Positions 1 through 64,000 of a stretch of 64,000 nt of DNA are shown piece after piece (within the stretch, counting starts at the first letter, position 1; each line of letters opens with the position of its first letter). The position numbers and the translations under genes are program-made. Below the pieces are notes generated by a model. The model was not told the DNA's origin. It ran no database searches and saw nothing but the letters and a program-made list of their open reading frames with translations. The DNA is taken from IMG/VR virus record IMGVR_UViG_3300020577_007233, positions 189,593 through 253,592 of that record; one strand, written 5' to 3'. This stretch comes from a virus. Its lineage: Duplodnaviria; Heunggongvirae; Uroviricota; Caudoviricetes.

Positions 1-3000
1 ATCAATAACACCAAAGGATACGTTCTTATATGCTGTGTTTTGGTTAATGTCAAGCTTTGCTCTCAAAGCCCTACAATGCGAAGTATTAGCCTCTTGAGGA
101 GTAAACTCGACAAGGTTTCTTACGTTTGCATTAATCTTCTTCTGTACTGGCTTTGGAACAAGCTGGAAATTGCTATCAAACGTCTGCGTAGCAGGATCTG
201 TAATGCTTACAAAGATGTTTTGAGCAGCAGGAGGGGTCCATCCGGCTTCTGCAACTCTTGTTCTTGAAACAGTTGATGAAGTTACTGTAAATGAAGAGGC
301 AGATGGAGTAAAGGAAACAAGAGGCCTTGCCGCTCCGACCCCATAGTATGTTGACGTATTTCTAGCCTCGTCATTAAAGTCTTTCGAAACAGCAGGATGG
401 AAGTAAGAGTTAGACTGTATCTGAGGATACGTTCCAATGAGCAATTTGTTTGCGTACATTCCAATCATGTCTTCAACAATAACATCTACTTGCTGACTGT
501 TTGAGTCAACAGCAGAGGCAGCCCACTGGTCCCATGTTTTTACGCTTCCTCCTATGTATGCAAAATCCATAGAACCGAGACGAAGAGGCCATATGTTGTG
601 AGAAAAATCGCTAAACTGAGTAGATGTTGAACTGCCAACAGAAACCCACCTTAGCATGCAGATGCCTGAGTTTTCGACGTTCAGATTGTTGACAAATACA
701 GAATCTGCAATGGCCGTTCCTGTAGGAGCGGTCAAATTCCAAACAGCGTTTGTGTAGATTAGATTACTTCTGGCAACAACGTTGTTGTTTAGTATCTTGA
801 TGTTGTTTATCAATCCGCTCGTTCCTGCGAATCTCAAAACTCCACAGTTATTGCCACGACTATGTATGTTGAATCTATTGCTTGCAAAGGTAATATCGCT
901 AATAGGAGCCTTTACAATAACGCCATAATCGTAACCGCCCGTATTTATGATGTTAGAATCGAATCTAACCGCAAAGCTGTCGTCAACGTAGTTAGAACCA
1001 GAATGCAACACCGATCCGTATACCGTTACATATCTGGCGTTTTGTAGGTAAACCGAGCCAGCAGAACTGTTTGAGCCAAGTTCTCCGTTGTAACGGAAGT
1101 CGCAGAAGTTCATCGAGAACAATTCCGCCATTCCGCTTGACGATCCAAAGTGAACAATGCAATCAGTCTGATTGTGGGTTCCTATAACTTGCGTTGTATT
1201 AACCTTGCTATGATTGCATGCGTTCATAACAACGCTTTGCCCAATGAGATCAAATGTCTTGATTTTAGTTTGCTGTGACAAACATTGGTTGAAGTAAAGA
1301 CCGCTTACGAAATGCTCGGACTTCACAGCTTGATGCAAAGAAACAAACGAACACCTTGTGAAAGTAATGTTTCTAAACGACATTGAACCTTGGGCAGGAG
1401 GTTTGATTGTGCATCCAATAAGATTGGAAGTCGATGCGCTTTCTGATGTCTTACCAAAAGCCATGTCCATAAAATGAACATTAGAGGCTGTTGGAGAAAT
1501 CTCTATCAAAGATGTTGCTGATGGTCTTGAGAAGCTTCCGTCAGCCTCAATATAGGCTAGGTTTTGGTTTAGCCCCTTGAATATCACGTTAGGCTTGGTA
1601 ATTGTAACCTTAGCGCTAATCGGGAAATTAACAAGACCAAACAAGGCTCCTGATAGGAATTCAAACACAACCTTACCTTCAGGCTTGCTTGCGTTCATCC
1701 AAGATATAGCAGAAGCAAGGGTCTGGAAGGCGTTTGGATAAGCAGTTCCAGATGGGCTAAGATTGTTAGCCATTATCTGAACCTTAGTCCACTGTCCCGT
1801 CACAACTGTAGGATAGTTATTGACTACGGGGTTGGAGATAGTAACCCTCTTAACGATAGTATCGCTAGCAACGCCATTATGCCAAACCTTAAGCGTAATA
1901 GTAAATGGAGTCCCATTGTTGTTGTGATAGTAAGTATATGCGGCGTTTATGCCTCTTTGCTTGCTAGAAAGAGAGGTTGCTCTATAAGGCGATCCGTTGG
2001 CATCGCAATCATTGTTGACTCTATGATCTGAAATGTATGTTCTATTTGCTACGCTTGATGTTGGGTTTGGATCTCCAAAATCCCATTCAAATACACAGTC
2101 TTGAGGGTCAATACCGTTGAACCAAGAAGCAGATGCGTTTACATGAACAGTAAACGGAGCTTCGCCTGAAGTTTCTGATATTTCAATATGAGGAACAACT
2201 CTGTTTGAAAGATTCGTACCAAAAGTTCCGTATGCAAATGACTTGTAAGAGTTCCACCACTCTGAGCCTTCTGCCCATCTTTCGTATTCGGTGGTATTGT
2301 CTGTCGCTGCTATTGTTGCGTCAGTCCAAACAGAGTGGTTGCCAATCCATTCGGCTGTTCCAAGATCCGTTCCAGGCAAAGCTCCGTGACTGCTTCCCCA
2401 GTCCGCCCAGGCCTTGATAACAAAGAATGACTTTTCAAAATCCGGTGGGAAATTGTGTCCAGACGGAGTTTTTGCTGTACCTCTTGCGGAATTCATAATG
2501 AACTTAGAAGTAGCGTTATCCCAAGTTACAGTTACATCACCTATGTTTCTTGGGGCCGTAGGAGAGCCGGTCCACCACACTCCATAAGCTGAAGGATTAA
2601 TGGTTATCGTTGCTATCTTTGCGTTGATCCCGTTCTGTATAACAGAGCAAACATCATTCATAGAAGCAACAGCACTAAAGTTTAAGCCTGTAACCATAAC
2701 AGGGAAACAATCAACCCCAAGAACGAAGCAACCATTAGTAATCGCTTGCCACTGAGGAATCGTTTTTACTGCCGTTGGAGTAAATCTATGATTAGTGTAA
2801 CGGGTGCTTGCTCTAACTCCATACCACATAATAGCACCATCTGCTTCGGATTCGAAACATTGTCTATTAAGTCTTTGTGCAAGAGTGCCTTTATGGACCA
2901 TTCCTGTCAAAGGATTCAGTGCCCCTGCTTCAAAGAAGGTTGGCATAACGAAGGGGTATATTGGTCTGTTATGACCGTAAACCTCTATGATTTTAGTCAT

Positions 3001-6000
3001 AGCTCCCTTGATTGCATCTGCTTCTTGAATGTCTGCGGCATTCCAACCGCCGTATTGTGGATAGAATGATGGAGCGTAAAAGTCGTTGTAATCTTCAAAT
3101 GGAGTTGTTACATACGTTCCGTTTGAATATCTCTGGTTCGTCCTAACCAAACTGTTTGCAAACTGAGCGCCCGCCGTTGCGTGAGCGGCGTATGTAACAG
3201 GATCTGCCCAATAAAGAGCGCCGTAATAAGTGTTTGCAGCAAAAGGAGTTCCGTAGTAACCAACCCTAACATCAGTTCTGCCTAGTGCGGCTAATTGAGC
3301 CTTTGTTCTATTGTATAGGCTTCTAAACTGCTCTAGATTTGCGTCCGCCTGTGCTTCTGAAACTCCAAAAGACCAAACAGCAGTAGTTGTAACATTGCAG
3401 TAATCACCCTCAACGTCCCAAACAAACAGAGTACAATTCTGTGAAAGGCATTGTGCTATATGAGCAGCTATGTAGCTATCAGTAAATTGCGCCCACCCCT
3501 CTCCTGTGTAAGCAGTATATGCCCTATCAATATTGTTGACAGCCTTCATTTCCGTAAACGTAGGCTTACCAGTCCAGTTATTTATGCTCTCTGTAATGTA
3601 TAGAGATCTTTCTTTCGAGTATTTGTGAGCCAAAGCCATAGACGAATACGCATGGAACCAATTCGTGTTTATTACCCATCCGTTGTTGAATTCGTCGGAG
3701 TTGAAATCTGCGCCAGAGTAGTAGTTACTATCATACTCTTGGTCAGTGTATGTATAGGTTCCAATCCAGTCGGCGGTTCCAATGTCGGTAGCTCCGCCAG
3801 GAAGCGATGCTGAAGCTGTGTAAGTAAAGCAGTACGCATGCTCTCTTCCGTTATAGGAGTTGAAATCAGGAGGACACACCAAAGAGGGATCAGTGTAAGA
3901 AATTTCAAAACACGGAACTCTTGAGTATGAATTTGGAGAGTTGTTAGAAGTGTCAGAGTTGTAGTTTACAACAACTGTTCCGAGTTGATATGGAACCGAA
4001 AAAACCAAGCCTGGAATGGTTGTTGCTGGGCTTCCATAGTAAAACGTATTCAAATAGTACAAATCATCGTTGAAAGCTTTTTCAATGATATTTGCAACGC
4101 TTGTTGACTCGCTCCCTCCAACACTTGTTGCCGAAGAGAAATTAACGCCCGTAACTGAGTGACGAAGGCCACCGGCAGAATAAGAAAAACATCCATTCGT
4201 TATTGTCTGCCAGTCAGACAAACTCTTGGTCGGAACAGAGGGAGGACCGCCAGATGCAGTCATAAAATGTCTTTGTCTTGCCCCTCTGTAGCTAGGACGA
4301 TAAGCCGTCCAAAGAACGCATCCGTCAGCAATCCTTTTGACCCAAGAAACTGTTTTTCTCATGTAATTGCCAGAAACAACCTTACCATTCCAGGCGGACG
4401 AAGGATGAAAAGCTGATTCAATGAAAACATACAAAGGCTTATTACCAGCAACATATCTTACTGCTTGCAAAATGTTCTCTTTGAAATACGCATCATCATA
4501 AATGTCGTTTTCGCCGTAGAACGGATAAACTTCACAAGTAACGAAGTCTGCGTTATCAGAAAACTTCTTAGTTATGTAACTGCTTCCAGATTTTCTTAGG
4601 TTTATTCTTCTGTACTTGTTCTGCCAAGTATCGTAGTCAGTCAACTCAGTAGAGTTGTTGCCCCTTGTGTAATGATACATAACAGGATCATAGTAAGACT
4701 TAAACGAAGGTGTTAGGTAGAATCCAACTTTAACATCTGTTATCCCTCTTGCTGCAAGAAGTTCTTTTGTTCGATTGTACGCCAGAATATAAGACTCTAG
4801 CATGTTATCAATAATAGTGTCGCTGTACTGTGTATTGTCCATGAAAGAGATGTACAACTCTAAGTCGTAGCAGTAATATTTTGACTGACTATCGCCCAGA
4901 GATGGATCAAGATATGTTGAAATCAGCGAGTTAATCGCTGCGTCATTTACAGTCAATGTTCCTGCGGAAAGTATGGGAACAAGAACGGCTGGATCGTATG
5001 AGGTAACTGTAAAAGGACTAAAGCCTCCGCCAACATTCATGAACTCAAGACCGTAGGTATTTCTGAATGTCGTTACATTTGGCTGTCCTGACATTGCCGA
5101 CCAATAGAAAAACTTGAAGTCCTTAATGTCTGCGGTCAAGAGAGACTGTTCGCTGAAAACGGTCCACCAGCTTTGATTCTCTGCATACTCTTCCCACTCT
5201 CTTTGAGAACTAGAATTAGTGTAAACCCATTGCTTATTAGCAGGAGCAGAAGCATTGTTTACTGTAATGTCTCCAATAAACTGAGAGACAGCCAAATCAG
5301 TACCAGCAACGCTTGAGTTCCAGTCGTTTTTGCTTGATATAGTAAAAGCGCTTCCTTGGTAATTTCTGTGAAGATACGGAGGTTGAGGCGTTGCTGCTCC
5401 GTTTGTTGTCATAGAAAACAAGAAGCTTTTCTGAGTTGCGTTCCATGTAACGGTAACAGTTCCAAGAGGAAGCGGATACACTCCATCAAACGTGCCAGCC
5501 AAACCTGCGGATATCTTCGACTGTATTGCGCTCTGAAGAGTTGATGCAACGGCAGTCATGCTAAGAGCAGCAGAAGTGTTGATGCCGGTTATCTTGTACC
5601 TAACGCCAGCTATGGATAGACTGAAAGAACCGCTAGAAATAGTTCTCCAAGAAGCCAAATCAGCAGCCTCGTTAGCGCCGGATGGTCTCCATCTAAAATT
5701 GCCGTATTTGTAACTAGACCCAAGCCCGCCCTTAAGAACGACGCCATCAGAATATGTCTTGAACAAAGAAATGGCTTCAGTCATGTGATTTGAAGATATT
5801 GGAACACCAATATAGTATGAAGAAGCATCGTAAGTTGAGGCAAACGAGGCATAAAGAGGCTTTCCTCCTGCAACTCTTGATCTCATTTCCTGCAACGTTC
5901 TTCTTGCGAAAAGTTTCCATTCAGAAACTGCTGTTGAGGAAGTTCCTGAAACTCCATTTACTTTGGGACAAATGAAGTCAAAACTGGCACTAAAAGGAGT

Positions 6001-6498
6001 TGTTACAAAAACGCCGTTTATCTTTCGCTTGTTAAGTCTATCCATCCAGGCCGTCCAACTTTGGAAATTCTGAAGATATGTTGGATTGGCTGGACTTTGC
6101 TCATACTGAAGGGGAGTGCTATAGCTGCTTGAAAATCCGCCTGGGATGTCGTCAAAGCCAACAAATAGGTCTGAACGACCTCTTGCGTTAGCTCTTGCCT
6201 TACTTTGATCGTATACGCTCTTTATGGCATCTAGAATAGCATCAATCTCTACGTCCGTTATGCCTGCTCTTGCCATTTCGAGATTTGAGCCAGTTTCATT
6301 CCACGCTATAGCGTCATAGCCGCCATCTATGCACGCATCAACTAGCTGATTGATTTTTGTTGTATCAATCGCAAGACTTGTTGTATTTACAAAGGCTCCG
6401 CTTGCTGGGTAAACGGAGAAAAGATTGAAGGCCGAACGGAATTGCGATACACTAGGCTGTCCTAGAAATCCCATTGACTGGAAGAACTTAAACGACAT
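1..6498 (-). CDS. Giant virion structural protein (tail fiber/tailspike-like), N-terminal part only; continues past the window start
   Basis: Hand translation of the minus strand from the ATG at 6498 (RBS GGGAG 10 nt upstream) gives an open frame of more than 2100 aa with no stop before position 1. The ORF track omits it because it has no in-window stop. It contains right-handed beta-helix-like repeats (...NIKILNNNVVARSNLIYTNAVWNLTAPTG...). It also has an internal duplication of a module of about 350 aa (LESYILAYNRTKELLAARGITDVKVGFYLTP and LEQFRSLYNRTKAQLAALGRTDVRVGYYGTP). Confidence 0.7.
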   Translation of the reverse strand, partial: MSFKFFQSMGFLGQPSVSQFRSAFNLFSVYPASGAFVNTTSLAIDTTKINQLVDACIDGGYDAIAWNETGSNLEMARAGITDVEIDAILDAIKSVYDQSKARANARGRSDLFVGFDDIPGGFSSSYSTPLQYEQSPANPTYLQNFQSWTAWMDRLNKRKINGVFVTTPFSASFDFICPKVNGVSGTSSTAVSEWKLFARRTLQEMRSRVAGGKPLYASFASTYDASSYYIGVPISSNHMTEAISLFKTYSDGVVLKGGLGSSYKYGNFRWRPSGANEAADLASWRTISSGSFSLSIAGVRYKITGINTSAALSMTAVASTLQSAIQSKISAGLAGTFDGVYPLPLGTVTVTWNATQKSFLFSMTTNGAATPQPPYLHRNYQGSAFTISSKNDWNSSVAGTDLAVSQFIGDITVNNASAPANKQWVYTNSSSQREWEEYAENQSWWTVFSEQSLLTADIKDFKFFYWSAMSGQPNVTTFRNTYGLEFMNVGGGFSPFTVTSYDPAVLVPILSAGTLTVNDAAINSLISTYLDPSLGDSQSKYYCYDLELYISFMDNTQYSDTIIDNMLESYILAYNRTKELLAARGITDVKVGFYLTPSFKSYYDPVMYHYTRGNNSTELTDYDTWQNKYRRINLRKSGSSYITKKFSDNADFVTCEVYPFYGENDIYDDAYFKENILQAVRYVAGNKPLYVFIESAFHPSSAWNGKVVSGNYMRKTVSWVKRIADGCVLWTAYRPSYRGARQRHFMTASGGPPSVPTKSLSDWQTITNGCFSYSAGGLRHSVTGVNFSSATSVGGSESTSVANIIEKAFNDDLYYLNTFYYGSPATTIPGLVFSVPYQLGTVVVNYNSDTSNNSPNSYSRVPCFEISYTDPSLVCPPDFNSYNGREHAYCFTYTASASLPGGATDIGTADWIGTYTYTDQEYDSNYYSGADFNSDEFNNGWVINTNWFHAYSSMALAHKYSKERSLYITESINNWTGKPTFTEMKAVNNIDRAYTAYTGEGWAQFTDSYIAAHIAQCLSQNCTLFVWDVEGDYCNVTTTAVWSFGVSEAQADANLEQFRSLYNRTKAQLAALGRTDVRVGYYGTPFAANTYYGALYWADPVTYAAHATAGAQFANSLVRTNQRYSNGTYVTTPFEDYNDFYAPSFYPQYGGWNAADIQEADAIKGAMTKIIEVYGHNRPIYPFVMPTFFEAGALNPLTGMVHKGTLAQRLNRQCFESEADGAIMWYGVRASTRYTNHRFTPTAVKTIPQWQAITNGCFVLGVDCFPVMVTGLNFSAVASMNDVCSVIQNGINAKIATITINPSAYGVWWTGSPTAPRNIGDVTVTWDNATSKFIMNSARGTAKTPSGHNFPPDFEKSFFVIKAWADWGSSHGALPGTDLGTAEWIGNHSVWTDATIAATDNTTEYERWAEGSEWWNSYKSFAYGTFGTNLSNRVVPHIEISETSGEAPFTVHVNASASWFNGIDPQDCVFEWDFGDPNPTSSVANRTYISDHRVNNDCDANGSPYRATSLSSKQRGINAAYTYYHNNNGTPFTITLKVWHNGVASDTIVKRVTISNPVVNNYPTVVTGQWTKVQIMANNLSPSGTAYPNAFQTLASAISWMNASKPEGKVVFEFLSGALFGLVNFPISAKVTITKPNVIFKGLNQNLAYIEADGSFSRPSATSLIEISPTASNVHFMDMAFGKTSESASTSNLIGCTIKPPAQGSMSFRNITFTRCSFVSLHQAVKSEHFVSGLYFNQCLSQQTKIKTFDLIGQSVVMNACNHSKVNTTQVIGTHNQTDCIVHFGSSSGMAELFSMNFCDFRYNGELGSNSSAGSVYLQNARYVTVYGSVLHSGSNYVDDSFAVRFDSNIINTGGYDYGVIVKAPISDITFASNRFNIHSRGNNCGVLRFAGTSGLINNIKILNNNVVARSNLIYTNAVWNLTAPTGTAIADSVFVNNLNVENSGICMLRWVSVGSSTSTQFSDFSHNIWPLRLGSMDFAYIGGSVKTWDQWAASAVDSNSQQVDVIVEDMIGMYANKLLIGTYPQIQSNSYFHPAVSKDFNDEARNTSTYYGVGAARPLVSFTPSASSFTVTSSTVSRTRVAEAGWTPPAAQNIFVSITDPATQTFDSNFQLVPKPVQKKINANVRNLVEFTPQEANTSHCRALRAKLDINQNTAYKNVSFGVID

Positions 6499-6622
6499 AT
6501 CCTTTTCACTCCCACTCACGTTGGTTTTTATATGTGAGGATGGTATAAAACAATAATACCATAGATTACTCTATGGTACTATCGGATTTACCAATCTCCT
6601 CTATGTACTCAGCAAAATCGAA

Positions 6623-7093
6623 TCAATTACCAGAAGAACCAAAACCACCAATTCCTCTAGCCGTTTGACCCAACTCGGCAACTTCAATAAGTGTTGCCTC
6701 AACAGTTTGAGAAACCACAAGCTGAGCTATTTTGTCGCCCTTCTTGTATTTCTTCAACGGAACAGGAAGAGTTGCAAAAACAGTTCCTGTCTTATCCTGA
6801 TTGAATCTTAATGCTGGCTTAAACCTCACCAGAAGCTCTCCTCGGTATCCGTTATCAACAAGACCAACACTGTTCGCTAGCACTAGGTCGTATTTGCTGA
6901 TACTTGAACGAGGCCAAATTTCAGTGTTGTAACCCTTTGGTGGCTCAATACTAAGACCTGTCTTGTACTGTATGAAACCTTCTTGATCAACAACACCGTC
7001 GTCAATAGCAACAAGATCAAATCCTGCGTCAGAGACATTAGCTTTTTGAGGAATTACCGCTTCAGATGAAAGTTTTTTTACCGAAATATGCAT
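6623..7093 (-). CDS. dut: dUTP diphosphatase (dUTPase)
   Basis: 156 aa carrying the dUTPase motifs AGFDL, GLVDNGYRGEL and a C-terminal RGIGGFGSSG. Confidence 0.85.
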   Translation of the reverse strand: MHISVKKLSSEAVIPQKANVSDAGFDLVAIDDGVVDQEGFIQYKTGLSIEPPKGYNTEIWPRSSISKYDLVLANSVGLVDNGYRGELLVRFKPALRFNQDKTGTVFATLPVPLKKYKKGDKIAQLVVSQTVEATLIEVAELGQTARGIGGFGSSGN

Positions 7094-7102
7094 TGCATCT
7101 CC

Positions 7103-9610
7103 TTATGAACACTTACTGCTTCCACAGTCTTTACACGTTGCACAGCCTTCTTGTCGGATAACATTTACGCTACCGCAAGCCTCGCAAGAATATCCTGTAA
7201 CCTTTGTTCCGTCTTTGATGTATTTCTTGAGAACCCTGGCCATAGCCTTACCAAAATTAGTCATGTCGCCAGGACTCTTCTCAAGTTGATCAACAACAAA
7301 GGTAATATCTGAGCCGTGTCTAAGCGATAGACTAATCATTCTAGTTATTACCGCCTGCTCGTCGGTAAGTAAGTCGCAAATATCCTTAACGGTCGTTCCG
7401 TCTTCTGCGTCAAGAACGTAGTGACCTCTTTGGTGCTTGCTGATCTTACCTTTCTTTGCGTGAGTTATGCAACCGTTGCGACCAGCAAAGACTTCATAAG
7501 GATGACCGTCAAGAAGGCCGACGATAACAAAGAAATCTTCTCCCTTAGACTTTGTGTGGTGAATGTCGCATTCAAGGGTTTTGGGCCTCTTGGGAGCGGT
7601 TGTCTTTTGCAAGCTTGCTTTCTTTTCAGAATCAGTTGCAACAAGAACACCATCTCTGCATCCGTCTCTGTAGACAGTAAAACCCTTGCATCCTTGTTCC
7701 CAAGCTCTCATGTAGACTTCTGCAATGACTTCCTTCGGGCAGTCCTTGGGAACGTTGCATGTCTTGCTTATAGCATGGTCTATCCACTTCTGAGCAGCAG
7801 CTTGAATATCAACGCTAGCTACCCAGTCAACATCGTTTGATGTTGCCTTGTAGTATGGAGAGTCCTTATAGAAAGGCAAATCGTCAATGCTCTTTGGGGG
7901 AGCGTTTTCGTCTATCTTGTGACCGTTTGCTTCCATCCAAGTCTTGAAGTGATGATGGAAGACTGGGTAGCATTGCCACTTATCTCCAAGTTCATCAACC
8001 CTATCAACCCTTGTGTAGTGATCGTTAGGATTGATCTTCTTCCAACGGAGATAGAAAATCAAGAATGCAGGCTCAACGCCAGACGTTGTTTGGGTTTGAG
8101 TTGAAACGGAACCCGTTGGAGCGGTTGTTGTGTTTGCGATGTTTCTGCGACCGTACTTCTTGTAAAGCTCATAAACATCAGGTGCTGCATTCCAAATTCT
8201 TTCAAGAAATGGGTGGTTCTTTTCAAGATTAGCATTCCATATAGGGAACGCTCCTCTTTCCTTAGCCATAACACAAGAAGAACGATAAGACCCAATAGCA
8301 AGAGCCTTGTAGATTTGCTCGGTCAGAACGATAGACTCCTTAGAGCCGTAACGAACATTTAGAGCAGCGATAGCGTCTCCAAGAGCCGTAATTCCAAGAC
8401 CTGTTCTTCTTCCATTGATGCAAGCTGTTTTGATGTTGTTCCAAAGCTTTCGCTCAGCATACTTGGCGTCATCGCTTTCTGGATCTGAATCAATCTTTGC
8501 AAGAATCTTATCAATCTGCTCAATTTCAATATCAATCATGTCGTCCATGAGTCTTTGAGCGATACCAGAAATCTTCTCCATCTTCTCAAAGTCAAAGCGA
8601 GCTTTGCTTGTAAACGGATCTGTAACAAATGAGAACAGATTCACGCAAAGAAGCCTACAAGAGTCGTATGCGCTGAGAATAATTTCTCCGCAAGGATTGG
8701 TCGCAATGCTTTCGTATCCGAAATCCTTATAGATGTCGGATGGAGTGTATTTCTGAGCGGTGTCCCAAAAAAGAAGTCCTGGCTCTGCGCTTTGCCAAGC
8801 TGCCTCAATAATCTCTTTCCATAGCTCTCTTGCGTCAACCATTTGACGCATCTTTGCGTTTTCTTCACTAACCGGCCAACGCAATTCGACTTCTGTTCCG
8901 TTCTTAACAGCTTTCATGAATTCATCTGTTAGACGAATGGAGATATTAGCGCCTGTAACTCTCTTGCGGTCTTTCTTGATGTTTATGAACGTTCTAATTT
9001 CTGGATGATGGCACGAAATAGTCAACATCAAAGCGCCTCTGCGACCATTCTGTGCAACTTCTCGACAGGTGTTGGAGAAGCGATCCATAAAAACGCCTAT
9101 ACCATCAGTGGTTCTTGCGGCGTTTTTTGTTTCAAGACCTCTTGGGCGGATATGGCTTATGTCAAAACCAACGCCACCGCGTCTCTTCATAATCTGTGCT
9201 TGTTCTTGATCTGTCTTCATAATTCCGCCGTAGCTATCTTCCGGCGAAGGAATAACAAAGCAGTTGGAACACGATTGAACTTGGAACGGATTTCCAACAG
9301 CGCTCATTGGAGAGCCTTGCGGAATAATCCAATTGTAGTGTTCAAAGTAATCAAAAATCTCTTCTTCAGAGATTGGGTTTGGATAGTTCTTTTCAATCCT
9401 TGCAAACTCAGCAGCTAGTCTTCTGTGCATGTCAGAAGGAGTTGCTTCAATAATCCTGTTCTTGTTATCTCTCAATGCATACTTGCTAACAAACACTGAA
9501 GCCGCCAAATCATCTCCGTTGAAGTATTTAAGCGATCTTTGTAGTGCATCTTCTTCCGAATAGAAAACCGTTGACATCTGTTGTTCTCTCCCTTTTTCCG
9601 TAATTAACAT
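7103..9610 (-). CDS. Ribonucleotide reductase large subunit with C-terminal Cys4 zinc ribbon (class II NrdJ-like or class I alpha)
   Basis: 835 aa with the active-site NPCGEI motif of NrdA/NrdJ-type enzymes. The C-terminus is a zinc ribbon (CEACGS...CATCKDCGSSKC). No small-subunit gene is visible in the window. Confidence 0.75.
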   Translation of the reverse strand: MLITEKGREQQMSTVFYSEEDALQRSLKYFNGDDLAASVFVSKYALRDNKNRIIEATPSDMHRRLAAEFARIEKNYPNPISEEEIFDYFEHYNWIIPQGSPMSAVGNPFQVQSCSNCFVIPSPEDSYGGIMKTDQEQAQIMKRRGGVGFDISHIRPRGLETKNAARTTDGIGVFMDRFSNTCREVAQNGRRGALMLTISCHHPEIRTFINIKKDRKRVTGANISIRLTDEFMKAVKNGTEVELRWPVSEENAKMRQMVDARELWKEIIEAAWQSAEPGLLFWDTAQKYTPSDIYKDFGYESIATNPCGEIILSAYDSCRLLCVNLFSFVTDPFTSKARFDFEKMEKISGIAQRLMDDMIDIEIEQIDKILAKIDSDPESDDAKYAERKLWNNIKTACINGRRTGLGITALGDAIAALNVRYGSKESIVLTEQIYKALAIGSYRSSCVMAKERGAFPIWNANLEKNHPFLERIWNAAPDVYELYKKYGRRNIANTTTAPTGSVSTQTQTTSGVEPAFLIFYLRWKKINPNDHYTRVDRVDELGDKWQCYPVFHHHFKTWMEANGHKIDENAPPKSIDDLPFYKDSPYYKATSNDVDWVASVDIQAAAQKWIDHAISKTCNVPKDCPKEVIAEVYMRAWEQGCKGFTVYRDGCRDGVLVATDSEKKASLQKTTAPKRPKTLECDIHHTKSKGEDFFVIVGLLDGHPYEVFAGRNGCITHAKKGKISKHQRGHYVLDAEDGTTVKDICDLLTDEQAVITRMISLSLRHGSDITFVVDQLEKSPGDMTNFGKAMARVLKKYIKDGTKVTGYSCEACGSVNVIRQEGCATCKDCGSSKCS

Positions 9611-9720
9611 TCATTCTTCCTTTACTGTTTCAAATTGCGTAAACCATAATTTCAGCAACAAAGAATCGCTTCCTTCTATAGAAGTTATGAAAATCGTTTT
9701 TGATTCTTGACATCTCAACT

Positions 9721-11076
9721 TTACAGCATATCTTCGCTGTCTTCGATGAAATCTTCTAGAGATGGAGAAGGAGCTTCTTGCCCAAAACCAAGGGGTTTTT
9801 TCTTACTTTGAGTTTCCATATACGATGAATAATCTTTGTCTTTCACTTCTTTAATTGCTTCTGTAAAGTGAGACTTTTTAAGAAGGAGTTTTCCTTCTCT
9901 GTTAGAGTCTTCTTTTACAGCAAACAAAGCAGACGTTGTACAAAGATCTCGAATATGAGCGCCAGTTAGTCCCTTAAGGGACGTAGACAATTTCTTCAGA
10001 TCCACGCTTTCGTCAATAACAAATCTGTTTGTGAATCTGAGAATCATCTTCTCAATTTCTTTTTCTGCTGGCTTGTTTACTTTGATGATTCTATCAAACC
10101 TACCCGGACGATTCTTGACTGCGACTTCGAGATCTTTCAAGCAGTTTGTCGTTCCAAGGGTTATGATATCGCCAAAACTCTCGATACCATCAAGTTGATT
10201 CATAAGTTCCATAACAAAGGATGCGTTTCCGCTTGAGCGGTCAAGAGCAATCCAATCAATGTCTTCAATTATCAGAAGACAAGGCGCTAGGTCTTTTGCC
10301 ATTGAACAAACCTGCTTGATGCCTGTTATTCTGGTAAAATCAGAAGGAAGAGCGTACAAAACTGAACAGTCAAGGTCTTTTGCCAAGCACTTGCAAAGAT
10401 TCGTTTTGCCGACTCCTGGCTCTCCGTGAAGAATCACGCCCCTCTTGATGGAAAGGCCGTATGCTCTAAGTTTATCCCTGAGACTAAAGCTATCATTTAT
10501 GTTTGCTTTTACAACATCAATAACAGCTTTTGGCAGAATGACATCTTCCCAAGTAACATTGTCAAGCTCTAAAAACCTACAGTCGCAATCAATCTTCTTC
10601 CCTTTGTAAAGGTTATTCTCTGAAGCATACTTAAGAAGGTCTTGAAAAAGATTACCCTCTTTCTCTGTTGTTTGTATGCTGTAGTAAAACCCTCCTCTAG
10701 GGCCTTGGGTTATGGTGATGACCATTTTATTTTGGTCATTCACATAATAAAGAGTTGCAGACTTGTACCCCTTGATATATTTCTTGGGTTCAACTTCAAT
10801 ATCCATGAGGGTAGGAGGAACTTCGTTTAGATAACCATAGTCTGTGGCTTTTTGAAGCTTCCAGCCTCGGTCATTGAAGAAACGCTCCCAAACATATTGG
10901 AGCTTTCTGTGGGTATAGTGATCTGCCGCCTCAGAATCGCTTAGAGTTCTTTCAGCTTTGCTGAAAAACTCATCTAGGTGAAATTCTCTGAGCGAATCTG
11001 AATCAGCGGACATCAACGCTTGCGCGTAGTCGTGCAAGGTTGCGTCTTTGAGCTTTATTTTTTGGAGATCTGCCAT
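9721..11076 (-). CDS. Classical AAA+ ATPase with N-terminal domain
   Basis: Walker A GEPGVGKTN and Walker B LLIIEDID. A second region of homology (TNCLKDLEVAVKNRPGRFDR) is typical of FtsH/Cdc48-type AAA proteins. Confidence 0.8.
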   Translation of the reverse strand: MADLQKIKLKDATLHDYAQALMSADSDSLREFHLDEFFSKAERTLSDSEAADHYTHRKLQYVWERFFNDRGWKLQKATDYGYLNEVPPTLMDIEVEPKKYIKGYKSATLYYVNDQNKMVITITQGPRGGFYYSIQTTEKEGNLFQDLLKYASENNLYKGKKIDCDCRFLELDNVTWEDVILPKAVIDVVKANINDSFSLRDKLRAYGLSIKRGVILHGEPGVGKTNLCKCLAKDLDCSVLYALPSDFTRITGIKQVCSMAKDLAPCLLIIEDIDWIALDRSSGNASFVMELMNQLDGIESFGDIITLGTTNCLKDLEVAVKNRPGRFDRIIKVNKPAEKEIEKMILRFTNRFVIDESVDLKKLSTSLKGLTGAHIRDLCTTSALFAVKEDSNREGKLLLKKSHFTEAIKEVKDKDYSSYMETQSKKKPLGFGQEAPSPSLEDFIEDSEDML

Positions 11077-11123
11077 GCTACCATATCGGCAGTATGGCTA
11101 AAAAGAATTGACCTAATTCACAG

Positions 11124-12275
11124 TTAGTTGTTGTTCTTCTCTTCTTTAGTTTTGTCTGCGTAGAATTGAAAGAACGGACTAACAAATGTTTCAAGCTCTT
11201 TTTCGGAATCTGGGTGCTGTCTGCGAATAAAGTCAATCACAGAACAAACCCTATCATCCAGAGGAATCTTTGATGCACCAGCGCCTCGACGACCGCCTCC
11301 GTATTTCTTGCCAAAGATTTTCTGTATGAACTGGTGAACATTTATACTAAGAACGCCGGTCCTGAAAGAGGAAATTAGGTACTTGGGTCTATCAATACCC
11401 TCATCAACAATTCCCATAACCAGAGCGCTGTCGATAGACTCAATCTGAAGCATTTCTTCACAAAGCTTAGCAAGCAAGGCTCTTTGTTGAGCGTTTACAA
11501 AGCCAACATTTGATATGGTCAGATTGTTTCCGCAAACAAAGAAGTTGCTATACGCTCTTCTTCTAAGTTCAAGCAGCGCAAGAGGCTTGGGGTAGTCGTA
11601 AATCTTGCGAAGCAACTCAACATCCATCATTGATCTCAGCAAATCAATCGCTGCTGCATCGTTAGGAGTTGTTCCTTCTGATTTCAAATCTGCGGTATCG
11701 GTTGAAATGCCAAGATAAAGAGCCGTGGCAAGCCCTTTATCAATCCCAATTCCTAAAGTATTGAGCATTTCGAACAGTATTGTCGAACATGAGCCATATT
11801 GCTTGTTTATGTAGTTTGGGCAATCAAGATATGGATTTGAGGTATGATGGTCAATAACAACGTCGGGTTTTCTGTCCTTGTCAAGGAAAGGAAAAGCTCC
11901 TGTGTTGTTTTCTTTTCCAAAGCAACAGCTAGTATCAACAACAACAATCAAGCTTTTCTCAAGATTGCTTTTTATCTGCTGCAATGATTCTTCTTCGTTA
12001 TCTTCATCTATCTCAAGCTTCACTGCTGTTATGTTGAGAACATTCATCATAACACTGTTTTGAGTGTATGGAATTTCTCCGCCGTAATAGATTGTTGACG
12101 TTTTCCCAACAGATTCAACAACCGATTGTACAGCAAGGGCAGACGCCAGGCAATCTGGATCTGGCTGATCGTGACAAATGATAGCAACATTGTCTTTGCC
12201 TTTTTCTTTCAAGGCAGAAATCAATTTTTCAGACAGCTTACTATCAATGACTTGAATACCGTCTTGTTCGCTCAT
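11124..12275 (-). CDS. DHH/DHHA1 phosphoesterase (NrnA-like nanoRNase/pAp phosphatase family)
   Basis: Motifs HDQPDPDCLAS, VVVDTS and VIDHHTS, plus a C-terminal GGGRRGAGAS that fits the DHHA1 GGGH motif. Confidence 0.8.
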   Translation of the reverse strand: MSEQDGIQVIDSKLSEKLISALKEKGKDNVAIICHDQPDPDCLASALAVQSVVESVGKTSTIYYGGEIPYTQNSVMMNVLNITAVKLEIDEDNEEESLQQIKSNLEKSLIVVVDTSCCFGKENNTGAFPFLDKDRKPDVVIDHHTSNPYLDCPNYINKQYGSCSTILFEMLNTLGIGIDKGLATALYLGISTDTADLKSEGTTPNDAAAIDLLRSMMDVELLRKIYDYPKPLALLELRRRAYSNFFVCGNNLTISNVGFVNAQQRALLAKLCEEMLQIESIDSALVMGIVDEGIDRPKYLISSFRTGVLSINVHQFIQKIFGKKYGGGRRGAGASKIPLDDRVCSVIDFIRRQHPDSEKELETFVSPFFQFYADKTKEEKNNN

Positions 12276-12282
12276 AAAAACC

Positions 12283-12954
12283 TCAGGTCAGTTTGTTCAA
12301 CCATTCAAGATGAGTTTTCTTGTTGGGTCGAACCAATCCAATAGCTGCCTCTAAATCCACCCGAGGCCAAAAGGGTGCATCGCCACAATTGATAACAGGA
12401 ATCGGGCATTCACGGCTAACCCAATCCATCGCTGCCAAGAAATTGTCAACAGTTGTTATAGTGTGATTCTTGTTGTTTCCATAGAAATCTGTTTGTCCGT
12501 TTTTGTAGCCACAATCACACCCAAGAAGTATGATTGCCGAAAAGCCCATAGAAACAGCAAGTTGTACAGAAAGAGCAGCGGTTGAGCCTCCTCCGTACAA
12601 GACAGCAGGGTTGTTGCCAAATCTAAAAGAACCATGCTCAAGCGTAAAATGAGTGAACTGGTTTTTGGAGTCTATGGATTCTTTTGTGATTTTTGCGCAT
12701 GGAAGCTTGACGATATCTTCGTAACAGTCTGCGTACAAAGACTCATCCTGCCATATCAGTATCTTGGGAAGAATAACCCTGAATGCTCGATTGATTCCAA
12801 TAGTAAAACAATCCTCGATAAGCTTCAGATTGTTCTCAAGCAAAGATGGACCGTTCCCAACAATAAAAGCAACCTCCCCAGCCATTCGACCGGACCAGGC
12901 GTTGATGGGAAATTTTGATTTTGCTCGAAAAATCATAACAAGAACTGACTCCAA
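12283..12954 (-). CDS. GT42 sialyltransferase / MptE(DUF115)-like protein, paralog 1
   Basis: N-terminal FIVGNGPSL, as in Cst-II IAGNGPSL. Also GINRAF and ILLGCDCG. It is a tandem paralog of the next gene. Confidence 0.5.
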   Translation of the reverse strand: MESVLVMIFRAKSKFPINAWSGRMAGEVAFIVGNGPSLLENNLKLIEDCFTIGINRAFRVILPKILIWQDESLYADCYEDIVKLPCAKITKESIDSKNQFTHFTLEHGSFRFGNNPAVLYGGGSTAALSVQLAVSMGFSAIILLGCDCGYKNGQTDFYGNNKNHTITTVDNFLAAMDWVSRECPIPVINCGDAPFWPRVDLEAAIGLVRPNKKTHLEWLNKLT

Positions 12955-13622
12955 TACTCCCTTGGCTGCTTATGTTTGTTATCTATTGTTGATAGTACGC
13001 TGTCGAGATTTTCTCTATCAAAGACGGCATTATCTGAACAACTTACTATTCGACGTACCCCTTTGTCGTGAATCTCGCTTTTGATCCAAATCAAACCTGC
13101 CAAGCAGTTATCCATTGTTTTGTTGTTATGAAACTTGTTTTTGCCATAGAAGTCGGTGTCTTCTCCTCTTGGGCGACAGTCGCAACCAAGAAGAATAATA
13201 GGGTCGCAACCTAGAACATACGCAAGCTGAACAGCAAGCGGCGAGCTTGCTCCGCTTCCGCAAAGAATTGTAGAATCTGATGGCAAATCAAATTTACCAG
13301 CCTTTATCTTGTATCTTAGAAATCTGTTTTCTGGATCTCCGTGAGATGTGCTGAACTTGATGGCTTTAGTTTCCAGTAGTTTTCTTCGCTCGGTAAACCA
13401 AAGACTTGCATCTTGCCAAAGAAGAATGGTTGAATCAAGCTTATAGAACGAGCGATTTATTCCAATAGTGAAGTAATTGGACAAAGGGGCAATGTCTTCG
13501 TCGTTTAAGGAAGGTCCGTTGCCCAGTATGAATACCGGAACACCGAGCAATCTATCCTTCCACTTTCGGACATCGCCCCTTTGTCTTACAGATGAATACC
13601 TGATTCTTTTGACTGTCATCAA
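12933..13622 (-). CDS. GT42 sialyltransferase / MptE(DUF115)-like protein, paralog 2
   Basis: FILGNGPSL, GINRSF and ILLGCDC. Collinear similarity to 12283..12954, which it overlaps by 22 nt. Confidence 0.5.
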   Translation of the reverse strand: MMTVKRIRYSSVRQRGDVRKWKDRLLGVPVFILGNGPSLNDEDIAPLSNYFTIGINRSFYKLDSTILLWQDASLWFTERRKLLETKAIKFSTSHGDPENRFLRYKIKAGKFDLPSDSTILCGSGASSPLAVQLAYVLGCDPIILLGCDCRPRGEDTDFYGKNKFHNNKTMDNCLAGLIWIKSEIHDKGVRRIVSCSDNAVFDRENLDSVLSTIDNKHKQPREYWSQFLL

Positions 13623-14233
13623 GCTGGCTCTCCAAATGGATTACCGTCAACCTTGATGAACTTTGACCATGAAGGAGGAACCGCAGAAGAAGCAAGTCTA
13701 GCAAATCTTGCATAGACAGGATTCCACTTTGGTCTCTCAGGCTTCTTCAAAAGCTTGAGACCTGCTTCGTCAGGAGTTCTGTCTGCCTTCTTTGCGTTGA
13801 TGTCAAGGCAGCACATGACAAGGTTCTCCCAGGTAGAGCCTCCGCCCTTTGACCTTGGGATAACGTGGTCCATTGTTGCAGTATCCATAGTGATTCTCTT
13901 ACCCGTGTACTGACACGTGTAATTGTCTCGAATCAACAGGTTTCTACGGCTGAGCTTTACTTCCCTTTGAGGAAGCTTCTCGTATTCCTGCAACACAATG
14001 ATTTCAGGAACTCTAACCTTCGAATGAGAAGTCGAGATAAAAAGATCTCCCTCCTTTACAGAAAGGTTCATCCAGTCCTCAAAGGTGTAAAGCTGATAGT
14101 CGTCTGGATCAACAATGCGTGCAAGATCGCTCATCACCTTAGTAATCGCCTTCTTGACAGGCATGATTGAAATAGGCGTCCAGCCCTTATTCAGGACCAG
14201 CGTTGGGAGAGTGATTGTTGATCGCTGCTTCAT
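13619..14233 (-). CDS. HNH endonuclease
   Basis: C-terminal H-N-H signature: TMDHVIPRSKGGGSTWENLVMCCLDINAKKADRTP. Confidence 0.75.
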   Translation of the reverse strand: MKQRSTITLPTLVLNKGWTPISIMPVKKAITKVMSDLARIVDPDDYQLYTFEDWMNLSVKEGDLFISTSHSKVRVPEIIVLQEYEKLPQREVKLSRRNLLIRDNYTCQYTGKRITMDTATMDHVIPRSKGGGSTWENLVMCCLDINAKKADRTPDEAGLKLLKKPERPKWNPVYARFARLASSAVPPSWSKFIKVDGNPFGEPA

Positions 14234-14765
14234 TTGTTACTTCTGCTTTTATGCTCAGGTTATCAAGAAAGGCCTTGATAAACTCTTCGCTTGTGTCTAT
14301 GACCGTTATTTCGATTTGTGCATCGTAATCCTGAGAAATGTGAGCCATTCTCTTCGCTACTTCTTGCTTGCTAAGTCTTCCTATTCCACATCCTAAACCA
14401 CCAAACGCAATTGACTTCTGACCTGTAGAAACCGCTGTATCAAGAACCTTTCGAAGCAGATTCCCTATCGTGCCTAAAGAAGTATGACCTCCTGGGAACT
14501 TCATAGTTACTGCGTGATAGACAAGGTTTACACCTCTACGCTTCAGTAATCCTGCGTCTGAAACGTATAGATCGCCCGCTTCGTATGGACCACCCTCATC
14601 AACCACCTTCTTGACGTTCGCTCTCAGCAAATCTCCACCAGAACGAGCAATAGCTCCCGCTACGCCAGCGCCCATGACGCCAATACCATTGGCCGCGTTG
14701 ACAATAACATCAATGTTTTCGACCTTGGTAATGTCGCCTTGGATGACTTTCATGGATGCTCTCAA
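14187..14765 (-). CDS. Macro domain protein (ADP-ribose binding/processing)
   Basis: VIQGDITKVENIDVIVNAANGIGVMGAGVAGAI with SIAFGGLGCGIG match the macro-domain signature. Confidence 0.8.
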   Translation of the reverse strand: MRASMKVIQGDITKVENIDVIVNAANGIGVMGAGVAGAIARSGGDLLRANVKKVVDEGGPYEAGDLYVSDAGLLKRRGVNLVYHAVTMKFPGGHTSLGTIGNLLRKVLDTAVSTGQKSIAFGGLGCGIGRLSKQEVAKRMAHISQDYDAQIEITVIDTSEEFIKAFLDNLSIKAEVTNEAAINNHSPNAGPE

Positions 14766-14781
14766 ATAGGGGAAACAACTT

Positions 14782-15636
14782 TCACGACTGAAGTATAGCC
14801 TCCAAATCGCTCATGTACGAGGGATTGAGTGCCACTTTTTTCTGCAAACGCTCAAGAATCTTTGCATGCATTTGGCTTATTCTGGATTCAGAATAACCAG
14901 TCTTTTCTGCAATCTCTTTCATGGTCATATTTTCGTAATAGTGCATGTGAACGATTTTGCGCTCAAGAGGAATGAAATTCCTTCCCATCAACTTCTTGAA
15001 CATCTCTTCTTTGACAACGCTACCGAGAGGCTGCTCTTCGCTAGACTCATAGCTCTCAATCTGAAGTTCTTCACCGTCTTCTTTACCTGAAGAATTGCTG
15101 TAGATGCTCACACAAGAAACAGGATTAGCCTTTGCCTCTATCTCCGTAAACTCTTCCAGCGTCATGCCAAGATGGTTAGCCATCTCTTCGGAAGTTGGAA
15201 TTCTTCCAAGATCGCACTCTAAGGCATGGCGAGCCTTTTGCAGCTTGTTGTGTCTTTGTCTAACAAGACGAGGAACCCAGTCAACCTGTCGAATGTTGTC
15301 AAGTATAGAACCCTTGATTCTATGAATTGCAAAGGTTTCAAACTTATTCTCAAGGGTTGGATCGAAACGATCAATAGCATGAAACAGACCGTCAGTTCCC
15401 CATGCAACCAGGTCGTCGATATCAACCTCTCTAATCTTCTTGTGCATCCTGTCAGCCACCTTGCTAACAAGTGGGTAGTACAGTTCGAGTAGTGAGTTTC
15501 TGGCTTTCTCGTAGTCTTTTTGTGACTTCTTGTAATCTTCAGTTTCTTTCACAGAATCAGAGGCGTTTTTGTCAAACTTGTTTCTAATCTCGACGAAGTT
15601 ATTCCACTTCGTCTTGAGTGCTTCGTTACTTATCAT
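14782..15636 (-). CDS. Sigma-70 family sigma factor (FliA/sigma-28-like)
   Basis: Region 2 (DLVAWGTDGLFHAIDRFDP...FETFAIHRIKGSI) and region 4 helix-turn-helix (TMKEIAEKTGYSESRISQMHAKILERL). Confidence 0.8.
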   Translation of the reverse strand: MISNEALKTKWNNFVEIRNKFDKNASDSVKETEDYKKSQKDYEKARNSLLELYYPLVSKVADRMHKKIREVDIDDLVAWGTDGLFHAIDRFDPTLENKFETFAIHRIKGSILDNIRQVDWVPRLVRQRHNKLQKARHALECDLGRIPTSEEMANHLGMTLEEFTEIEAKANPVSCVSIYSNSSGKEDGEELQIESYESSEEQPLGSVVKEEMFKKLMGRNFIPLERKIVHMHYYENMTMKEIAEKTGYSESRISQMHAKILERLQKKVALNPSYMSDLEAILQS

Positions 15637-15704
15637 TCTAACGTCCTTTCTTGTTTCAACCGCTTAAGTATACAACGTTTGCGCTACACTATATTGCTTT
15701 GATT

Positions 15705-16769
15705 TCAACCCAATATCGTCTTGGGAGAGGCAGTCGCCACAGGAACCGTAGCGGTTACTACTACGGGTGCAGAAGGAACCGTCGCTGTGGAAGACGGATT
15801 TACTAGTGCGGGAACTTGAATTATAGAGGGCGATGGAGCTAAGCCATAACCTCTCTTGGTTTTATCAAGTGAACGAACTCTGTTCACAAGTTGCATTGTG
15901 GCACCAGACTGAATCTGGTGAGCAACGCCTGGCTCGACTGCGTTACCAAATATCTTCTCTCTAACGGTTGGAGGAAGATAGGTCTTAGCAACTTCACCAG
16001 TATGAACAAGTTCCTTGACGGCTGTATCCCTGTTCTTGATCTGAAAGAATACATAAACAACGGCTCCTAGGAAACCTAAGCCAAGGACGGCCAAAGCAAC
16101 CCAAGCAATCTGTTGTAGGTAAAGAGTTACAGCAACAGCTATACCCATAGTCGCAACGCAACCGGCGGCAACCATAAAGGCTGCTGGTGTCTTGAAAAAG
16201 AAGCCTATAACCAAGCTAGCTCCTATACCTATAACACAAACTACAACAATCCATGACAGCATAGTTCTCAACATCTTCGCATTGGAAGATTCCAATTCTT
16301 TGATCTTATCTTGGAGCTTTTGCCTCTGAGTTTCTGATTCTTTGGCAAAGGCGGTATAGTTCTGAATCTTTTGTTGCTGCTCTAGTAACTGTGTTTGTGT
16401 ATCTTTGAGTTTCTGTTCGACAGCAATAAGAGTGGCCGAATCTTCTCTTAAACCTTTCGTTTCTGTTCTTATGCCCGAGATTTCGGGGCCAAAAACTTCC
16501 TTGGTTTCAGGTGGAGCTTTGGTTTCGATGTTCGTTGTATGCTCATCAATTTTTTCGGCTCTAGTTGCTACATCCTTTCCTGTTTCACCAACGGTCTTGG
16601 CCGCTTCACCAACCTTCTCTCCTTCCTTCAATACGGTTGGAGTTTCAGGTGGGGTTTTTGTTGAACTTGTGTTGTCACCAGAACTTGTGCATGATGTGAT
16701 AACAAAACTCCAACTCATAACAGTCAAAAAGATTGCTATGCCCCAAAAAAGCTTACTTGCGTTCGTCAT
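15705..16769 (-). CDS. Membrane protein with N-terminal signal/lipoprotein-like segment, coiled coil and several TM helices
   Basis: Hydrophobic N-terminus ending ...VITSC. A Q/E/K-rich coiled coil is followed by three or four hydrophobic segments. Confidence 0.5.
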   Translation of the reverse strand: MTNASKLFWGIAIFLTVMSWSFVITSCTSSGDNTSSTKTPPETPTVLKEGEKVGEAAKTVGETGKDVATRAEKIDEHTTNIETKAPPETKEVFGPEISGIRTETKGLREDSATLIAVEQKLKDTQTQLLEQQQKIQNYTAFAKESETQRQKLQDKIKELESSNAKMLRTMLSWIVVVCVIGIGASLVIGFFFKTPAAFMVAAGCVATMGIAVAVTLYLQQIAWVALAVLGLGFLGAVVYVFFQIKNRDTAVKELVHTGEVAKTYLPPTVREKIFGNAVEPGVAHQIQSGATMQLVNRVRSLDKTKRGYGLAPSPSIIQVPALVNPSSTATVPSAPVVVTATVPVATASPKTILG

Positions 16770-16974
16770 TTTCTTCTCCTAATATGCTGTTTATAGTGAC
16801 TTGGATTTCTTCAGACGTAAATGATCGATATGAGTAGGCAACGTAGAATCCATTCTCTATTTTCAGCGTTTTGGCATGAAATCCTACCTCACAGAGCTTT
16901 TCTTTGTACAGCATAGCGTACCGCTCGTTCCAATCACAACCAAGTCCTGCTATCTTAATTGGAGGGGTTTTCAT
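16753..16974 (-). CDS. Hypothetical small protein
   Basis: 73-aa ORF packed tightly in the minus-strand operon. Confidence 0.35.
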   Translation of the reverse strand: MKTPPIKIAGLGCDWNERYAMLYKEKLCEVGFHAKTLKIENGFYVAYSYRSFTSEEIQVTINSILGEENDERK

Positions 16975-17293
16975 GATTACGAGAATTGTCTAAGGCGTTC
17001 AAAAATTCTATAACAACCCATGTAACACCTAGGGCTATTACTCCGGTAAAAGGCCATAGGAACAACTTCGTAATCCAAATATTCAAACAGACTTCGCCTA
17101 TTAGCGTTGTCCAAAAACTAGCGCAAACCGTACATTCTAATAACTCAGGCAGTTTCTTATATATTTTGCCAAATAGGAATTTGAGAGGCCTTGTGATAAG
17201 ACTTACAGGCCAATCGTCGCCCTTTTCTACTAGCAATACGGCCAAAGAGCAACCAAACAAGACTGAAAATATCAAGTGAATCAAGAGTTCCAA
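16955..17293 (-). CDS. Small membrane protein (holin candidate)
   Basis: 112 aa with two or three hydrophobic helices, lying close to the lysozyme-like gene. Confidence 0.4.
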   Translation of the reverse strand: MELLIHLIFSVLFGCSLAVLLVEKGDDWPVSLITRPLKFLFGKIYKKLPELLECTVCASFWTTLIGEVCLNIWITKLFLWPFTGVIALGVTWVVIEFLNALDNSRNHENPSN

Positions 17294-17517
17294 AAGTCAA
17301 CCTCCGGAAAATCGAATATGTACCTGTATTCGTTCAGATACCTAAGAATCTCATCAAAGCCGTTTATCTGCCTGGTCTTCTGGATCGACTGTAACACAAA
17401 AAAGTAATCATCAGAAATGACGAAATCATGCTTTATGTCCCTGCTTATCAGCAAATAGGATATCCTATTGCCTCTCGGCGAAACATCTCCGTAAAAAATG
17501 GAGACATATTGAGTCAT
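17281..17517 (-). CDS. Hypothetical protein
   Basis: 78-aa ORF whose start overlaps the previous gene's stop. Confidence 0.35.
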   Translation of the reverse strand: MTQYVSIFYGDVSPRGNRISYLLISRDIKHDFVISDDYFFVLQSIQKTRQINGFDEILRYLNEYRYIFDFPEVDFWNS

Positions 17518-17518
17518 A

Positions 17519-17911
17519 TCACTTTTTCTTAGTTCGTCTGTCCTTCTTTTCCTCTGAATCTAGCTTTTCTTTTTCTTTACTTGCCCGTTCTAGGGCTGAC
17601 TGAATAATCTGCCATTTACCCTTTTGGTCTTGTTTTACATACGAATCCGAAACGGTAACATTGCTGGCGTGTTTGCTCAAATGCATTGCAATTAGAACAA
17701 TGTAGAGCCATTTACTGTCTGGATCTGTTACTTTGTACTTTTCAATAAAACCCCAATCAGCCAATTCGTTGTAAATTTCAAGAGTTTTGCCCGAAATAGC
17801 CCTGTCGGGACGAGTACAAGCCTGGAATATTTCGTCAAACGTTTGAACAGCCTCTTCAACAACTTGCATTTTTGGGGTCATTGTAATCTTCATTTTAAGT
17901 CTCCTGGACAA
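17519..17911 (-). CDS. Hypothetical protein, K/E-rich C-terminus
   Basis: 130-aa ORF. Confidence 0.45.
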   Translation of the reverse strand: MSRRLKMKITMTPKMQVVEEAVQTFDEIFQACTRPDRAISGKTLEIYNELADWGFIEKYKVTDPDSKWLYIVLIAMHLSKHASNVTVSDSYVKQDQKGKWQIIQSALERASKEKEKLDSEEKKDRRTKKK

Positions 17912-17976
17912 TAGAGGATATCGTCATTTTCTGTTCGATATAGTAGTAGATTGTTTCACTAAGAGGAACTGGCTAA

Positions 17977-18708
17977 ATGAAAAACGGATGGTACTACAGG
18001 GCCGCTAAAAACGACATAGCTCTTGCAAAAGAAGCTATCAACTGGAAAGATGTAAGAAAAGGACTTGGCTGGGGAGCAGGTCTTGGGGCTGTCCCTCTCG
18101 CTGTCGGTCTTATGACAGGGCCTCACGGCAAACCTCAAGTAGAGCAACCTCAAAAACCAGCAATCACTCAGCAAATGCCAGCAAATATGCCAAAGCAGCC
18201 AGTCACAACACCTTCTCCAAAAACTGAACAGCCAAAGCCTCAGCCAGCAAAAGCTGAGCAACCAAAACCTCAGCCACAAACTGCTACAAAGACTCAACCA
18301 ACAAAGGCTAGCCCAACAAAGAATCATGCTGACCTAGACAGGATTATGAACGTTATCCACCAACTAGAATCCAATGGCGGAATAAACGCAAAAGCTCGAT
18401 TTGAGCCTGAGTTTCTTGAAAACTACGGCGACAAAGGACTTATGCCTACCTTAAGAAAAAGATATGGAGACAAAGCGGCAGCAAGCAGCTATGGTCCCTA
18501 TCAAGTAATGCTTTTGAAGGCATGGGAAATGGGTTTTAGAGTGTCACCAGAAGAACTCGCAGATCCAGAAACCAATAGAAAGGTTGCTGAAAGCATTGTT
18601 GTTCGTTATCTCGACAAGGGATATAAGCCTTGGCAGGTGTTCAAAAGATATAATGGCGGCGACGAGTACGCAGACAGAGCCATTAATCTCTTAGAAGAAT
18701 CTAAGTAG
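17977..18708 (+). CDS. Lysozyme-like / lytic transglycosylase-like protein with N-terminal TM anchor and Pro-rich linker (endolysin candidate)
   Basis: An N-terminal TM (GLGWGAGLGAVPLAVGLMTG) and a PQP-rich linker precede a C-terminal domain containing QLESNGG...SYGPYQVM, which resembles the GH23 ES...GLMQ motif. The overlapping minus ORF 17959..18327 is treated as spurious. Confidence 0.5.
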   Translation: MKNGWYYRAAKNDIALAKEAINWKDVRKGLGWGAGLGAVPLAVGLMTGPHGKPQVEQPQKPAITQQMPANMPKQPVTTPSPKTEQPKPQPAKAEQPKPQPQTATKTQPTKASPTKNHADLDRIMNVIHQLESNGGINAKARFEPEFLENYGDKGLMPTLRKRYGDKAAASSYGPYQVMLLKAWEMGFRVSPEELADPETNRKVAESIVVRYLDKGYKPWQVFKRYNGGDEYADRAINLLEESK

Positions 18709-19282
18709 TCTTTTCTGGTGGTATTAGATCCCTACCAATTGAAAGATACACAGATTGAGCAATCTTAACTGTTGCTGTTGCATCGCTAAGGCCTCGATGA
18801 AGCTTGTCGGCAAAGACAATACCTTCTCTTACTAAGACTTCTTTTACAGAAAGCTTATCTGCCTTTTCGCAGTTTCTCTCAACAAAGTAAATGTCTTTGA
18901 GATTGCGATGTTCTCCAAAAGGAAGAACAACGTTATTGCGAAAGCAATCTCCCTTTAGGCATTTTAGATCCCAACTGCCCCAAGTAAACCAAACAACTTC
19001 TTTAGTTGTTAAGTTGAACTTATCCAAATACCATTTATGGAACGATTCTATTACTTCAGCCAAGTATGGAGCGCCATCGACATCTGACTGCTTAATTGTA
19101 GTAAGCCTTCTGCAATAGGAAGATAGTTTTGTGTTTATCTTTGGCCTAACAAAGCTTGTCCAACTATCGAGAATGTTATAGTTGTCATCAGCAACAACAA
19201 TGCCAATGTCTATGATTTCATTTAGGTCGGGTACTTTTGGTATCTCCCAACATGTGGCTTCTAAATCTACAATTAGCTTCAT
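18701..19282 (-). CDS. DEDDh 3'-5' exonuclease (ERI-1/3'hExo-like)
   Basis: Motifs LIVDLEATCWE and HRGLSDA. The start is taken at internal Met (MKLIVDLEAT), so the gene abuts the ThyX stop. Confidence 0.65.
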   Translation of the reverse strand: MKLIVDLEATCWEIPKVPDLNEIIDIGIVVADDNYNILDSWTSFVRPKINTKLSSYCRRLTTIKQSDVDGAPYLAEVIESFHKWYLDKFNLTTKEVVWFTWGSWDLKCLKGDCFRNNVVLPFGEHRNLKDIYFVERNCEKADKLSVKEVLVREGIVFADKLHRGLSDATATVKIAQSVYLSIGRDLIPPEKTT

Positions 19283-19283
19283 G

Positions 19284-20210
19284 TCATATTCTATCGTTTG
19301 GTAGTAGTTTACTAAGAGTTGCTGCAAACTCTTTTTTCTTTCGCTCGCTCCACTTGTTTTCTGTCGCAATGAGGTCAAGTCGCATCAAAACGTCATGAGG
19401 GTTGATCGTTAGAATCTTCTGCATTGTCTCAATCTCATCGCCAGAGAATGTTACAGATTTCATCCTGTGATTTTCGAAAGCCTCTGTTGCAAGAGGAGCC
19501 AGAGATCTGCATGTTTCTAACATCTTTTCGGCAAAAACTCGGATTTCATATTGAGCGTGAGAGTCAGCCCTCAACGACAAGAAGTGAAACAGATTGTGCA
19601 AGTCAATCTTCCAATACCACTCTGTGTAAAAGTTGACAGAAAGAAGAGTTCTTGCAATCTCTCTTGAAACGCCCTTCCTTAAGAAACTCTCGTATTCATT
19701 ATGAGATTCCCTAGAATTATTGCTAAGTAGTTCAACAAATTCTCTTCTTACCGCTTCGTCAAGTTCTCCGTCAGAAGCCTGCTTGTTAAGTTTGCTCTGC
19801 CCAAGGACTTTAGCGGTATCAGGAATGTAGGCTATTTCAGGCACTTCCGAATATCTTGCGGAATACTCGTTGACGCTAGCTGTTCTATGACGAATCCACT
19901 GTCTTGCAACAAACATAGGCATTCGACAATGGAATTTCATTTCAACCATTTCAAATGGAGTTGTATGCCTATGCTTCATCAAGTAATTGATGAGACCCTT
20001 ATTCTCGTTAACTGTCTTTGTTCCCTTACCATAGCTTACTCTAGCTGCTTGAGCTATAGCATCATCTGCTGATATAGAATGAGGGTCCGTAGGGCTTGGC
20101 ATTGCGTCTACGAGACGAACAAAACCATAATCCAAAACCTTATGAACATCAAAGGCTGGATGCGGCTTTTCTTGATCTGGATACAGAACTAATGTTTTGG
20201 TTGCTTCCAT
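19284..20210 (-). CDS. thyX: Flavin-dependent thymidylate synthase ThyX
   Basis: ThyX signature RHRTASVNEYSARYS (RHRxxSxxxxSxRY). Confidence 0.9.
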   Translation of the reverse strand: MEATKTLVLYPDQEKPHPAFDVHKVLDYGFVRLVDAMPSPTDPHSISADDAIAQAARVSYGKGTKTVNENKGLINYLMKHRHTTPFEMVEMKFHCRMPMFVARQWIRHRTASVNEYSARYSEVPEIAYIPDTAKVLGQSKLNKQASDGELDEAVRREFVELLSNNSRESHNEYESFLRKGVSREIARTLLSVNFYTEWYWKIDLHNLFHFLSLRADSHAQYEIRVFAEKMLETCRSLAPLATEAFENHRMKSVTFSGDEIETMQKILTINPHDVLMRLDLIATENKWSERKKKEFAATLSKLLPNDRI

Positions 20211-20260
20211 CTATCTTCCTCGACAAAAGAGTATGGATGGAATTCGACTAAATTGAGGGT

Positions 20261-20617
20261 TTAATCGCCATCTTCACGACCCGTAGCCGTAATGTATTGT
20301 ATCGCTTGGCTACACAGATTAGACGTTTTGTTGGAAACAAATGAAAACTGCTCGGAAATAGAGTCTCTCCGAGCAAGCCACTTCTTTGTTATTTCGCCCT
20401 GCTTGCAGTGGTTTTCGATAAAAGAAGATATACGATTCCTAGTTACTCGTATGTCTCTTTCAATCTCAAGCATCTGATTAATGTGCTTAGACGTTTCTGT
20501 AGAGGTAGGCTTTTCAGCTAATTGCTCTTTGAGCAGCGAAACGGCACTCTGGGCCTTATCCAAATGCCTTTGGTGTCTCTCGAAAGCCGAAGCGATAGCC
20601 TTCCAATTCGTTGCCAT
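20261..20617 (-). CDS. Hypothetical protein
   Basis: The ORF is trimmed to Met43, which has an AAGG RBS, to avoid overlapping the divergent plus-strand gene. Confidence 0.4.
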   Translation of the reverse strand: MATNWKAIASAFERHQRHLDKAQSAVSLLKEQLAEKPTSTETSKHINQMLEIERDIRVTRNRISSFIENHCKQGEITKKWLARRDSISEQFSFVSNKTSNLCSQAIQYITATGREDGD

Positions 20618-20692
20618 GTATGACCTTACTTCGACTACTACTTGCATATTTAGAGCCGATTTCACCAAACCCCAAACTACTTGTAGATACAA

Positions 20693-21370
20693 GTGAAAGA
20701 GGAATGTTTCACATATATCCGAAACACTGTAGTAGGATTTCATAATGGAAAGTTTACTATGAGATGGTACGATAGAGCAATACCCAAGATAAATGACATC
20801 ATGCCTTACCTAAAGGAGGCTGCTAAGTCTATTTCTGGAAGCAAGCAAGTGAAAAACGTATATGCTTGGGGTTCTGTCGCAGAAAACTTCGAGAACAAAG
20901 AATCTAGAGTGAAAGACATTGACATACTGATTGAATGTAACTTTGATTCTGGAGATTTACTGGCAATAGACAATAGCTATAACGGCGCTTTGAAGATCGC
21001 AAAATCTGAACTTGAAGATTTGGGATTCAACCCAGATGCCGTTTCTTTTACACAATCCCTACTAAAACTCAAGGCTCCATCCATTGATTTTTGGGCTATT
21101 TCCAAAGACAAAAAACTTCTTCACTGGGGTCCAATTACAGAAACCATTGAAGAATGGAAGCAGGTTAGAAAAGAAGCTGAGGTTAGAGCAGAAGAAACTA
21201 CTAAGCTTACAAAGAAAGAAGTCTTAGCAGCATCTGAATTTGATCGCAAGAAGTGGCACGAAGCCTACGAAAAGTACATTCAAGATTATGCAAATGGATG
21301 TCCGCAAGGATGGTACGCCTCTCAGAACAATGTCGATAAAGTCTTCGAGAAAACAACAAAACTCTCGTAA
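20693..21370 (+). CDS. Nucleotidyltransferase-fold (Pol-beta superfamily) protein
   Basis: A minimal NTase motif, AWGSVAENFENKESRVKDIDILIE, of the form hG[GS]x9-13DhD. The true start may be the internal Met at 20759. Confidence 0.4.
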   Translation: MKEECFTYIRNTVVGFHNGKFTMRWYDRAIPKINDIMPYLKEAAKSISGSKQVKNVYAWGSVAENFENKESRVKDIDILIECNFDSGDLLAIDNSYNGALKIAKSELEDLGFNPDAVSFTQSLLKLKAPSIDFWAISKDKKLLHWGPITETIEEWKQVRKEAEVRAEETTKLTKKEVLAASEFDRKKWHEAYEKYIQDYANGCPQGWYASQNNVDKVFEKTTKLS

Positions 21371-21376
21371 GTCAAT

Positions 21377-21796
21377 ATGACAAAGCATTTCTGTCCAATT
21401 TGCTCTTCTAAAGAAGTTTCAATAGTAAATAGTCATCTCTTTTCATCTATAAGATGCAAAGAGTGTCTTCATGAAACAATCTTAGCAAAAGAAGAGAATT
21501 TGCATAAATTCGTAGCCAAAACGCTCAAGAACAACAATATATGCCCCAAGGCGTCTCCTCAAGCCGAAGACATTATCGAATATTCATACTGCCCATATTG
21601 GGCAACAATGAAAGCGTTTAGAAATCTTTCAACTATACGCATAAGAAAAAGAACGCCCAACCTACTAATGATTCAAACGTTCTCTGATAAAAGCGTGAAA
21701 ATCTTTGCCAACAACCTCAAGGTTCCGTTTACAATGACTGAGACTGAAGATTTCTACTACATAGACATTCAGTTATCGTCTTCATCTTCGTCGTAA
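21377..21796 (+). CDS. Cys-rich (zinc-binding) hypothetical protein
   Basis: CPICSS...CKEC pairs. Confidence 0.4.
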   Translation: MTKHFCPICSSKEVSIVNSHLFSSIRCKECLHETILAKEENLHKFVAKTLKNNNICPKASPQAEDIIEYSYCPYWATMKAFRNLSTIRIRKRTPNLLMIQTFSDKSVKIFANNLKVPFTMTETEDFYYIDIQLSSSSSS

Positions 21797-22125
21797 CTAT
21801 CTGAGTATATGTCATCTTCCTCAGACTTTAGTATGTATCTGTTTTGCCAGTCGGTTTCAAGAAAACCAACATGCTCATCTGTTATGAACTCAAGAACTAT
21901 ATCATTGATGTAAAAAGCCATCTCTTCATTAGTTGTGTAGCATGATACTTCTGGAATACCAACACAACCTCGTCTTTCAGAGAAATAGCCAAGGACTAGA
22001 TTGTTGATAGCTTTGGACTTTTCTAACCCTGACTGCTCAGAACCCTCCAATTGAAGAAAGTAGTCCCGCAACCGGATCAAAGCAACAATGAATTCTTTTT
22101 CCCACTCTATTCTTGTTTTAGCCAT
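21769..22125 (-). CDS. Hypothetical acidic protein
   Basis: 118-aa ORF with an acidic C-terminus. Confidence 0.4.
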   Translation of the reverse strand: MAKTRIEWEKEFIVALIRLRDYFLQLEGSEQSGLEKSKAINNLVLGYFSERRGCVGIPEVSCYTTNEEMAFYINDIVLEFITDEHVGFLETDWQNRYILKSEEDDIYSDSYDEDEDDN

Positions 22126-22201
22126 ATCTCATTATCGAACAAAGAAAGTGTAGGGCTTTAGTTGGTAGGGAAATTGTCGATAGAACAATACAGGAAACGC
22201 C

Positions 22202-22690
22202 ATGATTACAAACTTTGTCTCATCAACGTTAAGCCTTGTAAAGGCCATTTTTCTCAAGAACCAACCTTCTCAAAAGGATCAGCCTATTCAAGAGGTTCAA
22301 CTCCCTGAAGAGAAGCTCATAGAGCCTGTGTCTATTGCGGAAATCGCTCAGGAGTTGCCGCATAAAGACAAGGTTATGTTTCAACCGAATACCCTCATCG
22401 CTACCAATAGCCATGATTTTCCCAACAACGAAAGAACCAATCTTGGTCCTCAACCACCATCTCAGCCTCAACAAAAGCATGTAATAACCATAGAATGCGA
22501 TTCTGACGCAGTTAGGCACATACAAAATCTTTGCAGGTTCTTTGAAATCAATGAGCTAGATGCATTGGCTAAAGGGCTTTGGCTCCTAACGGTCGCAAGA
22601 GATGTAGAAATCAATAATAAGAAGCTTGGGGTTATCTCTGTAGACAAAAACGGTCTTATTGTTGAGGTTTCTCCTATTAACATAGTATGA
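22202..22690 (+). CDS. Hypothetical protein
   Basis: 162-aa ORF. Confidence 0.4.
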   Translation: MITNFVSSTLSLVKAIFLKNQPSQKDQPIQEVQLPEEKLIEPVSIAEIAQELPHKDKVMFQPNTLIATNSHDFPNNERTNLGPQPPSQPQQKHVITIECDSDAVRHIQNLCRFFEINELDALAKGLWLLTVARDVEINNKKLGVISVDKNGLIVEVSPINIV

Positions 22691-23355
22691 ATCTTCAATT
22701 CTCAACATGCGCTATGTGTAGACCAGAGGTAATTGAAGAGACCTACCGTTCATGGACAAGTAAAATGAAAGGCGTCTCTTACAAAGAAATGACGCTCTTT
22801 CTTGATGTCGCTCCAATACCAAAAGAAGACATAATGAAAAGGGAGACCGTTGTAGAAATTGCCAAAAGCTACTTCGGTAATGTTATCGTAAACCTACCAG
22901 AGGAAAGAAATTTCTCTAAGGCTATGAAATGGTGCTGGTCTTCCGCAAACGCAGACTATCTTTTTCATCTTGAAGACGATTGGCGTCTTGAAAGAGAATT
23001 TCACATCAACGAACTCTTCTCTATAATGGAGAACAATCCTAAGATTTTACAAGTTTCTATTAGACATCACTCGGCTGATTGGAGAGGAGTGACTTTTTGC
23101 CCAGGACTTCTCAAAAAAGCCTATTACAAAACATTTGCCGACAAGTTTGTTGACAAGAAGGACGAAAAGGTATACATGAGTTACGAGGCAAATCCTGAAG
23201 CTCTAATGAGAAGAATTCAGTGGGATGTTGGTATATCTTATGACAATGCCGTACTATACCCTGAAGAAGTTATCGTTAGAGACATAGGTGAGGCCTGGAA
23301 AAAGCAAAGAGCCTTTTTCAGTCAAACGTATCTGTCTCAGTATAAGAGCGAATAA
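22687..23355 (+). CDS. Hypothetical protein (possible GT-A-like glycosyltransferase)
   Basis: 222 aa. An HLEDDW motif is faintly DXD-like, which is weak evidence. Confidence 0.35.
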   Translation: MNLQFSTCAMCRPEVIEETYRSWTSKMKGVSYKEMTLFLDVAPIPKEDIMKRETVVEIAKSYFGNVIVNLPEERNFSKAMKWCWSSANADYLFHLEDDWRLEREFHINELFSIMENNPKILQVSIRHHSADWRGVTFCPGLLKKAYYKTFADKFVDKKDEKVYMSYEANPEALMRRIQWDVGISYDNAVLYPEEVIVRDIGEAWKKQRAFFSQTYLSQYKSE

Positions 23356-24027
23356 ATGAGAAGGCAGTTCGACTTTATCATTACTGGAACGCCGTTTTGC
23401 GGGTATGCTGCAACCGCTAAAGTTCTCAACGATATTGGTATTGGCTGTTCTGTTGAAAAGAGCATAAACGATTGGTGGGCAATGATGGACCTTGATCCCA
23501 AGAACGAAATCGAAGGCGATTGCTCTTGGTTTGCAGCGCCATATCTTGACTTTTTCAAAGACTCAACAATCATTCTTCATCAAACAGTAAATCCCTCAAG
23601 GTTTATTGAAGAGGCTGAACGATCTAGGCTTTTTAACAACTGGGAAACAGACTATCTCTACTCGCACAAAACAGACTTCTCTGCCAATAAGTTCATCAAG
23701 TACCAGGGACGGGAATGGAATTGGCCCAACAGCACAAGAGAGCGAATAGAACTCTTCTACACTAAGTGGAACCTTCTAATAGAAGAAAAGGCCCAAGGCA
23801 AAAAGTACATGAGATATCGAGTAGAAGACTTCGGAGAAGAACTTCTTGAAAGAATCTGCTGGTTTCTAGGTACTAGCTTCTCAGGAAAGAACGTGGGAAG
23901 ATTCGCAAAAAGTTCTTCCCTAGACATAAGCAAAGCTCTTGAAACCAATCAAGAACTCAAGAACATTTGCTTTAGATACGATTATTTGCCGTTCTCTGAC
24001 AAGAGCTTGCCATTCAATACAGCATAA
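23356..24027 (+). CDS. Hypothetical protein
   Basis: 223-aa ORF that abuts the previous gene. Confidence 0.4.
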   Translation: MRRQFDFIITGTPFCGYAATAKVLNDIGIGCSVEKSINDWWAMMDLDPKNEIEGDCSWFAAPYLDFFKDSTIILHQTVNPSRFIEEAERSRLFNNWETDYLYSHKTDFSANKFIKYQGREWNWPNSTRERIELFYTKWNLLIEEKAQGKKYMRYRVEDFGEELLERICWFLGTSFSGKNVGRFAKSSSLDISKALETNQELKNICFRYDYLPFSDKSLPFNTA

Positions 24028-24566
24028 CATAGCTCAACAAAACGAAGCATTGAAAAATCTGATTTCATTTTGTTTATATCCTTATGAACCCATTGTATAT
24101 TTGACTTTGTGTAGCCTTTAGAAGAATCTATCCTATCCAAAGAAGCTGTTGTATACCCGTTTTTATGTTCTTCTATAGAATTTGCAAAAACAATAGGCAA
24201 TCCCGATATTCCACATTTCTTATTTTGTTTCTCGTATATTGATTGTAAATAGTCTCTGTCTATATCTTTATCAAACTCTATTTTTCTTAACTTTGCGCTG
24301 TGTTTAATATGAGCATAAAAAACGCTAGATATTTTCCCATTTAGTTTGCGTTCTTTTGCTTTACACTTTCTGCATTGACTACTTTTACCAGACAATAAAT
24401 GATCTTGTATAACAATTCTTTTTAACCCACACTGACACTGGCATTCCCATTGTTGTGTATATCTTGTTTTTTGGCGTCTTTTATCAAAAGACTCTAAAGG
24501 CTCTACCTTTTTCAGAACACTCCATTTCCCGTATTTTTTGCCCAATAAATTCTTAGCCTTACTCAC
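23982..24566 (-). CDS. HNH homing-endonuclease-like protein with N-terminal Cys cluster
   Basis: An HNH core (TASLDRIDSSKGYTKSNIQWVHKDINKMK) plus CQCQCG...CRKC. Confidence 0.7.
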   Translation of the reverse strand: MSKAKNLLGKKYGKWSVLKKVEPLESFDKRRQKTRYTQQWECQCQCGLKRIVIQDHLLSGKSSQCRKCKAKERKLNGKISSVFYAHIKHSAKLRKIEFDKDIDRDYLQSIYEKQNKKCGISGLPIVFANSIEEHKNGYTTASLDRIDSSKGYTKSNIQWVHKDINKMKSDFSMLRFVELCYAVLNGKLLSENGK

Positions 24567-24609
24567 TGTAGTCTCCTATCAACACAAAGCTTATAGTGAG
24601 ATTACAAGT

Positions 24610-25077
24610 CTAGTGCTGAGAATCCTTCTTTGAGTGGCTGGAAAGCAAAATTCCCTCCAAATGATCGATTTCGTGCTGAGCGCAGCGAGCCTCAAGTTCT
24701 TTCATGTGTTCTTGAACGATTTTGCCTTCAAGATCTGTATACTTGATAAGAATGAACTTATCCCTGGTTACGCTCTGAGTAAGACCAGGCTCAGATAAGC
24801 AGCCCTCGTTTTCAGTGTAAGGGTGACACCGATGAATAATGACAGGATTGATGCAAACTTTGGGCTTCTTCATCTTCCCTAGCTGCATAACAAACATACG
24901 AAGAGAAACTCCCGCTTGGTTGGCTGCCAAACCAATACCACCATGATTCTTCATGATTTCAAGCATCTTCCCAGCGATGTCTTTCACATTATCTGACGAT
25001 TGCACCTCAGCGCAACGAGTCTGAAGGATATCGGCAGGCGCGTAAACAAGAGCCATCTTTGATGTGTCTGTTTCCAT
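24610..25077 (-). CDS. def: Peptide deformylase
   Basis: All three PDF motifs are present: GIGLAANQ, EGCLS and HEIDHL. Confidence 0.85.
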   Translation of the reverse strand: METDTSKMALVYAPADILQTRCAEVQSSDNVKDIAGKMLEIMKNHGGIGLAANQAGVSLRMFVMQLGKMKKPKVCINPVIIHRCHPYTENEGCLSEPGLTQSVTRDKFILIKYTDLEGKIVQEHMKELEARCAQHEIDHLEGILLSSHSKKDSQH

Positions 25078-25125
25078 GATTTTGTTCCAGTTTGCCGATA
25101 CCTTCTTTGGTTAGTCGCAAAAAGG

Positions 25126-25923
25126 TTGCGACTTGTTCAAAGGAGTATAGGTATGCTTACAGTTCGTTGTCCAATTAGGTTTCCACAATTAGTCTTCGTC
25201 GAAGAGATCAACTTCCCAACAAATGACAGTAAGGCACCGCTTTATCGTCTTGACTGGTCGAAGTTTGAAGACCACCACAAAGAAAAACATGAGGCTTGGA
25301 ACAAGAAATGGTATCCATCGCAAACGATACCAGCGGCAGATTTCGTGCCTGAAGAGTACAGAACTATTGACTCCATGCACTATTTGCTTGATGGCAAGTA
25401 TATAGATGAGATCAATCGTTGCTTCCGTCAAGCATTCGATGAGTGGCAACAAAACAAACCGTTTGATACAGTCATAAGATTAGTTACTCTTGATATACAA
25501 AAAGCCTACTTGTATGTAGGGTTCAAGCTGCTTTGCGACTGTATGTTCAGCAAGAAAACAGATTTCTATGAAAGAGGAGTTCTAAAGACTATTGCTCCTC
25601 ACTATTTTCTTGTCCGTTTTTGGCAGCACAATGTTGGAACGAGTCACGTTTACGATTTCTCGATGCTTAACAAGCTAAAAGAAAGAAAGTCCTCAGACGT
25701 TGATGGTATCGTAATAAACAACTTCGTAAATGAAGTTGAAAAGAAGATACTTGAAAGAGAAACCAACGTTTATTCTCTAATAGTACCCGAAAACCAAAGG
25801 GCTGACATAGATAAGAGTCTGGAAGCTGTAAAACAAGAGTTCTACGAACAGGGTATCATCTCGTATTCAAACTCTCGCGGTTCAACAGGTTCGAAAAACG
25901 CAAAATCAAAGGCTAAGAAGTAA
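25126..25923 (+). CDS. Hypothetical protein
   Basis: 265-aa ORF followed by a terminator hairpin. Confidence 0.45.
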   Translation: MRLVQRSIGMLTVRCPIRFPQLVFVEEINFPTNDSKAPLYRLDWSKFEDHHKEKHEAWNKKWYPSQTIPAADFVPEEYRTIDSMHYLLDGKYIDEINRCFRQAFDEWQQNKPFDTVIRLVTLDIQKAYLYVGFKLLCDCMFSKKTDFYERGVLKTIAPHYFLVRFWQHNVGTSHVYDFSMLNKLKERKSSDVDGIVINNFVNEVEKKILERETNVYSLIVPENQRADIDKSLEAVKQEFYEQGIISYSNSRGSTGSKNAKSKAKK

Positions 25924-25927
25924 CAAA

Positions 25928-25958
25928 GAAGGCATCCGAAAGGGTGCCTTCTTATTTT
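25928..25958 (+). terminator. Intrinsic terminator hairpin (may also act on the convergent minus-strand gene)
   Basis: Stem GAAGGCA-loop-TGCCTTC followed by TTATTTT. Confidence 0.6.
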
Positions 25959-26143
25959 CCCTTATTGTTTTGTTGTTGATTTACGAAACCCCAAAGACTT
26001 TTGGGATGTTCGTTTTTATTGCTTTGGTTTAGATGCTTGCGAAGCGTTTCCCAATTGATGTTTGATGGCGTGTTCTGATTAACCTTGTTTATCGTTGAAC
26101 GGTTAAGGTTTCTAACTTCTTCATGCTGGTCTTTGTTGTCCAT
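25952..26143 (-). CDS. Hypothetical N/Q-rich small protein
   Basis: 63 aa. A strong RBS, GGAG, sits 7 nt before the ATG. Confidence 0.4.
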   Translation of the reverse strand: MDNKDQHEEVRNLNRSTINKVNQNTPSNINWETLRKHLNQSNKNEHPKSLWGFVNQQQNNKGK

Positions 26144-26848
26144 AGAATTTCTCCTTATACCATCAATTCGTCATTATTGTAAGAATTCCTACACCAATGT
26201 TTATTCGATTTTTCTTTATAGGCGCACTTTTTCATTGATGCAGGGAGTTGTCTTCCATTGCGTTGTTGCTTTGTTGCTTCATTGCAATATTGGCTCGCCT
26301 TGCGGCTCGCAGTTGTCATCATGCGTTGCATGATTCCAACTCAACATTTTCTTATTGCTTGTTGCTCAATGTTTCTTTGCAATGCGCCAATGCGCTTTGC
26401 GCCATGCGCAAGCCCCTTTCAGTCGATTCTAGAATCTTCAATAAAAAGAAACCAGAATCAACTGAAAGTTTCCCTACCAGCCAAGGTAGGTTGCTAAGTT
26501 GATCTTTTAAGGTCGGCGTTAAGACTTAGCTTTCATTCAGTCTACCGTCTTCTTACGTCTAAATAGCTCATGAAATGGGGGACAAAGTGAGCTAAGCAAC
26601 TAGCCTATTACGGCTGAAGAAACAGAAAACAGAGCTTCTATATTGACTGTTACCGCCCTTTGTGGGGCAATCTCAACTCTTCGACGGAGGCCAGAGTCAG
26701 CCTAATCATTTGTCCAGCACCCATAGGTGAGCGGTAGGGATGATTACCCTTTTGACAATCAGAGGCTGTTTTAGAAGAAGACCGCCTCTTGCTTAGAGCG
26801 AGGTATCGGCACAATCCTGTCTAAAACTCCACCTTCACACCAAAAACA

Positions 26849-26875
26849 AAAACCCCGCAAACAGCGGGGTTGTGT
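26849..26875 (-). terminator. Intrinsic terminator after the acidic-peptide gene
   Basis: On the minus strand, the hairpin CCCCGCTGTTTGCGGGG is followed by TTTTTGTTTTT. Confidence 0.65.
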
Positions 26876-27037
26876 TTAGATATCGTCATCGTCTTCGTCG
26901 TCATCAAATTCGTCGTAACTGTCGTCGTCACCAAAGTCATCAAACTCTTCGTCATCTTCGAAGTCGTCGAGTTCATCATCAAACTCGGAATCTTCCATCT
27001 CTGCGTCATTCTCTTCATCAAAAGGCTTCTTTCCCAT
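26876..27037 (-). CDS. 53-aa hyper-acidic protein (about 60% Asp/Glu)
   Basis: Hand translation gives MGKKPFDEENDAEMEDSEFDDELDDFEDDEEFDDFGDDDSYDEFDDDEDDDDI. A GGAG RBS lies 7 nt upstream. It is absent from the ORF track because it is under 60 aa. Confidence 0.5.
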   Translation of the reverse strand: MGKKPFDEENDAEMEDSEFDDELDDFEDDEEFDDFGDDDSYDEFDDDEDDDDI

Positions 27038-27049
27038 TGCTTTCTCCTT

Positions 27050-27769
27050 TCAGTCTTGTTGTAACCGGGACAACTCTCCATTGATATTTACAAGAGCAAC
27101 AGAGTTCAGTTTTTCGAATTGCGGGCTTAGGAAGATTTTTCCTTTCTTCATTTCCAAGAATTTCTTAAGGAAATCGGCTCTTCCTTTTCTCCATTGTTCG
27201 TCTGTATACATGCTGTATTCAGCACGAACCCCTTCAACAAGTTTCATGTAGGCATCAAAATCGTCAACCCCGAACCGTTGAAGATCAACGTCCACCAACA
27301 AATTTGCTTCTAAATCTTCCGGCGGCGGAGGGCTGTTGTGTTTGGTAAAGAGAATCAGTTCCGAGATTCTAGAAGCTTGAACAGAAGTCCAACCTGCGTC
27401 CATTAGATCGTTATAGCAGAGAACTGCGCTGCTCTTTTCGTTATCTATATTGCTAACGGCTTTATATACTCTATCGTGGTTGAACCATGCAAGAAGAACA
27501 TGGTTCATGTTCCCCTTAAAAGAAGACTCAACATCGACTAGGGCCTTCACTCCTTCTCTGATGTGTTCAAAATCATGCCACTTTCTAGGAGTCCCTTCAG
27601 CAATTGGTTCCTCATATTCCCTAGTAAGGACATTGTACATTCTTACGGTGTGACTTATTTTGTTGAGATGCAATCCTGCATTCACTGCTCTATCAAAAAC
27701 GTAGTACAAGAAACCGTTTTCGTAAAACGTTTCAATAAGAGGGTGAGATTTCTTTTCAAGCATTCTCAT
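27050..27769 (-). CDS. HD-domain-like phosphohydrolase (tentative)
   Basis: H...HD...D spacing (ISHTVR; AWFNHDRVY; DVDLQRFGVDD). Its start overlaps the stop of the CoaD-like gene. Confidence 0.4.
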   Translation of the reverse strand: MRMLEKKSHPLIETFYENGFLYYVFDRAVNAGLHLNKISHTVRMYNVLTREYEEPIAEGTPRKWHDFEHIREGVKALVDVESSFKGNMNHVLLAWFNHDRVYKAVSNIDNEKSSAVLCYNDLMDAGWTSVQASRISELILFTKHNSPPPPEDLEANLLVDVDLQRFGVDDFDAYMKLVEGVRAEYSMYTDEQWRKGRADFLKKFLEMKKGKIFLSPQFEKLNSVALVNINGELSRLQQD

Positions 27770-28275
27770 TTTCTGTGTTTTGATTCAAGTGCTTCAGCGA
27801 TTCGTTCAGGAACGTACTGCCTTATTTCTTTTTGCCAACCTTCGTAACCGATAAGGCTTTTCACGAAGCTGCTGGAAACAACAGAAAGATGATGAGGCGG
27901 CGTTACCATGATTGTCTCAACATCAAAACCCCTACTGTTTGCCATTTTCCTGTTGATCTCAGCCATTGTTGATTCAACAGAAAAGTCTTCGGCATTTCGG
28001 ACTCCTCTCAACAAGTGAGTCGCTCTTTCTTGCCGGATAAAATCAACCAAGTAGTTCGGTCCAATCGTCTTGACTACAGCGCCTTTGGGAACGCAAGACG
28101 TAGCCATAGACGCTCTTTCTTCGGCTGTAAAGAGGTATCTTCCAACCTTGCTGGGATTTACGGCAATACAGACAATAAGCTCATCAAAAAGCTCAAGGCC
28201 TTGCTGAACAACCCAAAGATGACCAAAGGTTATGGGGTCAAGACTTGCGGCGTAAATGGCTTTTGTTCTGCTCAT
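27766..28275 (-). CDS. coaD: Phosphopantetheine adenylyltransferase-like nucleotidyltransferase (CoaD family)
   Basis: Collinear with E. coli CoaD: AIYAASLDPITFGH matches AIYPGTFDPITNGH. Further matches are IAVNPSK...FTAEERA, ATHLLRGVRNAEDF and VSSSFVKSL. Confidence 0.75.
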   Translation of the reverse strand: MSRTKAIYAASLDPITFGHLWVVQQGLELFDELIVCIAVNPSKVGRYLFTAEERASMATSCVPKGAVVKTIGPNYLVDFIRQERATHLLRGVRNAEDFSVESTMAEINRKMANSRGFDVETIMVTPPHHLSVVSSSFVKSLIGYEGWQKEIRQYVPERIAEALESKHRK

Positions 28276-28309
28276 TCCCTATTTTAGAGCAGAATTTCTT
28301 CACAAAAAA

Positions 28310-29224
28310 CTACAGCAAAGCTTCATCATCTGGAAACTCGGACGTTTCAGAAGCAGGAGTGTAGCAGATTATGCCTGCATCCAGAGCCTCGCCTGCAACA
28401 ACCGTATACAGTGCTATTGCCTTGACTTTTGCAGAACCAGTTATAGAGCGATATGACTCAACCATCCATTTGATAGAAAGGTCTAGTTCTCTCATGGAAG
28501 AGAATCGCACGCTGTTTATCTCAAAAAAGCTTCCAGGAGGAACAACATCTCCTGCTTTTGACATAGTACCATGATAGCTATTTCTAGTTGGAGCGGTATA
28601 GTGACTAGCATTAAACCCCTCGCTAGCAGGAAGCATAATAAGAACGTTTTTGCTTGAGTTTGGAATAGGAACTTTCCTTCTCTCAAACTGCATAACCTCG
28701 TTCTTTTCGATCTCGCAAAGACCAACCTCTTTAGGGTTGAGAGACATTTCCTCAGCTACGGCTTCCCATAGGTCATAAGCAATCGGTTGTTGCGGTTCAG
28801 TTCTTATTGTTTTGATTCCAAGACTATGAAAGATGGGATGCTTTGGGCGACCGTTCGTTGCTCCGACAGCAAAAGAGCGAACACCAGAAGCGTCCACAAA
28901 GCGGTAGACAAAAATTCGAACAAACGGAGCAGGTTCCGCTCCGATTGAGGCCTTTATCATTGATGAGAGCTTTTGAGCAAGATTGGTCATTCTTTTCATA
29001 AGCTGCTCTGCGTCTCTGCACTTTATGAACGGTGCATAAAAACAGCCAGCCGTAGATTCCCTGTTGGAATGAATGACAGTATTACTGTCATCAAGAACTG
29101 TTCCAAAAAAAGTAGTGTCAAAGCTGATTGGGATCTCTTTGTATCCCTCGCCAACAGAATCAACATCGGTGTAAATCTGTTCGCTATTAACGCCAGCTAT
29201 CTCTTTGTACTGCGTTGTACTCAT
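28310..29224 (-). CDS. Hypothetical protein (operon partner of ABC ATPase)
   Basis: The start is taken at Met28 (MSTTQYKEI), giving an ATGA overlap with the upstream gene's stop. Confidence 0.45.
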   Translation of the reverse strand: MSTTQYKEIAGVNSEQIYTDVDSVGEGYKEIPISFDTTFFGTVLDDSNTVIHSNRESTAGCFYAPFIKCRDAEQLMKRMTNLAQKLSSMIKASIGAEPAPFVRIFVYRFVDASGVRSFAVGATNGRPKHPIFHSLGIKTIRTEPQQPIAYDLWEAVAEEMSLNPKEVGLCEIEKNEVMQFERRKVPIPNSSKNVLIMLPASEGFNASHYTAPTRNSYHGTMSKAGDVVPPGSFFEINSVRFSSMRELDLSIKWMVESYRSITGSAKVKAIALYTVVAGEALDAGIICYTPASETSEFPDDEALL

Positions 29225-29733
29225 GACACTCTCCCATATTCGTTGATTGCAACAGAATCGAGATTGTTGGTAACTTCTTTTTCGCAACTCGCAAAAAAGA
29301 TACACAGAGATCTCATTAACATCTGCTTAGCCGCTTCGTCTGAGTTTGTTCTAAGTAGCTCTATCTTTGAGTATTTGGAAGTCGCAAAGATAGTGTCTTC
29401 AACAAGTTCCAGTTTAACTGTAACACCAGAACACAGGAACTCTTGAAGTTTTTCAGAGAAGTCAGAATCAATGTCGCTTTCGCAATTAACCTTTTTCCCA
29501 AGATAAGCCAAACCAGCGGCAACAATTGTCTGCGCCCTAGTCTTGTCAAAATATGAAGGAGCAACAAGAAAAACCAACGGATTGTGGCCCGTTTTCTCTG
29601 AATAGACCTTCAAAACCATGTTTTTGACAGACGAGCAGATGCTGAACTCGTTTCGAGCAGCAAAAGCATCTTTATAGGCGTAAATCAGCTTGTTTAGGCT
29701 TTCAAAACGGTCTTTGGTCATATATCGCCTCAA
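29221..29733 (-). CDS. Hypothetical protein (operon partner)
   Basis: 170 aa with 4-nt overlaps on both ends. Confidence 0.45.
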   Translation of the reverse strand: MRRYMTKDRFESLNKLIYAYKDAFAARNEFSICSSVKNMVLKVYSEKTGHNPLVFLVAPSYFDKTRAQTIVAAGLAYLGKKVNCESDIDSDFSEKLQEFLCSGVTVKLELVEDTIFATSKYSKIELLRTNSDEAAKQMLMRSLCIFFASCEKEVTNNLDSVAINEYGRVS

Positions 29734-30734
29734 TCAACAAGGGGTTGACCCTTGATGACTGGGATATCGAACAAACAGTCCTCTCCATACAAGTCTCTCA
29801 CGTGTTCAATCATTACGGAGCTATGGCTTGTCACAATAAACTGCTTGTCAGGAAAGCACTCGATAAGCTTGTCTATCATTTTTCTGTGTCTCTTGAAATA
29901 CACATGCATTTCAATATTGTCAACCATTACGATATCGCTTTTGTCTATTAGCGACGGGTCGCAAAGGCTTCTTAGGAGAGTTGCTATCTTCTTTTCGCCA
30001 GCACTCATTGATTTGTAGTGAACTTTGACGTTTCCTTTTTCGATAACGAAACCTTGATAGAAGGCATTCTTGTCTTCTTTTACGCTTTGAGTGATGTTAT
30101 CGTAGATCTCGTTTTTGGTCATGGTAGGCGCTTCTATCTTTTCTTTGCCGTAGTTTTTAGCAAGAGCCTTGATAGCCTCTCTTAGGGACTCGTTCCCTCC
30201 TTCGACACCTTCTGATGATACAAGCTTTTCTGCGTAACACTTGTACCCGTATATGGCTCTCGCCAAATCAAGAAAGAGTTCGATTCTTTCTGCTGGTATT
30301 TGGAACTTACTTGTATTGAGAGGGTTGTCTGCGTCAATAAACACTGAGTTTATTGCCCCTCTGTCGATTAGGTCGTTTTGAATGACATCATCATCCTTAA
30401 CGTGAACTATCAGATCTTTTTGACCATCATAGAAAATGCCCTTAATTTCCATTTGGTCCGAAAACTTAGTGAATCCAGCATAGCTTGGATCGTAATCTGG
30501 ATGATATTGAAGCTTTCTGAGCAGAAGGTTATCGTCAGAAGGGTTTCTTTTTGCGTAGGCTTTTGACCTGCCAAGGAGACCGATAGCATTCAATCCTGTG
30601 CTTTTGCCGCATCCGTTTGGACCAAAGAACATATTTACAGGTTTGAATGAACCATCTGCTCTTGTAAAATCAAAAACACAAGGATCTTGAAAGCCAGCAT
30701 AGTTACGAAGAAGCAAGGACTTAATTTTGAGCAT
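29730..30734 (-). CDS. ABC-type (AAA_21/SMC-RecF-like) ATPase
   Basis: Walker A FGPNGCGKST, signature-like MSAGEKK, Walker B IVMVDNIE and H-loop TSHS. The start is set at MLKIKSL, where a GGGAGG RBS lies 8 nt upstream. Confidence 0.7.
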   Translation of the reverse strand: MLKIKSLLLRNYAGFQDPCVFDFTRADGSFKPVNMFFGPNGCGKSTGLNAIGLLGRSKAYAKRNPSDDNLLLRKLQYHPDYDPSYAGFTKFSDQMEIKGIFYDGQKDLIVHVKDDDVIQNDLIDRGAINSVFIDADNPLNTSKFQIPAERIELFLDLARAIYGYKCYAEKLVSSEGVEGGNESLREAIKALAKNYGKEKIEAPTMTKNEIYDNITQSVKEDKNAFYQGFVIEKGNVKVHYKSMSAGEKKIATLLRSLCDPSLIDKSDIVMVDNIEMHVYFKRHRKMIDKLIECFPDKQFIVTSHSSVMIEHVRDLYGEDCLFDIPVIKGQPLVD

Positions 30735-30922
30735 GAAAAAACCTCCCGGTAATGCTGTTATCGGCATACCGAGAGGTCTGGAAAGAAAAGACAAGCTAGC
30801 GACTACCGAAAATTCTCTTCCATCCCCTTGCTATCTTAAAGCATGCCCAAGAGATTATCGCGAGGATAACCATTCCCATAACGTGCTTTTGATGCATTAG
30901 GCTGCAACGTCGAGATTCTTCC

Positions 30923-31333
30923 TCAATATCTTTGCGAGTCAGCAATTCGTATCTCCCGAATAGAGTTAATTTTGGAAGAAAGCCTCCACGGAAACTTTGT
31001 AGCAGATGGGTACGAATCCATTCCTGTTACAATATACTTTGTCTCAAGAGGATGCCGACCAGGAGGAAGATCAAGCAACACGGAAGCCACAACAACAGCG
31101 TTCTTTTTGAGAGCTTTGCTTTCTGCGTATTTCTCAACCTCAACCGCAATCGTTTTTGGTAGATTTGCTATCAACAGTTGACGCTCTTCTCCGTCAACAA
31201 CGCAATTGCAAGCAAAGCGTCTAAGCAATTTCGTGTTGCCACGGAATGTCCAGCTTTGAACAAACTCAACAAACGGCCTATGAAAATGAACGATATGACG
31301 TTCATTGCGTTTTGGCTTGAAAAATACGTTCAT
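30923..31333 (-). CDS. Hypothetical protein
   Basis: 136-aa ORF. Confidence 0.4.
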   Translation of the reverse strand: MNVFFKPKRNERHIVHFHRPFVEFVQSWTFRGNTKLLRRFACNCVVDGEERQLLIANLPKTIAVEVEKYAESKALKKNAVVVASVLLDLPPGRHPLETKYIVTGMDSYPSATKFPWRLSSKINSIREIRIADSQRY

Positions 31334-31372
31334 AAAACAAGTCCCCGCCCGTTAGAGCAGGGACTGTTGGTA

Positions 31373-32611
31373 TTACTTGGACGAAGGAATGAGCATTGTT
31401 GACGCAGGAGCAGTGGTGCTTGCGTTTACAGGAGTGTTAGGACGAGCAGAAGGCTGTCCAAGCGCAGTCCTGATAGCTCCCATGAAGTCGCCAGAAAGCG
31501 AAGTGAAGTTCATGTTCTGAGGAAGGAAGCCGTTGAAGTTCTGGAAGGCCGTTCCCATGCTTCGAGAAATCTCGATCTGAGCAAAGGTTTGACCACCAAT
31601 ACCTTCATAAGCGGCGTACAAGAGTTTCTGCGCCTCAGCCTTAGCTCTACCCTCAGCAAGGATGGCGGCAGCGCGATTTTCAGCAGCAGCCTTTTCAGCC
31701 TCAGATGCAATCTTCAAACGAGAAGCATCAGCTTCGGCGGCAAGAATGGTCTGCTGCTTCTGCGCCTCAGCAGCGGTCAAGGTAGCAGCCGCAACCTGCT
31801 CAGCCTTAAGCTTAGCAACTTCCTTGTCTCTCTGAGCTTCAACAACCGCTCTGTTCAGGTCAGCCTGAGCAACGGCTCTTGCCTTCAATGCATCAGCCTC
31901 TGCTGCCTTGGTTTCTTCATCAGCGCGAAGCTTCTTCTGCTGAGCAATCTGACGAGCCTTGATTTCGGCGACATAGTTAGGATCAAGAGCAATCTTCTCG
32001 ATTACGAAGTTCTCGACAATAACACCCTTTTCCCGAAGTTCGCCATTCGCAGCGGCCAAGTCCTGCTCAATTTCGGTTTGCAGTCTAACAAGGCCCTCAC
32101 CAGAGTATGCGTCAGCGGCCTTCATTTTGGTGGCATGATTCTTGACGATCAACTGAACGCTATTGCGAAGCAGCCTTTCCTCAATCAAGCCAGAAGGGGC
32201 ATCAACGTGAGAGTGATATCCCTTGTGAATATCAACAACCTTGGTCGGGTCATAGCGCCAGCGAACGCTCAGGTTGATGTGCATGTCCTGCTGATCCGCG
32301 GACTGCACAAGATAGGGATCATAATCTCTGCCTCTTCCAGATTCGCCGGAGCCAGCAGGCGTATCGTTCATAACAAAGACCTGGCTGGTCATGTCGTAAC
32401 GATAGATTGTGGTGGTTACTCTGTTGCGAGAGTAAACGCCAGGGCCAAGAGAATTCGAGTCAACGCCGCTCATTGTCTCTCGAACGCCAATCTCGCTACC
32501 GCCAACCGTTTCAAGGTCAAAGGTAGCAAAACCAGCAATGGCGAGAATAGCAATTACAACAACTGAGGCAATCGCTTTGAACGGAACGGAACTTTCTGAA
32601 TGGTAAGCCAC
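31373..32611 (-). CDS. SPFH (band-7/flotillin-like) membrane protein
   Basis: An N-terminal TM is followed by an SPFH core (GVRETMSGV...LGPGVY...DMHINLSVRWRYDP...KGVIVENFVIEKIALDP). A long Ala/Glu/Lys coiled coil resembles flotillin EA repeats. Confidence 0.65.
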   Translation of the reverse strand: MAYHSESSVPFKAIASVVVIAILAIAGFATFDLETVGGSEIGVRETMSGVDSNSLGPGVYSRNRVTTTIYRYDMTSQVFVMNDTPAGSGESGRGRDYDPYLVQSADQQDMHINLSVRWRYDPTKVVDIHKGYHSHVDAPSGLIEERLLRNSVQLIVKNHATKMKAADAYSGEGLVRLQTEIEQDLAAANGELREKGVIVENFVIEKIALDPNYVAEIKARQIAQQKKLRADEETKAAEADALKARAVAQADLNRAVVEAQRDKEVAKLKAEQVAAATLTAAEAQKQQTILAAEADASRLKIASEAEKAAAENRAAAILAEGRAKAEAQKLLYAAYEGIGGQTFAQIEISRSMGTAFQNFNGFLPQNMNFTSLSGDFMGAIRTALGQPSARPNTPVNASTTAPASTMLIPSSK

Positions 32612-32649
32612 TATAAACTCCTTGCGTCATTGACGCTTGTTTGAGAACG

Positions 32650-33159
32650 TTACTTCATCATTGAATTAAGCCGCTCAAGACGTTCAGCTTGAGCAAGCAC
32701 GGTGTCTGTTTCTGCCTGCATTCTTTTGCGAAGCCGTTCAGCTTCTTTTCTTTTCTGGCTTTGCCAGATTACAATACCAAAGGTGACAAAGCCAACAAGA
32801 GCAACTACTGGTACAACAAACTCAAGAAGATAAAGCCTTCTTGAAAAGATACCAACAAAAGCAACAAGACCGCAAATCGCCCAAATAGCAAGATTGATCG
32901 TGCCTGTCGTGTCTTTTTCTTTTCTTATTTCGGGAGGCAATGTTGGCCCCAGCTTGCTAGCAAGAAGCTCGACTTGCTCGCTTTTGTAGACTTTATTGGG
33001 ACCGTCAAGGAAGATTTGCAAATGACCTGCCTCTGCTATTCGGTCAACTTCAGCTTCCTCAATACCCAGAAAGTCTGCTGTCTGCTTGGAAGTGACAAAC
33101 ATATTGTGGGTGGAAAGGACTCTTGGCGTACCGACAGATGGAATAGTTTTTGTGAGCAT
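32650..33159 (-). CDS. Two-TM membrane protein (putative partner of the SPFH protein)
   Basis: Two hydrophobic helices, then a charged tail. It sits immediately upstream in the same operon. Confidence 0.45.
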   Translation of the reverse strand: MLTKTIPSVGTPRVLSTHNMFVTSKQTADFLGIEEAEVDRIAEAGHLQIFLDGPNKVYKSEQVELLASKLGPTLPPEIRKEKDTTGTINLAIWAICGLVAFVGIFSRRLYLLEFVVPVVALVGFVTFGIVIWQSQKRKEAERLRKRMQAETDTVLAQAERLERLNSMMK

Positions 33160-33204
33160 ATAGGTTTTCCTCAGTCAGAATGATAGGAGGGCGGTTCTTC
33201 ACAT

Positions 33205-34074
33205 TCAAATACTGAAAGAAGAGAAGTTCAGCGGCTTGTCAAGGTTTTCGTTGTAGAAATAGCAGCCAACATACTGCTGACCATGATAGTCGTGAACAAC
33301 TACAACAGCCTTTGTGCAGGCAAACTGAAGTTCTGGGCACTGATCTCCCCCAACATCTGTATTCAAGATAGTGGGAACCAATACAGCCCTAACCAGTGCA
33401 TCATAATTGATGTCTGCTCTTGTCCATCCAGCGTTCATTGCTCTTTGAAATTCTGGCGACTTTTGTAGCTCAAATTCGGTAGACATCTTGTTCATCAAAG
33501 TAGATGATCTCAGAGCAATCATCTTGCTGCGAATTTTTCCTGTAACCTCGCACTGCATGTTTATGTGTGTTGTTCTGTAGAAATTCTCGTACTTTTCTTC
33601 TTGAGGAAGATTGAGGTTTTCGGTATCTTCTATATAGCGTATTTCTACATCAAGAAAGCCAATCTTCGGCGGAGTAAGAGCCGCAATCCTTTCAACAACA
33701 TTTGACGGCAGTTCTTTGTAGACTCGCATAAAAGATCCATTATTCACTGTCGATTCTATTTCGGTAATTTCGGCAAATACCTGATTGTTGAACGTCTTAT
33801 TGACCGTTTCAATAAACCTGTTTGCTGACTTTTTTGATGAAAAAGAGTAGTCGCAGCAAAGAGGTTCCCAGTCTGCAAATGAGCCTTTGAATTGTTTGGC
33901 TATTTCCTGAACTTTGTCTTGAGTTGGCCCAAGAGAAAAGCCCGGTCCATGAAGAATCTCTTCAATGGAATCCGGGCAGTTTTCTGTGAGACAAACTCGG
34001 ACATTGTACATCTTCTGTGACATCCGCATAATCCTCGCGATAGGTTTCTTGCCTATCGAGAAAAACGGTCTCAC
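33205..34074 (-). CDS. Hypothetical protein
   Basis: 289-aa ORF. Confidence 0.45.
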   Translation of the reverse strand: MRPFFSIGKKPIARIMRMSQKMYNVRVCLTENCPDSIEEILHGPGFSLGPTQDKVQEIAKQFKGSFADWEPLCCDYSFSSKKSANRFIETVNKTFNNQVFAEITEIESTVNNGSFMRVYKELPSNVVERIAALTPPKIGFLDVEIRYIEDTENLNLPQEEKYENFYRTTHINMQCEVTGKIRSKMIALRSSTLMNKMSTEFELQKSPEFQRAMNAGWTRADINYDALVRAVLVPTILNTDVGGDQCPELQFACTKAVVVVHDYHGQQYVGCYFYNENLDKPLNFSSFSI

Positions 34075-34099
34075 ATTAAAGCCTTACACCAAAAAGACG

Positions 34100-37000
34100 T
34101 TATCCGATTATTCTTCTATACCAAGTACCAAAAGCTTGACGAGGTTGATTTGGATCATTCTCGCCTCCCTCATTGAGTTCTCTTTCTTCTTCCCAAAGAT
34201 CAGGATTGAGATTATCTTGGAAAGCTGCATCTTTACCAGCTTGTCTCAAGATTTCGTTCAAGTCAGCAGCAAGTTGCGCCTGATTTGCACGATCTTCAGC
34301 CCTTGCTTCCTTAAGCTGCTGCTGAACTTCGGTATCATCCATACCTGCAAGCAACGTTTCTTCTGCTTTTGCATCAAGATCTTGAACAATACCTGCAATG
34401 CGGATCTTGTTCCTAACGAATCTGTAGAAAACCTCGTCAGGATTAAGCTTCTTGTTTCCGTTAGCATCTACCCCTTCGGCTCTGACAACCATATATCTTG
34501 TGTTTACGGGCATGAAGTTATTGATACGGAAAGCTCTACCCTCAGCCTGCTCGCAAACCCTAGGCGTCCAGTCAAAGTCGTTCATAAGAACGTGTTGAGT
34601 GGAGTTTTCCATACTGATACCAGTACCACCCTTGAGTGCAGCAACAACCATAGCCCTTGCCATAGTGTCTTCTCTTTTGAACTCATCAACAGCGGCTTGG
34701 ATGTTTGCGCCCTTGTCGCCGTCCATAACGTGTACAACCTTTAGGTCTGGGTCTATGCCAGCAAGATGTTCCTGTAGGCCTCTAACCAGATCTCGGCATG
34801 TATCCTTAAAGCAGGAGAAGATAAGAACCTTTTCTCCTTGATCAATCAAGGCAGTAGCGTCAGCAAGTGTCTTTGGAACTTTTCTCTTAGCTAGAACAAG
34901 CCTTGATGCTGTTAGATTACAAATTGCCGCATTTGGGTTCTTGTAGGCGTTGAGTTTGTTCTGAAGCTCAACAGCAAAGCCGTCCATATCAAAATCAGCT
35001 TCGTCAATATACTCTTCTCCAATAGTGTGTTGAGGAATGTCTGGATTCATGGACTTTTGAGACCTGCTCAAATATGCGCCAGACAAGGTTAGCCATTTAC
35101 GAAGATTGTAAGCTCCCTTTTCTTGAGCCTCAATAGCTTCCTTGACGTTCATGTTTTTCATGGTCGCCTTAGAGCCAATAAACTCATTGGTAAAGTCTCT
35201 TGTTGAAAGCTCTCCAAGGGTGTGTCCTGTTATTCTTAGGACATTATGAATGTCAGCCGCTGTGTTTGCTGCTGGCGTTGCAGAAGCCGCCCACTTAAAG
35301 GGAATCTTTGGAGCCAGATCAGAAAGGTTCTTAGCGATACTTGTAGTTTCGTTCTTAAGCATATGTGCTTCGTCAAACACAACAACAGTCCACTGACCTG
35401 TATACAAAGCGTCGAGATAAGCTTGAGAAGTTGCTCTTGCAACCGTTGGAGCGCCGCTCGGTCTTCTTATTGCTCCCTCTGGTCCCTTCTTTACGTTGGA
35501 TGAGATATCAGAATATGACATAATAACCCATTTTGCATTAGACGCAGGATTCGTGCTTACTTGAGCAGGATCTTCTCCTAGCTTTTGCACGATTTCTCTC
35601 ATCCACTGTGTTTGGGTATTTTTGAGCGTGAAGATAAGGATTCTTCCGCCGCTTTGAGCAACTCTCATCTTTGCTGCTGCAATGGTGGAGAGAGTCTTAC
35701 CTGTACCAGTCTTGTCTCCAAGAATGGCACTGTTTCTTTGATACAACCAAGCAACACCTTGCTTCTGTTTTTTGAAGAGTTTAGCTCCAGGAACGGCAGC
35801 GTCCGTTTCATTAAAGAAACGGTTATAGTCCCATTCAAGTTCACCATTCTTCCTTTTCTGAACACCATCTTCAATAACAGCATAGCCATCTAGCTCGCCG
35901 GTATATCTTGTTCTTTCAAGCTTCTTGTCATTCAGTAAGCGAGCCAAAAGAATTCGAATGCTATTAACGTCCCATTGGCTCTTCTTCAAAAGAAGACTAA
36001 ACCTAACGAAGTCGTCGAAAGAACCCCAAATAAACCAACCGTTGTTCTGTTCAAGTCTCATTCCTGTTGGCTTATGTCTTTCAGGCTTTGGTTGCTCTTG
36101 AGGGTTTGCAGGGTTATCCTGATTGCCTCCCATAGGAAGCTGAGGTTGCTGAGGAATGAATCCTCCCCTAATATCGTCGTATTTTTCTGGTCGCAAGTCA
36201 GTAAGATTGCCCTTACTTGGGAAAGAGAATTTGATGAAATCTCCAAGCTCTTCTCTAGAGCCAGGAGTCTGAGGACTTCGCACAAACATGAAGAACTTTG
36301 TTCTTACGCTTGCATCTTCAACTACGAGAATCTTGTTAGGGTCGAGCTTCGCTATATTCTTCTCAGTTAGCTGTTGATCGTACTTATCAATAGCATCAAT
36401 GAAGTCTTGTACATTATACTCTCTCTTCCTCATAAAAGAGGCGAGAGCATGAAGTTGCGATGGAACTGTTCCTTTTTGTCTCGAAAAGACATAGGAAGCG
36501 ATAGGTCTAATAGAAACCTCTTGACCGCCGATACGCTCTTGGCGTATGTAGTTCATAATTTCTTGATTATAGTTGAAGCGAATGGCAATAGCGTCCCAAG
36601 TTGGAACCTTAACTTCAACAGTCTTTTCGTCAGCAAGAGGTTGTTGCCCGGCTTGATCTTCTCCGCCAGCGGCAACTTGCATAGCAACTTCTTCAAGGGG
36701 TGCGGTATTGAAACCAATACCCTTAAGAGCAGCGTTCATTGCGTCAAAAGCTCCCTTGTCGCTAATCATAACATGGAAGTAGGGGCCGTCAATTTGAGCC
36801 TTAGAGAAAACAAAGAACGGAGCAGGCTCAATCTTGTTTCGATTCTTAGTGTTTTTCCATGTTGCCCATTCAGGATACTTACCGTTTCCGTCTTTAAGTC
36901 CATCAACAAACTTCTTGGCTATGCCTTGAAGCTTTTTGAATTCAACCTCAGTAAGGCCTTCCAATCTAACAATGGCTGTAATTCTTCCGGTTTTACCCCA

Positions 37001-37270
37001 AGCGTGATTCTGTAGAACAGCTAGTTGCCTTTGTCCTTGCGGAGCCTGATTATCAGCGGGCGCAACTGCGGGAGCAGCGGGGACAGCCGCTTGATTTGCG
37101 GGAGCAGCGGGAGCAACAGGAGCAGCCGGTTGAACCTCATTAACAGGAGGTTGAACTGGTTGTTCAGGATTGCCGTCTCCCAAAGGATCGCCATTATTCA
37201 GAGGATCTGGATTTCCTCCGTTTTGAGACAATCTAACTAGCCTATCAATTTTGAAGTAGCTTGATAACAT
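34100..37270 (-). CDS. SNF2-family helicase with large N-terminal extension
   Basis: Motif I GDKTGTGKTLSTIAAA, motif II VVFDEAHMLKN and motif VI QAEGRAFRIN. The N-terminal region of about 500 aa includes a Pro/Ala/Gln-rich low-complexity tract. Confidence 0.85.
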   Translation of the reverse strand: MLSSYFKIDRLVRLSQNGGNPDPLNNGDPLGDGNPEQPVQPPVNEVQPAAPVAPAAPANQAAVPAAPAVAPADNQAPQGQRQLAVLQNHAWGKTGRITAIVRLEGLTEVEFKKLQGIAKKFVDGLKDGNGKYPEWATWKNTKNRNKIEPAPFFVFSKAQIDGPYFHVMISDKGAFDAMNAALKGIGFNTAPLEEVAMQVAAGGEDQAGQQPLADEKTVEVKVPTWDAIAIRFNYNQEIMNYIRQERIGGQEVSIRPIASYVFSRQKGTVPSQLHALASFMRKREYNVQDFIDAIDKYDQQLTEKNIAKLDPNKILVVEDASVRTKFFMFVRSPQTPGSREELGDFIKFSFPSKGNLTDLRPEKYDDIRGGFIPQQPQLPMGGNQDNPANPQEQPKPERHKPTGMRLEQNNGWFIWGSFDDFVRFSLLLKKSQWDVNSIRILLARLLNDKKLERTRYTGELDGYAVIEDGVQKRKNGELEWDYNRFFNETDAAVPGAKLFKKQKQGVAWLYQRNSAILGDKTGTGKTLSTIAAAKMRVAQSGGRILIFTLKNTQTQWMREIVQKLGEDPAQVSTNPASNAKWVIMSYSDISSNVKKGPEGAIRRPSGAPTVARATSQAYLDALYTGQWTVVVFDEAHMLKNETTSIAKNLSDLAPKIPFKWAASATPAANTAADIHNVLRITGHTLGELSTRDFTNEFIGSKATMKNMNVKEAIEAQEKGAYNLRKWLTLSGAYLSRSQKSMNPDIPQHTIGEEYIDEADFDMDGFAVELQNKLNAYKNPNAAICNLTASRLVLAKRKVPKTLADATALIDQGEKVLIFSCFKDTCRDLVRGLQEHLAGIDPDLKVVHVMDGDKGANIQAAVDEFKREDTMARAMVVAALKGGTGISMENSTQHVLMNDFDWTPRVCEQAEGRAFRINNFMPVNTRYMVVRAEGVDANGNKKLNPDEVFYRFVRNKIRIAGIVQDLDAKAEETLLAGMDDTEVQQQLKEARAEDRANQAQLAADLNEILRQAGKDAAFQDNLNPDLWEEERELNEGGENDPNQPRQAFGTWYRRIIG

Positions 37271-37296
37271 TCATCTTTCCCTTGTTATTCAGTTAT

Positions 37297-40047
37297 TCAA
37301 CCAAATACCCCTAATTTCCTATACCAACTAGAAGAAGCTTGTTTTCCTTGCTTAGCGGCCCTTCTGTTGCAAAGATCGACAACTCTAGCGTCAGCCATAG
37401 CAACAGGATCAATTTCTTCGCACCTCAAATATCCAGAACTACCAGGCAGGGCAGAGGTTAGGAGCATGATAACAACATTGACATACTTCTCCTTAACATC
37501 TTCTCTAGCCTTTACAAAAGCAGGAAGTTTGGGATACTCTTTAGCCAAAAGACTGTAAGATATGGCAGCGTTTGTGTTTACTCTTTTTCTTAGATATGCG
37601 TCCAAGATTTCTGGCAACTGCTGTTGCTCTGGGTTTAGACTCAAATATACAGCAGGCTTCAAATTGATTGTCTTTACAATCTGTGGTATGTTTTCTTGAG
37701 CGTTATCAACGGCTTTTCTAAAATCAGGATCTTGCTGAAGCCTTGGATCAAAATACCCCTGACCGTCCAAAAGTTGTCTTTTGAGTGGGTCGCTCTTTAG
37801 AACGTGAGCCTTGTATGCGTCAAAAAGACCAGGATCGTTTCTGTACTCTTCATCAAACTTGACAAACTTACCAATGTTCATGTTAAGAACTTTTCTCTTG
37901 GTAATCGCAGCAAGCTGCTGAAAGGACGGAAGTTTGCGAACCCATCCAGGAGCAATGGAGTTGATTTCTCTGTCCATAAACTCATTGAGGAATATCGTGT
38001 CTTCCGTTTGTCTCTTATACGGAAGCTTGTGAGCGCCGCTAATTCTCTTAGCGTACTCGTCGCTTATTCTTTCAATGTTCTGCGCATTCTGAAAGAAGGC
38101 CTCAACAGACTGTCTTGGCATGTCTTGAGAGAAAAATCCAGCTTCAATAGCAGGACCGGCACTTTCTAACTTAGCCTGCTCTCTGTCCATTTCAAAGGCT
38201 CTGTCTTCGTTAAGTTCAGGCAGATACTTACCAATAGCTTCTTGCATCTTTTCAAGTTGCATATTGGCTATGTTGATTCTTCTTCTTTCTTCCTTAGTCT
38301 TTCTTGTTGCTCCGTGAGCGCTAGCTATCCAGTGTATGCCGCCCCTGTACTTAGCAAGGACAGCTTCTTTGAACATCTCTTTTCCTCTTGGGAAGATTTG
38401 CCAGTGATTAGGAACTCGATCCAAAACCTGTCCAACGTTTTCAGGAGCGTTCTGGTACATAACAGCAAGCCTACCATGAACATTGTCAGTAAAGGCAGGA
38501 TCATTCAACACAAAGTCAGGCATCTGTTGCGCATTGTTGGCAAGATTCTCAGCCAAAGCAAAAGCGTCATTACCGCCCAAGGCTTCAACTCTCTTAAACC
38601 AACCCTTCTTGCACGCATCTTGCATTGACTTAACGACAGCAGGATACTTGGCGAAGTTTTCGTTTTCTGTAACCCTGTTATAGAGTTCAGGACTTCTCTC
38701 AAGCTCGTTTTTGAACCACTCAAGCTCTTCGAGATTAGGAGTACCGTCTTCGTTGAAGAAGCTCTTGTTGAGGTTTCTTTCTTTGAGAATTCTGTCCCAG
38801 TGAGACCTAGCACTGCCGGTTATCTTAGGCTCAAGACCTTCTCTATATATCAAGTCAGTAATTTCGCGCCAATAAGCAGTAGGACAAGAACGACTAACTC
38901 CGTCTGCAAAGCTTTGATCGCCAGCTATCTCGTAAATTTGCTGATTTTGATTACCAAAGCGTATACCAACGTGACCCTTTCCATTGTCAACAAGAATCCA
39001 AAAATCTCCATCTGATAGATAGATTGGACCATTACTATTCTTCTTTGTACACCAAGAATTAGGGACAGAGAAGTTGTGAAGAATATCAAGGTTTCTGTCG
39101 TAAACTTGCTCTGCTGTTAGGGGATTGCCCTTTTCGTCTACTCCTGGCTTGGTGTTAGCCTTCATAGGAAGCTTAAGCCATCCAGATTGATTGTCCTTAC
39201 TAAACTCTTTCCTACCAGCCTCAATACTGTGATCAACAAGGTCTTTCTGATAGTCCTTGATTATGTCAATTCTAGAAGAGCCATTTTGATCAATAGCTCC
39301 TTGAACCTGATCAACAGGAATTCCTGTTTCGGCAGATATCTGTTCGGTAGTCTTGCCTTCCTTATTAAGAGCAAGAATCTTCTTGTAAGCGGCTTCGTCC
39401 TTAATGGGGCCGTCATACTTGAATCTAACTCTCTTGAGCTTTTGAAACATCTGTCCAATAACAGCAGGATTCGCTGCTGGCGGAGGGTTGACTGTTTTGG
39501 CTTGAGAAGTTTCAACAACAGGATTCAAAAGCATGTAGATAAAGGCTGGATTGGCAGCATAGTCAGGATTCTCTATAAGATACTGCTTCCACCCATCATA
39601 TGTCTGTTGCTTCTGTCTATTGATAACGTTGAGATAGAATTTCTCAGCCCCTTCAGGGTTGTTTATGTACATCAAGTGAGCGTGTTCAAGCTCAGGATTG
39701 AAGATGTTATTTCTCTTGGCAAACTCATACTCTTTCTCTACGTCAAACTTCTTAGCAAAGTAGTTGTCAGGGTTCTCTGGATCCATTTTGGCAAAAAGCT
39801 TTGGAAGAACCATTAGCTGAATGTACTCTTGTATGTCTTTTTCGCCGTTCTTTGGGTCTATTTTCTTGGCAACGTCTTGCCCCGTCTCTTCGTTCTCAAC
39901 GTTATATCCACCCCACTTTATCATGGAGTCGAACTTCATAATGAAAAGTTGAAGGATTGGATCAACAACCTTATACTGTTGGATCTTCTCTTTCGGTCCT
40001 GCAACTTTTATCAATGGCCTTGCGGCAACATACCAATTCATCAGCAT
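37297..40047 (-). CDS. Large hypothetical protein (916 aa)
   Basis: Long uninterrupted ORF in the operon. No recognizable motif. Confidence 0.5.
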   Translation of the reverse strand: MLMNWYVAARPLIKVAGPKEKIQQYKVVDPILQLFIMKFDSMIKWGGYNVENEETGQDVAKKIDPKNGEKDIQEYIQLMVLPKLFAKMDPENPDNYFAKKFDVEKEYEFAKRNNIFNPELEHAHLMYINNPEGAEKFYLNVINRQKQQTYDGWKQYLIENPDYAANPAFIYMLLNPVVETSQAKTVNPPPAANPAVIGQMFQKLKRVRFKYDGPIKDEAAYKKILALNKEGKTTEQISAETGIPVDQVQGAIDQNGSSRIDIIKDYQKDLVDHSIEAGRKEFSKDNQSGWLKLPMKANTKPGVDEKGNPLTAEQVYDRNLDILHNFSVPNSWCTKKNSNGPIYLSDGDFWILVDNGKGHVGIRFGNQNQQIYEIAGDQSFADGVSRSCPTAYWREITDLIYREGLEPKITGSARSHWDRILKERNLNKSFFNEDGTPNLEELEWFKNELERSPELYNRVTENENFAKYPAVVKSMQDACKKGWFKRVEALGGNDAFALAENLANNAQQMPDFVLNDPAFTDNVHGRLAVMYQNAPENVGQVLDRVPNHWQIFPRGKEMFKEAVLAKYRGGIHWIASAHGATRKTKEERRRINIANMQLEKMQEAIGKYLPELNEDRAFEMDREQAKLESAGPAIEAGFFSQDMPRQSVEAFFQNAQNIERISDEYAKRISGAHKLPYKRQTEDTIFLNEFMDREINSIAPGWVRKLPSFQQLAAITKRKVLNMNIGKFVKFDEEYRNDPGLFDAYKAHVLKSDPLKRQLLDGQGYFDPRLQQDPDFRKAVDNAQENIPQIVKTINLKPAVYLSLNPEQQQLPEILDAYLRKRVNTNAAISYSLLAKEYPKLPAFVKAREDVKEKYVNVVIMLLTSALPGSSGYLRCEEIDPVAMADARVVDLCNRRAAKQGKQASSSWYRKLGVFG

Positions 40048-40271
40048 ATCTCTCCAAACGTTAGAAGATACTCACATATTCCCTGAAAATCGTCCCTATC
40101 CTTCTCTTTCTTGCTCATGATATTAGAATCGACAAACTTTCGCACAAAAGAAAACCGCCGACTCAGCCAAAGACCAAATCGGCGGGAAGTTTATCTCTAT
40201 TCTCGCTTCTCCCAACACTCTACTTTGGTGTAAAAACATCTCTGTTTCTACAAGACTATAACATAGTCTCT

Positions 40272-42401
40272 TTAGCCCTCTCGTAGAAAATCTTGAGGCT
40301 TGTTAATCCTGGCATACCAGCCAGATGCCCTGGTCCTAGGACGTACTACCTTCTTTTTGATTTTATTAGCCTTTTCCTCTTCTTTTCTTTTGTATTCCAT
40401 ATGTCTAACTACCTGAAGCATCTCTGGAGTGTAATCAGTTGTTTTTGCAAAAAACTTGACTATCCAAGAAGGCACCTTGAAGTTTTGCTTTGTTATTTCT
40501 CTTCTTATATGCTCTTCAACGTCCATGTCCATGTTGTAAGGGAAAGAATCTCTTCTTGCTTCGGTCTCTGCGTAATCTCTTGCCTTTTGAGACTCTTCTT
40601 CCCATTCGGAATAAGCAGCTTGATATTCTTTCGTGGTAAGAAAGTCGCTTTCGTCAGGCTCCGGTCCAACACCAAGATCGCTATCGTCCCAATAGAAGTT
40701 CGAATCAAACTCCTCATTGTTCTTTTGTATCTTTTCTCTAGCAACACCTATTTGAGAAATCGCATCTATCGCCCTGCTCATGTACTTTCTTTGAAGTTCA
40801 GGAGGCAATTCATCAATACTCTTAATTCCGCTCGGAAATACTCTTTCTGATTGTCTGTTCTCAAAAGCTTGCATTCTAATCTGTTCTCTTTGAGCGACAG
40901 GATCGAACGGCATTCCCATGTTCTCAAGCCTTTGTCTTACGATCTTTTCGGCTCCAGGCAAATAGTCCTTAAGCATTGTGTCCATGTACTCTGGTCGAGT
41001 CTTCTTGTAATCCGTTGGATAGTGCTTTTTGTCTCCGTTAGCAATCTGAGTTGCTTTGGCTTTCATCTTTCGTACATCAAAGTCACCAGCCTTGATGCCC
41101 GCAATATCAGACAACACGGCTGTTCTACCAAGAACCTCTCCACAACCTCTTGCTGCATAACCAGAACCATCTCTAGACCTTCTGCTGACATAGTTTTCAA
41201 CAGCATCATAAGCGTCATCAAAAACCCACTTCTCCAAAGGCGTTGGTCCATACATCCCGTTTCCATAGATGATTTCTTCCAAATCTTCATCTAAAGAATT
41301 ACTTCTTCCAAGGTCGTAATCAAACTCGCCTCTCATTCTTTTGGCGTTGTCCTCAAACCCATCAATAGCCATAACTCTTTCAGAAGCATACTGAAGAGCG
41401 TCTTCTCCTCCAACCTTATTGGCGTCCATCATAAACTGAGGATCATCTTTAAGTTGATCGGAAGCCAAAACGGTTGCTCTAGGATTCTCTTTGATGGCCT
41501 TGAAAAGAAGAATCTGATCGTTTGCACTTTCCTCCGTAGAAAACTGCATCAACATCTTGTAAGGAATGCCAAGCTTCTTGGCGTACCTTTCTCCAAGAAT
41601 ATCAAACAAACCTCTAGGCAAAGAAGTTGGCTCGTCATTGATATCCATAACTTGATTTAGTTGAGGGTCCATCTGTAGTACAGGTCTACCACCTTTAGTC
41701 ACGATGTAAAGATATCCATACTCTTTGATATAGCGGTCTGCTTGACAGTGAGGATAATCAGCCCTTGTACACCATTTCGTTCCTACTCCAAGCTTGGCTA
41801 CAGACTTCGGATCACTGACTTGATAAACCATAGAACCGTCTTCAAGGCTCTTAACAACTTTGACGCCTGGCATTCTAGCTGGATCGTTTTCTATTACACC
41901 AGCTTTAGGTCCGCTTTCAACGTACTTTTCAAGCTCTCGCTCAAGCGCAAGCAAATCAGGATACTTGTTGATATCCTTTTCCAAAGGAATGCCAGGTCTA
42001 TTCCTGAGCATCTGAAAGTTCTTCAAAGCAGCAAACATTCTAGGACCGTCTTCTGCTGGTATGAACGAAAATCTTGGATTGTTAAGTAGGCCGTTTACCC
42101 AAGGAACAAACTCCTTGGGAATCTTCGCATAAAAGACACCCTTTTCCCCAGGTTTCTTGAATCTCTCCTCAAGAACAGGCATCGCCACTTGTTTAGGTTG
42201 TTTTTCAGGAATTGGCTGAGTTAGAAGAGTTTGTATTCTTCTTCGAAGCCAAGATTCGTCAAGGCCAGGAGTTCTGTTAAGCTCAGTACCTATGGCTTTT
42301 TGCACATGCTTTGGTAAAGTCATAACGTAACTAATAAAGTCAGGGCTGTAACCCTGTTGAGTAAGAAAGACATTAAGTTGCGCAAAAACATACCAACTCA
42401 T
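40272..42401 (-). CDS. Large hypothetical protein (709 aa), paralog-domain protein A
   Basis: It shares a segment with the next gene (KLGVGTKWCTRADYPH versus ELGKGTKWCTNADVDG). Confidence 0.5.
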   Translation of the reverse strand: MSWYVFAQLNVFLTQQGYSPDFISYVMTLPKHVQKAIGTELNRTPGLDESWLRRRIQTLLTQPIPEKQPKQVAMPVLEERFKKPGEKGVFYAKIPKEFVPWVNGLLNNPRFSFIPAEDGPRMFAALKNFQMLRNRPGIPLEKDINKYPDLLALERELEKYVESGPKAGVIENDPARMPGVKVVKSLEDGSMVYQVSDPKSVAKLGVGTKWCTRADYPHCQADRYIKEYGYLYIVTKGGRPVLQMDPQLNQVMDINDEPTSLPRGLFDILGERYAKKLGIPYKMLMQFSTEESANDQILLFKAIKENPRATVLASDQLKDDPQFMMDANKVGGEDALQYASERVMAIDGFEDNAKRMRGEFDYDLGRSNSLDEDLEEIIYGNGMYGPTPLEKWVFDDAYDAVENYVSRRSRDGSGYAARGCGEVLGRTAVLSDIAGIKAGDFDVRKMKAKATQIANGDKKHYPTDYKKTRPEYMDTMLKDYLPGAEKIVRQRLENMGMPFDPVAQREQIRMQAFENRQSERVFPSGIKSIDELPPELQRKYMSRAIDAISQIGVAREKIQKNNEEFDSNFYWDDSDLGVGPEPDESDFLTTKEYQAAYSEWEEESQKARDYAETEARRDSFPYNMDMDVEEHIRREITKQNFKVPSWIVKFFAKTTDYTPEMLQVVRHMEYKRKEEEKANKIKKKVVRPRTRASGWYARINKPQDFLREG

Positions 42402-44740
42402 TTGTTTTTTCCAATAACTTGAATCTGCTCAGGAAACCAAGCAACAACCCATTGTTCATTTTTCTTGCTTGGGTCTATGTTGTTTCCGTGATTTACAACG
42501 ATACCGTCATATCCTGTTGCCTTGCTAATGAACCTAAGAACCTTTTCAAAGTTACTCTTATTGAAAAGATCGTACAGAATGAAAGCCGAAGACTTACCGA
42601 TGTATACTCTTGCCATACTCTCAAAAACAACCCTTTCGCCTTCAGTTGCAACATCTCCAAAGTTGTCTAGAATCTGCTTGCCTTCTAACTGTACGGCCAA
42701 CTTTAGAAGACCCCTTGTTTGATTAGCGGTTAGAGAAGGAAAAATATCAAAAGCACTTGACTGTTCAATATGTCCAGACGAAATTTGAATAGGCTTCTTT
42801 AGGTTTACCTTTGCCTGCATAACTCCAGGAGACGGTCCTCCTTGTCCATAATTGCCTGCTGTTTCTCGTCTGCTTGTGAAATAAAAACCAGGACCGTATT
42901 GGTCATTGCCTTGTCCTATGTAGTCATAAACAAAGCCTCTTTCTTGTATAGAGTTTTGGTCGCCAGTTCCGTGAAATACATTGTACTCAGGAAAGTCCGC
43001 TCTTTTGTACCAACCTCTTTTCGAGGTGCTTACACCAAGAAAACCAAAGTTTGATTGATAGTAATTGGAAACAGAGCTATCTTTGCTTGAAAGAATGAGG
43101 CGTTCCATTTCGGGCCATCTTGCTTTCATTATATGAACAGCATACTGACCGGCTGCCCAGCCGTTCTTAAGTTCCATGATTCTTTTTTCAAGCTCAGTCC
43201 ATCTCTGTCTTACAACATCTCTTGCGTAATACAACGCTTCGCTTAAGCCTCCCCATCTGTCATTGAGTAAGTAGTTCTCAACTTCAGGCCATCTTCCCTT
43301 GATAACTTCTTTGGCATATTCATACATATCCCAGATCTTGCCGCTATCAATAATGGCTTTTTCAAGCTCAGGCCATCTGAGGTTACAATTCTTCGCATAC
43401 TCTATAGCGTATTCCTGCGAGTAGTGCTGCTTGCCAGTTTCTAAGAGATAGTCTTCAAACCTCTTCTCTGCTCTTTGAGAACCATTCAAATACCAAAGAT
43501 ACCCAACAAGCTCTTCAGCACGATTCGGGTTCTTCATTATGGCCGCTTCATACTCGGGCCAAGGAGTGAAATCTCCACCTCCTGGCTTGCCCTGTCCATA
43601 ATTGTAGTCCGAATATCTGTCTTTCCAGTATTCAAAAGCATATGATGAATTGATGATTTTGGCTTCTTGATTTGGGTCTCTCCAACGAAGACCTTGCTGA
43701 CTAACTGCGTCTAGGTACTCTGCTATCCTGTTACCATCTGTAACTCCATAGTTCTTGAGTTTTTTCGCGTCAGAAGGAAGTTGGTTAAAGATGATCTTAT
43801 CTTCAACAGCCTTAAGTCTGCCAAATTTCTTTGCGTATTCTAGCATGTCATCAAAAGCATAACTTGGGAATTTGCCATCGTCTTCTTCTTTAACCTTTTC
43901 CATGAAGAAGTTCGCAAGATCCACATCTGCTCCCTCATAAGAAATGTTGAAAGCGTAGTTCTGAAGGAAGTCGTCCTTTTTGATGCTGCCTCTTTGTATA
44001 AGCTCTCTAATCAGAGAAATGAAAGATGGAGTAGGCTTTTTGATGGGCCTGTCAAGAATATCCATGACCTGATCAAGAGAAGACGTTGCTTGAGCATACT
44101 TTTCCCACTTGCCGCCATTGTTATGCAGAAACAACAAAAGAGGACCGCCCTCTAAATACATTTGAGCGTTTTCGTAGCCGTCAACATCTGCGTTTGTACA
44201 CCACTTGGTTCCCTTACCAAGCTCACAAACAGCTTCAGGAGTTGTCATCTCAAGAACTCGCCATTCGTTATCTCGAAAAATCTCCCTACTACCCTGCATC
44301 TTGATGTTTTTGGCAACCTGTCTTTTGCTTGCTTCGTCCTTGACGCCAAGAACCTTTCCAACAGCAACTTCAAGATCTCCAAGAGAAGGATATTGCTGTA
44401 GGTTTTTAAGCTCAAACTTGTTGTTCTGTTGAGTAAAGATAGTTAGAGCATTCGTAAGTCTTCCAAGGTCTTCTGGTAGCCTTATTTGACCGTTAACAAG
44501 CCACCCATATATGAAGAACAGAAAACGATTGGGGATTCTACCTTGAACAGTATGAAGGTATGCCTTGTAGTTGTTGAGATGGTACTCAAGCCTCGAAGCT
44601 CCTTTTTCGTTTGTAAGCTTTGATAGCTCAACCGCCGTTCCACGGTCCCAGTCGTTTAGGTTTCTTAAATAGGTTTCAGCGCTTGGGCTAAACCCCAACG
44701 CTTGATAGTTGATATCAGCTATGCGAACGAACCAATTCAC
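42398..44740 (-). CDS. Large protein (780 aa) with shared GTKWCT domain, four tandem RWPExE helical repeats and C-terminal ART/PARP-like motif block
   Basis: Four repeats in a row: NLRWPELEKAII, KGRWPEVENYLL, RQRWTELEKRIM and KARWPEMERLIL. The C-terminal NVFHGTGDQNSIQERGF...GPGFYFTS...FILYD resembles the PARP/Tpt1 H-G-[ST] ... Y-F-x signature. Confidence 0.5.
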   Translation of the reverse strand: MNWFVRIADINYQALGFSPSAETYLRNLNDWDRGTAVELSKLTNEKGASRLEYHLNNYKAYLHTVQGRIPNRFLFFIYGWLVNGQIRLPEDLGRLTNALTIFTQQNNKFELKNLQQYPSLGDLEVAVGKVLGVKDEASKRQVAKNIKMQGSREIFRDNEWRVLEMTTPEAVCELGKGTKWCTNADVDGYENAQMYLEGGPLLLFLHNNGGKWEKYAQATSSLDQVMDILDRPIKKPTPSFISLIRELIQRGSIKKDDFLQNYAFNISYEGADVDLANFFMEKVKEEDDGKFPSYAFDDMLEYAKKFGRLKAVEDKIIFNQLPSDAKKLKNYGVTDGNRIAEYLDAVSQQGLRWRDPNQEAKIINSSYAFEYWKDRYSDYNYGQGKPGGGDFTPWPEYEAAIMKNPNRAEELVGYLWYLNGSQRAEKRFEDYLLETGKQHYSQEYAIEYAKNCNLRWPELEKAIIDSGKIWDMYEYAKEVIKGRWPEVENYLLNDRWGGLSEALYYARDVVRQRWTELEKRIMELKNGWAAGQYAVHIMKARWPEMERLILSSKDSSVSNYYQSNFGFLGVSTSKRGWYKRADFPEYNVFHGTGDQNSIQERGFVYDYIGQGNDQYGPGFYFTSRRETAGNYGQGGPSPGVMQAKVNLKKPIQISSGHIEQSSAFDIFPSLTANQTRGLLKLAVQLEGKQILDNFGDVATEGERVVFESMARVYIGKSSAFILYDLFNKSNFEKVLRFISKATGYDGIVVNHGNNIDPSKKNEQWVVAWFPEQIQVIGKNK

Positions 44741-47115
44741 TTGGCTTTCTTTCCTTTTGCCTTAATGTACCAACCCTTCCTTGTCTTTTTCTTTTTCGCA
44801 GATGCATCAACCTCTCGACCCTTCTTTTTCTTGTCTTCACTAGGAGCAAGAACATGAAGCTGTTTCATGGCTCTTGTAAATGCAACATACTTGGCATTCT
44901 CTTCTTGATCCAAAGCATCTGGTGTTTTGGACTTAGGGTGAGGGAAAAGATTTGGCTCAAGAATGTAAACTCGATCAAACTCCAAACCCTTAGATCTGTG
45001 AGCGGATGTCAAAGTTACATATGACAATGGATCTTTGTTACGCAACTTCTCAGCTTCGCCCGCATCGTCAATGTTGACGCCAGCAAACTTGCTCTTGATG
45101 AAATTGATGAACGTTTCGCTATCAGTAACCCTCATATTCAGACCACGATCAGTAAAGCCGTTAGCCTCCAAGTGACCAACGATATTACCCAAAGCCTCCG
45201 TAACCGCCTTCATATCCTTAAGCTCAGCTTCTTTGCTGATCTTGTTGCGCCATTTTGCCTCAGTCTCTGTATAGAAAGAGTCCAAAACCTGTCCAAGCTG
45301 CTGAATAGGAACCCTTCTAGAGTTTCTGCCGCTTCCTACAACCTTCTTAAGATGGTCAATAAGCTCTTTTGAGAAGTCTCTTCCAATGATAACGAAATCA
45401 ACATTCGACTTCATCAATGACAATGCTGTGTTTACCAATGGAGCATTTGTTCGCGCAAGGAATGCAGTCTGAGCCGACAACCTTCCAGTTCGAGCTTTTT
45501 CATTAGCAATGCCCCCTAAAGCGTCCTCGGCTTTAGTGCCTTCCGTTACTTGGCCGTCAAAGTCCCTACCAGCAACCAAGTTCTTAACCTTAGTCTTCTG
45601 ATTGACATACTGAATAATGTTGCGACCGCTACGGTAGTTGACAGGAAGCTCATGGGGGACATTTCCGTTTGGAGCATTACCCAAAACGCCCTGAACCTTA
45701 TTGAAAGCCTGAGCATCAGCGCCTCTAAACATATAGATAGCCTGATTAGGGTCGCCTACTGCAACAATTCTTGCGCCAGCCTCAGATAGCTTTTGCAACA
45801 TAATTGTTTGACAAGTATTGAAGTCCTGAACTTCATCAGCCAAGACTACATCATACTTTGGGAACTTGACATCAGGGCTTATTGCAGAATACCACAAAGT
45901 ATCATCATGGTCTCTCATTCCCTCGCACTGAGGAACATTGCAATTTCCGGGCAAACAATAATACAGAAGATCTAGAACCTTGTCTATAATCTGAGGCTTG
46001 AACGTTTGAGCATTATTCGCCGGTTTTGAGTTGTTTGTTGTAAGGTCCGTATCAATGCTGTACTTTGTAATGATTGAGTCAATGTCTGTTGCGGCAGTTT
46101 GAGACTTAGGATGAACGGCAAAAGCCTTTGCAAGGCTTGCAACTTGCTTGATTGTTTGCTTTGCTGCGTACTTGACCGAGTTAGGAAACGTATTGTCTCC
46201 GTCCATCATAGCGTCTGCCATGATAGCTATTCTTTCCCCACCCTGATTCCATAAGTCTGTAAACTGAACCGCACCCAACTCTGCGCTTCGACCTAATACT
46301 TGTCCCAAAAAGCTGTGACTCGTCTTAACTTCAACGCCATTAGGAAACTTACCCTTACCCGTAGAGGCCTCGACTTGATTCTTCTTGTTGAAGACCAAGT
46401 AAAGCCATTTCTGATTTGGGTCTTTGAAAGATGCTAAGTGACGAAGCATCGTTGTCTTACCTGAACCAGCAAGAGCGTTAATCATTATGCTTTGAGGAGT
46501 ATTGAGGAATGATTCTTCTATTTCTTTTTGTTGCGGGCTTATTCTTTCAGCAGGAATTCGTCCCTGTACCTTATTGGGATCTTCCGCAACCGCCTCTTCC
46601 GCCTTCGCCCCTTCGTCGCCCCCAACTTGATTGTTAAGCTCACGGAATTTTTTGAAGAGCATAGACGGGACTTCGCCAGAAATTTTTTGGCCCCTATCAT
46701 CCGCGACACTTTTTACGACCTTCGCTATTTCCGCGGCTGGGATCTCCGCTCCCGTTCCGTCTTCCTTCATGTACTCCCAATAGTTGCCCTTTTTCGATAC
46801 AACCACCGGAATGCCCCCATCTAACATTGTAGCCAAAAACCAAGTTTTTCGCGCAATAGGTTGAACAACAGCATTGGGAGGCTGATTTTGCGGCTGCTGA
46901 ACTTGAGGCTGATTAGGACGAGGCATAGGAGCCTTCGGAACCTGATTCTTAGGAGCGTCAACAAGATTTACAAGACCCTTGCAACCAGGATAGTTGCTGC
47001 AACCATAGAACTCCCCATACGGACCCTTACGCAACTTCATGGTTGCTCCGCACTTCGGGCAATATACCTCTGCGGTTACAGTCTTCGAATGCTTTGTCAT
47101 CTTGTACCAACTCAT
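44737..47115 (-). CDS. UvrD/PcrA-like SF1 helicase with N-terminal topoisomerase-type C4 zinc ribbon
   Basis: The N-terminus has CPKCGATMKLRKGPYGEFYGCSNYPGCKG. Helicase motifs follow: NALAGSGKTTML (I), VLADEVQDF (II), YRSGRNII (IV) and TSAHRSKGLEFDRVYIL (VI). Confidence 0.85.
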   Translation of the reverse strand: MSWYKMTKHSKTVTAEVYCPKCGATMKLRKGPYGEFYGCSNYPGCKGLVNLVDAPKNQVPKAPMPRPNQPQVQQPQNQPPNAVVQPIARKTWFLATMLDGGIPVVVSKKGNYWEYMKEDGTGAEIPAAEIAKVVKSVADDRGQKISGEVPSMLFKKFRELNNQVGGDEGAKAEEAVAEDPNKVQGRIPAERISPQQKEIEESFLNTPQSIMINALAGSGKTTMLRHLASFKDPNQKWLYLVFNKKNQVEASTGKGKFPNGVEVKTSHSFLGQVLGRSAELGAVQFTDLWNQGGERIAIMADAMMDGDNTFPNSVKYAAKQTIKQVASLAKAFAVHPKSQTAATDIDSIITKYSIDTDLTTNNSKPANNAQTFKPQIIDKVLDLLYYCLPGNCNVPQCEGMRDHDDTLWYSAISPDVKFPKYDVVLADEVQDFNTCQTIMLQKLSEAGARIVAVGDPNQAIYMFRGADAQAFNKVQGVLGNAPNGNVPHELPVNYRSGRNIIQYVNQKTKVKNLVAGRDFDGQVTEGTKAEDALGGIANEKARTGRLSAQTAFLARTNAPLVNTALSLMKSNVDFVIIGRDFSKELIDHLKKVVGSGRNSRRVPIQQLGQVLDSFYTETEAKWRNKISKEAELKDMKAVTEALGNIVGHLEANGFTDRGLNMRVTDSETFINFIKSKFAGVNIDDAGEAEKLRNKDPLSYVTLTSAHRSKGLEFDRVYILEPNLFPHPKSKTPDALDQEENAKYVAFTRAMKQLHVLAPSEDKKKKGREVDASAKKKKTRKGWYIKAKGKKAK

Positions 47116-47220
47116 TTCTTTTGTTCTCTCAAAGGTTACTCTATATTATCGTATTTCACAGCAATCTTCCTTTGTAAGATATACAAGGAAAAGACTCGTT
47201 CTTTCGATAATTGATAAAGT

Positions 47221-48291
47221 ATGAACTGGTTCCGTCTTGCAAAGTTTGGACAAATATGGAACGTTGAGTATCACACCGATTCTCTCGAAGCCTGCCTCTC
47301 CGCCCTCTACCAACTAACCTATAAATACCAACAACTTCAAATCCATAAGTTCAAAGGCCACCCTAAACGTCACGAAAACATTCTTCTCGGAATAGAACAA
47401 AGAGCAAGACAAGTCATACAAGATACAATCAATATTCTCGAACCAGCCTTCTCTAAATGGTTAGCTCAACACGCTATCACCAATCCCGTTGCATGGGGAA
47501 CTAACCACATAGACCAACAATTCGAAATGGCAGAAGGTTCGCCAGATGCCCTTGGAACAATGTTCAATAACTTCACGCTTTGGACTGGAGAGAATAGAAA
47601 GATTGTTATACCGCCAGATACGGTAGCTGAACACCTTGATGCTCCCCTTCGAAATGGACAAATGCCATATCTTGCCCAATGGTTCAAAGCCGTCAAAGCT
47701 GAAATGGCCGAAGGAGACAAAGAAAATCAAGGCGAGCTTGATACTCGTCCAGAAGAACAAATAGATGAATATTATGAACAGCTTGACTTTTCAGATTACT
47801 TTGCTGAGTTCTATGAAAACAACTGGGTCTATATGATGGAGCAAATAGCCCAACATCAAGATATCTACGAAGTAGCGAAAGAAATTGCATCCTACGGTCT
47901 ATTCCCAGAATGGTTCGGCTATTGGAGAAGCGTAGGTATAGAACAAACAAGAGAAAATGTAGAGCAAGCCTATGCCCTCATCCATCAACTCAAATCGCAA
48001 CCTATAGATAAAGCTCTTGCTAATATCAATATCATCATCAATACATGCCACCAGAATGGCGATATGCTCGAATACATAACAGAAGAAACAAGCGAAAGCG
48101 TTTCTCATCTCAAAGAAGTTATGTCCTATTACTCCAATCTCTCAGATAGCTCGCCTGAAATGAAAGATTGGAATAAACAACTTCGTGGCGTTGGTACAAA
48201 GTTTCCTGTTGTTCGTAGGCCAAAACAGCCTACAGAGCCGATTGTGCCGCAGCAAGAAGCAACGCCGCAAAACCCCAATGAAGCTTTGTAA
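47221..48291 (+). CDS. Hypothetical protein
   Basis: 356-aa plus-strand ORF, first gene of a two-gene plus-strand island. Confidence 0.5.
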   Translation: MNWFRLAKFGQIWNVEYHTDSLEACLSALYQLTYKYQQLQIHKFKGHPKRHENILLGIEQRARQVIQDTINILEPAFSKWLAQHAITNPVAWGTNHIDQQFEMAEGSPDALGTMFNNFTLWTGENRKIVIPPDTVAEHLDAPLRNGQMPYLAQWFKAVKAEMAEGDKENQGELDTRPEEQIDEYYEQLDFSDYFAEFYENNWVYMMEQIAQHQDIYEVAKEIASYGLFPEWFGYWRSVGIEQTRENVEQAYALIHQLKSQPIDKALANINIIINTCHQNGDMLEYITEETSESVSHLKEVMSYYSNLSDSSPEMKDWNKQLRGVGTKFPVVRRPKQPTEPIVPQQEATPQNPNEAL

Positions 48292-48343
48292 CTCTTGCGC
48301 GACTTTTTATTTCTAAGTCAAGAAAGGTAAGCTAGCTCTGCTC

Positions 48344-48907
48344 TTGCAATTACAGAGTATGAGAAAAGCATTCACACTGATCGAGCTTCTTGTTGTTATA
48401 GCTATCATTGCTTTGTTGCTTTCTATACTCATACCATCCCTTGCTAAAGCAAGAGACACAGCTAAGAGTATTGTATGCACTACAGGCCTAAAGCAAATCG
48501 CAACAGGCATTGCTATGTATGTTAACACTCATAGAGACTATCCAGATGCATATGGCAACCAATCTGTTGTTTCAGGTATCAACCTTCCTGATAAACTTGA
48601 ACCATACCTAGATGCTCCATTGCCAGTACCAGGCCAAAAGCTTAGTCCTTGGGTATGCCCCTTTGATAAAGAAATGTATCCTATTACGGGCGGTAGCTAT
48701 ATGTATGCCCCATACTACTATAGAATATGGTTCAAGCCCTCAATCACAACAATCTTTGAAACAGTCCCGCTGCTTCCAATGATAAGAGACTTCTATCCAA
48801 GAAGAAATAACCTAGTTCATATTGCTAGAGTTGATACATCTACTGATGAAGTTGACCAAACAACCTACGCTCCCGGCGCAAGCTGGCTTAATGCTAATCG
48901 TAGATAA
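48344..48907 (+). CDS. Prepilin-type N-terminal cleavage/methylation domain protein (type IV pilin/pseudopilin-like)
   Basis: MRKAFTLIELLVVIAIIALLLSILIPSLAKARDTAKSIVCTTGLKQIATG is a classic class-III signal. It resembles the DUF1559 (H-X9-DG) pseudopilin-like proteins of Planctomycetes and Verrucomicrobia. Confidence 0.7.
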   Translation: MQLQSMRKAFTLIELLVVIAIIALLLSILIPSLAKARDTAKSIVCTTGLKQIATGIAMYVNTHRDYPDAYGNQSVVSGINLPDKLEPYLDAPLPVPGQKLSPWVCPFDKEMYPITGGSYMYAPYYYRIWFKPSITTIFETVPLLPMIRDFYPRRNNLVHIARVDTSTDEVDQTTYAPGASWLNANRR

Positions 48908-49324
48908 TTACTTAGGTTTGCCAGGGTTCAACTTACGAGCAATGCCATTAACAACATCAACAGCCTCTTTGCTTGCTGGCATTCCCTTAACTCTGTTGTA
49001 CTCTTCGTGAGTACCTATCCAATACCATACATAGTAAGACTGATACTTCAAAGCTAAAGCTCTATGACCGCCGCCTACCTGAGCAGACCATATAGGTATC
49101 TTGAAGCCGTTTTCAACCATTGGCTTGATGCCAACTTGTTGAGGATTGGATAGCAACATTTGATACTTTTCGTTTGCAAGCTTCTGTATCTGAGGCGGCA
49201 ATTTTCTAAGCAAATCCCTAAAGCCCTTTGTCTGCCAATGACCAGTGCCAAAGCCAGCAGCCTTTGTTAGGCCATACTCGGCTCCTAGCTTGTCTTCATA
49301 TGATTGTGAAAAGATAACTTTCAT
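48908..49324 (-). CDS. RelE/HigB-superfamily-like protein (tentative)
   Basis: The C-terminal ...FKIPIWSAQVGGGHRALALKYQSYYVWYWIGTHEEYNRV resembles the HigB C-terminus (...HKIFVKHIVSHAEYDKL). Confidence 0.35.
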   Translation of the reverse strand: MKVIFSQSYEDKLGAEYGLTKAAGFGTGHWQTKGFRDLLRKLPPQIQKLANEKYQMLLSNPQQVGIKPMVENGFKIPIWSAQVGGGHRALALKYQSYYVWYWIGTHEEYNRVKGMPASKEAVDVVNGIARKLNPGKPK

Positions 49325-49758
49325 CAGAACTCCACTATCCTACCGCCAGGAAACTTGTTATACAAAAGCCTATGCACAAGAGACTGCGCTCTATCTAAAG
49401 CCGGACTCTTAACTACAGATATAATGCGATTCTTCGCATCATACCTTCCTTTGATGGCATTGAGCCTGCCACCAAACTCCGCTCCAAAAATCTCATCATG
49501 AACAAACGAATAACCCCTGTTGCCCTTCTTATACCACTCGCCAGCAGTCTCTGACTCTATCTGACCATTCCTAAAAATCCAAATAGCATCGTTCGGATTC
49601 GGAGGAGGTAGCTTGGCATTCCTATCGTCATGAGGATCAGGGTCGGCGCTAGTCCAACTATGACCTTGAGCAAGATAACCATGCCTCCACCAGGGATCTT
49701 CAGATGCTTTAAGTAGCTTATACCACATTGTTGGGCTGCTCTCCTGAGCGATTAGCAA
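49324..49758 (-). CDS. Hypothetical protein
   Basis: 144-aa ORF with a 1-nt overlap. Confidence 0.4.
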   Translation of the reverse strand: MLIAQESSPTMWYKLLKASEDPWWRHGYLAQGHSWTSADPDPHDDRNAKLPPPNPNDAIWIFRNGQIESETAGEWYKKGNRGYSFVHDEIFGAEFGGRLNAIKGRYDAKNRIISVVKSPALDRAQSLVHRLLYNKFPGGRIVEF

Positions 49759-50044
49759 TCATCTGCTGAAGCTGTTCTCTACTGAGAGGACCAGAGCCTT
49801 GCCTGTCAGGATATCCCGCATCAATCCACATGTTAACAGTTTTGGGATTTGTGTCATATGGGCTTATGTCAGCAAGTTGCTCTTGTCCATTAGGTATTCT
49901 AACATAATGGTAAGCCTTTACAACGTCTACAGAACCATCAGGGTTTCGCTCGTAGTCAAGCTCTATCCTGCACTGATGTCCCTTGTAGTCCCACTGCGAC
50001 TCATGCATAGCCGCCTTGTAAGATTTGCTAAATATACTCTTCAT
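49718..50044 (-). CDS. Hypothetical protein
   Basis: 108-aa ORF. Confidence 0.4.
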   Translation of the reverse strand: MKSIFSKSYKAAMHESQWDYKGHQCRIELDYERNPDGSVDVVKAYHYVRIPNGQEQLADISPYDTNPKTVNMWIDAGYPDRQGSGPLSREQLQQMIANRSGEQPNNVV

Positions 50045-50076
50045 TACACAACCTCCCTGCTCTGCATTAACTATTA

Positions 50077-50409
50077 CTAAAGAGGCCTATACCCTTCTAA
50101 TCTTGCTCTACTTACTCTTACTTCTCCACCATTCACACTGTCGCCTCCTGATACTATATCAGATTCATCATATGAATAGGTAAGCAAAAGCTCTTGATCA
50201 TCTGTCATTCCGCTGTAGTAATCGGTTGCGAACTGTTCGGTTGTTCCTAGAAAGGTATCGCCAGTAGTGCTGCCAACTTCTAAGCTATACTGTATCTTGT
50301 GATTAGCCAAAGAATAAGCAACGCCGTTGGCAAAGCCAACAACCTTAAACCCCGTTCTTCTACTTTGCGCGAATTTATACCACATTGCGTTTTTTGTACT
50401 CTTGTCCAA
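50077..50409 (-). CDS. Hypothetical protein
   Basis: 110-aa ORF. Confidence 0.4.
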   Translation of the reverse strand: MDKSTKNAMWYKFAQSRRTGFKVVGFANGVAYSLANHKIQYSLEVGSTTGDTFLGTTEQFATDYYSGMTDDQELLLTYSYDESDIVSGGDSVNGGEVRVSRARLEGYRPL

Positions 50410-51328
50410 GCCATCTCAAGGCTGCTGGCAACTGCTTAGGCCATACATACCTATATAGTTCGTTCTTCATAATTTGAACGCTCTTGTTGCCAAAGCCTCT
50501 CACCAAAGCTTTCTTTGCTTCTTCAAAAGTCCATCTGCCGCCATACCTATCAACAAAGTGTTGAACAAACTTGTTGGGATCAAAGTCTTCATCAACCCTA
50601 AATACTCTTCTCGTTGCATGATGAGACTCTCTATTGGCGCTGCCCTTAAACTCGTAATCCTTATTGCTCGCCAAGAACTGCTGTCTTGATACATTTGTAA
50701 GTTGACCGTTACGATTGTCTCGTAACCATACTCTTGTAATACGGTTAGGATTCAAGTGACCAACAAACAAGGCTTGGCTTTCGCCAAATCCTAATAGAGT
50801 ATTCGCAAGCTCTGGTCTTTCGCTTTGAGAGATAGGCGGAATGTTACGATCAACCGCTCGTTGCCTTGCCTTCATTCTCTCTTCTTCTCTTTTGGCCTTA
50901 CTGTTGCCAAAGTATTCAGCCATTTGTCCTTGAACGGTATATGAGCCGCTAGGCCATACGGGAGCCTCAAGCTCGTTCATGTACGCATGAAACTCAATTA
51001 TCCAAGCTCCAAACTCCGAAGCAGTCTTAGGATTGGTTGCTACAAATAAGCCTTGAGGATTGTTGTCGGCTTCGTAAGAGTATACTCGCCCAACCCTTGC
51101 TTTACCAGATAAGCCATGACGACATGCAGATATCGCATCCTCTAAATCACGAAAACCGTGAAACAATCTTACAGAGTCGTTGCTCTTGATAAGCGGTCTT
51201 TCTTCAGGGCTGCGACCAGGAGGTAATGTAAACCTGTCCGCTTCCTTCTGAAGCTCCATAGCCGTAATGTAAGAGTTGCTGTAAATCTTCTTCATTGTCA
51301 AAAGTCTCTTAGCTGTCAAAAATGTCAC
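50375..51328 (-). CDS. Hypothetical protein
   Basis: 317-aa ORF. Confidence 0.45.
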   Translation of the reverse strand: MTFLTAKRLLTMKKIYSNSYITAMELQKEADRFTLPPGRSPEERPLIKSNDSVRLFHGFRDLEDAISACRHGLSGKARVGRVYSYEADNNPQGLFVATNPKTASEFGAWIIEFHAYMNELEAPVWPSGSYTVQGQMAEYFGNSKAKREEERMKARQRAVDRNIPPISQSERPELANTLLGFGESQALFVGHLNPNRITRVWLRDNRNGQLTNVSRQQFLASNKDYEFKGSANRESHHATRRVFRVDEDFDPNKFVQHFVDRYGGRWTFEEAKKALVRGFGNKSVQIMKNELYRYVWPKQLPAALRWLGQEYKKRNVV

Positions 51329-52124
51329 GTTTCAAACAACTGTTGCAGTTGATGAAAGCAATGTATTCGCTACGTTCTGTATTCTCTTTCTTGACATTAC
51401 CAACCTTCTTGGACTTGACAAACTTCCAGTCATACATCGGGAAAACTTCTTTTGCTGTAGAACCATAGCAAAAGATGATCGGAGCTTTGATTCTTCCTAT
51501 TAGGTCAACAGTTGTTTGCGGATTGTAAGATTTGTCTTTGTAGAGCATGTGCGAAATTTCTTTCTTCTTCAAATCCAAGTACGGCGGATCTAAAAACACC
51601 AAATCCCCATCCTGCTCAACATAATCCGTAGCTTCGCCTAGTTCAAATCTTGAGCTTTGTAGCTTTGGAAGACACGCTATCGTCCTATCTACCGGCAAAA
51701 ACTTCTTCCCATACATCTTGTAACTTTGAAAGTCGCCAGCTATCAAACCACAACAGTTCACACGAATGTAGTTCAAAGCTCCTGCACACAACTCAGTCCA
51801 AGGTTCTAACCCAATCTCTAACATATCAAGCTTGCGTATGTCTGTAATGCCTTTTTCAAGGCTTCTGAGCCTAAATTTCTCAAGGTTGACTATATCTTCA
51901 GGTTTGCTTCTATGGAGATAGTAATAGATGGATATAACTAAAGGATTGCGGTCAATTCCGTATCCCTCAGTAGTCGTATTGAATATCATGCTAGCTGAGC
52001 CGCAATAAAGCTCGCAAAGCCTTTTATGAGATGGAAGGTCTTCGAGATAAGGAATGAGCCATCTCTTGCTGCCTGAATAGCAAAAAGCCATGTTCTCTTT
52101 GTGCGTGAAAATTGATTCGTTCAT
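51309..52124 (-). CDS. dam: N6-adenine DNA methyltransferase, Dam-like (D12 class)
   Basis: FLDPPYL (the DPPY motif) and an N-terminal FCYSGSKRWLIPYL like the Dam AdoMet-binding region. Confidence 0.8.
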   Translation of the reverse strand: MNESIFTHKENMAFCYSGSKRWLIPYLEDLPSHKRLCELYCGSASMIFNTTTEGYGIDRNPLVISIYYYLHRSKPEDIVNLEKFRLRSLEKGITDIRKLDMLEIGLEPWTELCAGALNYIRVNCCGLIAGDFQSYKMYGKKFLPVDRTIACLPKLQSSRFELGEATDYVEQDGDLVFLDPPYLDLKKKEISHMLYKDKSYNPQTTVDLIGRIKAPIIFCYGSTAKEVFPMYDWKFVKSKKVGNVKKENTERSEYIAFINCNSCLKRDIFDS

Positions 52125-52142
52125 CCTCGTAATATCGGATGA

Positions 52143-52820
52143 TTACTTGACCAAGTACGGCCAACGATAAGCAAAGAAGTTTGCCTTGAACTTTTCTAGC
52201 TGACCCGGAGTGATTGCTTTTCTATCAAATCCGTTAGCATAGTTCATGATGTTTTCATTCATAGATGAATCAGCAACATCTTCGTATGTGGGCTTAGGAG
52301 TGTCTTCAACCCCATCGTCAGGATCAAAGACATGCTCTAAACCTCCACCCCAATGCCCCATCTCATGAGCCAACACCCATTTGTTTGAGTGCTGCCTAGC
52401 AATAAGAATTACATTCTCTCCCTGAGATGCCATACTCGCTAAACCACAAATGTTGCGTTCCAGACCCTTATGCATCTCAGGCGCTATGTAAACATAGTAG
52501 ATGCTCAAAGTGTTGTAATACCTTTCTGCATCATCTCGGTAATAACTGAAGTCCTTATTGTCTTCTACGCACTCCACAATGGTGATGTCAAACTTGATCT
52601 TTACGTCACTAAACAAGTCTTCGCACGCTTTCAACTCTTTTTGAATCTCTTCCATGCTGCGAACTTGACAGCCATCCTTTTCTGCTATGGCAATCCTTGT
52701 TCGTATATGCAAATAACCATCAGAAGCTTTGAGAGAATCAACAAACCTATCGGTAGGGGCAGATACGCAACCCGCTATGCAGGTCAACATAATGCACAAG
52801 ATTGCAGCAATTTTTTTCAT
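52143..52820 (-). CDS. Metzincin-type zinc metalloprotease lipoprotein
   Basis: A signal peptide with lipobox (LTCIAGC) and HEMGHWGGGLEH, which matches HExxHxxGxxH. Confidence 0.65.
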   Translation of the reverse strand: MKKIAAILCIMLTCIAGCVSAPTDRFVDSLKASDGYLHIRTRIAIAEKDGCQVRSMEEIQKELKACEDLFSDVKIKFDITIVECVEDNKDFSYYRDDAERYYNTLSIYYVYIAPEMHKGLERNICGLASMASQGENVILIARQHSNKWVLAHEMGHWGGGLEHVFDPDDGVEDTPKPTYEDVADSSMNENIMNYANGFDRKAITPGQLEKFKANFFAYRWPYLVK

Positions 52821-52911
52821 ATACTGCCACCCCTTTTGTCCCCAAAATGTTTACAAAGCCTCCAAAACTGTTACCAGCGGATGCTTTGTCGTATTTTCAT
52901 ATATTCACTAA

Positions 52912-53187
52912 CTATTTTATGAGAGGCAATATGCGAGCAAATACCTGTTCATATCCTCTTGGATTCATGCTATCGTATTGAGTGTCCCAAAAATGACGAA
53001 CTACGGATTGAAGATTACGAAGTTTTGGGTGACCAACTACTCCATACTTTTTAGCCACATCGTCTTCTAATAAAGCAATATTCACTCTTCTGTCTGGCAT
53101 TTCATATTTGGCATATGGATCAGTGCTTTTGCCCTGAATATCAGCCGCTGATTTGTTCAAATAACTTTGAGTTTTTAGACTTTTCAT
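52912..53187 (-). CDS. Hypothetical protein
   Basis: 91-aa ORF lying downstream, in the minus direction, of the direct-repeat region. Confidence 0.4.
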   Translation of the reverse strand: MKSLKTQSYLNKSAADIQGKSTDPYAKYEMPDRRVNIALLEDDVAKKYGVVGHPKLRNLQSVVRHFWDTQYDSMNPRGYEQVFARILPLIK

Positions 53188-53214
53188 TTACATTCCTATT
53201 GTATAGACCGCACT

Positions 53215-53345
53215 ATTTCATTCATACATCCGCTAAGGTATCCCTCTGTGCGCAAATTTTAAGTGACGGCATAGAGTGCCAAGGTATCCCCTATTGGCGA
53301 AAATTAAAGTGACGTATACCCTTTGGGTTTATTCCCTATTAGCGA
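53215..53345. repeat. Two and a half direct repeats of about 45 bp (AAGGTATCCC...GCGMAAATTTTAAAGTGACG)
   Basis: Copy 1 CTAAGGTATCCCTCTGTGCGCAAATTTTAAGTGACGGCATAGAGTG. Copy 2 CCAAGGTATCCCCTATTGGCGAAAATTAAAGTGACGTATACCC. A partial third copy TTCCCTATTAGCGAAAAAAG. All lie between the HNH gene and the gene at 52912..53187. Confidence 0.5.
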
Positions 53346-53358
53346 AAAAAGTTTTCTG

Positions 53359-54219
53359 CTAACTAAAAATGTCATACACATCTTTAGAAGATTCTGTATC
53401 AAATCTTTCTTTCCAATGAAGCATCGTATGACAGTTATGACAGAGAACGTCACATTTATTAATTTCTTGTTGTATAGATTTTATGCTTTTGCCTTTTGCC
53501 ACTAATCTTCCTATTTCACTTGTTTTCTCTTTGGGATCTCGATGGTGAAAACATAAAACAGCCGGATGACTTTCTCCGCAGTCTTTACAAGGATGGTTAA
53601 GTTTGTATTCCCAAATATATTCCATTGCTTTATATTTTCTTCGAGTTAGGTTTTTTCGAATATCTAGTTTTTTGTTTTTGCATACTTGTTCTATTGTAGG
53701 AACTGAACTTTTTAACTTATTTTGCCTCTTTTTGAAATAATAGTGCTGAGCATTAGTGTACTTGTATTGCGTCTTCAAAAATGTTTGTTTCTCAAGTTCT
53801 TTGATTTCCGATAAGAGTCTTTCTTTTTCTTTTAGCCGACTCTCATGTTGTTCTAGAAAAATAGATTCTTGTTTATCTCTAAGATTTTCTATTTCTTTTC
53901 TTATTATTTCTTGCTCTAATTTCCGTTTTGCTTCGTTTTGTAGATTGATTTTCTGATTTTCTAATTCTACTAACTCACTTTGTTCTTTTTGAGCCTTTTC
54001 AAGATTCTTTAATAGAAGATCATATCGTTGCTGATTTTCTTCGCTCATCCCTTCGAGGGATATCTTTTTGATTTCTCTTCTAATAGAACCAAGATATTGT
54101 TCTAAGCGATATCTTTCTTTATTCTGAGACCGCCATTTTTTCTTGTATTCTCTTTGTTTTTGTTTATCTTTGTATGGCATATAGCTAGTTATCGTGTGTT
54201 TTACTATTCTACGTTTCAA
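53359..54219 (-). CDS. HNH endonuclease with K/E-rich coiled-coil N-terminus
   Basis: C-terminal CKDCGESHPAVLCFHHRDPKEK...CDVLCHNCH. A TTG start is inferred. It sits at the composition boundary. Confidence 0.7.
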   Translation of the reverse strand: MKRRIVKHTITSYMPYKDKQKQREYKKKWRSQNKERYRLEQYLGSIRREIKKISLEGMSEENQQRYDLLLKNLEKAQKEQSELVELENQKINLQNEAKRKLEQEIIRKEIENLRDKQESIFLEQHESRLKEKERLLSEIKELEKQTFLKTQYKYTNAQHYYFKKRQNKLKSSVPTIEQVCKNKKLDIRKNLTRRKYKAMEYIWEYKLNHPCKDCGESHPAVLCFHHRDPKEKTSEIGRLVAKGKSIKSIQQEINKCDVLCHNCHTMLHWKERFDTESSKDVYDIFS

Positions 54220-54395
54220 TCTTCACACTAATAGGAAAAAGGCCGTAGCTGTGTATACTTTAGGCTACCACTGGCGAATATAGATATCTTACTTTTCCTG
54301 AAGACCCCCCCTATGGGGTACGGGGTACTCCTTTTATCATTATGAGTGGGAAATAACAACTCCCATTCTTCCACTGCGCCAGGCCCCCACCCCTC

Positions 54396-54578
54396 CTAAG
54401 AAAGTCTAGCCCTTCTTAAGCTGCTCCTCAGTTCCTTAAGCTTTGCCTTGAACTTGGCATGGATGGATGGGTCATCCTTGCAGCCTGCGTATCCGCCAGC
54501 GGCAACGTCTCTGCGCCATTGCGAGTAGTCGTCCTCTGTCTTATCAATCTGCTGTTGGATGGTCATGGGCTTGTTCAT
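54396..54578 (-). CDS. Small hypothetical protein (60 aa)
   Basis: Minus ORF directly downstream of motif copy 54597. Confidence 0.45.
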   Translation of the reverse strand: MNKPMTIQQQIDKTEDDYSQWRRDVAAGGYAGCKDDPSIHAKFKAKLKELRSSLRRARLS

Positions 54579-54685
54579 ACCTACAACCTTTGCGCAGAAA
54601 GTCTAGCCTCCTTAACTTGGTACGGAACCCATACCCTTGCGGGCTAGGTTAGGTTGGCTCAACCCTTTACCCGTACCGTGCGCCG

Positions 54686-54892
54686 TTAGCCCTTCTTGGG
54701 CTTTGTTACCTTGAGGCTGATGCGTCCCTTGTTGTTGGAGGCGAAGGCGAGGACTCGGTTGAGCATATGGTTGGCCTTCTTCCAACCGGCGACTCGGACA
54801 ACATCATCGACTTCGAGGGAAACGTCGATGTTAAGACGAGTCTGCTTGCTTGAGCGGGACTTGGTTGCCTTGACTGTTTTGGTTGCTGCCAT
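54686..54892 (-). CDS. Small basic protein (68 aa), possible DNA-binding
   Basis: Downstream of motif 54911, after an AAGGA RBS. Confidence 0.45.
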   Translation of the reverse strand: MAATKTVKATKSRSSKQTRLNIDVSLEVDDVVRVAGWKKANHMLNRVLAFASNNKGRISLKVTKPKKG

Positions 54893-54916
54893 GTTCCTTG
54901 TTTCCTTTGAGGAAGT

Positions 54917-55405
54917 CTAGCCCTCAACCCAATACGCTCGGCTGCTTTCGGTGACGTAGTTATTTTCCGTCATCTGCCAAGCCTTTCCATTGTGACGAAT
55001 GGAGTTTGTAAAGTATTTCGGCTTGTTGTTTTCGTCGAGGATGGCGATGCTGTAATCGCCAGCGGTCTTGGGAGGGTCAGTAAAGACGCAACGAAGTTTT
55101 GCCTTGAAACTGACAGGCTTGTAGGCTTTCTTCTTTCTCGGCTTGTCCAGCCGAACGAGGTCGGTAAAGACTTTGCCGTAGGGAAGGGGAGGATGGCCCT
55201 CCTTGTCGGTCGGAGCCTTGACTGAGGCGACAACCGCATACTCCTTAATATGACGATTGTAGGCTTCCCATTGCTTTGCGATTTCGGTTGCTTCGGCAAT
55301 GGTTTTTGGTTCTGGACCGCTGGGGCCAAAGTTGCCCTGCCAAGTTCCATCAACTTTGTTGCCGTTCGTTTTTTCGACTTCGATGATGGAGTAGTTCATG
55401 TTCAT
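54917..55405 (-). CDS. Hypothetical protein (162 aa)
   Basis: Downstream of motif 55418. Its TAG stop is the CTAG core of motif 54911. Confidence 0.5.
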   Translation of the reverse strand: MNMNYSIIEVEKTNGNKVDGTWQGNFGPSGPEPKTIAEATEIAKQWEAYNRHIKEYAVVASVKAPTDKEGHPPLPYGKVFTDLVRLDKPRKKKAYKPVSFKAKLRCVFTDPPKTAGDYSIAILDENNKPKYFTNSIRHNGKAWQMTENNYVTESSRAYWVEG

Positions 55406-55428
55406 TACGAAGGGTCAGGAAGTCTAGC

Positions 55429-55557
55429 CTACCGCTGAGAGTTCTTGGGCTGCCGCTGCTTGTTGCGTTCTCTCCGCCGTTCGTTCCTCCGCTGTTTGCG
55501 CTCTTGTTCGGCTGCCCAGCGTTGGATGGCGTTCGCATCTCTTTCAAAGTCGCTCAT
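55429..55557 (-). CDS. Small Arg/Gln-rich protein (42 aa)
   Basis: Hand translation gives MSDFERDANAIQRWAAEQERKQRRNERRRERNKQRQPKNSQR. It lies downstream of motif 55576. The 65-aa ORF listed in the track is in another frame and crosses a motif, so it was rejected. Confidence 0.35.
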   Translation of the reverse strand: MSDFERDANAIQRWAAEQERKQRRNERRRERNKQRQPKNSQR

Positions 55558-55637
55558 GCTTATGAGTTGTTGTTAGAAAGTCTAGCCTTGTTAAATGACA
55601 AACCCCCTTACGGGGGTTGTTTGGGGTTGGGGTTGAC

Positions 55638-56006
55638 TTAGGCGACCGCTGCCGCTTTGGGCTTGGGCGGGAGGCTGATGCGCCCGCCGCGACGGATGAC
55701 GTAGGGGATGGGGCTGTCGTTGGGGACGGTGATGCCGTAGATGCTGCTGAGCATCCCAGTCGCCTGCTTGTCGCCGCCGAGGTCGCGGATGGTCTTGGCG
55801 GCGATTCGGATGGTCTGGCGAGTGCCGCTGGCGATGGTTGCGCGGCCCTTGGTCATGATCGTTCCGATGAGGCTCTTGACTTCGGCATCGGAGAGGTTGG
55901 GGTTGGCGGCGCGGACGGCGTTGATAGCGAAATCGACGCTGTGGATGCTGCTATTGAGGATGGTGAGGGTGAAGGGCTTGGCGGTCTTCTTGGTCTTGGT
56001 CGTCAT
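55638..56006 (-). CDS. Hypothetical protein (122 aa)
   Basis: RBS AAAAGGAAAC. Downstream of motif 56071. Confidence 0.5.
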   Translation of the reverse strand: MTTKTKKTAKPFTLTILNSSIHSVDFAINAVRAANPNLSDAEVKSLIGTIMTKGRATIASGTRQTIRIAAKTIRDLGGDKQATGMLSSIYGITVPNDSPIPYVIRRGGRISLPPKPKAAAVA

Positions 56007-56087
56007 TGGGCGTTTCCTTTTCTTTGTTAGGGGCGAGGCATTCGTCCCTTATGGCTCTTGGAAGTTGCGAGAAAGTCTAGCCTTGAA

Positions 56088-56381
56088 TTACCCCTGCCTC
56101 AAACTGAGTTGAGGGATAACAATGCGGCTGGCGATGGCGGCTGTTTCCTTGACGATGTGCCGAGTTCCCTTAAGTTCGGCTGTCTTGGAGTTGCCTTCGA
56201 GTTGGCGGTTCTGCTTGGCGATTCTGCGCCCGAGGGTTTGGGGCGTAACTTCGTTGACCTTGAAGAAACGGCGAGCGTTGCCTTGCCGTTCTGCTTCTTC
56301 ATCGAGGGAATCGAGGCCGCTACCCTTTTGGGCTGCGGCTCGTTGACGGTTGAGGTTGCGGAGGGCTTTTTCGTTGAACAT
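56088..56381 (-). CDS. Hypothetical protein (97 aa)
   Basis: RBS AAAGGA. Downstream of motif 56416. Confidence 0.5.
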   Translation of the reverse strand: MFNEKALRNLNRQRAAAQKGSGLDSLDEEAERQGNARRFFKVNEVTPQTLGRRIAKQNRQLEGNSKTAELKGTRHIVKETAAIASRIVIPQLSLRQG

Positions 56382-56461
56382 TGGGCTGGTCCTTTCTGCT
56401 GCCTATTTCTGGCGAGAAAGTCTAGCCTTGCCTTTCGGCAACGATGAAAGCCTTGCCTTTG

Positions 56462-56950
56462 TTAGCCCTTTGCCTTGCCGACCTTGACCACCTTGAGGAG
56501 AAAGCGAGCGCGACGGCCTGCGTGCTGTCCAGGCTTGCGGTTGAAAACGATGTCGGCCCTTGCCTTGCTCATGCCAGCATCGCGCCGCTTCTTGCGGTTG
56601 ATGACGGTTTGCTTCTTGATGGGGGTGATGCTGATGGGGTGGCCGAGGTCGAACACCGTACCGGCGGCTTCGGGCTGTCCTGCGTCAAACTGCTTGGCGG
56701 ACACAAACTGCTGAGCGTTGGGCGAGAAAACGAGGCGGTGGCCGTTGGCGATGGCTCGGATTTCGAGGCGGTCATTCTGAAAGACGACGGGATCTCCGTA
56801 GCCAGCGAGGCGCATGCCTTCGGCGTGTTGGCAATGCCGAGGGTCTTGGAGTTTGCACTCCTTCGCATCGGGCAGCGAGTAGAGGCGAGGCATCTTCTTG
56901 TTGCCCACCTTGAAATACTTGTGCTTGGGATTGGGCTTGGTCGTGGTCAC
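56462..56950 (-). CDS. Basic hypothetical protein (162 aa)
   Basis: GTG start with an AGGA RBS. Downstream of motif 57003. Confidence 0.45.
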   Translation of the reverse strand: MTTTKPNPKHKYFKVGNKKMPRLYSLPDAKECKLQDPRHCQHAEGMRLAGYGDPVVFQNDRLEIRAIANGHRLVFSPNAQQFVSAKQFDAGQPEAAGTVFDLGHPISITPIKKQTVINRKKRRDAGMSKARADIVFNRKPGQHAGRRARFLLKVVKVGKAKG

Positions 56951-57008
56951 TTCTTCTGTCCTTTCATGGAATGGGGTTGACGATGGGGCTTGTTATTTGC
57001 GCGAAAGT

Positions 57009-57431
57009 CTAGCCGATTGCCTGTGCCTTGCGTGCTTCGTATTCCTCTTTGGCCTTCACCCACTTGTCGAGGGTTTCGATTGCTGCCTCTGGCACGCCTT
57101 CGCGGAAGTTGTCTGACCAAAGGCGGCAATACGCTCCGTCGCTGTATTCGCTGAGGCCAATCCATTGAACGTGGTTGTTCTCATCGAGGAACATGCAACC
57201 ACCAAAGCGGCTGAATGTGCTTGCCTTGGGCTTGTTCCAAACTTCGCCTGCCACCTTGGGGTTGGTTGTCTGGCTCCAGAATCGCACGCCCTTGTTGGGG
57301 CTGTATTCGAGCCAGTACCGAATCTTGCAGCGAAGTCGGAACCCAAAGGGGTAATCATCGACGACGTATGCGGTTTCGGGTGAGATGTGTCCCTTGAGGA
57401 GTTTCGTGACGGTTGGGAGGGTATTGGGCAT
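57009..57431 (-). CDS. Hypothetical protein (140 aa)
   Basis: Downstream of motif 57449. Its stop TAG lies inside motif 57003. Confidence 0.5.
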   Translation of the reverse strand: MPNTLPTVTKLLKGHISPETAYVVDDYPFGFRLRCKIRYWLEYSPNKGVRFWSQTTNPKVAGEVWNKPKASTFSRFGGCMFLDENNHVQWIGLSEYSDGAYCRLWSDNFREGVPEAAIETLDKWVKAKEEYEARKAQAIG

Positions 57432-57454
57432 GGTTCTTGTTTCTTGCGCGAAAG

Positions 57455-57586
57455 TCTAACCCTGCCTTGCGCCTCTGCGATTGAGGAGTTCGGTTGTGAT
57501 GGCGAGCATGGCCTCAACGTCGCCTTCCATCTTGGCGAGTTCGTAGGCATCGCGGAGGTGATTGAACGTCATTTGGTCGAGTCGCA
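57455..57586 (-). CDS. Small protein (43 aa)
   Basis: Hand translation gives MRLDQMTFNHLRDAYELAKMEGDVEAMLAITTELLNRRGARQG. The stop TAG lies inside motif 57449. Downstream of motif 57627. Confidence 0.35.
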
Positions 57587-57844
57587 TGGGTCGAGTCCTT
57601 TCGTTGTTACATATAATAAGTTGCCAGAAAGTCTAGTCGTTGGCGGCTCGGAGAGTTCCACTCATAACGATTACCGCTAGTTAAGCTCAACAAGGCCCTC
57701 AAAGGGCCTTGTGAGCTGCCGTTGGATGATTCGCTTGTTTGGTTGGGGTTAGTTCTGTTTCATGGTTTGTTCTCCCTTGGTTTGTCGGAGTTGACTTGTC
57801 TGATGACTCTTAACAAGGGGCTGAAAGTCTAGCCCCCTTGTCTC

Positions 57845-58195
57845 TTACCATCCGAGTTCCTTCGGGCGGTTGGTATTCTCTACCCTCTTGCGTTGGGGCT
57901 GAGGGTTGCGATTCTGAGCGGCGGCAACCGCTGCGCCGAGGAATCCTTCGATATTGGCGACGCGCTGGCCGAGTTCTTCGGCATCCTTCTTCTTCTTCCG
58001 TTCGTCCATGATAGCGTTCATGGCGAGGGAGCGAAGTCCTTGCGCTTCCGCCCGTTCCAACAAAACTCGTTCGAGTTCTGTCAGTTCGTCGTAGGCGAGG
58101 AATTGTTGGGGGGCTGGCTTGTCCAGACCGCCGTATTGTTCGGCGGCAAGGATGAGCATGGGGTCCATTCGACGGAGTTGGTTGGGGTTGGGCAT
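57845..58195 (-). CDS. Hypothetical protein (116 aa)
   Basis: Downstream of motif 58214. Confidence 0.5.
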   Translation of the reverse strand: MPNPNQLRRMDPMLILAAEQYGGLDKPAPQQFLAYDELTELERVLLERAEAQGLRSLAMNAIMDERKKKKDAEELGQRVANIEGFLGAAVAAAQNRNPQPQRKRVENTNRPKELGW

Positions 58196-58232
58196 GACTC
58201 TTATTTCCTTTGGGAAAGTCTAGCCCTTCGAT

Positions 58233-58526
58233 TTAACGACCTGCTTTGGCTTGGATGCGGACGTTGTAGAAGTTGCCCTCTCGTTGGTCGCTCTGTACGT
58301 TCCCAAAATGAACGATCCAATTCCTCTCGTCAAACTCCTTGACAGTCCTTCTGATGACTCTCTCATTGACAAGGGAAGTGGCAATGGTTGTATCTACCGT
58401 GCTGCCAGTAACGTATTGGCGAGTGAGAGTCTGAATGAGGGAATCGACCACCTTGACGAACATGGCTTCGTCTTGGTCTTGCTGAATCTTGTCGAGTTTG
58501 CTTGGCGTTGGGATGTTGATGTTCAT
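58233..58526 (-). CDS. Hypothetical protein (97 aa)
   Basis: Translationally coupled to the upstream gene. Confidence 0.45.
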   Translation of the reverse strand: MNINIPTPSKLDKIQQDQDEAMFVKVVDSLIQTLTRQYVTGSTVDTTIATSLVNERVIRRTVKEFDERNWIVHFGNVQSDQREGNFYNVRIQAKAGR

Positions 58527-58714
58527 TAGATTCTCCCTGTTGCAGTAAACTCCACCTTGAGGCCGTTAGAAAGGGTCACGATGCCCTCAAGGGCTGCTGC
58601 GAACGATGAGGGATGAAGGTTGCGAGAGTTGTTGCACTTGCTGCATGGTCCTCCCTTGAGGCCGCTGTGCTTGCCGCAGTCTTTCTTAACAAGTTTGATG
58701 GGCGGTTGTTCCAT
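58526..58714 (-). CDS. Small Cys-containing protein (62 aa)
   Basis: CGKHSGLKGGPCSKCN. Downstream of motif 58733. Confidence 0.45.
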   Translation of the reverse strand: MEQPPIKLVKKDCGKHSGLKGGPCSKCNNSRNLHPSSFAAALEGIVTLSNGLKVEFTATGRI

Positions 58715-58771
58715 GCGTTCTACTTCTTGCGCGAAAGTCTAACCCTTGCGCAGTGGTGGCGCAGTGTTGCA

Positions 58772-59020
58772 TTACTGATTTGCTTCGAGTTGCGCCTTGT
58801 ACCGCTGAAAGTTGTGACGTTGTGTTGCTTGGGCTGCTCGGTACTCAACTTGACAACTGATGCAGCGAATCTCTGCGCTGCTTGTTCGTTCGAGTTTCTC
58901 AAAGGGCTGATGGCAGTCGTAACAAATGCCGACGATTCTTCTTGCGATGCAAGTATCGCAAGCAACAACGGTGGGGATTTCTTCCCCTTTGCAGAATCCG
59001 CATTTGTCGTTGCTGGGCAT
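58772..59020 (-). CDS. Cys-rich zinc-ribbon-like protein (82 aa)
   Basis: CGFC...CDTC...CYDCH...CISC. Downstream of motif 59039. Confidence 0.5.
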   Translation of the reverse strand: MPSNDKCGFCKGEEIPTVVACDTCIARRIVGICYDCHQPFEKLERTSSAEIRCISCQVEYRAAQATQRHNFQRYKAQLEANQ

Positions 59021-59044
59021 GACTCTATCTTCCGTTCTGGAAGT

Positions 59045-59356
59045 CTAGCCCTTGATGCGAATACTTCCCTTCATGCGTTCATCATCGCACCAACAACCGC
59101 AGACTCCTCCGCAACCTGGGCAACCACCCTTGATTGTGACATCGGCTTCGAGAGCGTAGGCTGCATTGCCGATGATTCGAGCGGTCTGATTCCAAATGGC
59201 TTGACTGGTGCCGTCAAGTTCCTTTGCTGACTTGTCCGAAACCATTTGGCAGGCTTTGGCAGTCGCCTTAAGCATGCGCTCGCCGTATTGCTCGATGAAA
59301 ACGAACATTGACAGAGCGAGTTCATCGTCGGAAAGTTGTTTGGGAGGGTTGGGCAT
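59045..59356 (-). CDS. Cys-rich protein (103 aa)
   Basis: GGCPGCGGVCGCWC. Its stop TAG lies inside motif 59039. Downstream of motif 59375. Confidence 0.5.
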   Translation of the reverse strand: MPNPPKQLSDDELALSMFVFIEQYGERMLKATAKACQMVSDKSAKELDGTSQAIWNQTARIIGNAAYALEADVTIKGGCPGCGGVCGCWCDDERMKGSIRIKG

Positions 59357-59390
59357 GGCTTTTACTTCCTGCGAGAAAGTCTAGCCCTTA

Positions 59391-59669
59391 TTAGTTGGGC
59401 ATCTTATGTCTTGCCGCTGCTGCGAGTTCAGGCGAGACAACGAATCCCATGCCAAGCCAGTTACGGTCGGCGAGAGAGGTGAACGCTTCCATCTTGGCCG
59501 CCTCAATTGGCCGCTTCTTCATTCGCTCAAAAGCGATCCAAATGCGCTTGATGGTTCGAGGAGTCGGTCGTTTGGGATGATGAAGCAGAGCGTAAACGTG
59601 GACGATGCTTGGCAGGTGCATCATGCGACGGATGCTCATGTTATTCGGATTGGGGCAGTCCGTTGTCAT
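59391..59669 (-). CDS. Hypothetical protein (92 aa)
   Basis: Downstream of motif 59687. Confidence 0.45.
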   Translation of the reverse strand: MTTDCPNPNNMSIRRMMHLPSIVHVYALLHHPKRPTPRTIKRIWIAFERMKKRPIEAAKMEAFTSLADRNWLGMGFVVSPELAAAARHKMPN

Positions 59670-59881
59670 TGCTTTTGTTTATTGAGCGAAAGTCTAGTCT
59701 TTGGGGCATTGGGCTGGAAGGACGTTCACTCATAATGATTACGATGTTTAAGTAGCCAGAGCGGCTTAGGGGCATTGAGTTCCCTATCCGCTGCTCCCTG
59801 CAATGCTCCCCTCGGAACGTGTCCGAGAGGCAGGTCGCCTGGCTTTTCCCATTGTAAGGCTTTGACCCGAAAGTCTAGCCC

Positions 59882-60070
59882 TTAGATTCTGTTTCCCTTG
59901 CTGTCGCAAGGTCCGAGCGTAACCCAATGAGCGTCGTAGGGTTGGGGCTTGACAAGGGGTGGCCCCTTCCAAGTTCCGTTCCTCCGTTGCTCCATCTCAT
60001 GCGCCCATGAGCCTTCGTAGCGGCTGATGGGTTCGTACTTGCCGTTCGGTTTCTTCTTTCCAAGTCCCAT
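59882..60070 (-). CDS. Small protein (62 aa; start moved to ATG at 60070)
   Basis: Starting at MGLGKKKPNGKY places the ATG 18 nt from motif 60089. The track's TTG start would be only 6 nt from the motif. Confidence 0.4.
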   Translation of the reverse strand: MGLGKKKPNGKYEPISRYEGSWAHEMEQRRNGTWKGPPLVKPQPYDAHWVTLGPCDSKGNRI

Positions 60071-60099
60071 GCTTCTTAACAAGGGTTGGAAAGTCTAGC

Positions 60100-60513
60100 C
60101 TACAGTTTGCTGACTCTTTCGCCGTCCCCAACGAGGTCGTACTCGGGAAATTCCTTGCTGAGTTTGGTAAGGCGTTCGCCGAGTTCGTTGGCTTCGAGTT
60201 CCCTTCTGTCCCAAAAGCCAGCCCCATGACCGTTGCGAGTGAGCCAAAAGTCGTGGCCGTACTGAGCGGCATCCGCTTCTTCGAGTTCCTCGGTGGTAAG
60301 TTCTTCGAGCATCATGGTTGCAAACTGAGCGCAGTCGGCAACCATATCAAAGTAAGTCGCCGGCTCGATATCATCGCCGTCGTACTGACCGTCCAAGTTC
60401 TCTGAGGTGGCTTGATCGCCTTCGTTGGTACTTGACCAAAGGGCGCAAACGATGTACGCCTTCACAAAGTTGTCAAACCAATTCGAGGGGTTGGAGTTGA
60501 AGTTCTTACTCAC
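60100..60513 (-). CDS. Acidic hypothetical protein (about 137 aa)
   Basis: Start inferred at a GTG that overlaps the upstream small gene's TGA (GTGA coupling). The 249-aa track ORF crosses motif 60708 and is treated as an artefactual extension. Confidence 0.4.
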   Translation of the reverse strand: MSKNFNSNPSNWFDNFVKAYIVCALWSSTNEGDQATSENLDGQYDGDDIEPATYFDMVADCAQFATMMLEELTTEELEEADAAQYGHDFWLTRNGHGAGFWDRRELEANELGERLTKLSKEFPEYDLVGDGERVSKL

Positions 60514-60689
60514 GCCTTCTCCCCTTCTGGCACGCCCGCCGCTTCGAGGAGTTCGGTATCGCTTGCGTCGATGTGCTTTGCGAGGGATTGGAGTTCCGAA
60601 AGTTCTCCGTAAGAGATACGTTCGGCTCGGAGTTCCTTGCGAAGATACTCCAATCTGTCTCGGATGCTTTGAGGGGTTGAGTTGGGCAT
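60510..60689 (-). CDS. Small protein (59 aa)
   Basis: Hand translation gives MPNSTPQSIRDRLEYLRKELRAERISYGELSELQSLAKHIDASDTELLEAAGVPEGEKA. The ATG is 18 nt downstream of motif 60708 with an AAAGG RBS. Confidence 0.4.
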   Translation of the reverse strand: MPNSTPQSIRDRLEYLRKELRAERISYGELSELQSLAKHIDASDTELLEAAGVPEGEKA

Positions 60690-60713
60690 GACCTTTATTT
60701 CTGGCGCGAAAGT

Positions 60714-61046
60714 CTAGCCGACGATGCTGGTGTATGCGTCTGGCTTGGTTTCGCCCTTCTTGCGCAAAAACCAACCTCTCGTTGAGATGTGGATGATTTC
60801 GTAACCCTCGGCAATCTGAGGGAAGGGGCGGTACTCGCCTTGCCACCATTCGTCATTACGAACGCATCCGCCGTTGTAACGGGTTGACCCATAGGCTGAG
60901 GGAATGGACGCTGATGACCCCATGTAACCCTTGCCGTAACCATCCCCAAAGGCGTTCTTAGGATTGGCTTTGGCAACCTTGGCGCATTTCGCTGCATCCC
61001 AAACCTCTTGCGGATGCTGAAACAATGGAAGGTTGGGGTTGACCAT
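60714..61046 (-). CDS. Gly/Tyr-rich hypothetical protein (110 aa)
   Basis: Downstream of motif 61065. Its stop TAG lies inside motif 60708. Confidence 0.45.
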   Translation of the reverse strand: MVNPNLPLFQHPQEVWDAAKCAKVAKANPKNAFGDGYGKGYMGSSASIPSAYGSTRYNGGCVRNDEWWQGEYRPFPQIAEGYEIIHISTRGWFLRKKGETKPDAYTSIVG

Positions 61047-61146
61047 GCTTAAGGATTTGCTGATGAAAGTCTAGCCGATTGCGTTGCACTCATAACGATT
61101 ATGGTCGCTTGTTATTTCCTTGCACTCATAACGATTTCGGTTAGTT

Positions 61147-61186
61147 AAAAGCCAAACGGCAAGGGATTCGTCCCTTACCGTTGGCT
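61147..61186 (-). terminator. Intrinsic terminator (hairpin plus T-run) preceding a promoter-like cassette
   Basis: On the minus strand the stem AAGCCAACGGTAAGGGA/TCCCTTGCCGTTTGGCTT is followed by TTTTAAC. Confidence 0.55.
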
Positions 61187-61223
61187 TGCCCAATGTTCGT
61201 TTGGAAAGTCTAGCCCTCGGCTT

Positions 61224-61949
61224 TCAGACCTTCATCATGCTGCGCTCGCCGATGAGGTACGCTTCGGCAATGTCCCAAATTCGCTCCCTCATTTCCATCG
61301 GACGCTCGGTAAAGTTGTCGGTAATCCGATACCGTTCGCCGCCGATGGCGATTTCGACGATGTTCTCAATACCGTAGACAACGAACCGAACCGCATCATC
61401 CCCAAGCCCCTGATTGGAGTAGTCGGAGCGAGGGGCAAGGTACGGCTCGACGTTTTCGGTCGGCTCGGTCGTTCCGTCCGCGAGTCGGAGATACTCGGGC
61501 GTTCCAACCGCCTTGAAGATGAAGCGGAGATAGGCCGCGCCGTCGTCGCCCTTGTCCTTCTTGTTGACGCTGAGGCAAGTCGGACCATCCTCGGCCATGA
61601 TAGGCCGATGCCATGATTCGCCCTTGCGGAAGCGGTCTTGAATTTCCGCCTCAAGTTCCTCGGCTGAGAGGGGGGCAAGGTTCGCCGCCGCCCGTTCCGC
61701 CTCAATCGCCTTTGCGAGTCGGTTCTCGACAACGCGCTCGTAACGGCCCGCGATGGTTCCGTTGACCTTTGTGACCTTGCCGATGGTCAAACCATCCTTC
61801 ATGGTACGGCCCGCCTTGAAGGGGTTGGGAAGGCCGTTGGTTCCGTTCGCCCTCGTATCGGGTTCGGTAACAACCACCATGCTGATGATGGTATTGGCGG
61901 TAACGCCAAGCAGAAGGGTTCGGAGTTGGTTGCGAGAGATGAGTTTCAT
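61224..61949 (-). CDS. Secreted hypothetical protein (241 aa, N-terminal signal peptide)
   Basis: Hydrophobic N-terminus. Downstream of motif 61987. Confidence 0.5.
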   Translation of the reverse strand: MKLISRNQLRTLLLGVTANTIISMVVVTEPDTRANGTNGLPNPFKAGRTMKDGLTIGKVTKVNGTIAGRYERVVENRLAKAIEAERAAANLAPLSAEELEAEIQDRFRKGESWHRPIMAEDGPTCLSVNKKDKGDDGAAYLRFIFKAVGTPEYLRLADGTTEPTENVEPYLAPRSDYSNQGLGDDAVRFVVYGIENIVEIAIGGERYRITDNFTERPMEMRERIWDIAEAYLIGERSMMKV

Positions 61950-62128
61950 TGGGCAGAGTTCCTTTCTGTCTACTGAAAGTTCCTTGAAAGTCTAGCCCCA
62001 AAGTTCATTGGTTGGGGTTGCTTTCGATGCTACTGGAAATTCCGTTGAAAGTCTAACCCTTGCGCCGAATCAGGAAGTTCACTCATAACGATTATGCTGC
62101 AATCATTATAGGTGAGATTGTTCGATGC

Positions 62129-62155
62129 AAAAACGAAAGCCGCAGTTGGCTTTCG
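62129..62155 (-). terminator. Strong intrinsic terminator immediately after motif copy 62156
   Basis: On the minus strand the stem CGAAAGCC-AACTGC-GGCTTTCG is followed by TTTTTGC. Confidence 0.65.
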
Positions 62156-62171
62156 GAAGTCTAGCCCTGTT

Positions 62172-62489
62172 TCAGCCAGCCGCAATGGTCGCTTCAAGGG
62201 GGACGTTTGGTGCGCCTGCTTCAATGGCGACGTTATCCCTCTTGGTCTGAATCTGCTCAACCTTGAGTTCGCAGAGTTCAAGATGCCCTCTCCAAACAAC
62301 CGCCTTACCTTTTTCGTGGACCTCGATGGTTGTTTTGACTGCATCCTTTTCGCTCATCTTGCAAACCTCCATGAGAAGGTTAGCAACGAAGTCGGGCGTA
62401 TGAACGTCGGAGTTCCAAAGGAGAACAACATGGGGAGGAAGATGGTCAACCTTGGTTTCGGTTGCTTGTTCAAGGGTTGCGTTGGGCAT
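62172..62489 (-). CDS. clpS: ClpS-like ATP-dependent Clp protease adaptor
   Basis: VVLLWNSDVHTPDFVANLLMEVCKMSEKDAVKTTIEVHEKGKAVVWRGHLELCELKVEQI is collinear with E. coli ClpS ([23 protein letters not shown]...[22 protein letters not shown]). Confidence 0.7.
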   Translation of the reverse strand: MPNATLEQATETKVDHLPPHVVLLWNSDVHTPDFVANLLMEVCKMSEKDAVKTTIEVHEKGKAVVWRGHLELCELKVEQIQTKRDNVAIEAGAPNVPLEATIAAG

Positions 62490-62559
62490 CTGATTCTTTT
62501 CGACATCGCCTATTTCGGCTCTGAAAGTCTAGCCGCCGTTTTTTTCCACATCGAAGTTC

Positions 62560-62950
62560 AGCGGTCTTGACTCCGCCTCGTCTTTTGGGGTCTTGCACAG
62601 TGCAAACAGTGTGAGTTCAGTGCCTCTTGTGTGCCTTTTGTGTGCAGTTCAGTGGTCCTTGCTGCGCCTGCCTCCGCCTCGGCTGCCTCGGAGCGGCTCC
62701 TCTTCTTTTGGGGTCTTTATGATCTTTCAAGATCGCCCTTGTTTTTGGGCCTTTTTGCACCTCGGAGGTGATCGTCTTTGGGGGTCTTGACGGTCAAATG
62801 ACCGCTTTGACCGCCATCTGATCCATGCTCTTTTGGGTCGTTGGACAAATCTATTTGTATCGGCTTCTGTTTGGGGGTCTTTGGTCTGGGTGCTGCTTCC
62901 CCGATCTTTCCGGGTTTGCCGGGTCTTTGACCCAGATCTGGGTCTCGTTT
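62560..62950. repeat. Non-coding iteron/palindrome region: about five copies of TTTGGGGTCTT plus two perfect palindromes (GATCTTTCAAGATC and GACCCAGATCTGGGTC); GATC-rich
   Basis: Iteron copies lie at about 62581, 62705, 62774, 62829 and 62867. The palindromes are at 62721-62734 and 62929-62944. At least six GATC sites fall within about 260 bp. No credible ORF is present. Confidence 0.6.
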
Positions 62951-63178
62951 ACCCTGCGACGGAAAAGGTCACTCATAACGATTATATGCTAGCGCAAACA
63001 TAAGGGCGGCTTGTTTAGGGCCGCCCGTTGATTCGTACCTCCCGATTCTCTTTCGGGTTCCGAATAGCAGAGTTCCGTCCGCTCGGGGTAACTAAGGCTC
63101 GCAACCATACACTGACCAGTCGCCCGGTCTATCCTGTTGCTTTTACCATTCCATGCCTTTTGTTTTCGGCGCGAAAGT

Positions 63179-63364
63179 CTAGCCGACTTTCAGAGTCAGA
63201 GGATGCTTGAATGAGGGGCGAGAAACAATCCGATTGGGCTTCTCGGCGTTCTGAACCTCAAGGGTTCCTCGGAGCCAAATGGGAACCTTTGAGTGAACGG
63301 TGGGGTTCTTGGGCCGCTGTGCGGCTTCTGCTGCTCTCTTGGCTTCTTTGCTTGCTCGGCTCAT
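63179..63364 (-). CDS. Small basic protein (61 aa)
   Basis: RBS AAAGGAAAAG. Its stop TAG lies inside motif 63173. Confidence 0.45.
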   Translation of the reverse strand: MSRASKEAKRAAEAAQRPKNPTVHSKVPIWLRGTLEVQNAEKPNRIVSRPSFKHPLTLKVG

Positions 63365-63520
63365 GGGCTTTTCCTTTTCAACAAAGGGCGAGAAAGGCGA
63401 GGACGCAGAGAACGAAACGGTCTCGGTTGCTCATGCTTATGACTTCTTACTTAGAAGTCTAGTCTCCTTAAAGCAGAGCGGAGGACCAACGGCCCTCTAC
63501 GCCCTGCTGCCCAAGTTTCA

Positions 63521-63709
63521 TTACCACTTCTTCGTGGCTGTCTGCTGAACGGTTGCCTTGTTGCCGTTGCTTCCGAACGCCTGCCTTGCTGCGTCGGCTG
63601 CGTTGTTCGCCCCAGTCACGGTCTTGGTTTGACCGCTGTGAGTGACTTGGAACGAGTTATGGGAACCTTGCTGCATTGGCTGGAACGGGGTGTTATTCGA
63701 GTTTGTCAT
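63521..63709 (-). CDS. Small protein (62 aa)
   Basis: Downstream of the double motif at 63728 and 63744. Confidence 0.45.
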   Translation of the reverse strand: MTNSNNTPFQPMQQGSHNSFQVTHSGQTKTVTGANNAADAARQAFGSNGNKATVQQTATKKW

Positions 63710-63748
63710 GCCTATTGAAATGACCCCGAAAGTCTATCCCCAAAAAGT

Positions 63749-63958
63749 CTAGCCCTGACTCTTGGTTGGCGTCAGAAGAAAAGGCTCGTTTGCTTCTTCA
63801 GGACGGTTGGGCCAAGAGCGAAGCCGCTTCATCTCAGGGTCGGCGTGCTTCAGATCCCAAACGCTCTTGGGGTCGATGGTGCCAGGGTAGGGCCAGTCGT
63901 TGGGACTGACGCCCCGCCACATTACCGCTGCCTTGCTGAAGCCTTGGCAGTAACCCAC
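63749..63958 (-). CDS. Small protein (69 aa as listed; N-terminus uncertain)
   Basis: Its stop TAG lies inside motif 63744. Confidence 0.4.
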   Translation of the reverse strand: MGYCQGFSKAAVMWRGVSPNDWPYPGTIDPKSVWDLKHADPEMKRLRSWPNRPEEANEPFLLTPTKSQG

Positions 63959-64000
63959 AAGGTCTTGGTAGGCATTGCGGTTGCCGCTGACTCGCTGAAT

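Follow-up and report, generated by a model that had tools for sequence, protein, structure and literature searches.

The stretch of DNA analysed here, called the window throughout, is 64,000 nt long and comes from an uncultivated giant phage, with relatives known from assembled contigs of 333 to 506 kb. The features on which the following discussion is built are given below in window coordinates.

6623..53187, minus strand: bulk of the window, ~42% GC, mostly minus-strand genes and no boxes (T at four-fold sites 0.46)
53359..54180, minus strand: HNH homing-endonuclease gene of 273 aa, a low-GC insert (0.31), matching phrog_3106 and phrog_2255 (E about 1e-21)
54230..54370, no strand: zone of compositional change, i.e. 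the reported junction (200-nt GC 0.34 to 0.53; maximum-likelihood change points 54295 and 54370)
54277..54296, minus strand: 20-mer AAAAGTAAGATATCTATATT, located between HNH gene and module, without variation across three genotypes and occurring once in the window
54336..54348, minus strand: motif 2, CACTCATAATGAT, at the junction; its only copy in gene sense apart from a degenerate one, with position and orientation kept in both relatives
54396..64000, minus strand: high-GC module, in which ~25 small genes (42-241 aa) follow one another in a single direction and continue past the right window edge (GC 0.55, GC3 0.66, C at four-fold sites 0.50)
60100..60513, minus strand: phrog_1915-family gene inside the module; best annotated homologues in the terminal repeats of ~310-kb Caulobacter phages
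62172..62489, minus strand: ClpS-family adaptor gene inside the module (PF02617, E 2.4e-19), with an orthologue at 54% identity in a ~500-kb phage

The bulk encodes an RNR, a thymidylate synthase, a sigma factor, SNF2, ART-PolyVal, a UvrD-like helicase and a Dam-type methylase. Stop-codon recoding was rejected for the 'ORF-poor' positions 1-6600, since this region is one giant ORF running off the window edge; the latter was also considered as a virion RNA polymerase and dismissed, given its DUF3383 structural repeats and the lack of any PHROG match. The large proteins at 37297-42401 were likewise dropped as RNA polymerase subunits for lack of any PDB, Pfam or PHROG match.

The initial annotation had described an abrupt GC step, and sliding-window GC, a change-point fit and a tetranucleotide profile all find it, and find it sharp. 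In 1-kb windows, GC is 0.37-0.49 from 1 to 53 kb, 0.336 from 53 to 54 kb and 0.51-0.57 from 55 to 64 kb, while in 200-nt windows it passes from 0.34 (54100-54299) to 0.53 (54300-54499), with a maximum-likelihood change point at 54295-54370. The idea of a two-part composition held only as far as the step is concerned: three segments were found, with GC of 0.419 on the left, 0.319 over the HNH ORF (53300-54295) and 0.550 up to the window end, so that the HNH gene lies far below both of its neighbours. Strand-symmetrised tetranucleotide distances reach 0.472 when bulk and module are compared, as opposed to 0.227 +/- 0.031 among chunks of the bulk and 0.166 inside the module. The junction does lie directly upstream of the HNH gene and does carry an inverted motif copy, as had been noticed; this copy is the minus-strand CACTCATAATGAT at 54336-54348. 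The hairpin that can be drawn at 54296-54350 is no more stable than shuffled sequence (z 0.07). As a separate observation, the junction 20-mer AAAAGTAAGATATCTATATT also matches four unrelated AT-rich contigs by chance.

A composition and a k-mer signature that change sharply at a single point, in a window whose two halves both lack close matches in annotated phages (megablast of each half against 50,697 of them returned none), would suit an assembly chimera, that is two unrelated genomes joined at ~54.3 kb, which had been proposed as the alternative to horizontal transfer. The comparison with related phages speaks against it. The window is not a chimera because two related genotypes, represented by contigs of 333 kb and ~500 kb, show the same step and a homologous junction. 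In the 333-kb relative the GC profile runs from 0.52-0.58 to 0.30-0.39 and then ~0.43, and this contig ends within the module; in the ~500-kb relative the homologous junction was assembled identically in four data sets (contigs of 494, 370, 506 and 60 kb), all four with the same GC step, and the module is internal, at 297-327 kb of the 494-kb contig. Moreover, an independent single-run assembly, Logan contig L001, spans the junction and equals window positions 54122-63021 at 100% identity without gaps. On the evidence of these assemblies, a chimeric origin can be given practically no credence. All three diverged genotypes retrieved, out of about six present in public data, have the module, the step and the junction DNA in common. 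Other searches were less productive: a 241-aa module protein, used with a method that reaches close relatives only, retrieved nothing; a pattern search of IMG/VR with the window's box variant followed by ATG gave only single-copy chance matches; and among the matches listed for the relative's box variant followed by ATG, which include L029 and L080, most are due to chance.

The HNH gene announced at the border is real, as its PHROG matches attest, and likely starts at the ATG at 54180 rather than at the TTG at 54219. Its copies in the window and in the 333-kb phage share 86% of amino acids and 78% synonymous identity, and on this sequence comparison it looks like a recently spread homing endonuclease located at the boundary; nothing connects it to delivery of the module.

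The right-hand segment was rightly called a module, being a coherent set of small genes, all of them on the minus strand according to gene calls on the identical Logan contig. Its extent is a lower bound, with at least 9.7 kb in the window and at least 30 kb in one relative. Among its ~25 genes only the ClpS and phrog_1915 products are recognisable. ClpS was rejected as a host marker, its only matches being distant (32-48%) and located on Bacteroidota and Sulfurovum MAG contigs without boxes. Orthologues of module genes are present in both relatives (10 of 22 in the ~500-kb phage), and the module is nearer to that of the ~500-kb phage (59% amino acid identity) than to that of the 333-kb phage (42%); this closeness, established on module orthologues, the only ones compared for the ~500-kb phage, could reflect exchange of modules within the clade or the true phylogeny.

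How such a module came to differ in composition was approached through its codons. The third-position switch previously noted was recovered (GC3 0.415 in the bulk versus 0.661 in the module) and consists almost wholly of a change from T3 to C3, with amino acid usage little altered. From bulk to module, C at four-fold sites goes from 0.18 to 0.50 and T from 0.46 to 0.20. G stays low, and G3 is not raised in the module (0.14 versus 0.11). Bulk codons are mainly T- and A-ending and module codons C-ending; ATA, CTA, TTA, GTA and AGR codons are avoided in the module (ATA 0.00, CTA 0.00, GTA 0.03), and arginine codons shift from AGR to CGN (0.70 to 0.22). The relative synonymous codon usages (RSCU) of module and bulk are uncorrelated in the window (r = 0.06), i.e. 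two distinct synonymous usages coexist, and module RSCU is conserved between phages (r = 0.84). At the same time, four-fold sites of module orthologues compared between the window and the 333-kb phage are saturated (0.40 identical, 0.44 expected), and both lineages have C3 of ~0.6 in the module and T3 of 0.46 in the bulk. Because the contrast persists despite saturated synonymous sites, it is maintained and not a relic of horizontal transfer, and the high GC is a by-product of maintained codon choice and not of foreign ancestry.

This bears directly on horizontal acquisition, under which the module would have come from a higher-GC phage or bacterium and kept the composition of its donor, the HNH gene at the border having perhaps aided insertion. 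As in a horizontally acquired genomic island, GC (0.55 versus 0.42) and k-mer signature (0.472 versus 0.227) are sharply and abruptly atypical and a mobile-element gene sits exactly at the border; furthermore, the module genes evolve fast and are patchily shared (the 10 of 22 cited above), and the proximity to the module of the ~500-kb phage could mean swapping within the clade. However, unlike a genomic island, the module is found in all relatives along with the step and the junction DNA, its composition is at equilibrium with a contrast kept in each lineage, G3 is not elevated, although a GC-rich donor acting through simple GC pressure should have raised it, and the module appears functionally wired to phage tRNA genes, given that the same box precedes, and would drive, the phage's own tRNA cluster in the relatives. 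No integrase, att-like site or flanking direct repeat was found at the near border of the module, the far border lying outside the window. A transfer as old as the clade itself is conceivable, but it would leave the persistence of the contrast unexplained. Of the horizontally acquired module once proposed, the coherence stands and the recent acquisition is not supported, since three diverged genotypes share module, step and junction DNA; acquisition as the cause of the step is quite improbable.

A region-specific mutational bias, arising if the module were replicated, repaired or transcribed in its own way, for example owing to a replication origin at the junction or to very heavy transcription, could also move the sense strand from T to C without codon selection. 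GC skew changes sign at the junction with unchanged gene orientation, its cumulative minimum falling at ~54-55 kb, and the shift, which all lineages have kept, differs between the strands, C3 greatly exceeding G3. AT skew, however, keeps its sign across the junction, and several patterns operate at the level of codons and not of bases, namely the total avoidance of ATA, CTA and GTA and the replacement of AGR by CGN. Specific palindromes are also purged beyond what codon usage predicts, and the module RSCU correlates with that of Phycisphaerae and not with GC-matched E. coli, which points to tRNA matching (see below for both). Such a bias is an unlikely explanation.

Selection on the mRNA itself would keep module transcripts poor in U and rich in A and C, either to leave them unstructured, or to let initiation proceed rapidly on short leaders, or as protection from a ribonuclease that targets U or UA during takeover, the higher GC being a side effect. 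The sense strand of the module has A 0.285, C 0.287, G 0.252 and T 0.177; it folds with -24.1 kcal/mol per 100 nt versus -28.8 for the antisense strand; despite the higher GC, folding at start regions is weaker than that of the bulk (-6.3 versus -7.5); and the UA odds ratio of the module is 0.52. Yet UA is low in the bulk too (0.60-0.62), the folding differences are modest, and neither the switch from AGR to CGN nor the codon match with Phycisphaerae is accounted for. As the principal cause, mRNA-level selection is unlikely; it is compatible with, and not exclusive of, the explanation preferred below, namely a block of genes tuned to the tRNAs of the host.

The identity of this host comes from a single gene family: the cellular homologues of the phage pilin are H-X9-DG prepilins of Planctomycetota/Phycisphaerae, so that the host is probably a Phycisphaerae planctomycete. 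Compared with three Phycisphaerae contigs, the RSCU of the module correlates at r 0.60-0.75 and that of the bulk at -0.14 to -0.45, and the module gives r 0.13 with a GC-matched segment of E. coli; this comparison consists of three 20-kb bacterial fragments and one E. coli control, for a host assigned by pilin homology only. As to phage tRNAs, ARAGORN detected none in the 64-kb window, and an Rfam scan of the window gave no known RNA family. In contrast, a relative has 17 tRNA genes within its box array, including Leu-TAG, Leu-TAA, Val-TAC, Lys-TTT and CAT anticodons. The tRNAs of this relative, an incomplete set, also comprise GNN anticodons that read C-ending codons (Leu-GAG, Ile-GAT, Val-GAC, His-GTG), and because of these the partition of tRNAs between the two codon sets is not clean.

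Codon partition according to time of expression has precedents. Cowe and Sharp reportedly described in 1991 such a partition in T4, along with phage tRNAs. As in T4 and Sf14, gene sets of one phage differ here in synonymous codons, late genes in those systems fitting phage-encoded tRNAs and early genes the host pool. Early and late phage genes often differ in codon usage (PMC5683454), and phage tRNAs have been linked to late genes in Sf14 (PMC12482277). Unlike in these phages, the contrast is far larger here (C at four-fold sites 0.50 versus 0.18; RSCU r = 0.06), is spatially abrupt to the point of being visible as a GC step, and is tied to a box that also stands before tRNA genes.

The module is further distinguished by the loss of short palindromes. 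AGCT occurs twice versus 27.9 expected (z -7.0), compared with 161 versus 169 in the bulk (z -0.8); CCGG three times versus 21.8 (z -5.4, observed/expected 0.14), compared with 26 versus 43.4 in the bulk (z -3.6, observed/expected 0.60); and GATC five times versus 24.0 (z -4.7), compared with 99 versus 119 in the bulk (z -2.5). In a relative's module GATC is found 9 times versus 49.5 expected (z -8.2).

In this respect the module recalls the first-step-transfer (pre-early) region of T5/BF23, where small takeover genes form a discrete block that belongs to a separate transcription class and is set apart from the rest of the genome. To our knowledge, no 12-point GC step or codon switch has been described for T5. 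The T5 region is characterised by two-step injection, location in a terminal repeat and an injection-stop signal, whereas the module is known from sequence alone; and T5 pre-early genes use host sigma-70 promoters, unlike the private box of each module gene. Restriction hits T5-like and T7-like phages only via sites in the first-injected region (PMC10644984, PMC12455610). In T5 it acts solely through the pre-early block (PMC10644984); the much more marked loss of AGCT, CCGG and GATC from the module agrees with this, and the same principle holds for the leading regions of Autographiviridae (PMC12455610).

The private box mentioned above is a 12-nt sequence, GGCTAGACTTTC, present in ~29 copies that are confined to the high-GC part and all lie on one strand. 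Its copies (11-mer positions, end coordinates shortened to their last three digits) and the associated hairpins are as follows.

54401..63754, minus strand: array of 29 boxes, consensus (a/g)GGCTAGACTTTC
54401-54411, 54598-608, 54912-922, 55419-429, 55577-587, 56072-082, 56417-427, 57004-014, minus strand: boxes, first group
57451-461, 57628-638, 57824-834, 58215-225, 58734-744, 59040-050, 59376-386, minus strand: boxes, second group
59689-699, 59870-880, 60090-100, 60709-719, 61066-076, 61205-215, 61987-997, minus strand: boxes, third group
62048-058, 62156-166, 62524-534, 63174-184, 63454-464, 63729-739, 63744-754, minus strand: boxes, fourth group
55601..55618, minus strand: hairpin resembling an intrinsic terminator, directly upstream of the box at 55577-55587 (terminator scan and folding)
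61145..61215, minus strand: box and ~60-nt non-coding unit ending in a strong terminator hairpin (MFE -28.8 kcal/mol, z -5.7; terminator scan)
62125..62166, minus strand: box followed directly by a terminator hairpin (MFE -12.5, z -3.5; terminator scan)

With up to two mismatches, the 13-mer form of the box has 28 matches in the module and two elsewhere in the window, 2.1 being expected by chance; the core CTA[GA]ACTT occurs 25 times in sense and never in antisense within the module, and not at all in the 10 kb downstream. No recurrent motif of the bulk is comparable, the best 10-mer there reaching six copies. The distance from box to ATG is exactly 19 nt in 15 of 30 copies, and some other boxes have an ATG ~35 nt downstream, with an AAAGGA Shine-Dalgarno sequence. 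The relatives have their own variants, AACTAAACTTCY and GACTAAACTTYC, in which the pattern T-A-n-n-n-T and the spacing are kept, and a -10-like hexamer, TAGACT or TAAACT, is invariant across all variants (A at position 2, T at position 6). Neither a -35 hexamer at 16-18 nt nor a TGn extended -10 was detected near the boxes, upstream positions having no information content and TGn being replaced by GGC, GAC or AAC, and a scan of the module for sigma-70 consensus promoters found none.

The box is most likely a promoter because the variants of the relatives also precede tRNA genes. Boxes stand before tRNA or tRNA-like genes and terminator-only units, and they also follow terminators; a location both before tRNA genes and after terminators speaks for a role in transcription rather than translation, and the succession of terminator and box around 55601..55618 fits re-initiation of transcription at the box. 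For the same reason, a start-associated sequence acting at the translational level was rejected, the box not being tied to protein starts only. One box abuts the 5′ end of a tRNA, which is unexpected for a promoter, and an RNA-processing site would equally be expected to show a fixed distance to the ATG. Another candidate function was a sigma-28-type -35 element, which we take to be TAAAGTTT and which the box, as CTAAACTTT, resembles; it was discarded since the ATG would then fall upstream of the predicted transcript start. Neither a single-subunit RNA polymerase nor a gp55-like protein was found within the 64-kb window, most of the genome being outside it, and the only sigma factor in the window, at 14782-15636, is FliA-like (regions 2-4).

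Phage-specific single-element promoters that co-vary with a polymerase or sigma factor are exemplified by those of T7, T3 and SP6 and by the late promoters of T4 (TATAAATA, with gp55). Like them, the box is a short conserved sequence without a -35 element, repeated many times on one strand at fixed spacing, and as among T7, T3 and SP6, related phages carry systematically different variants (GGCTAGACTTTC, AACTAAACTTCY, GACTAAACTTYC). Unlike in T7, T3, SP6 and T4, the promoter is putative and the window holds no detectable cognate factor of either kind. In cluster K mycobacteriophages, start-associated sequences are found within a few nucleotides of the start codon, and their role is presumably in translation. 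In halovirus HF2, intergenic repeats have been shown to carry promoters (PMC8707807). The box shares with both a conserved element of 12-13 nt immediately upstream of many genes, but differs from the cluster K sequences in being placed 19 nt upstream and in occurring before tRNA genes and terminator-only units. As for the genes served, the host-takeover module of Bacillus phage SPO1 is likewise contiguous; its small genes, about two dozen in number and for the most part without known function, are densely provided with strong early promoters and terminators, and the ~25 genes of 42-241 aa here form a comparable cluster, all in one direction. The SPO1 module is located in the terminal redundancy and depends on host sigma-A promoters that have both a -35 and a -10 element, unlike the box, which has no -35 element; we know of no compositional step in SPO1.

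Taken together, these data make it reasonably probable that the module is a separately regulated and presumably early block, tuned to host tRNAs and to unprotected entry, of which the GC step marks the border. The step would then be the proximal border of a dedicated expression block composed of small genes on one strand plus, in the relatives, a tRNA cluster, with a phage-specific 12-nt box (GGCTAGACTTTC here) ahead of nearly every unit. This box would function as a single-element promoter of the -10 type (TAnnnT) with leaders of ~14 nt. The C-ending codons of the module and its avoidance of ATA, CTA, TTA, GTA and AGR, set against a T- and A-ending rest of the genome, would most likely be caused by timing, the block being read first by the host tRNA pool, before phage tRNAs and anti-restriction functions are available. 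Reading before anti-restriction functions would also account for AGCT, CCGG and GATC being depleted there far more than in the bulk. The step and its conservation, the box array, the codon switch, the avoidance of palindromes and the linkage of box and tRNA genes are observed, and to these we add by inference a promoter role of the box, an early time of expression, the identity of the host and selection through tRNAs.

Going further, a more speculative reading, which we hold to be possible though doubtful, joins these elements into a first-wave compartment in a clade of 0.3-0.5-Mb phages probably infecting Phycisphaerae, with codon usage as a temporal switch. The compartment would be self-contained, tens of kb long, and carry small takeover genes and the tRNA cluster; every unit would be fired by a private promoter co-evolving with a putative phage-specific recognition factor; and common restriction palindromes would have been cleared from its DNA, this DNA entering or acting without protection. 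The codons of the compartment would match the host, while the other ~95% of the genome would form a second codon dialect, efficiently readable only after the tRNAs of the compartment are made. If such a temporal switch is true, it would be a clear-cut case, found in nature, of huge phages scheduling their gene expression by means of codon usage and phage tRNAs, the box would become a sequence handle for first-wave and anti-defence genes in an uncultivated megaphage clade, and a lead would be gained on a Phycisphaerae host, in a phylum with very few known viruses. Whatever the fate of this reading, abrupt GC steps in metagenomic phage contigs are routinely taken as chimeras or horizontal transfer, and a third cause is documented here, a conserved, regulated compartment with its own putative promoter box and codon dialect; such genomes would be cut in error by binning and quality-control tools that divide contigs wherever composition breaks.

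A second motif accompanies the boxes, with nine matches to CACTCATAATGAT versus 1.8 expected by chance; besides the junction copy, a count of seven was obtained for the plus strand at 57.6-63.0 kb. The positions located inside the module are the following.

57659-671, 59727-739, 61087-099, 61123-135, 62080-092, 62970-982, plus strand: motif 2, antisense to the module genes (range 57.6-63.0 kb)
62102-114, minus strand: degenerate sense copy of motif 2

As a sigma-70 or sigma-28 promoter, motif 2 was rejected for want of a consistent -35 element and because six of the nine copies, with C rather than T at the Y position, have no final T of a -10 hexamer; as part of a composite promoter it was rejected on account of its variable spacing to the box (10-27 nt). 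Under the first-wave reading, the antisense-oriented motif 2 (CACTCATAAYGAT) would later shut the compartment down. Inside the module, a hairpin comes after each copy, and 10-27 nt separate the copy from a box on the opposite strand; in the ~500-kb phage five of five copies are antisense according to the same rule.

The abrupt compositional change reported in the initial annotation is confirmed, and the best reading is that it borders a compartment under separate regulation. GC in 1-kb windows is 0.37-0.49 over 1-53 kb, dips to 0.336 at 53-54 kb and is 0.51-0.57 beyond 55 kb, as far as the window end; in 200-nt windows it rises from 0.34 (54100-54299) to 0.53 (54300-54499). By likelihood change-point analysis the break falls at 54295-54370, and a three-segment fit gives GC values of 0.419, 0.319 (53300-54295) and 0.550. 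Two of the checks proposed for this claim, sliding-window GC and tetranucleotide profiles, show the break at this position: the strand-symmetrised tetranucleotide distance between the bulk (the ~42% GC genome to the left) and the module (the high-GC minus-strand array of small genes to the right) is 0.472, versus 0.227 +/- 0.031 among bulk chunks and 0.166 between two module chunks.

The switch in codon third positions noticed by eye is equally clear in minus-strand gene models, with GC3 rising from 0.415 in the bulk to 0.661 in the module, GC1 from 0.51 to 0.56 and GC2 from 0.37 to 0.43, while amino-acid usage is nearly alike. The step is a T3-to-C3 switch with G3 essentially constant, not general GC pressure. 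Certain codons are nearly absent from the module, and relative synonymous codon usage (RSCU) is uncorrelated between the two regions (r = 0.06).

Base fractions at four-fold sites, and codons as shares of their own amino acid's codons (module; bulk)
Four-fold C: 0.50; 0.175
Four-fold T: 0.20; 0.46
Four-fold A: 0.165; 0.26
Four-fold G: 0.14; 0.11
ATA/Ile: 0.00; 0.25
CTA/Leu: 0.00; 0.10
TTA/Leu: 0.01; 0.06
TTG/Leu: 0.05; 0.22
GTA/Val: 0.03; 0.17
AGR/Arg: 0.22; 0.70
AAA/Lys: 0.19; 0.37

Strand-specific mutation bias is a live alternative for, or contributor to, the codon shift, in line with the reversal of GC skew at the junction. The cumulative skew minimum lies there (54-55 kb) and the sign flips with gene orientation constant, which may be a mere consequence of C-ending codons or a replication-related landmark. 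Selection on mRNA properties is likewise a live alternative or contributor: the module sense strand is U-poor (0.177) and folds more weakly than the antisense strand (-24.1 versus -28.8 kcal/mol per 100 nt), and module start regions are less structured than those of the bulk although their GC is higher.

Within what assemblies can show, the alternative of an assembly chimera is refuted. L001, an independent Logan contig built from one sequencing run, matches window 54122-63021 at 100% identity without gaps, and so spans the step and reaches ~60 nt inside the HNH coding sequence. The comparison with related phages, also proposed initially, shows step and junction in both relatives. In a 333-kb relative GC falls into the same three parts (0.52-0.58, then 0.30-0.39, then ~0.43), and its junction DNA is homologous to that of the window, in the order GGCGCAGTGGAAG, CACTCATAAYGAT, 39-48 nt, AAAAGTAAGATATCTATATT and HNH start; in a ~500-kb phage the same junction is contig-internal and identical in four assembled data sets.

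As for the proposed horizontal acquisition of an early-gene module, a coherent small-gene module is indeed present, but recent acquisition is not supported by the comparison of the three genotypes that share it. Protein identity between genotypes is 35-59% for module orthologues and 56-86% for neighbouring bulk genes. At conserved four-fold codons of module orthologues, the window and the 333-kb phage share the third base at 0.40, versus 0.44 expected by chance. Despite such saturation, C3 stands at 0.60 in one lineage and 0.64 in the other, and T3 in bulk orthologues is 0.46 in both. The window and the ~500-kb phage also agree in module RSCU (r = 0.84). A composition inherited from a donor would have decayed at saturated sites; that of the module is maintained by something region-specific.

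Genes called on L001 are all on the minus strand and small (43-241 aa), and upstream of the module genes lies a 12-nt box, (a/g)GGCTAGACTTTC, with ~29 copies at 54.4-63.8 kb in one orientation throughout (minus-strand reading). Its information content, summed over positions, is ~22 bits; a 13-mer version with <=2 mismatches has 28 matches in the module and 2 weak ones elsewhere (2.1 expected by chance), and the bulk holds no comparable recurrent motif. The spacing from the box 11-mer to the ATG is exactly 19 nt in 15 of 30 copies, most others having a longer leader (~35 nt) with an AAAGGA Shine-Dalgarno sequence. Variants occur in the 333-kb phage (AACTAAACTTCY) and in the ~500-kb phage (GACTAAACTTYC; 59 copies on a single strand over at least 29.6 kb), and upstream of at least one orthologous gene, that for a 68-aa protein (54686-54892), the box varies by genotype. 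All three genotypes share the core CTA[GA]ACTT, the pattern T-A-n-n-n-T and the spacing of 19 nt.

In the relatives, boxes lie 6-20 nt upstream of tRNA or tRNA-like sequences and 4-8 nt downstream of tRNA 3' ends, and 17 tRNA genes lie within the distal part of one relative's array. Some window boxes come directly after intrinsic terminators, and two are followed by a terminator hairpin only, with no gene:

61145-61215, minus: box and hairpin (61204-61145; -28.8 kcal/mol, z -5.7)
62125-62166, minus: box and hairpin (-12.5 kcal/mol, z -3.5)

Both units may be small RNAs driven by the box, or decoys; copies of a second motif face them on the opposite strand, so that sense/antisense pairs are possible. 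The tRNA neighbourhood and the terminator-linked boxes favour a transcription signal over a translation signal, and the favoured reading is a putative -10-type single-element promoter giving leaders of ~14 nt. No conserved -35 sequence is found upstream of the window's copies, and a sigma-70 consensus scan of the module yields no promoter. An RNA-processing site is a possible alternative; in a relative, one box directly adjoins the 5' end of a tRNA. The window has a single sigma factor (14782-15636, minus; regions 2, 3 and 4), with FliA/sigma-28/WhiG as its closest kin. The sequence of the box core, CTAAACTTT, is similar to the sigma-28 -35 consensus, TAAAGTTT; the distance to the ATG does not suit a -35 element. 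In two relatives' contigs (L080 1862-1894, minus; L148 12919-12944) a box precedes, by 6-20 nt, a fragment that resembles the 5' half of a tRNA (acceptor and D-arm), with an intact tRNA gene (Met-CAT, Lys-TTT) coming directly after it; such fragments may be degenerate duplicates or unusual split/processed tRNAs.

The second motif, CACTCATAATGAT, is present in inverted form at the junction (54336-54348), as initially described, with seven plus-strand copies to the right (9 matches versus 1.8 expected). CACTCATAAYGAT is antisense to genes in 6/6 full copies inside the window's module and 5/5 in that of the ~500-kb phage, and gene-sense at the junction only, in 3/3 genotypes. Every copy has a hairpin after it and an opposite-strand box at a variable distance of 10-27 nt. 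Its geometry does not match a sigma-70 promoter; it could be a divergent promoter making antisense RNAs or a regulator-binding site.

The HNH gene placed at the junction is genuine, with matches to PHROG HNH families (E about 1e-21), its start being most likely the ATG at 54180. Between the window and the 333-kb phage its protein identity is 86% and its synonymous identity 78%, as would be expected of a homing endonuclease that has spread recently and sits at the module's edge. Since the 333-kb phage carries two extra low-GC, HTH-rich ORFs between the HNH gene and the bulk (L015 2767-4600; 287 and 309 aa, multiple HTH domains), this border seems to serve low-GC selfish genes as a landing site. 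In the spacer that follows the HNH stop, before the next gene, are two 37-nt direct repeats 46 nt apart (53232-53314; GCYAAGGTATCCC...GCGMAAAWTTWAAGTGACG), and a third partial copy (~53320-53350) is seen by eye and is absent from the repeat-search output. Upstream of the HNH gene, in the relatives as well as in the window, a related element (GGTATCC / CCTATTAG) occurs again.

The two compartments also avoid different palindromes under a null model preserving protein sequence and codon usage. The bulk (7-53 kb) strongly avoids TTAA (64 versus 166.6 expected, z -12.8), AATT (z -6.8) and TATA (z -6.0), with AGCT and GATC near expectation.

Palindromes, observed/expected (module; bulk; ~500-kb phage module)
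AGCT: 2/27.9 (z -7.0); 161/169 (z -0.8); 21/46.2 (z -4.9)
CCGG: 3/21.8 (z -5.4); 26/43.4 (z -3.6); 15/32.0 (z -4.5)
GATC: 5/24.0 (z -4.7); 99/119 (z -2.5); 9/49.5 (z -8.2)

A gene for a D12-class adenine methylase lies at 51309-52124. In T5-like and T7-like phages restriction acts through sites of the first-injected region only (PMC10644984, PMC12455610). Module RSCU correlates with that of three Phycisphaerae genome fragments of GC 0.56-0.69 (r = 0.60, 0.66, 0.75; versus the bulk, -0.20, -0.45, -0.14), a single GC-matched E. coli control giving r = 0.13 with the module. The tRNAs in the relative's box array include readers of A-ending codons (Leu-TAG, two Leu-TAA, Val-TAC, Lys-TTT, CAT anticodons) and also GNN tRNAs.

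The compartment's genes use a C-ending, seemingly host-like codon dialect with common restriction sites stripped out; in the rest of the genome codons end in T and A, and a large set of phage tRNAs could serve them. First-wave timing fits: the block would act early, in takeover, ahead of phage tRNAs and protective functions. Timing, promoter activity, recognising polymerase and host are in each case what we infer. For T4, the link between phage tRNAs and late genes was reportedly made by Cowe and Sharp in 1991. Codon usage often differs between early and late phage genes (PMC5683454), and phage tRNAs have been tied to late genes (PMC12482277). Such codon differences and the avoidance of restriction sites by first-entry regions are each known separately. 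Early-type modules with dedicated promoters and temporal codon partition are known kinds of feature; here they occur in a poorly known huge-phage clade, and the unusual points are how large and sharp the contrast is, that it is coupled to a private box per gene, and that the megaphage clade conserves it.

Nucleotide searches of either half against 50,697 annotated phages gave no close relative. Contigs carrying relatives, from IMG/VR and ENA, are 333,623, 370,652, 494,120 and 505,915 bp long, so the window belongs to a huge, uncultivated phage. The left 54 kb encode the following:

Ribonucleotide reductase, thymidylate synthase
Sigma factor, HNH endonucleases
SNF2 helicase, ART 'polyvalent-protein' domain
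UvrD-like helicase, Dam-type methylase
Type IV pilin-like protein (48344-48907, plus): prepilin-like, with N-terminal methylation motif
Within 34100-47115, large conflict-type gene run: SNF2 helicase (1056 aa); uncharacterised 916-aa and 709-aa proteins (the latter with DUF4116); 780-aa protein with ART-PolyVal domain; UvrD-like helicase fused to a topoisomerase zinc ribbon

Among cellular homologues of the pilin, prepilin/H-X9-DG (DUF1559) proteins of Planctomycetota, most of them from Phycisphaerae, predominate overwhelmingly, and this homology may be a clue to a Phycisphaerae host; orthologues occur in about six phage genotypes (94-63% identity), one on a 495-kb contig. The 34100-47115 run is like the 'polyvalent protein' anti-defence arsenals of large phages. 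Window 1-6570 looks ORF-poor because a single minus-strand ORF of >2,190 codons, starting near 6570 and leaving by the left edge, is absent from the ORF listing; three stretches of it match DUF3383 (E 3e-29) and none of it a PHROG, suggesting a giant protein of structural (tail) type. At 12283-13622 (minus), two paralogous genes, adjacent and overlapping, match a sialyltransferase-like PHROG (phrog_4603); a further HNH endonuclease gene follows (13619-14233). An isolated, uncharacterised low-GC ORF (0.33) lies at 23982-24566.

Follow-up and report, generated by a model that had tools for sequence, protein, structure and literature searches.

A 17-bp word conserved behind terminators in a small-gene module of ~500-kb phages: a candidate promoter

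The window, i.e. the whole analysed DNA stretch of 64,000 nt, contains between 57.6 and 63.0 kb six copies of a word, here termed motif B, which reads TAATCGTTATGAGTG on the coding minus strand and CACTCATAACGATTA on the plus strand. All six are on the minus strand. The region, in the window as in its relatives, consists of small genes mostly without a Pfam match. A sequence-only reading had proposed transcription-unit starts, small structured RNAs or regulator binding sites for the cassettes which contain the motif; the question is which of these motif B represents. To our knowledge, transcription programmes of ~500-kb phages are essentially unknown, since none of this lineage has been cultured.

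Motif B and its cassettes in the window

In the window, 7 matches to motif B with ≤ 2 mismatches were found versus 0.09 expected from shuffled sequences, thus the six copies reported for the small-gene region are real. Two copies had been overlooked, namely an inverted one (54334-54348), which lies at a G+C drop from ~53% to ~42%, and a degenerate inverted one (62100-62114). The two tandem copies had been placed 38 nt apart (61087 and 61124); the actual distance is 36 nt (61087 and 61123). Relatives of this phage, designated by L numbers, were recovered via the conserved 241-aa protein encoded in the region. The copies and the positions of their orthologues are:

62970..62984, minus strand: copy 1 (TAATCGTTATGAGTG), 3' of the sRNA-1 terminator, with a 436-nt non-coding stretch downstream; orthologues at L087 9454, L088 9538, L089 9475 and L090 9491
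62535..62969, minus strand: stretch without ORFs following copy 1; it contains AAGACCCC(A)AAAGA repeats and GATC sites
62080..62094, minus strand: copy 2, after the terminator of a ClpS-like gene and upstream of the 241-aa gene
62100..62114, plus strand: degenerate inverted copy (CAATCATTATAGGTG) which forms a back-to-back pair with copy 2 at a gap of 5 nt
61123..61137, minus strand: copy 3 (AAATCGTTATGAGTG, 1 mismatch), after the terminator of the 241-aa gene
61087..61101, minus strand: copy 4, following copy 3 in tandem, with GGCTAGACTTTC (motif A, see below) 10 nt further downstream
59727..59741, minus strand: copy 5 (TAATCATTATGAGTG, 1 mismatch), beginning 12 nt past the sRNA-2 closing stem; orthologues at L079 12497, L087 14637, L088 16396, L089 15216 and L090 15974
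57659..57673, minus strand: copy 6, after the hairpin 57717-57684
54334..54348, plus strand: inverted boundary copy (TTATCATTATGAGTG), facing the end of the small-gene region

The cassettes had been described as lacking any ORF, but ORFs of 30-44 codons are present. The ATG within motif B opens ORFs with a median of 14 codons (56 copies, see below); hence, these do not look coding and this ATG is not considered a start codon.

A stable hairpin precedes all six copies (z-scores of -2.95 to -6.08) at a near-constant distance of ~11-18 nt. The 70 nt upstream of motif B fold at a median of -22.8 kcal/mol, compared to -15.2 kcal/mol in random windows of the same regions (p = 2e-9). A strict terminator scan found a hairpin followed by a T-run at 62155-62134 and at 61182-61155, in agreement with the T-run hairpins noticed previously at 62129-62155 and 61147-61186. 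The remaining three hairpins are stable and have weaker T-tracts. The main structures are:

63004..63026, minus strand: terminator hairpin of sRNA-1 with conserved loop CCCTAAACAAG; -15.1 kcal/mol, z -2.95, GC to CG compensatory changes
62134..62155, minus strand: intrinsic terminator of an 8-bp stem and TTTTT, immediately following a copy of motif A
61147..61186, minus strand: intrinsic terminator after the 241-aa gene, long stem plus T-run, z -6.08
57684..57717, minus strand: strong hairpin ahead of copy 6, z -5.51, weak T-tract

Two cassettes additionally encode conserved RNAs:

62995..63150, minus strand: sRNA-1, conserved non-coding RNA, preceded by a 3-codon mini-ORF (63154-63143)
59754..59844, minus strand: sRNA-2, conserved structured domain with two hairpins inside a closing stem, z -3.6

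In sRNA-1, which has an invariant CCCGA/TCGGG hairpin and a covarying terminator stem, compensatory changes were found in 9 of 27 pairs, and in sRNA-2 (5 phages) in 7 of 20 pairs, both counts being based on 5-6 sequences. Searched with the Rfam 15 covariance models, the cassette RNAs gave no match at the gathering thresholds and a single chance-level match at E ≤ 1. By sequence comparison, both are new conserved structured RNAs. The earlier proposal of small structured RNAs thus holds for these two cassettes (63150-62995 and 59844-59754) and does not extend to motif B, which lies outside, 3' of both structures and of the terminators, and shows neither pairing nor covariation itself.

Conservation of motif B and its relation to motif A

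Motif B occurs in 56 copies in seven phages, some of which are represented by contigs of 494-506 kb. The consensus in minus-strand reading is TAAT[C/G][G/A]TTATGAGTGnA with the invariant part TTATGAGTG. Information content over the 56 copies is limited to one contiguous block of 17 bp and the flanks are at background. The seven phages range in G+C from 38 to 53% and the proteins encoded beside the motif have diverged (ClpS-like protein 50%, 241-aa protein 57% identical). Flanks including the hairpins diverge freely, whereas motif B does not.

Copies in related phages that are not conserved in position had been named as a finding which would speak against a function of the cassettes. The positions are orthologous: motif B flanks the 241-aa gene upstream as well as downstream in 7/7 phages, and is also kept in place behind the ClpS-like gene, sRNA-1 and sRNA-2. 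In L087, every copy lies in a gap between called genes. The motif is co-oriented with the genes in 47 of the 56 cases; the other nine copies are inverted and have no gene to drive, i.e. five boundary copies plus the divergent partners. Inverted boundary copies are kept in L079 (14270), L087 (15504), L088 (18178) and L090 (17992), and the divergent pair found at copy 2 recurs in L005 (5919-/5933+) and L081 (9876-/9890+). The ClpS-like and 241-aa modules are swapped in order between the window and L079 and L087-L090, and in L090, the ClpS-like gene has been deleted from between the copies at 10826 and 10900. The 494-kb phage L075 contains an isolated copy between divergently oriented genes, ~120 nt ahead of one of them, without a hairpin and without motif A before that gene; this copy faces a gene in either orientation. 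A sister clade (L091/L083) has the word AAAGATAGGTG (AAAGATA[G/A]GTG) instead of motif B in the same post-terminator places, and in one further clade no such word was found. Clade-specific replacement is expected for a promoter which co-evolves with its reader. Of the roles proposed at the outset, a transcription-unit start is favored, as sequence, orientation and post-terminator position of motif B are kept while the proteins are only ~50% identical.

Motif A (GGCTAGACTTTC) precedes nearly every internal gene at exactly 18 nt from the ATG, and always contains a stop codon (TAG, TAA or TGA, according to clade). The spacing of 11-27 nt previously given from motif B to the next motif A stands for four copies in the window (10, 20, 21 and 27 nt), but not for the copy at 62970-62984, for which it is 436 nt, and is inapplicable to 61123-61137, where a second motif B comes next. 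Across copies, the distance varies from 12 to 162 nt without helical phasing, in agreement with the earlier argument against a rigid bipartite promoter of the two motifs. Several copies have no motif A within 200-436 nt (the copy ending at 62984 and its orthologues, and that of L075). At the level of sequence arrangement, motif B was thereby shown to act independently of motif A. Conversely, motif A is found directly after terminators without motif B in the window (55618 to 55587), in the whole L085 clade and in L012; it also precedes tRNAs and occurs in tandem. Thus, motif A may be a promoter, in which case motif B would be dispensable.

Comparison with known promoter classes

In a σ70 promoter, 16-18 bp separate the -35 from the -10 hexamer, and the bases at -11 and -7 are A and T, respectively. 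Between 54 and 64 kb, no σ70-type site was found versus 4.0 ± 2.1 in shuffles, hence another signal must start transcription there. Motif B as a σ70 promoter was rejected: it is a single 17-bp block instead of a -35/-10 pair, no -35 element lies at the correct spacing, and its best -10-like hexamer, TATGAG, has G at -7 where σ70 needs T.

The σ28 (FliA/WhiG) promoter is TAAA-N15-GCCGATAA. The phage encodes a sigma factor of this family on the minus strand (14782-15636; TIGR02479 FliA_WhiG, E = 5.5e-54, 183 bits at a cut-off of 189.6; FliA in the PDB, E = 5.5e-32), and motif B contains CG.TA, recalling CGATA, with a weak TTTAA upstream. However, motif B misses the σ28 consensus. This reading was also rejected due to misfitting position weights, since CG is variable and the invariant TTATGAGTG has no σ28 counterpart. 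TAAA-N14-16-CCGATA has 0 matches in the window, and GCCGATAA-like words are about as frequent as expected by chance.

Single-subunit RNA polymerases of the T7, T3, SP6 and Syn5 type use single-block promoters. Motif B fits their contiguous, nearly invariant block of ~15-23 bp, and shares with them an A/T-rich TAAT start, conservation across diverged relatives and turnover between clades (motif B versus AAAGATAGGTG). It differs in having no sequence in common beyond TAAT, and no such polymerase is among the window ORFs scanned. No polymerase family came up among 40 window ORFs of ≥ 150 aa searched with Pfam, the first ten of them also with PHROGs; these 40 are about 3/4 of the list in 64 kb of a genome of probably ~500 kb. 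The window ORFs of 916 and 709 aa have no PDB relatives. By its sequence, motif B matches no known promoter class.

Interpretation and alternatives

With moderate confidence, motif B is seen as a phage promoter, of a type not yet described, which restarts transcription after each terminator. A transcription unit would consist of motif B, a leader, one or more genes preceded by GGCTAGACTTTC at 18 nt from the ATG, and a hairpin terminator; the next motif B would follow ~11-18 nt past that hairpin, so that terminator and promoter form one compact cassette. A polymerase would bind motif B and start a few bases downstream of GTG. The reader may be a phage-adapted specificity factor, for which the FliA/WhiG-like sigma factor at 14782-15636 is the candidate, or alternatively a phage polymerase. 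Inverted copies may fire antisense or convergent transcripts, or serve as bookends. Given their near-constant distance, hairpin and motif B could also act jointly in some other way.

Tandem promoters of different temporal classes (early and middle) are found in T4 and SPO1. Similarly, two conserved signals, motif B and then motif A, stand in tandem here before the first gene of a unit, but motif A also precedes the internal genes. More speculatively, both motifs may constitute a two-tier expression grammar private to one module of 10-15 kb in ~500-kb phages, which probably infect Planctomycetota; this extended version is doubtful. Motif B would then be read by a dedicated phage factor or polymerase, a candidate being a re-targeted FliA-like sigma factor which no longer reads σ28 promoters; motif A would be a per-gene signal governing re-initiation, processing or translation of each cistron, and the inverted motif B at the module edge a convergent stop.

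The promoter interpretation has to be weighed against a regulator-binding role. Motif B would be an operator at which a phage regulator (repressor, activator or roadblock) controls unit-initial promoters, and motif A or an unrecognised element would initiate; we hold this for a rather unlikely alternative. The sharp edges of the 17-bp block resemble a protein-binding site, three phages have a back-to-back inverted pair ahead of the 241-aa operon, inverted copies mark the module boundary, and motif A could be the real promoter since it stands alone after terminators (L085, L012 and 55587 in the window). However, spacing to motif A is variable and unphased, several copies have no motif A in their vicinity, single sites are non-palindromic, and an inverted partner exists at only about one site per genome, with a partner spacing of 5 to 13 nt.

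Composite terminator/promoter cassettes termed PeSL (promoter-early stem-loop) have been described in T4-like phages (Arbiol et al. 2010, PMC2839356; Comeau et al. 2014, PMC4122927). As there, stem-loops with an adjacent conserved promoter-like word recur between genes of early type which are small and variable, and cassettes are tied to indels and module shuffling (here the ClpS-like/241-aa swap and the L090 deletion). In contrast to PeSLs, the promoter part is not a σ70 early promoter, a second signal (motif A) stands before genes, and hosts and phage lineages are unrelated, the present ones being probably Planctomycetota-associated. This mobility (PMC4122927) also fits the assumption that motif B is a near-functionless, conserved end of a terminator cassette which is mobile or readily recombines; gene conversion would keep it uniform, and module shuffling would spread it. 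Such an origin is improbable: within-genome gene conversion cannot give near-identity over seven phages of such divergence in protein sequence and G+C, and flanks and hairpins vary around a constant motif B.

Motif B might also act as RNA, i.e. as a leader element (processing, antitermination or factor-loading site) in transcripts reading through the hairpins. Hairpins always precede it closely on the sense strand, and as some of them lack good U-tracts, read-through is plausible. We consider this quite improbable, as motif B has no structure or covariation and its variants ignore G-U tolerance, the gap after the hairpin is too short to accommodate a promoter ahead of motif B, upstream of the isolated L075 copy there is no gene of the same direction from which transcripts could read through, and inverted copies exist. 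That motif B is part of small RNA genes, as 3' end or seed sequence, is very improbable despite the structured RNAs immediately upstream in two cassettes, because it lies past the closing stems and terminators, an ordinary gene terminator without an sRNA precedes most copies, and identical copies follow unrelated upstream sequences.

If motif B is an ordinary promoter read by the host, its value is mainly for annotation. The 17-bp signal is conserved lineage-wide, does not figure in promoter catalogues and is restricted to one gene module, and the data show how small-gene modules pass between these phages. Motif B may help to annotate the transcription units of megaphages known from metagenomes and to search for its reader, for which the FliA-like sigma factor of the phage is a testable candidate.

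Motif B and its surroundings in the small-gene module

The module at 54-64 kb has a G+C content of 51-55%, compared with 38-46% elsewhere in the window, and its coding strand favours A and C. The compositional break is abrupt and lies at about 54300. The rest of the window clearly belongs to a large phage, with ribonucleotide reductase, ThyX, dUTPase, UvrD-type and SNF2-type helicases, a Dam-type methylase and peptide deformylase. Among the products of the small-gene modules are ClpS-like adaptor proteins, of which some phages have two, together with prepilin-type N-methylation-motif proteins, HD-domain proteins and an RNA ligase, a repertoire which hints at host take-over functions.

The sequence-only reading had placed six copies of a conserved word on the coding (minus) strand at 57659-62984. 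We call this word motif B. A mismatch-tolerant count bore the observation out: the 15-mer matched seven times in the window at ≤ 2 mismatches, with 0.09 matches expected.

Inverted forms of motif B in the window, and loci of small-gene module proteins
54334-54348, plus strand: seventh copy of motif B, opposite to the other six, from the mismatch-tolerant scan
62100-62114: degenerate inverted partner CAATCATTATAGGTG, 5 nt from the B copy at 62080-62094
62172-62489 and 48344-48907 in the window; 11125 and 15158 in the related contig L081; 9453 and 16921 in the related contig L085: ClpS-like, prepilin-type, HD-domain and RNA ligase loci

A stable hairpin precedes all six sense copies (z -2.95 to -6.08), and two of these hairpins passed a strict stem-plus-T-run scan. 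The distance from hairpin to B was read by eye from aligned copies, as measurement by minimum free energy was too noisy. In four cases the companion word, motif A, comes 10-27 nt after B, with a gene behind it. The copy at 61137 has a second one 36 nt downstream, and 436 nt after the copy at 62984 contain no ORF. Such an ORF-free stretch of 360-440 nt is conserved 3' of one B copy (window 62535-62969, minus strand; L087 9470-9838; L089 9490-9839). It is GATC-rich, has a conserved GGAGCCGCTCC palindrome and, in the window, AAGACCCC(A)AAAGA repeats; a long non-coding RNA and a transcription-primed replication origin are both conceivable.

Conserved blocks also surround the inverted B at the module boundary (window 54230-54400, L079 14166-14400, L087 15400-15572). 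One, GGCGCAGTGGAA, is on the early strand; the other, GTAAGATATCTATATT, comes immediately ahead of the next, HNH-like gene. Neither occurs elsewhere in the window. A repeated third promoter class was considered for the boundary words and rejected, as AAGATATCTATATT and AGGRGTACCC are both unrepeated in the window.

Conservation in related phages and structured RNAs

No cultured relative was matched when the 57-64 kb interval was compared by blastn with 50,697 phage records, and in the literature the motif strings turned up only in unrelated primers. In IMG/VR, only two contigs, of 494 kb and 370 kb, had several exact B matches; B is identical in them, but motif A differs, being ACTAAACTT[T/C]C. 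Scanning for the pattern B-N-A gave a further contig of 505,915 bp (ERZ761601 NODE-1) from the same giant phage; another complete genome is IMGVR_UViG_3300005681_000225. Phages of this kind are present in samples ERZ761601, JGI 3300005681/3300005690 and ERZ17174968. Contigs of further phages were reached through homologues of the 241-aa protein (61224-61949), which number 37 and are all metagenomic; an alignment query and a protein database were needed, as a single protein query in IMG/VR failed. The ClpS-like and 241-aa proteins next to B share only 50% and 57% identity, respectively, with those of the 494-kb phage.

In total, 56 B copies were collected from seven phages with a locus G+C of 38 to 53%. 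Their information content forms a single block, TAAT[C/G][G/A]TTATGAGTGnA, with 12 essentially invariant positions, and a weak TTTAA is the sole signal upstream of it. Most copies (47/56) are co-oriented with the genes. The 70 nt 5' of B fold with a median of -22.8 kcal/mol, compared with -15.2 kcal/mol for random windows from the same regions (p = 2e-9). Lack of positional conservation had been named in the sequence-only reading as grounds for refutation, and B passes this test: it was found both upstream and downstream of the 241-aa gene in all seven phages. Further copies stand behind the ClpS-like gene and behind two conserved non-coding RNAs. B-bounded modules have been relocated: the order of the ClpS-like and 241-aa genes in the window is swapped relative to the other phages, and in one contig (L090) the ClpS-like gene is missing between two B copies.

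The two RNAs lie in the bodies of two cassettes. In the cassette 59880-59741, about 90 nt (59844-59754, z -3.6) form a structured domain whose closing stem and inner hairpin carry compensatory changes across five phages. The cassette 63184-62985 contains a conserved RNA of about 150 nt. Its CCCGA/TCGGG hairpin is invariant; in its terminator, the stem covaries and the loop, CCCTAAACAAG, is fixed. A three-codon mini-ORF (M-E/D-W-stop; window 63143-63154, minus strand), kept in four phages at the standard distance from motif A, precedes this RNA (62995-63150, minus strand). Neither RNA matches Rfam, which gave no family at gathering thresholds or at E ≤ 1, and no tRNAs were found in the window. 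The earlier suggestion of small structured RNAs therefore holds for the cassette bodies and fails for B itself, because B lies 3' of both structures.

Motif A and its relation to motif B

Motif A, GGCTAGACTTTC, has 28 matches at ≤ 1 mismatch (0.39 expected), all on the minus strand at 54400-63754, and in nearly every copy in the window an ATG follows after exactly 18 nt. The same spacing applies in most cases in L079, L081, L085 and L087-L091. The TAG within motif A is often the stop codon of the preceding gene, the clade variants CTAGACTT, CTAAACTT and TCACTGA each embed a stop codon, and many proteins behind motif A begin with Met-Pro-Asn. Its 3' half, ACTTTCC, is perfectly complementary to a GGAAAGT about 10 nt downstream in four phages (L079, L087, L088 and L089), at the start of the cassette with the 90-nt domain; if transcribed, the pair would form a hairpin sequestering motif A.

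Motif A may itself be a promoter, as it occurs behind terminators without B, ahead of tRNAs and a tRNA-like RNA, and in tandem copies. B would then be either a promoter of a second class or the site of a regulator. The tRNA genes lie in their own A-bounded cassettes (L085 340-470 and 15130-15290; L081 4058-4130), those of L085 apparently with long insertions. The tRNA-like RNA of about 150 nt (L079 about 5205-5350, corresponding to L005 1376-1523) has a T-arm and a CCA end and received no ARAGORN call. Motif A is followed at 18 nt by a mini-ORF (ATGCCGACATAG) that includes the 5' acceptor strand of this RNA, GCCGACA; beyond the RNA come a terminator and a B copy.

B is not the upstream half of A, since anything between 12 and 162 nt separates the two, with no helical phasing, and several B copies are followed by hundreds of nt without any A. 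In addition, the 494-kb phage has an isolated B within a divergent intergenic region; a gene lies about 120 nt further downstream, with neither a hairpin nor an A between. A single bipartite promoter of B and A, against which the sequence-only reading had also argued, was ruled out by this variable and unphased spacing.

Motif B as a putative promoter

We consider B, with moderate confidence, to be a promoter at which transcription would restart after each terminator, so that hairpin and B would make up one compact composite terminator-promoter cassette. A caveat is that there is no gene for the nine inverted copies to drive. An operator is a less likely alternative; the remaining probability is shared among a recombination relic, an RNA-level element and other options. 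Use of B as a start codon was rejected, as ORFs from its internal ATG are short (median 14 codons), and a tRNA-like anticodon arm, suggested by the word CTCATAA, failed on inspection because the flanking bases are unpaired.

Other clades were compared at the same places. The L083/L091 clade has no B and carries AAAGATA[G/A]GTG (the AAAGATAGGTG word) at the same post-terminator positions, including that after the 241-aa gene, 3-4 nt ahead of TCACTGA, its per-gene word. Only AT[G/A][A/G]GTG is shared with B. Such word turnover at fixed positions is the pattern expected if a promoter evolves together with the factor that reads it. Both words are missing from the L085/L086 clade, where motif A directly follows the terminators.

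On its sequence, B is neither a sigma-70 nor a sigma-28 promoter, whichever way it is read, and no sigma-70-type promoter-like sites were found in the same 10 kb (4.0 ± 2.1 in shuffled versions). A sigma factor of the FliA/WhiG family, with regions 2, 3 and 4, is encoded at 14782-15636 of the window (minus strand); its nearest cellular relatives are from Planctomycetota, and its phage relatives lie on contigs of up to 464-502 kb. Its specificity may be altered, since the window has no canonical sigma-28 promoters, and we infer that it could be the reader of B. Two unannotated ORFs of 916 and 709 aa were considered as a hidden polymerase, but neither has relatives in PDB or Pfam.

Among described systems the PeSL cassette comes nearest, a terminator/promoter unit through which modules are shuffled in T4-like phages (PMC2839356, PMC4122927). 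In the B cassettes, however, the promoter part is not sigma-70-like, which places B outside the PeSL family in the strict sense. The original observation of a conserved element behind terminators stands, and its interpretation is supported in part. The best-supported reading of the sequence comparisons is that the hairpin-B cassettes carry a phage-specific, promoter-like signal. Motif B may offer a route into the transcription programme of these ~500-kb phages.

Follow-up and report, generated by a model that had tools for sequence, protein, structure and literature searches.

Several jumbo phages encode their own ClpS, which is considered "likely" to bring targets to the host ClpAP (Iyer et al. 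2021, PMC7824862), and gp708 of Agrobacterium phage Atu_ph07 has been annotated as ClpS (PMC6102473). Besides gp708, the phage-borne proteins of this kind (PHROG 27368) include those of the PA5oct-like Pseudomonas phages, Sinorhizobium phage Phosso and Cronobacter GAP32. When E. coli ClpS was used as the query, we found homologs in at least 27 INPHARED records, mostly genomes of 285-490 kb, and most of them are annotated as Clp adaptor or ATP-dependent protease. Regarding experimental work, either on binding or on degradation, we found no study of any phage ClpS in the searchable literature. A phage protein that has been studied in this way is Gp53 of SPO1, which comes from a host-takeover module, binds B. 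subtilis ClpC and acts as an adaptor-like modulator of ClpCP (PMC6873191). The question behind these proteins is whether viruses use the bacterial N-degron pathway against host defences or to protect their own proteins.

The bacterial adaptor itself has been described residue by residue. The amino group and the amide of the N-degron are held by the side chains of N34 and H66 and by the main-chain oxygens of D35, T38 and M40, and its side chain is seated among V43, V65 and a Leu, which is printed as L109; D35 is located at the pocket entrance (PMC8346999). The docking of E. coli ClpS on ClpA involves salt bridges from E82 and K84 to R86 and E23 of ClpA and hydrogen bonds from E79 to E28 and T81 of ClpA (PMC12493166). 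In a simulation of M. tuberculosis ClpS, Asp35 is called universally conserved and is the main predicted contact with Lys85 of ClpC1 (PMC6274998).

The gene that we compare with these systems lies at 62172..62489 on the minus strand of the window, that is, of the whole 64-kb stretch of DNA analysed here. It encodes 105 aa, the end coordinate including the stop codon, and no other in-frame start codon occurs between the upstream stop and its ATG at 62489. We refer to it as class A. The preliminary description had held that the 105-aa protein is collinear with bacterial ClpS, and this was borne out by BLASTP, in which E. coli ClpS aligned with it collinearly over 86 columns with 30% identity. 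Profile searches also recovered the ClpS family. The Pfam model PF02617 matched with an E-value of 2.4e-19 and 69.3 bits, well above its gathering score of 23 bits, over profile positions 4-69 of 80; ten NCBIfam ClpS models matched at E-values from 2.6e-11 to 6e-5, and the PHROG 27368 profile, named "ATP-dependent protease", at 6.8e-9. Among PDB chains, ClpS from M. smegmatis, C. crescentus, E. coli, A. tumefaciens and Arabidopsis was matched by sequence, with E-values down to 1.2e-5. Nevertheless, the protein missed all ten NCBIfam equivalog cut-offs (86 to 160 bits among the models listed), the best score being 43.5 bits against the 160 bits set for that model. It is best classified as a member of the family and not as an ortholog of any curated bacterial NCBIfam subgroup.

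The predicted structure has the ClpS fold. The AlphaFold2 model, computed with an alignment of 89 sequences as input, had a mean pLDDT of 83 and about 90 or above in the core, and all 38 matches that Foldseek found for it in the PDB at E <= 0.001 were ClpS, with TM-scores normalised by target up to 0.90. The predicted elements are strand 20-25, helix 32-42, helix 47-60, strand 62-68, helix 70-82, a short helix 86-90 and strand 100-104, so that the core runs beta-alpha-alpha-beta-alpha-(short alpha)-beta. Residues from 1 to about 19 form an N-terminal extension, predicted to be disordered by its low pLDDT (47 and 59 in the first two blocks, and below 50 at residues 1-3 and 8-13), and the first strand begins after it, at residue 20. 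The unstructured extension of E. coli ClpS comprises residues 1-25 (PMC12493166), so the extension of the window protein, with 17-19 residues, is 6-8 residues shorter.

The gene is also maintained by selection. Among four orthologs with 79-98% amino acid identity, namely the window gene and those of the related contigs L010, L009 and L007, dN/dS was 0.05-0.32 with dS up to 0.98, and this indicates purifying selection on class A. By sequence and predicted fold, the 105-residue gene is therefore a genuine, selectively maintained ClpS homolog. The two outcomes that the preliminary description had named as refuting it, profile searches without ClpS and a model without the ClpS fold, were both checked, and each check came out for ClpS.

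In order to transfer the functional residues we used the core alignment to E. coli ClpS, which is ungapped, so that the E. coli number equals the window number plus 8, with the exception of L98, which corresponds to L99; the conservation of both the pocket and the docking surface was judged by alignment only. The conservation of the N-degron pocket, a point raised in the preliminary description, held in part. The window residues N26, D28, V35, V57, H58 and L98 keep E. coli N34, D36, V43, V65, H66 and L99, whereas S27, H30, P32 and T54 replace D35, T38, M40 and M62. Within the phage clade, N26, H58, V35, V57 and L98 are invariant. Since the side-chain roles described for the pocket (PMC8346999) fall on kept residues, all its side-chain determinants appear to be present in the window protein. 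The docking surface on helix 3 is entirely kept: E71, E74 and K76 correspond to E. coli E79, E82 and K84, and in the 89-sequence alignment the two Glu are invariant and the Lys is 98% conserved.

The change of D35 sets the clade apart: at the equivalent position all 81 cellular relatives have Asp, and each of the 7 phage-clade sequences has Ser. The conserved acidic pair D35-D36 is thus broken in the window protein, where the motif reads N-S-D and only D36 is kept. More distant phage-type homologs also vary at the N-D-D motif, which is NDQ in L011 and DSP in L093. Further changes specific to the clade fall on positions with 97-100% conservation: in E. coli numbering, Y28 is replaced by His and A81 by Cys, and in window numbering, G84 by Arg and E103 by Ala, these last two in a C-terminal stretch that the alignment to E. 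coli does not cover. Because D35 is located at the entrance of the pocket and is the contact with ClpC1 in the simulation, the Asp-to-Ser change could affect the pocket entrance, the docking or both. It suggests an altered pocket entrance or docking contact and, with it, a specificity or affinity unlike that of the host adaptor.

For the window protein, a word-indexed search of 5.8 billion proteins returned only 6 close relatives, all metagenomic. An exhaustive HMMER search of 1.84 billion representatives gave 307 matches at E <= 0.001, the best with 57% identity; cellular ClpS lay beyond the word-indexed search and was reached only by the exhaustive HMMER search and the profile search. No cellular protein exceeded 47% identity to it, either in the profile search or when 185,579 species genomes were scanned. 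Among the best 80 genome loci, all but 4 came from Planctomycetota, and the planctomycete groups represented among the nearest cellular ClpS were Gemmataceae, Planctomycetaceae, Phycisphaeraceae, Isosphaeraceae and Pirellulales. In these bacteria ClpS is a stand-alone gene amid housekeeping genes. Native binding of N-terminal Leu, Ile and Val is reported for one group of ClpS proteins from Planctomycetes (bioRxiv 10.1101/2022.01.04.475002). Since the nearest cellular ClpS are planctomycete and a group of such ClpS binds these residues, the host of the phage is probably a planctomycete, and the window protein possibly prefers aliphatic N-termini.

The source of the window is probably an uncultured, huge phage, because its gene content fits this and because related ClpS blocks are found on IMG/VR viral contigs of 494 kb and 371 kb; further related blocks lie on a 128-kb metagenomic contig and on other contigs from several samples. 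The window encodes ribonucleotide reductase, thymidylate synthase, a sigma factor (14782-15636), two HNH endonucleases, a DNA methyltransferase, SNF2 and UvrD helicases, a protein with the ART-PolyVal domain (in Pfam, a domain found in polyvalent proteins) and a DUF4116 protein. At its start, positions 1-6570 of the minus strand are occupied by a giant ORF of at least 2190 aa, which runs off the window and contains three DUF3383 stretches (PF11863, E-value 3e-29); it had no PHROG match. We had considered whether positions 1-6600 might be non-coding or recoded, and this was discarded because they hold that single giant minus-strand ORF. Other very large genes lie on the minus strand at 34100-47115: the SNF2-type helicase (1056 aa), a 916-aa protein without assigned function, the DUF4116 protein (709 aa), the ART-PolyVal ADP-ribosyltransferase-domain protein (780 aa) and the UvrD helicase (792 aa), which carries a fused zinc ribbon of the topoisomerase type. 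A DUF4116 protein is likewise found at the flank of the block in L093. We identified no capsid, portal or terminase gene within the 64-kb window, and no Clp ATPase, ClpP or Aat gene. Neither megablast of 58-64 kb nor tblastn of the 916-aa protein matched the INPHARED phages, the scan of the 916-aa protein against IMG/VR found nothing, and scans with Rfam (gathering thresholds), for tRNAs and for tandem repeats gave no hit.

The ClpS gene belongs to a block that extends over 54400..63754, whose small genes all lie on the minus strand and which is GC-rich (0.51-0.55 versus 0.38-0.46 elsewhere in the window). The preliminary description calls this block early, which is an assumption. The shift at its edge is abrupt, from about 0.38 to about 0.52 at around 54.2-54.4 kb, and there is a similar one at around 13 kb in the 494-kb IMG/VR contig, L011. 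In both cases the boundary is marked by an HNH endonuclease gene (53359-54219 in the window and 13320-13754 in L011), and the 371-kb contig, like L011, shows the same GC-rich-to-GC-poor transition beside an HNH gene. We therefore rejected the idea that a chimeric assembly had produced the jump at about 54 kb, the same junction and HNH gene being present in independent IMG/VR contigs. In several samples the block assembles as separate contigs of 4-9.5 kb.

The block is punctuated by a 12-mer, GGCTAGACTTTC, which precedes each gene; we counted 29 copies of it with up to two mismatches, all in the same orientation. Outside the block the window contains only 4 weak matches to it, each with two mismatches, when about 5.5 would be expected by chance in the whole window. 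In 14 of the 28 copies with at most one mismatch the next ATG follows at exactly 18 nt, and in a smaller set it follows at 33-36 nt. The ClpS gene is in this smaller set: its copy, at 62523..62534 (minus), lies 33 nt before the ATG, and the spacing of 33-36 nt is kept in L010, L009 and L007. We consider this copy a candidate promoter or other expression signal. A second copy, GGCTAGACTTCC, is found at 62155-62166 (minus), 6 nt past the ClpS stop, and leads into a terminator-like hairpin running from 62155 to 62134 on the minus strand, CGAAAGCC-AACTGC-GGCTTTCG followed by TTTTT. No sigma-70-type promoter was found in the block, against 4.0 expected, and no conserved -35 element is present at its copies of the motif.

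The same architecture recurs, with variants of the motif, in the related contigs L001, L007, L009, L010, L011, L093 and L095. The variants are specific to the lineage: GACTAAACTT[CT]C in L011, ACTAAACTTT in L093 (37 copies) and GACTAGACTT in L095 (29 copies). Because the motif changes along with the phage lineage, the pattern suggests that it is recognised by a phage-encoded factor, and GGCTAGACTTTC may be a one-per-gene promoter for such a factor.

Two further observations concern the starts of the genes in the block. An out-of-frame ATG at 62506, 16 nt after the motif, opens a frame of 50 codons (62354-62506, minus) that overlaps the ClpS start, and the usual spacing of 16-18 nt between motif and ATG fits this ATG better than that of ClpS; the frame could be an upstream ORF that affects ClpS translation, or it could be due to chance. 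In addition, among the block proteins with starts at 57450-62489, five begin with Met-Pro-Asn (ATGCCCAAC), one with MPS and one with MVN, the ClpS protein being included in this set. These shared MPN-like starts could be a feature of translation initiation or a common N-terminal signal, and they deserve mention beside a protein that reads N-termini.

Two further members of the block deserve mention. The gene at 55638..56006 (minus, 122 aa) encodes a degenerate ClpS-like paralog, which we call class B. It matched the ClpS profile built here with an hmmsearch E-value of 4.2e-7 and an hhalign probability of 91.8%; against Pfam ClpS its E-value was 0.052, under the cut-off. Its orthologs in the same block of L011 (10753-11268; 29.1 bits), L093 (15158-15568) and L095 (14921-15295) pass the Pfam threshold, and that of L007 (6709-7044) is just below it, with 21.6 bits versus 23. 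The window copy keeps the Asn of the pocket and has Met in place of H66, while the His is kept in class B outside the window. The triad E79/E82/K84 is lost in class B, where residues such as Q/R/A or D/R/L are found; because the triad is replaced, class B should not dock on the Clp N-domain in the known way. The other member is the gene at 61224..61949 (minus), a conserved neighbour of ClpS that encodes 241 aa without assigned function. Its fold, which is predicted with confidence, lacks a clear structural relative, and the gene adjoins ClpS or stays near it in divergent related loci, even with the gene order flipped. Nothing that we found connects the 241-aa protein with proteolysis.

The preliminary description had also pointed to an AAA+ ATPase at 9721..11076. 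We confirmed this ORF on the minus strand, with 451 aa and a single classical AAA module with its lid. Nevertheless, we discarded it as a partner of ClpS, since it is of the Cdc48/PAN type and has no Clp_N domain: even at E <= 1 only the AAA core and AAA_lid_3 were detected and no Clp_N repeat of the ClpA/ClpC N-domain, and its nearest relatives in PDB and NCBIfam are Cdc48/p97, AFG2, PAN and FtsH. It lies about 51 kb from ClpS, in the low-GC part of the window, and we saw no link between the two.

Because a ClpS homolog sits in the small-gene block of a probable phage, tampering with the host Clp protease is its most likely role. We judge it reasonably likely that class A is a working ClpS-type adaptor of this phage, which is uncultured and probably huge and probably infects a planctomycete. 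After infection, the phage ClpS would use the helix-3 triad E79/E82/K84 to dock on the host's ClpA or ClpC, at the N-domain, and would compete there with the host ClpS. The choice of substrates by ClpAP or ClpCP would be shifted in this way, with suitable N-terminal residues handed over and the default substrates suppressed, and the Asp-to-Ser change would modify the pocket entrance through which they are read. Some points weigh against such an adaptor: the clade-specific changes of D35 to Ser, Y28 to His and A81 to Cys could have weakened the pocket or the docking, none of the NCBIfam equivalog cut-offs was reached, and the window has no gene for a Clp ATPase, ClpP or Aat. A pure inhibitor or decoy is also conceivable, that is, a protein that docks by its E/E/K surface, delivers no substrate, blocks the host ClpS and other N-domain adaptors and so shields phage proteins from Clp proteolysis. 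The docking triad shows no variation while at the pocket entrance the otherwise universal Asp has been replaced, E. coli ClpS has an N-terminal extension longer by 6-8 residues, and ClpS itself inhibits the degradation of ssrA substrates by ClpAP (PMC12493166). However, a pure plug would not need the equivalents of N34, H66, V43, V65 and L99, which are kept and invariant in the clade, and what D35 supplies is a main-chain oxygen (PMC8346999), which Ser can supply too. We regard the decoy as unlikely, although it deserves to be kept in mind.

The composition of the block bears on the remaining readings. Class A might bind N-termini independently of Clp, either as a sponge that shields phage or host proteins with destabilising N-termini or as the recognition module of a partner such as the 241-aa protein, whose link to ClpS across divergent loci would then be explained; class B, which lacks the docking triad and lies in the same blocks, indicates that the ClpS fold is used here without Clp docking. 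Nevertheless, the invariance of E71, E74 and K76 in class A is hard to explain without an N-domain partner, and nothing found for the 241-aa protein ties it to proteolysis, so that we consider this quite improbable. A little less improbable, yet still doubtful, is that the components form a two-part, phage-owned N-degron module, in which class A, docking-competent and with its pocket entrance remodelled by the Asp-to-Ser change, would retarget the host ClpA/ClpC-ClpP to N-termini chosen by the phage, class B would act as a shield or anti-adaptor for the N-termini to be spared and the 241-aa protein would be a partner or a degron-creating factor. Finally, the gene could be a passenger without a role in infection, or the window could be cellular or plasmid DNA with an ordinary host ClpS. 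The 64 kb with no capsid, terminase or portal gene identified and with no DNA or protein match to deposited phages would be in keeping with this, but ClpS is under purifying selection, is at most 47% identical to any cellular ClpS and keeps its place in a motif-punctuated block that also occurs on the 494- and 371-kb IMG/VR viral contigs. Furthermore, the gene content is that of a large phage (ribonucleotide reductase, thymidylate synthase, sigma factor, HNH endonucleases, ART-PolyVal and the giant DUF3383 protein), and the cellular ClpS of planctomycetes sits among housekeeping genes instead. This last explanation seems to us very improbable.

The working adaptor remains our preferred reading. 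For the question of how viruses use the N-degron pathway the locus provides a clean test case, with the docking surface intact, one universally conserved residue of the pocket entrance changed and a natural docking-deficient paralog in the same block. If the two-part module were true, it would be the first N-degron pathway encoded by a virus in which "deliver" and "protect" have readers of their own. A further implication of the locus is that a clade of uncultured, very large phages probably infects Planctomycetota. ClpS of the planctomycete type is useful as a recogniser of N-terminal amino acids in protein sequencing, and the variant pockets may be useful as well.

Compared with bacterial ClpS, as known from E. 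coli and C. crescentus, the window protein has in common N34, D36, H66, V43, V65, L99 and the triad E79/E82/K84; compared with that of E. coli, it differs by D35 to Ser, T38 to His, M40 to Pro and M62 to Thr and by an additional short helix and loop ahead of the last strand. Its gene also differs in its setting, since it lies on a mobile, viral-type element without an adjoining clpA. The likeness is closer to the ClpS of the Planctomycetota type, which gave the top matches in both the exhaustive and the genome searches and shares with it the signatures PP(Y/H)xV(I/L)LxN..xH(T/S)xx(F/Y)V, (V/A)HxxG(K/R)AVVW.G and ExxELKxxQI, as well as a longer C-terminal PL..TI segment. Even there the identity does not exceed 47%, and the phage clade alters the five positions D35, Y28, A81, G84 and E103 to S, H, C, R and A.

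Regarding the phage systems, SPO1 Gp53 resembles what we propose in being a small protein from a phage small-gene block that engages the host Clp unfoldase in an adaptor-like manner and reprograms proteolysis (PMC6873191). It has 25 kDa and is not presented as a relative of ClpS (PMC6873191). The likeness is functional only, and by this analogy it is the best experimental precedent for the proposed mechanism. The ClpS of the jumbo phages is likewise phage-borne. In tblastn, the window protein had no match among the INPHARED phages at E <= 1e-3, and at E <= 5 only weak matches to ClpS of the PA5oct type appeared, the best with E-values of 0.1-0.2 and 28-32% identity. Judging from these comparisons, it is a lineage separate from the deposited jumbo-phage ClpS, although the same kind of gene. 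In contrast to them, it appears to derive from the planctomycete type and not from the proteobacterial one, and it is paired with a docking-deficient paralog in a motif-punctuated block of small genes. Phage ClpS is thus already known from annotation, and what is new here is the lineage, the degenerate paralog and the substitution of the invariant Asp.
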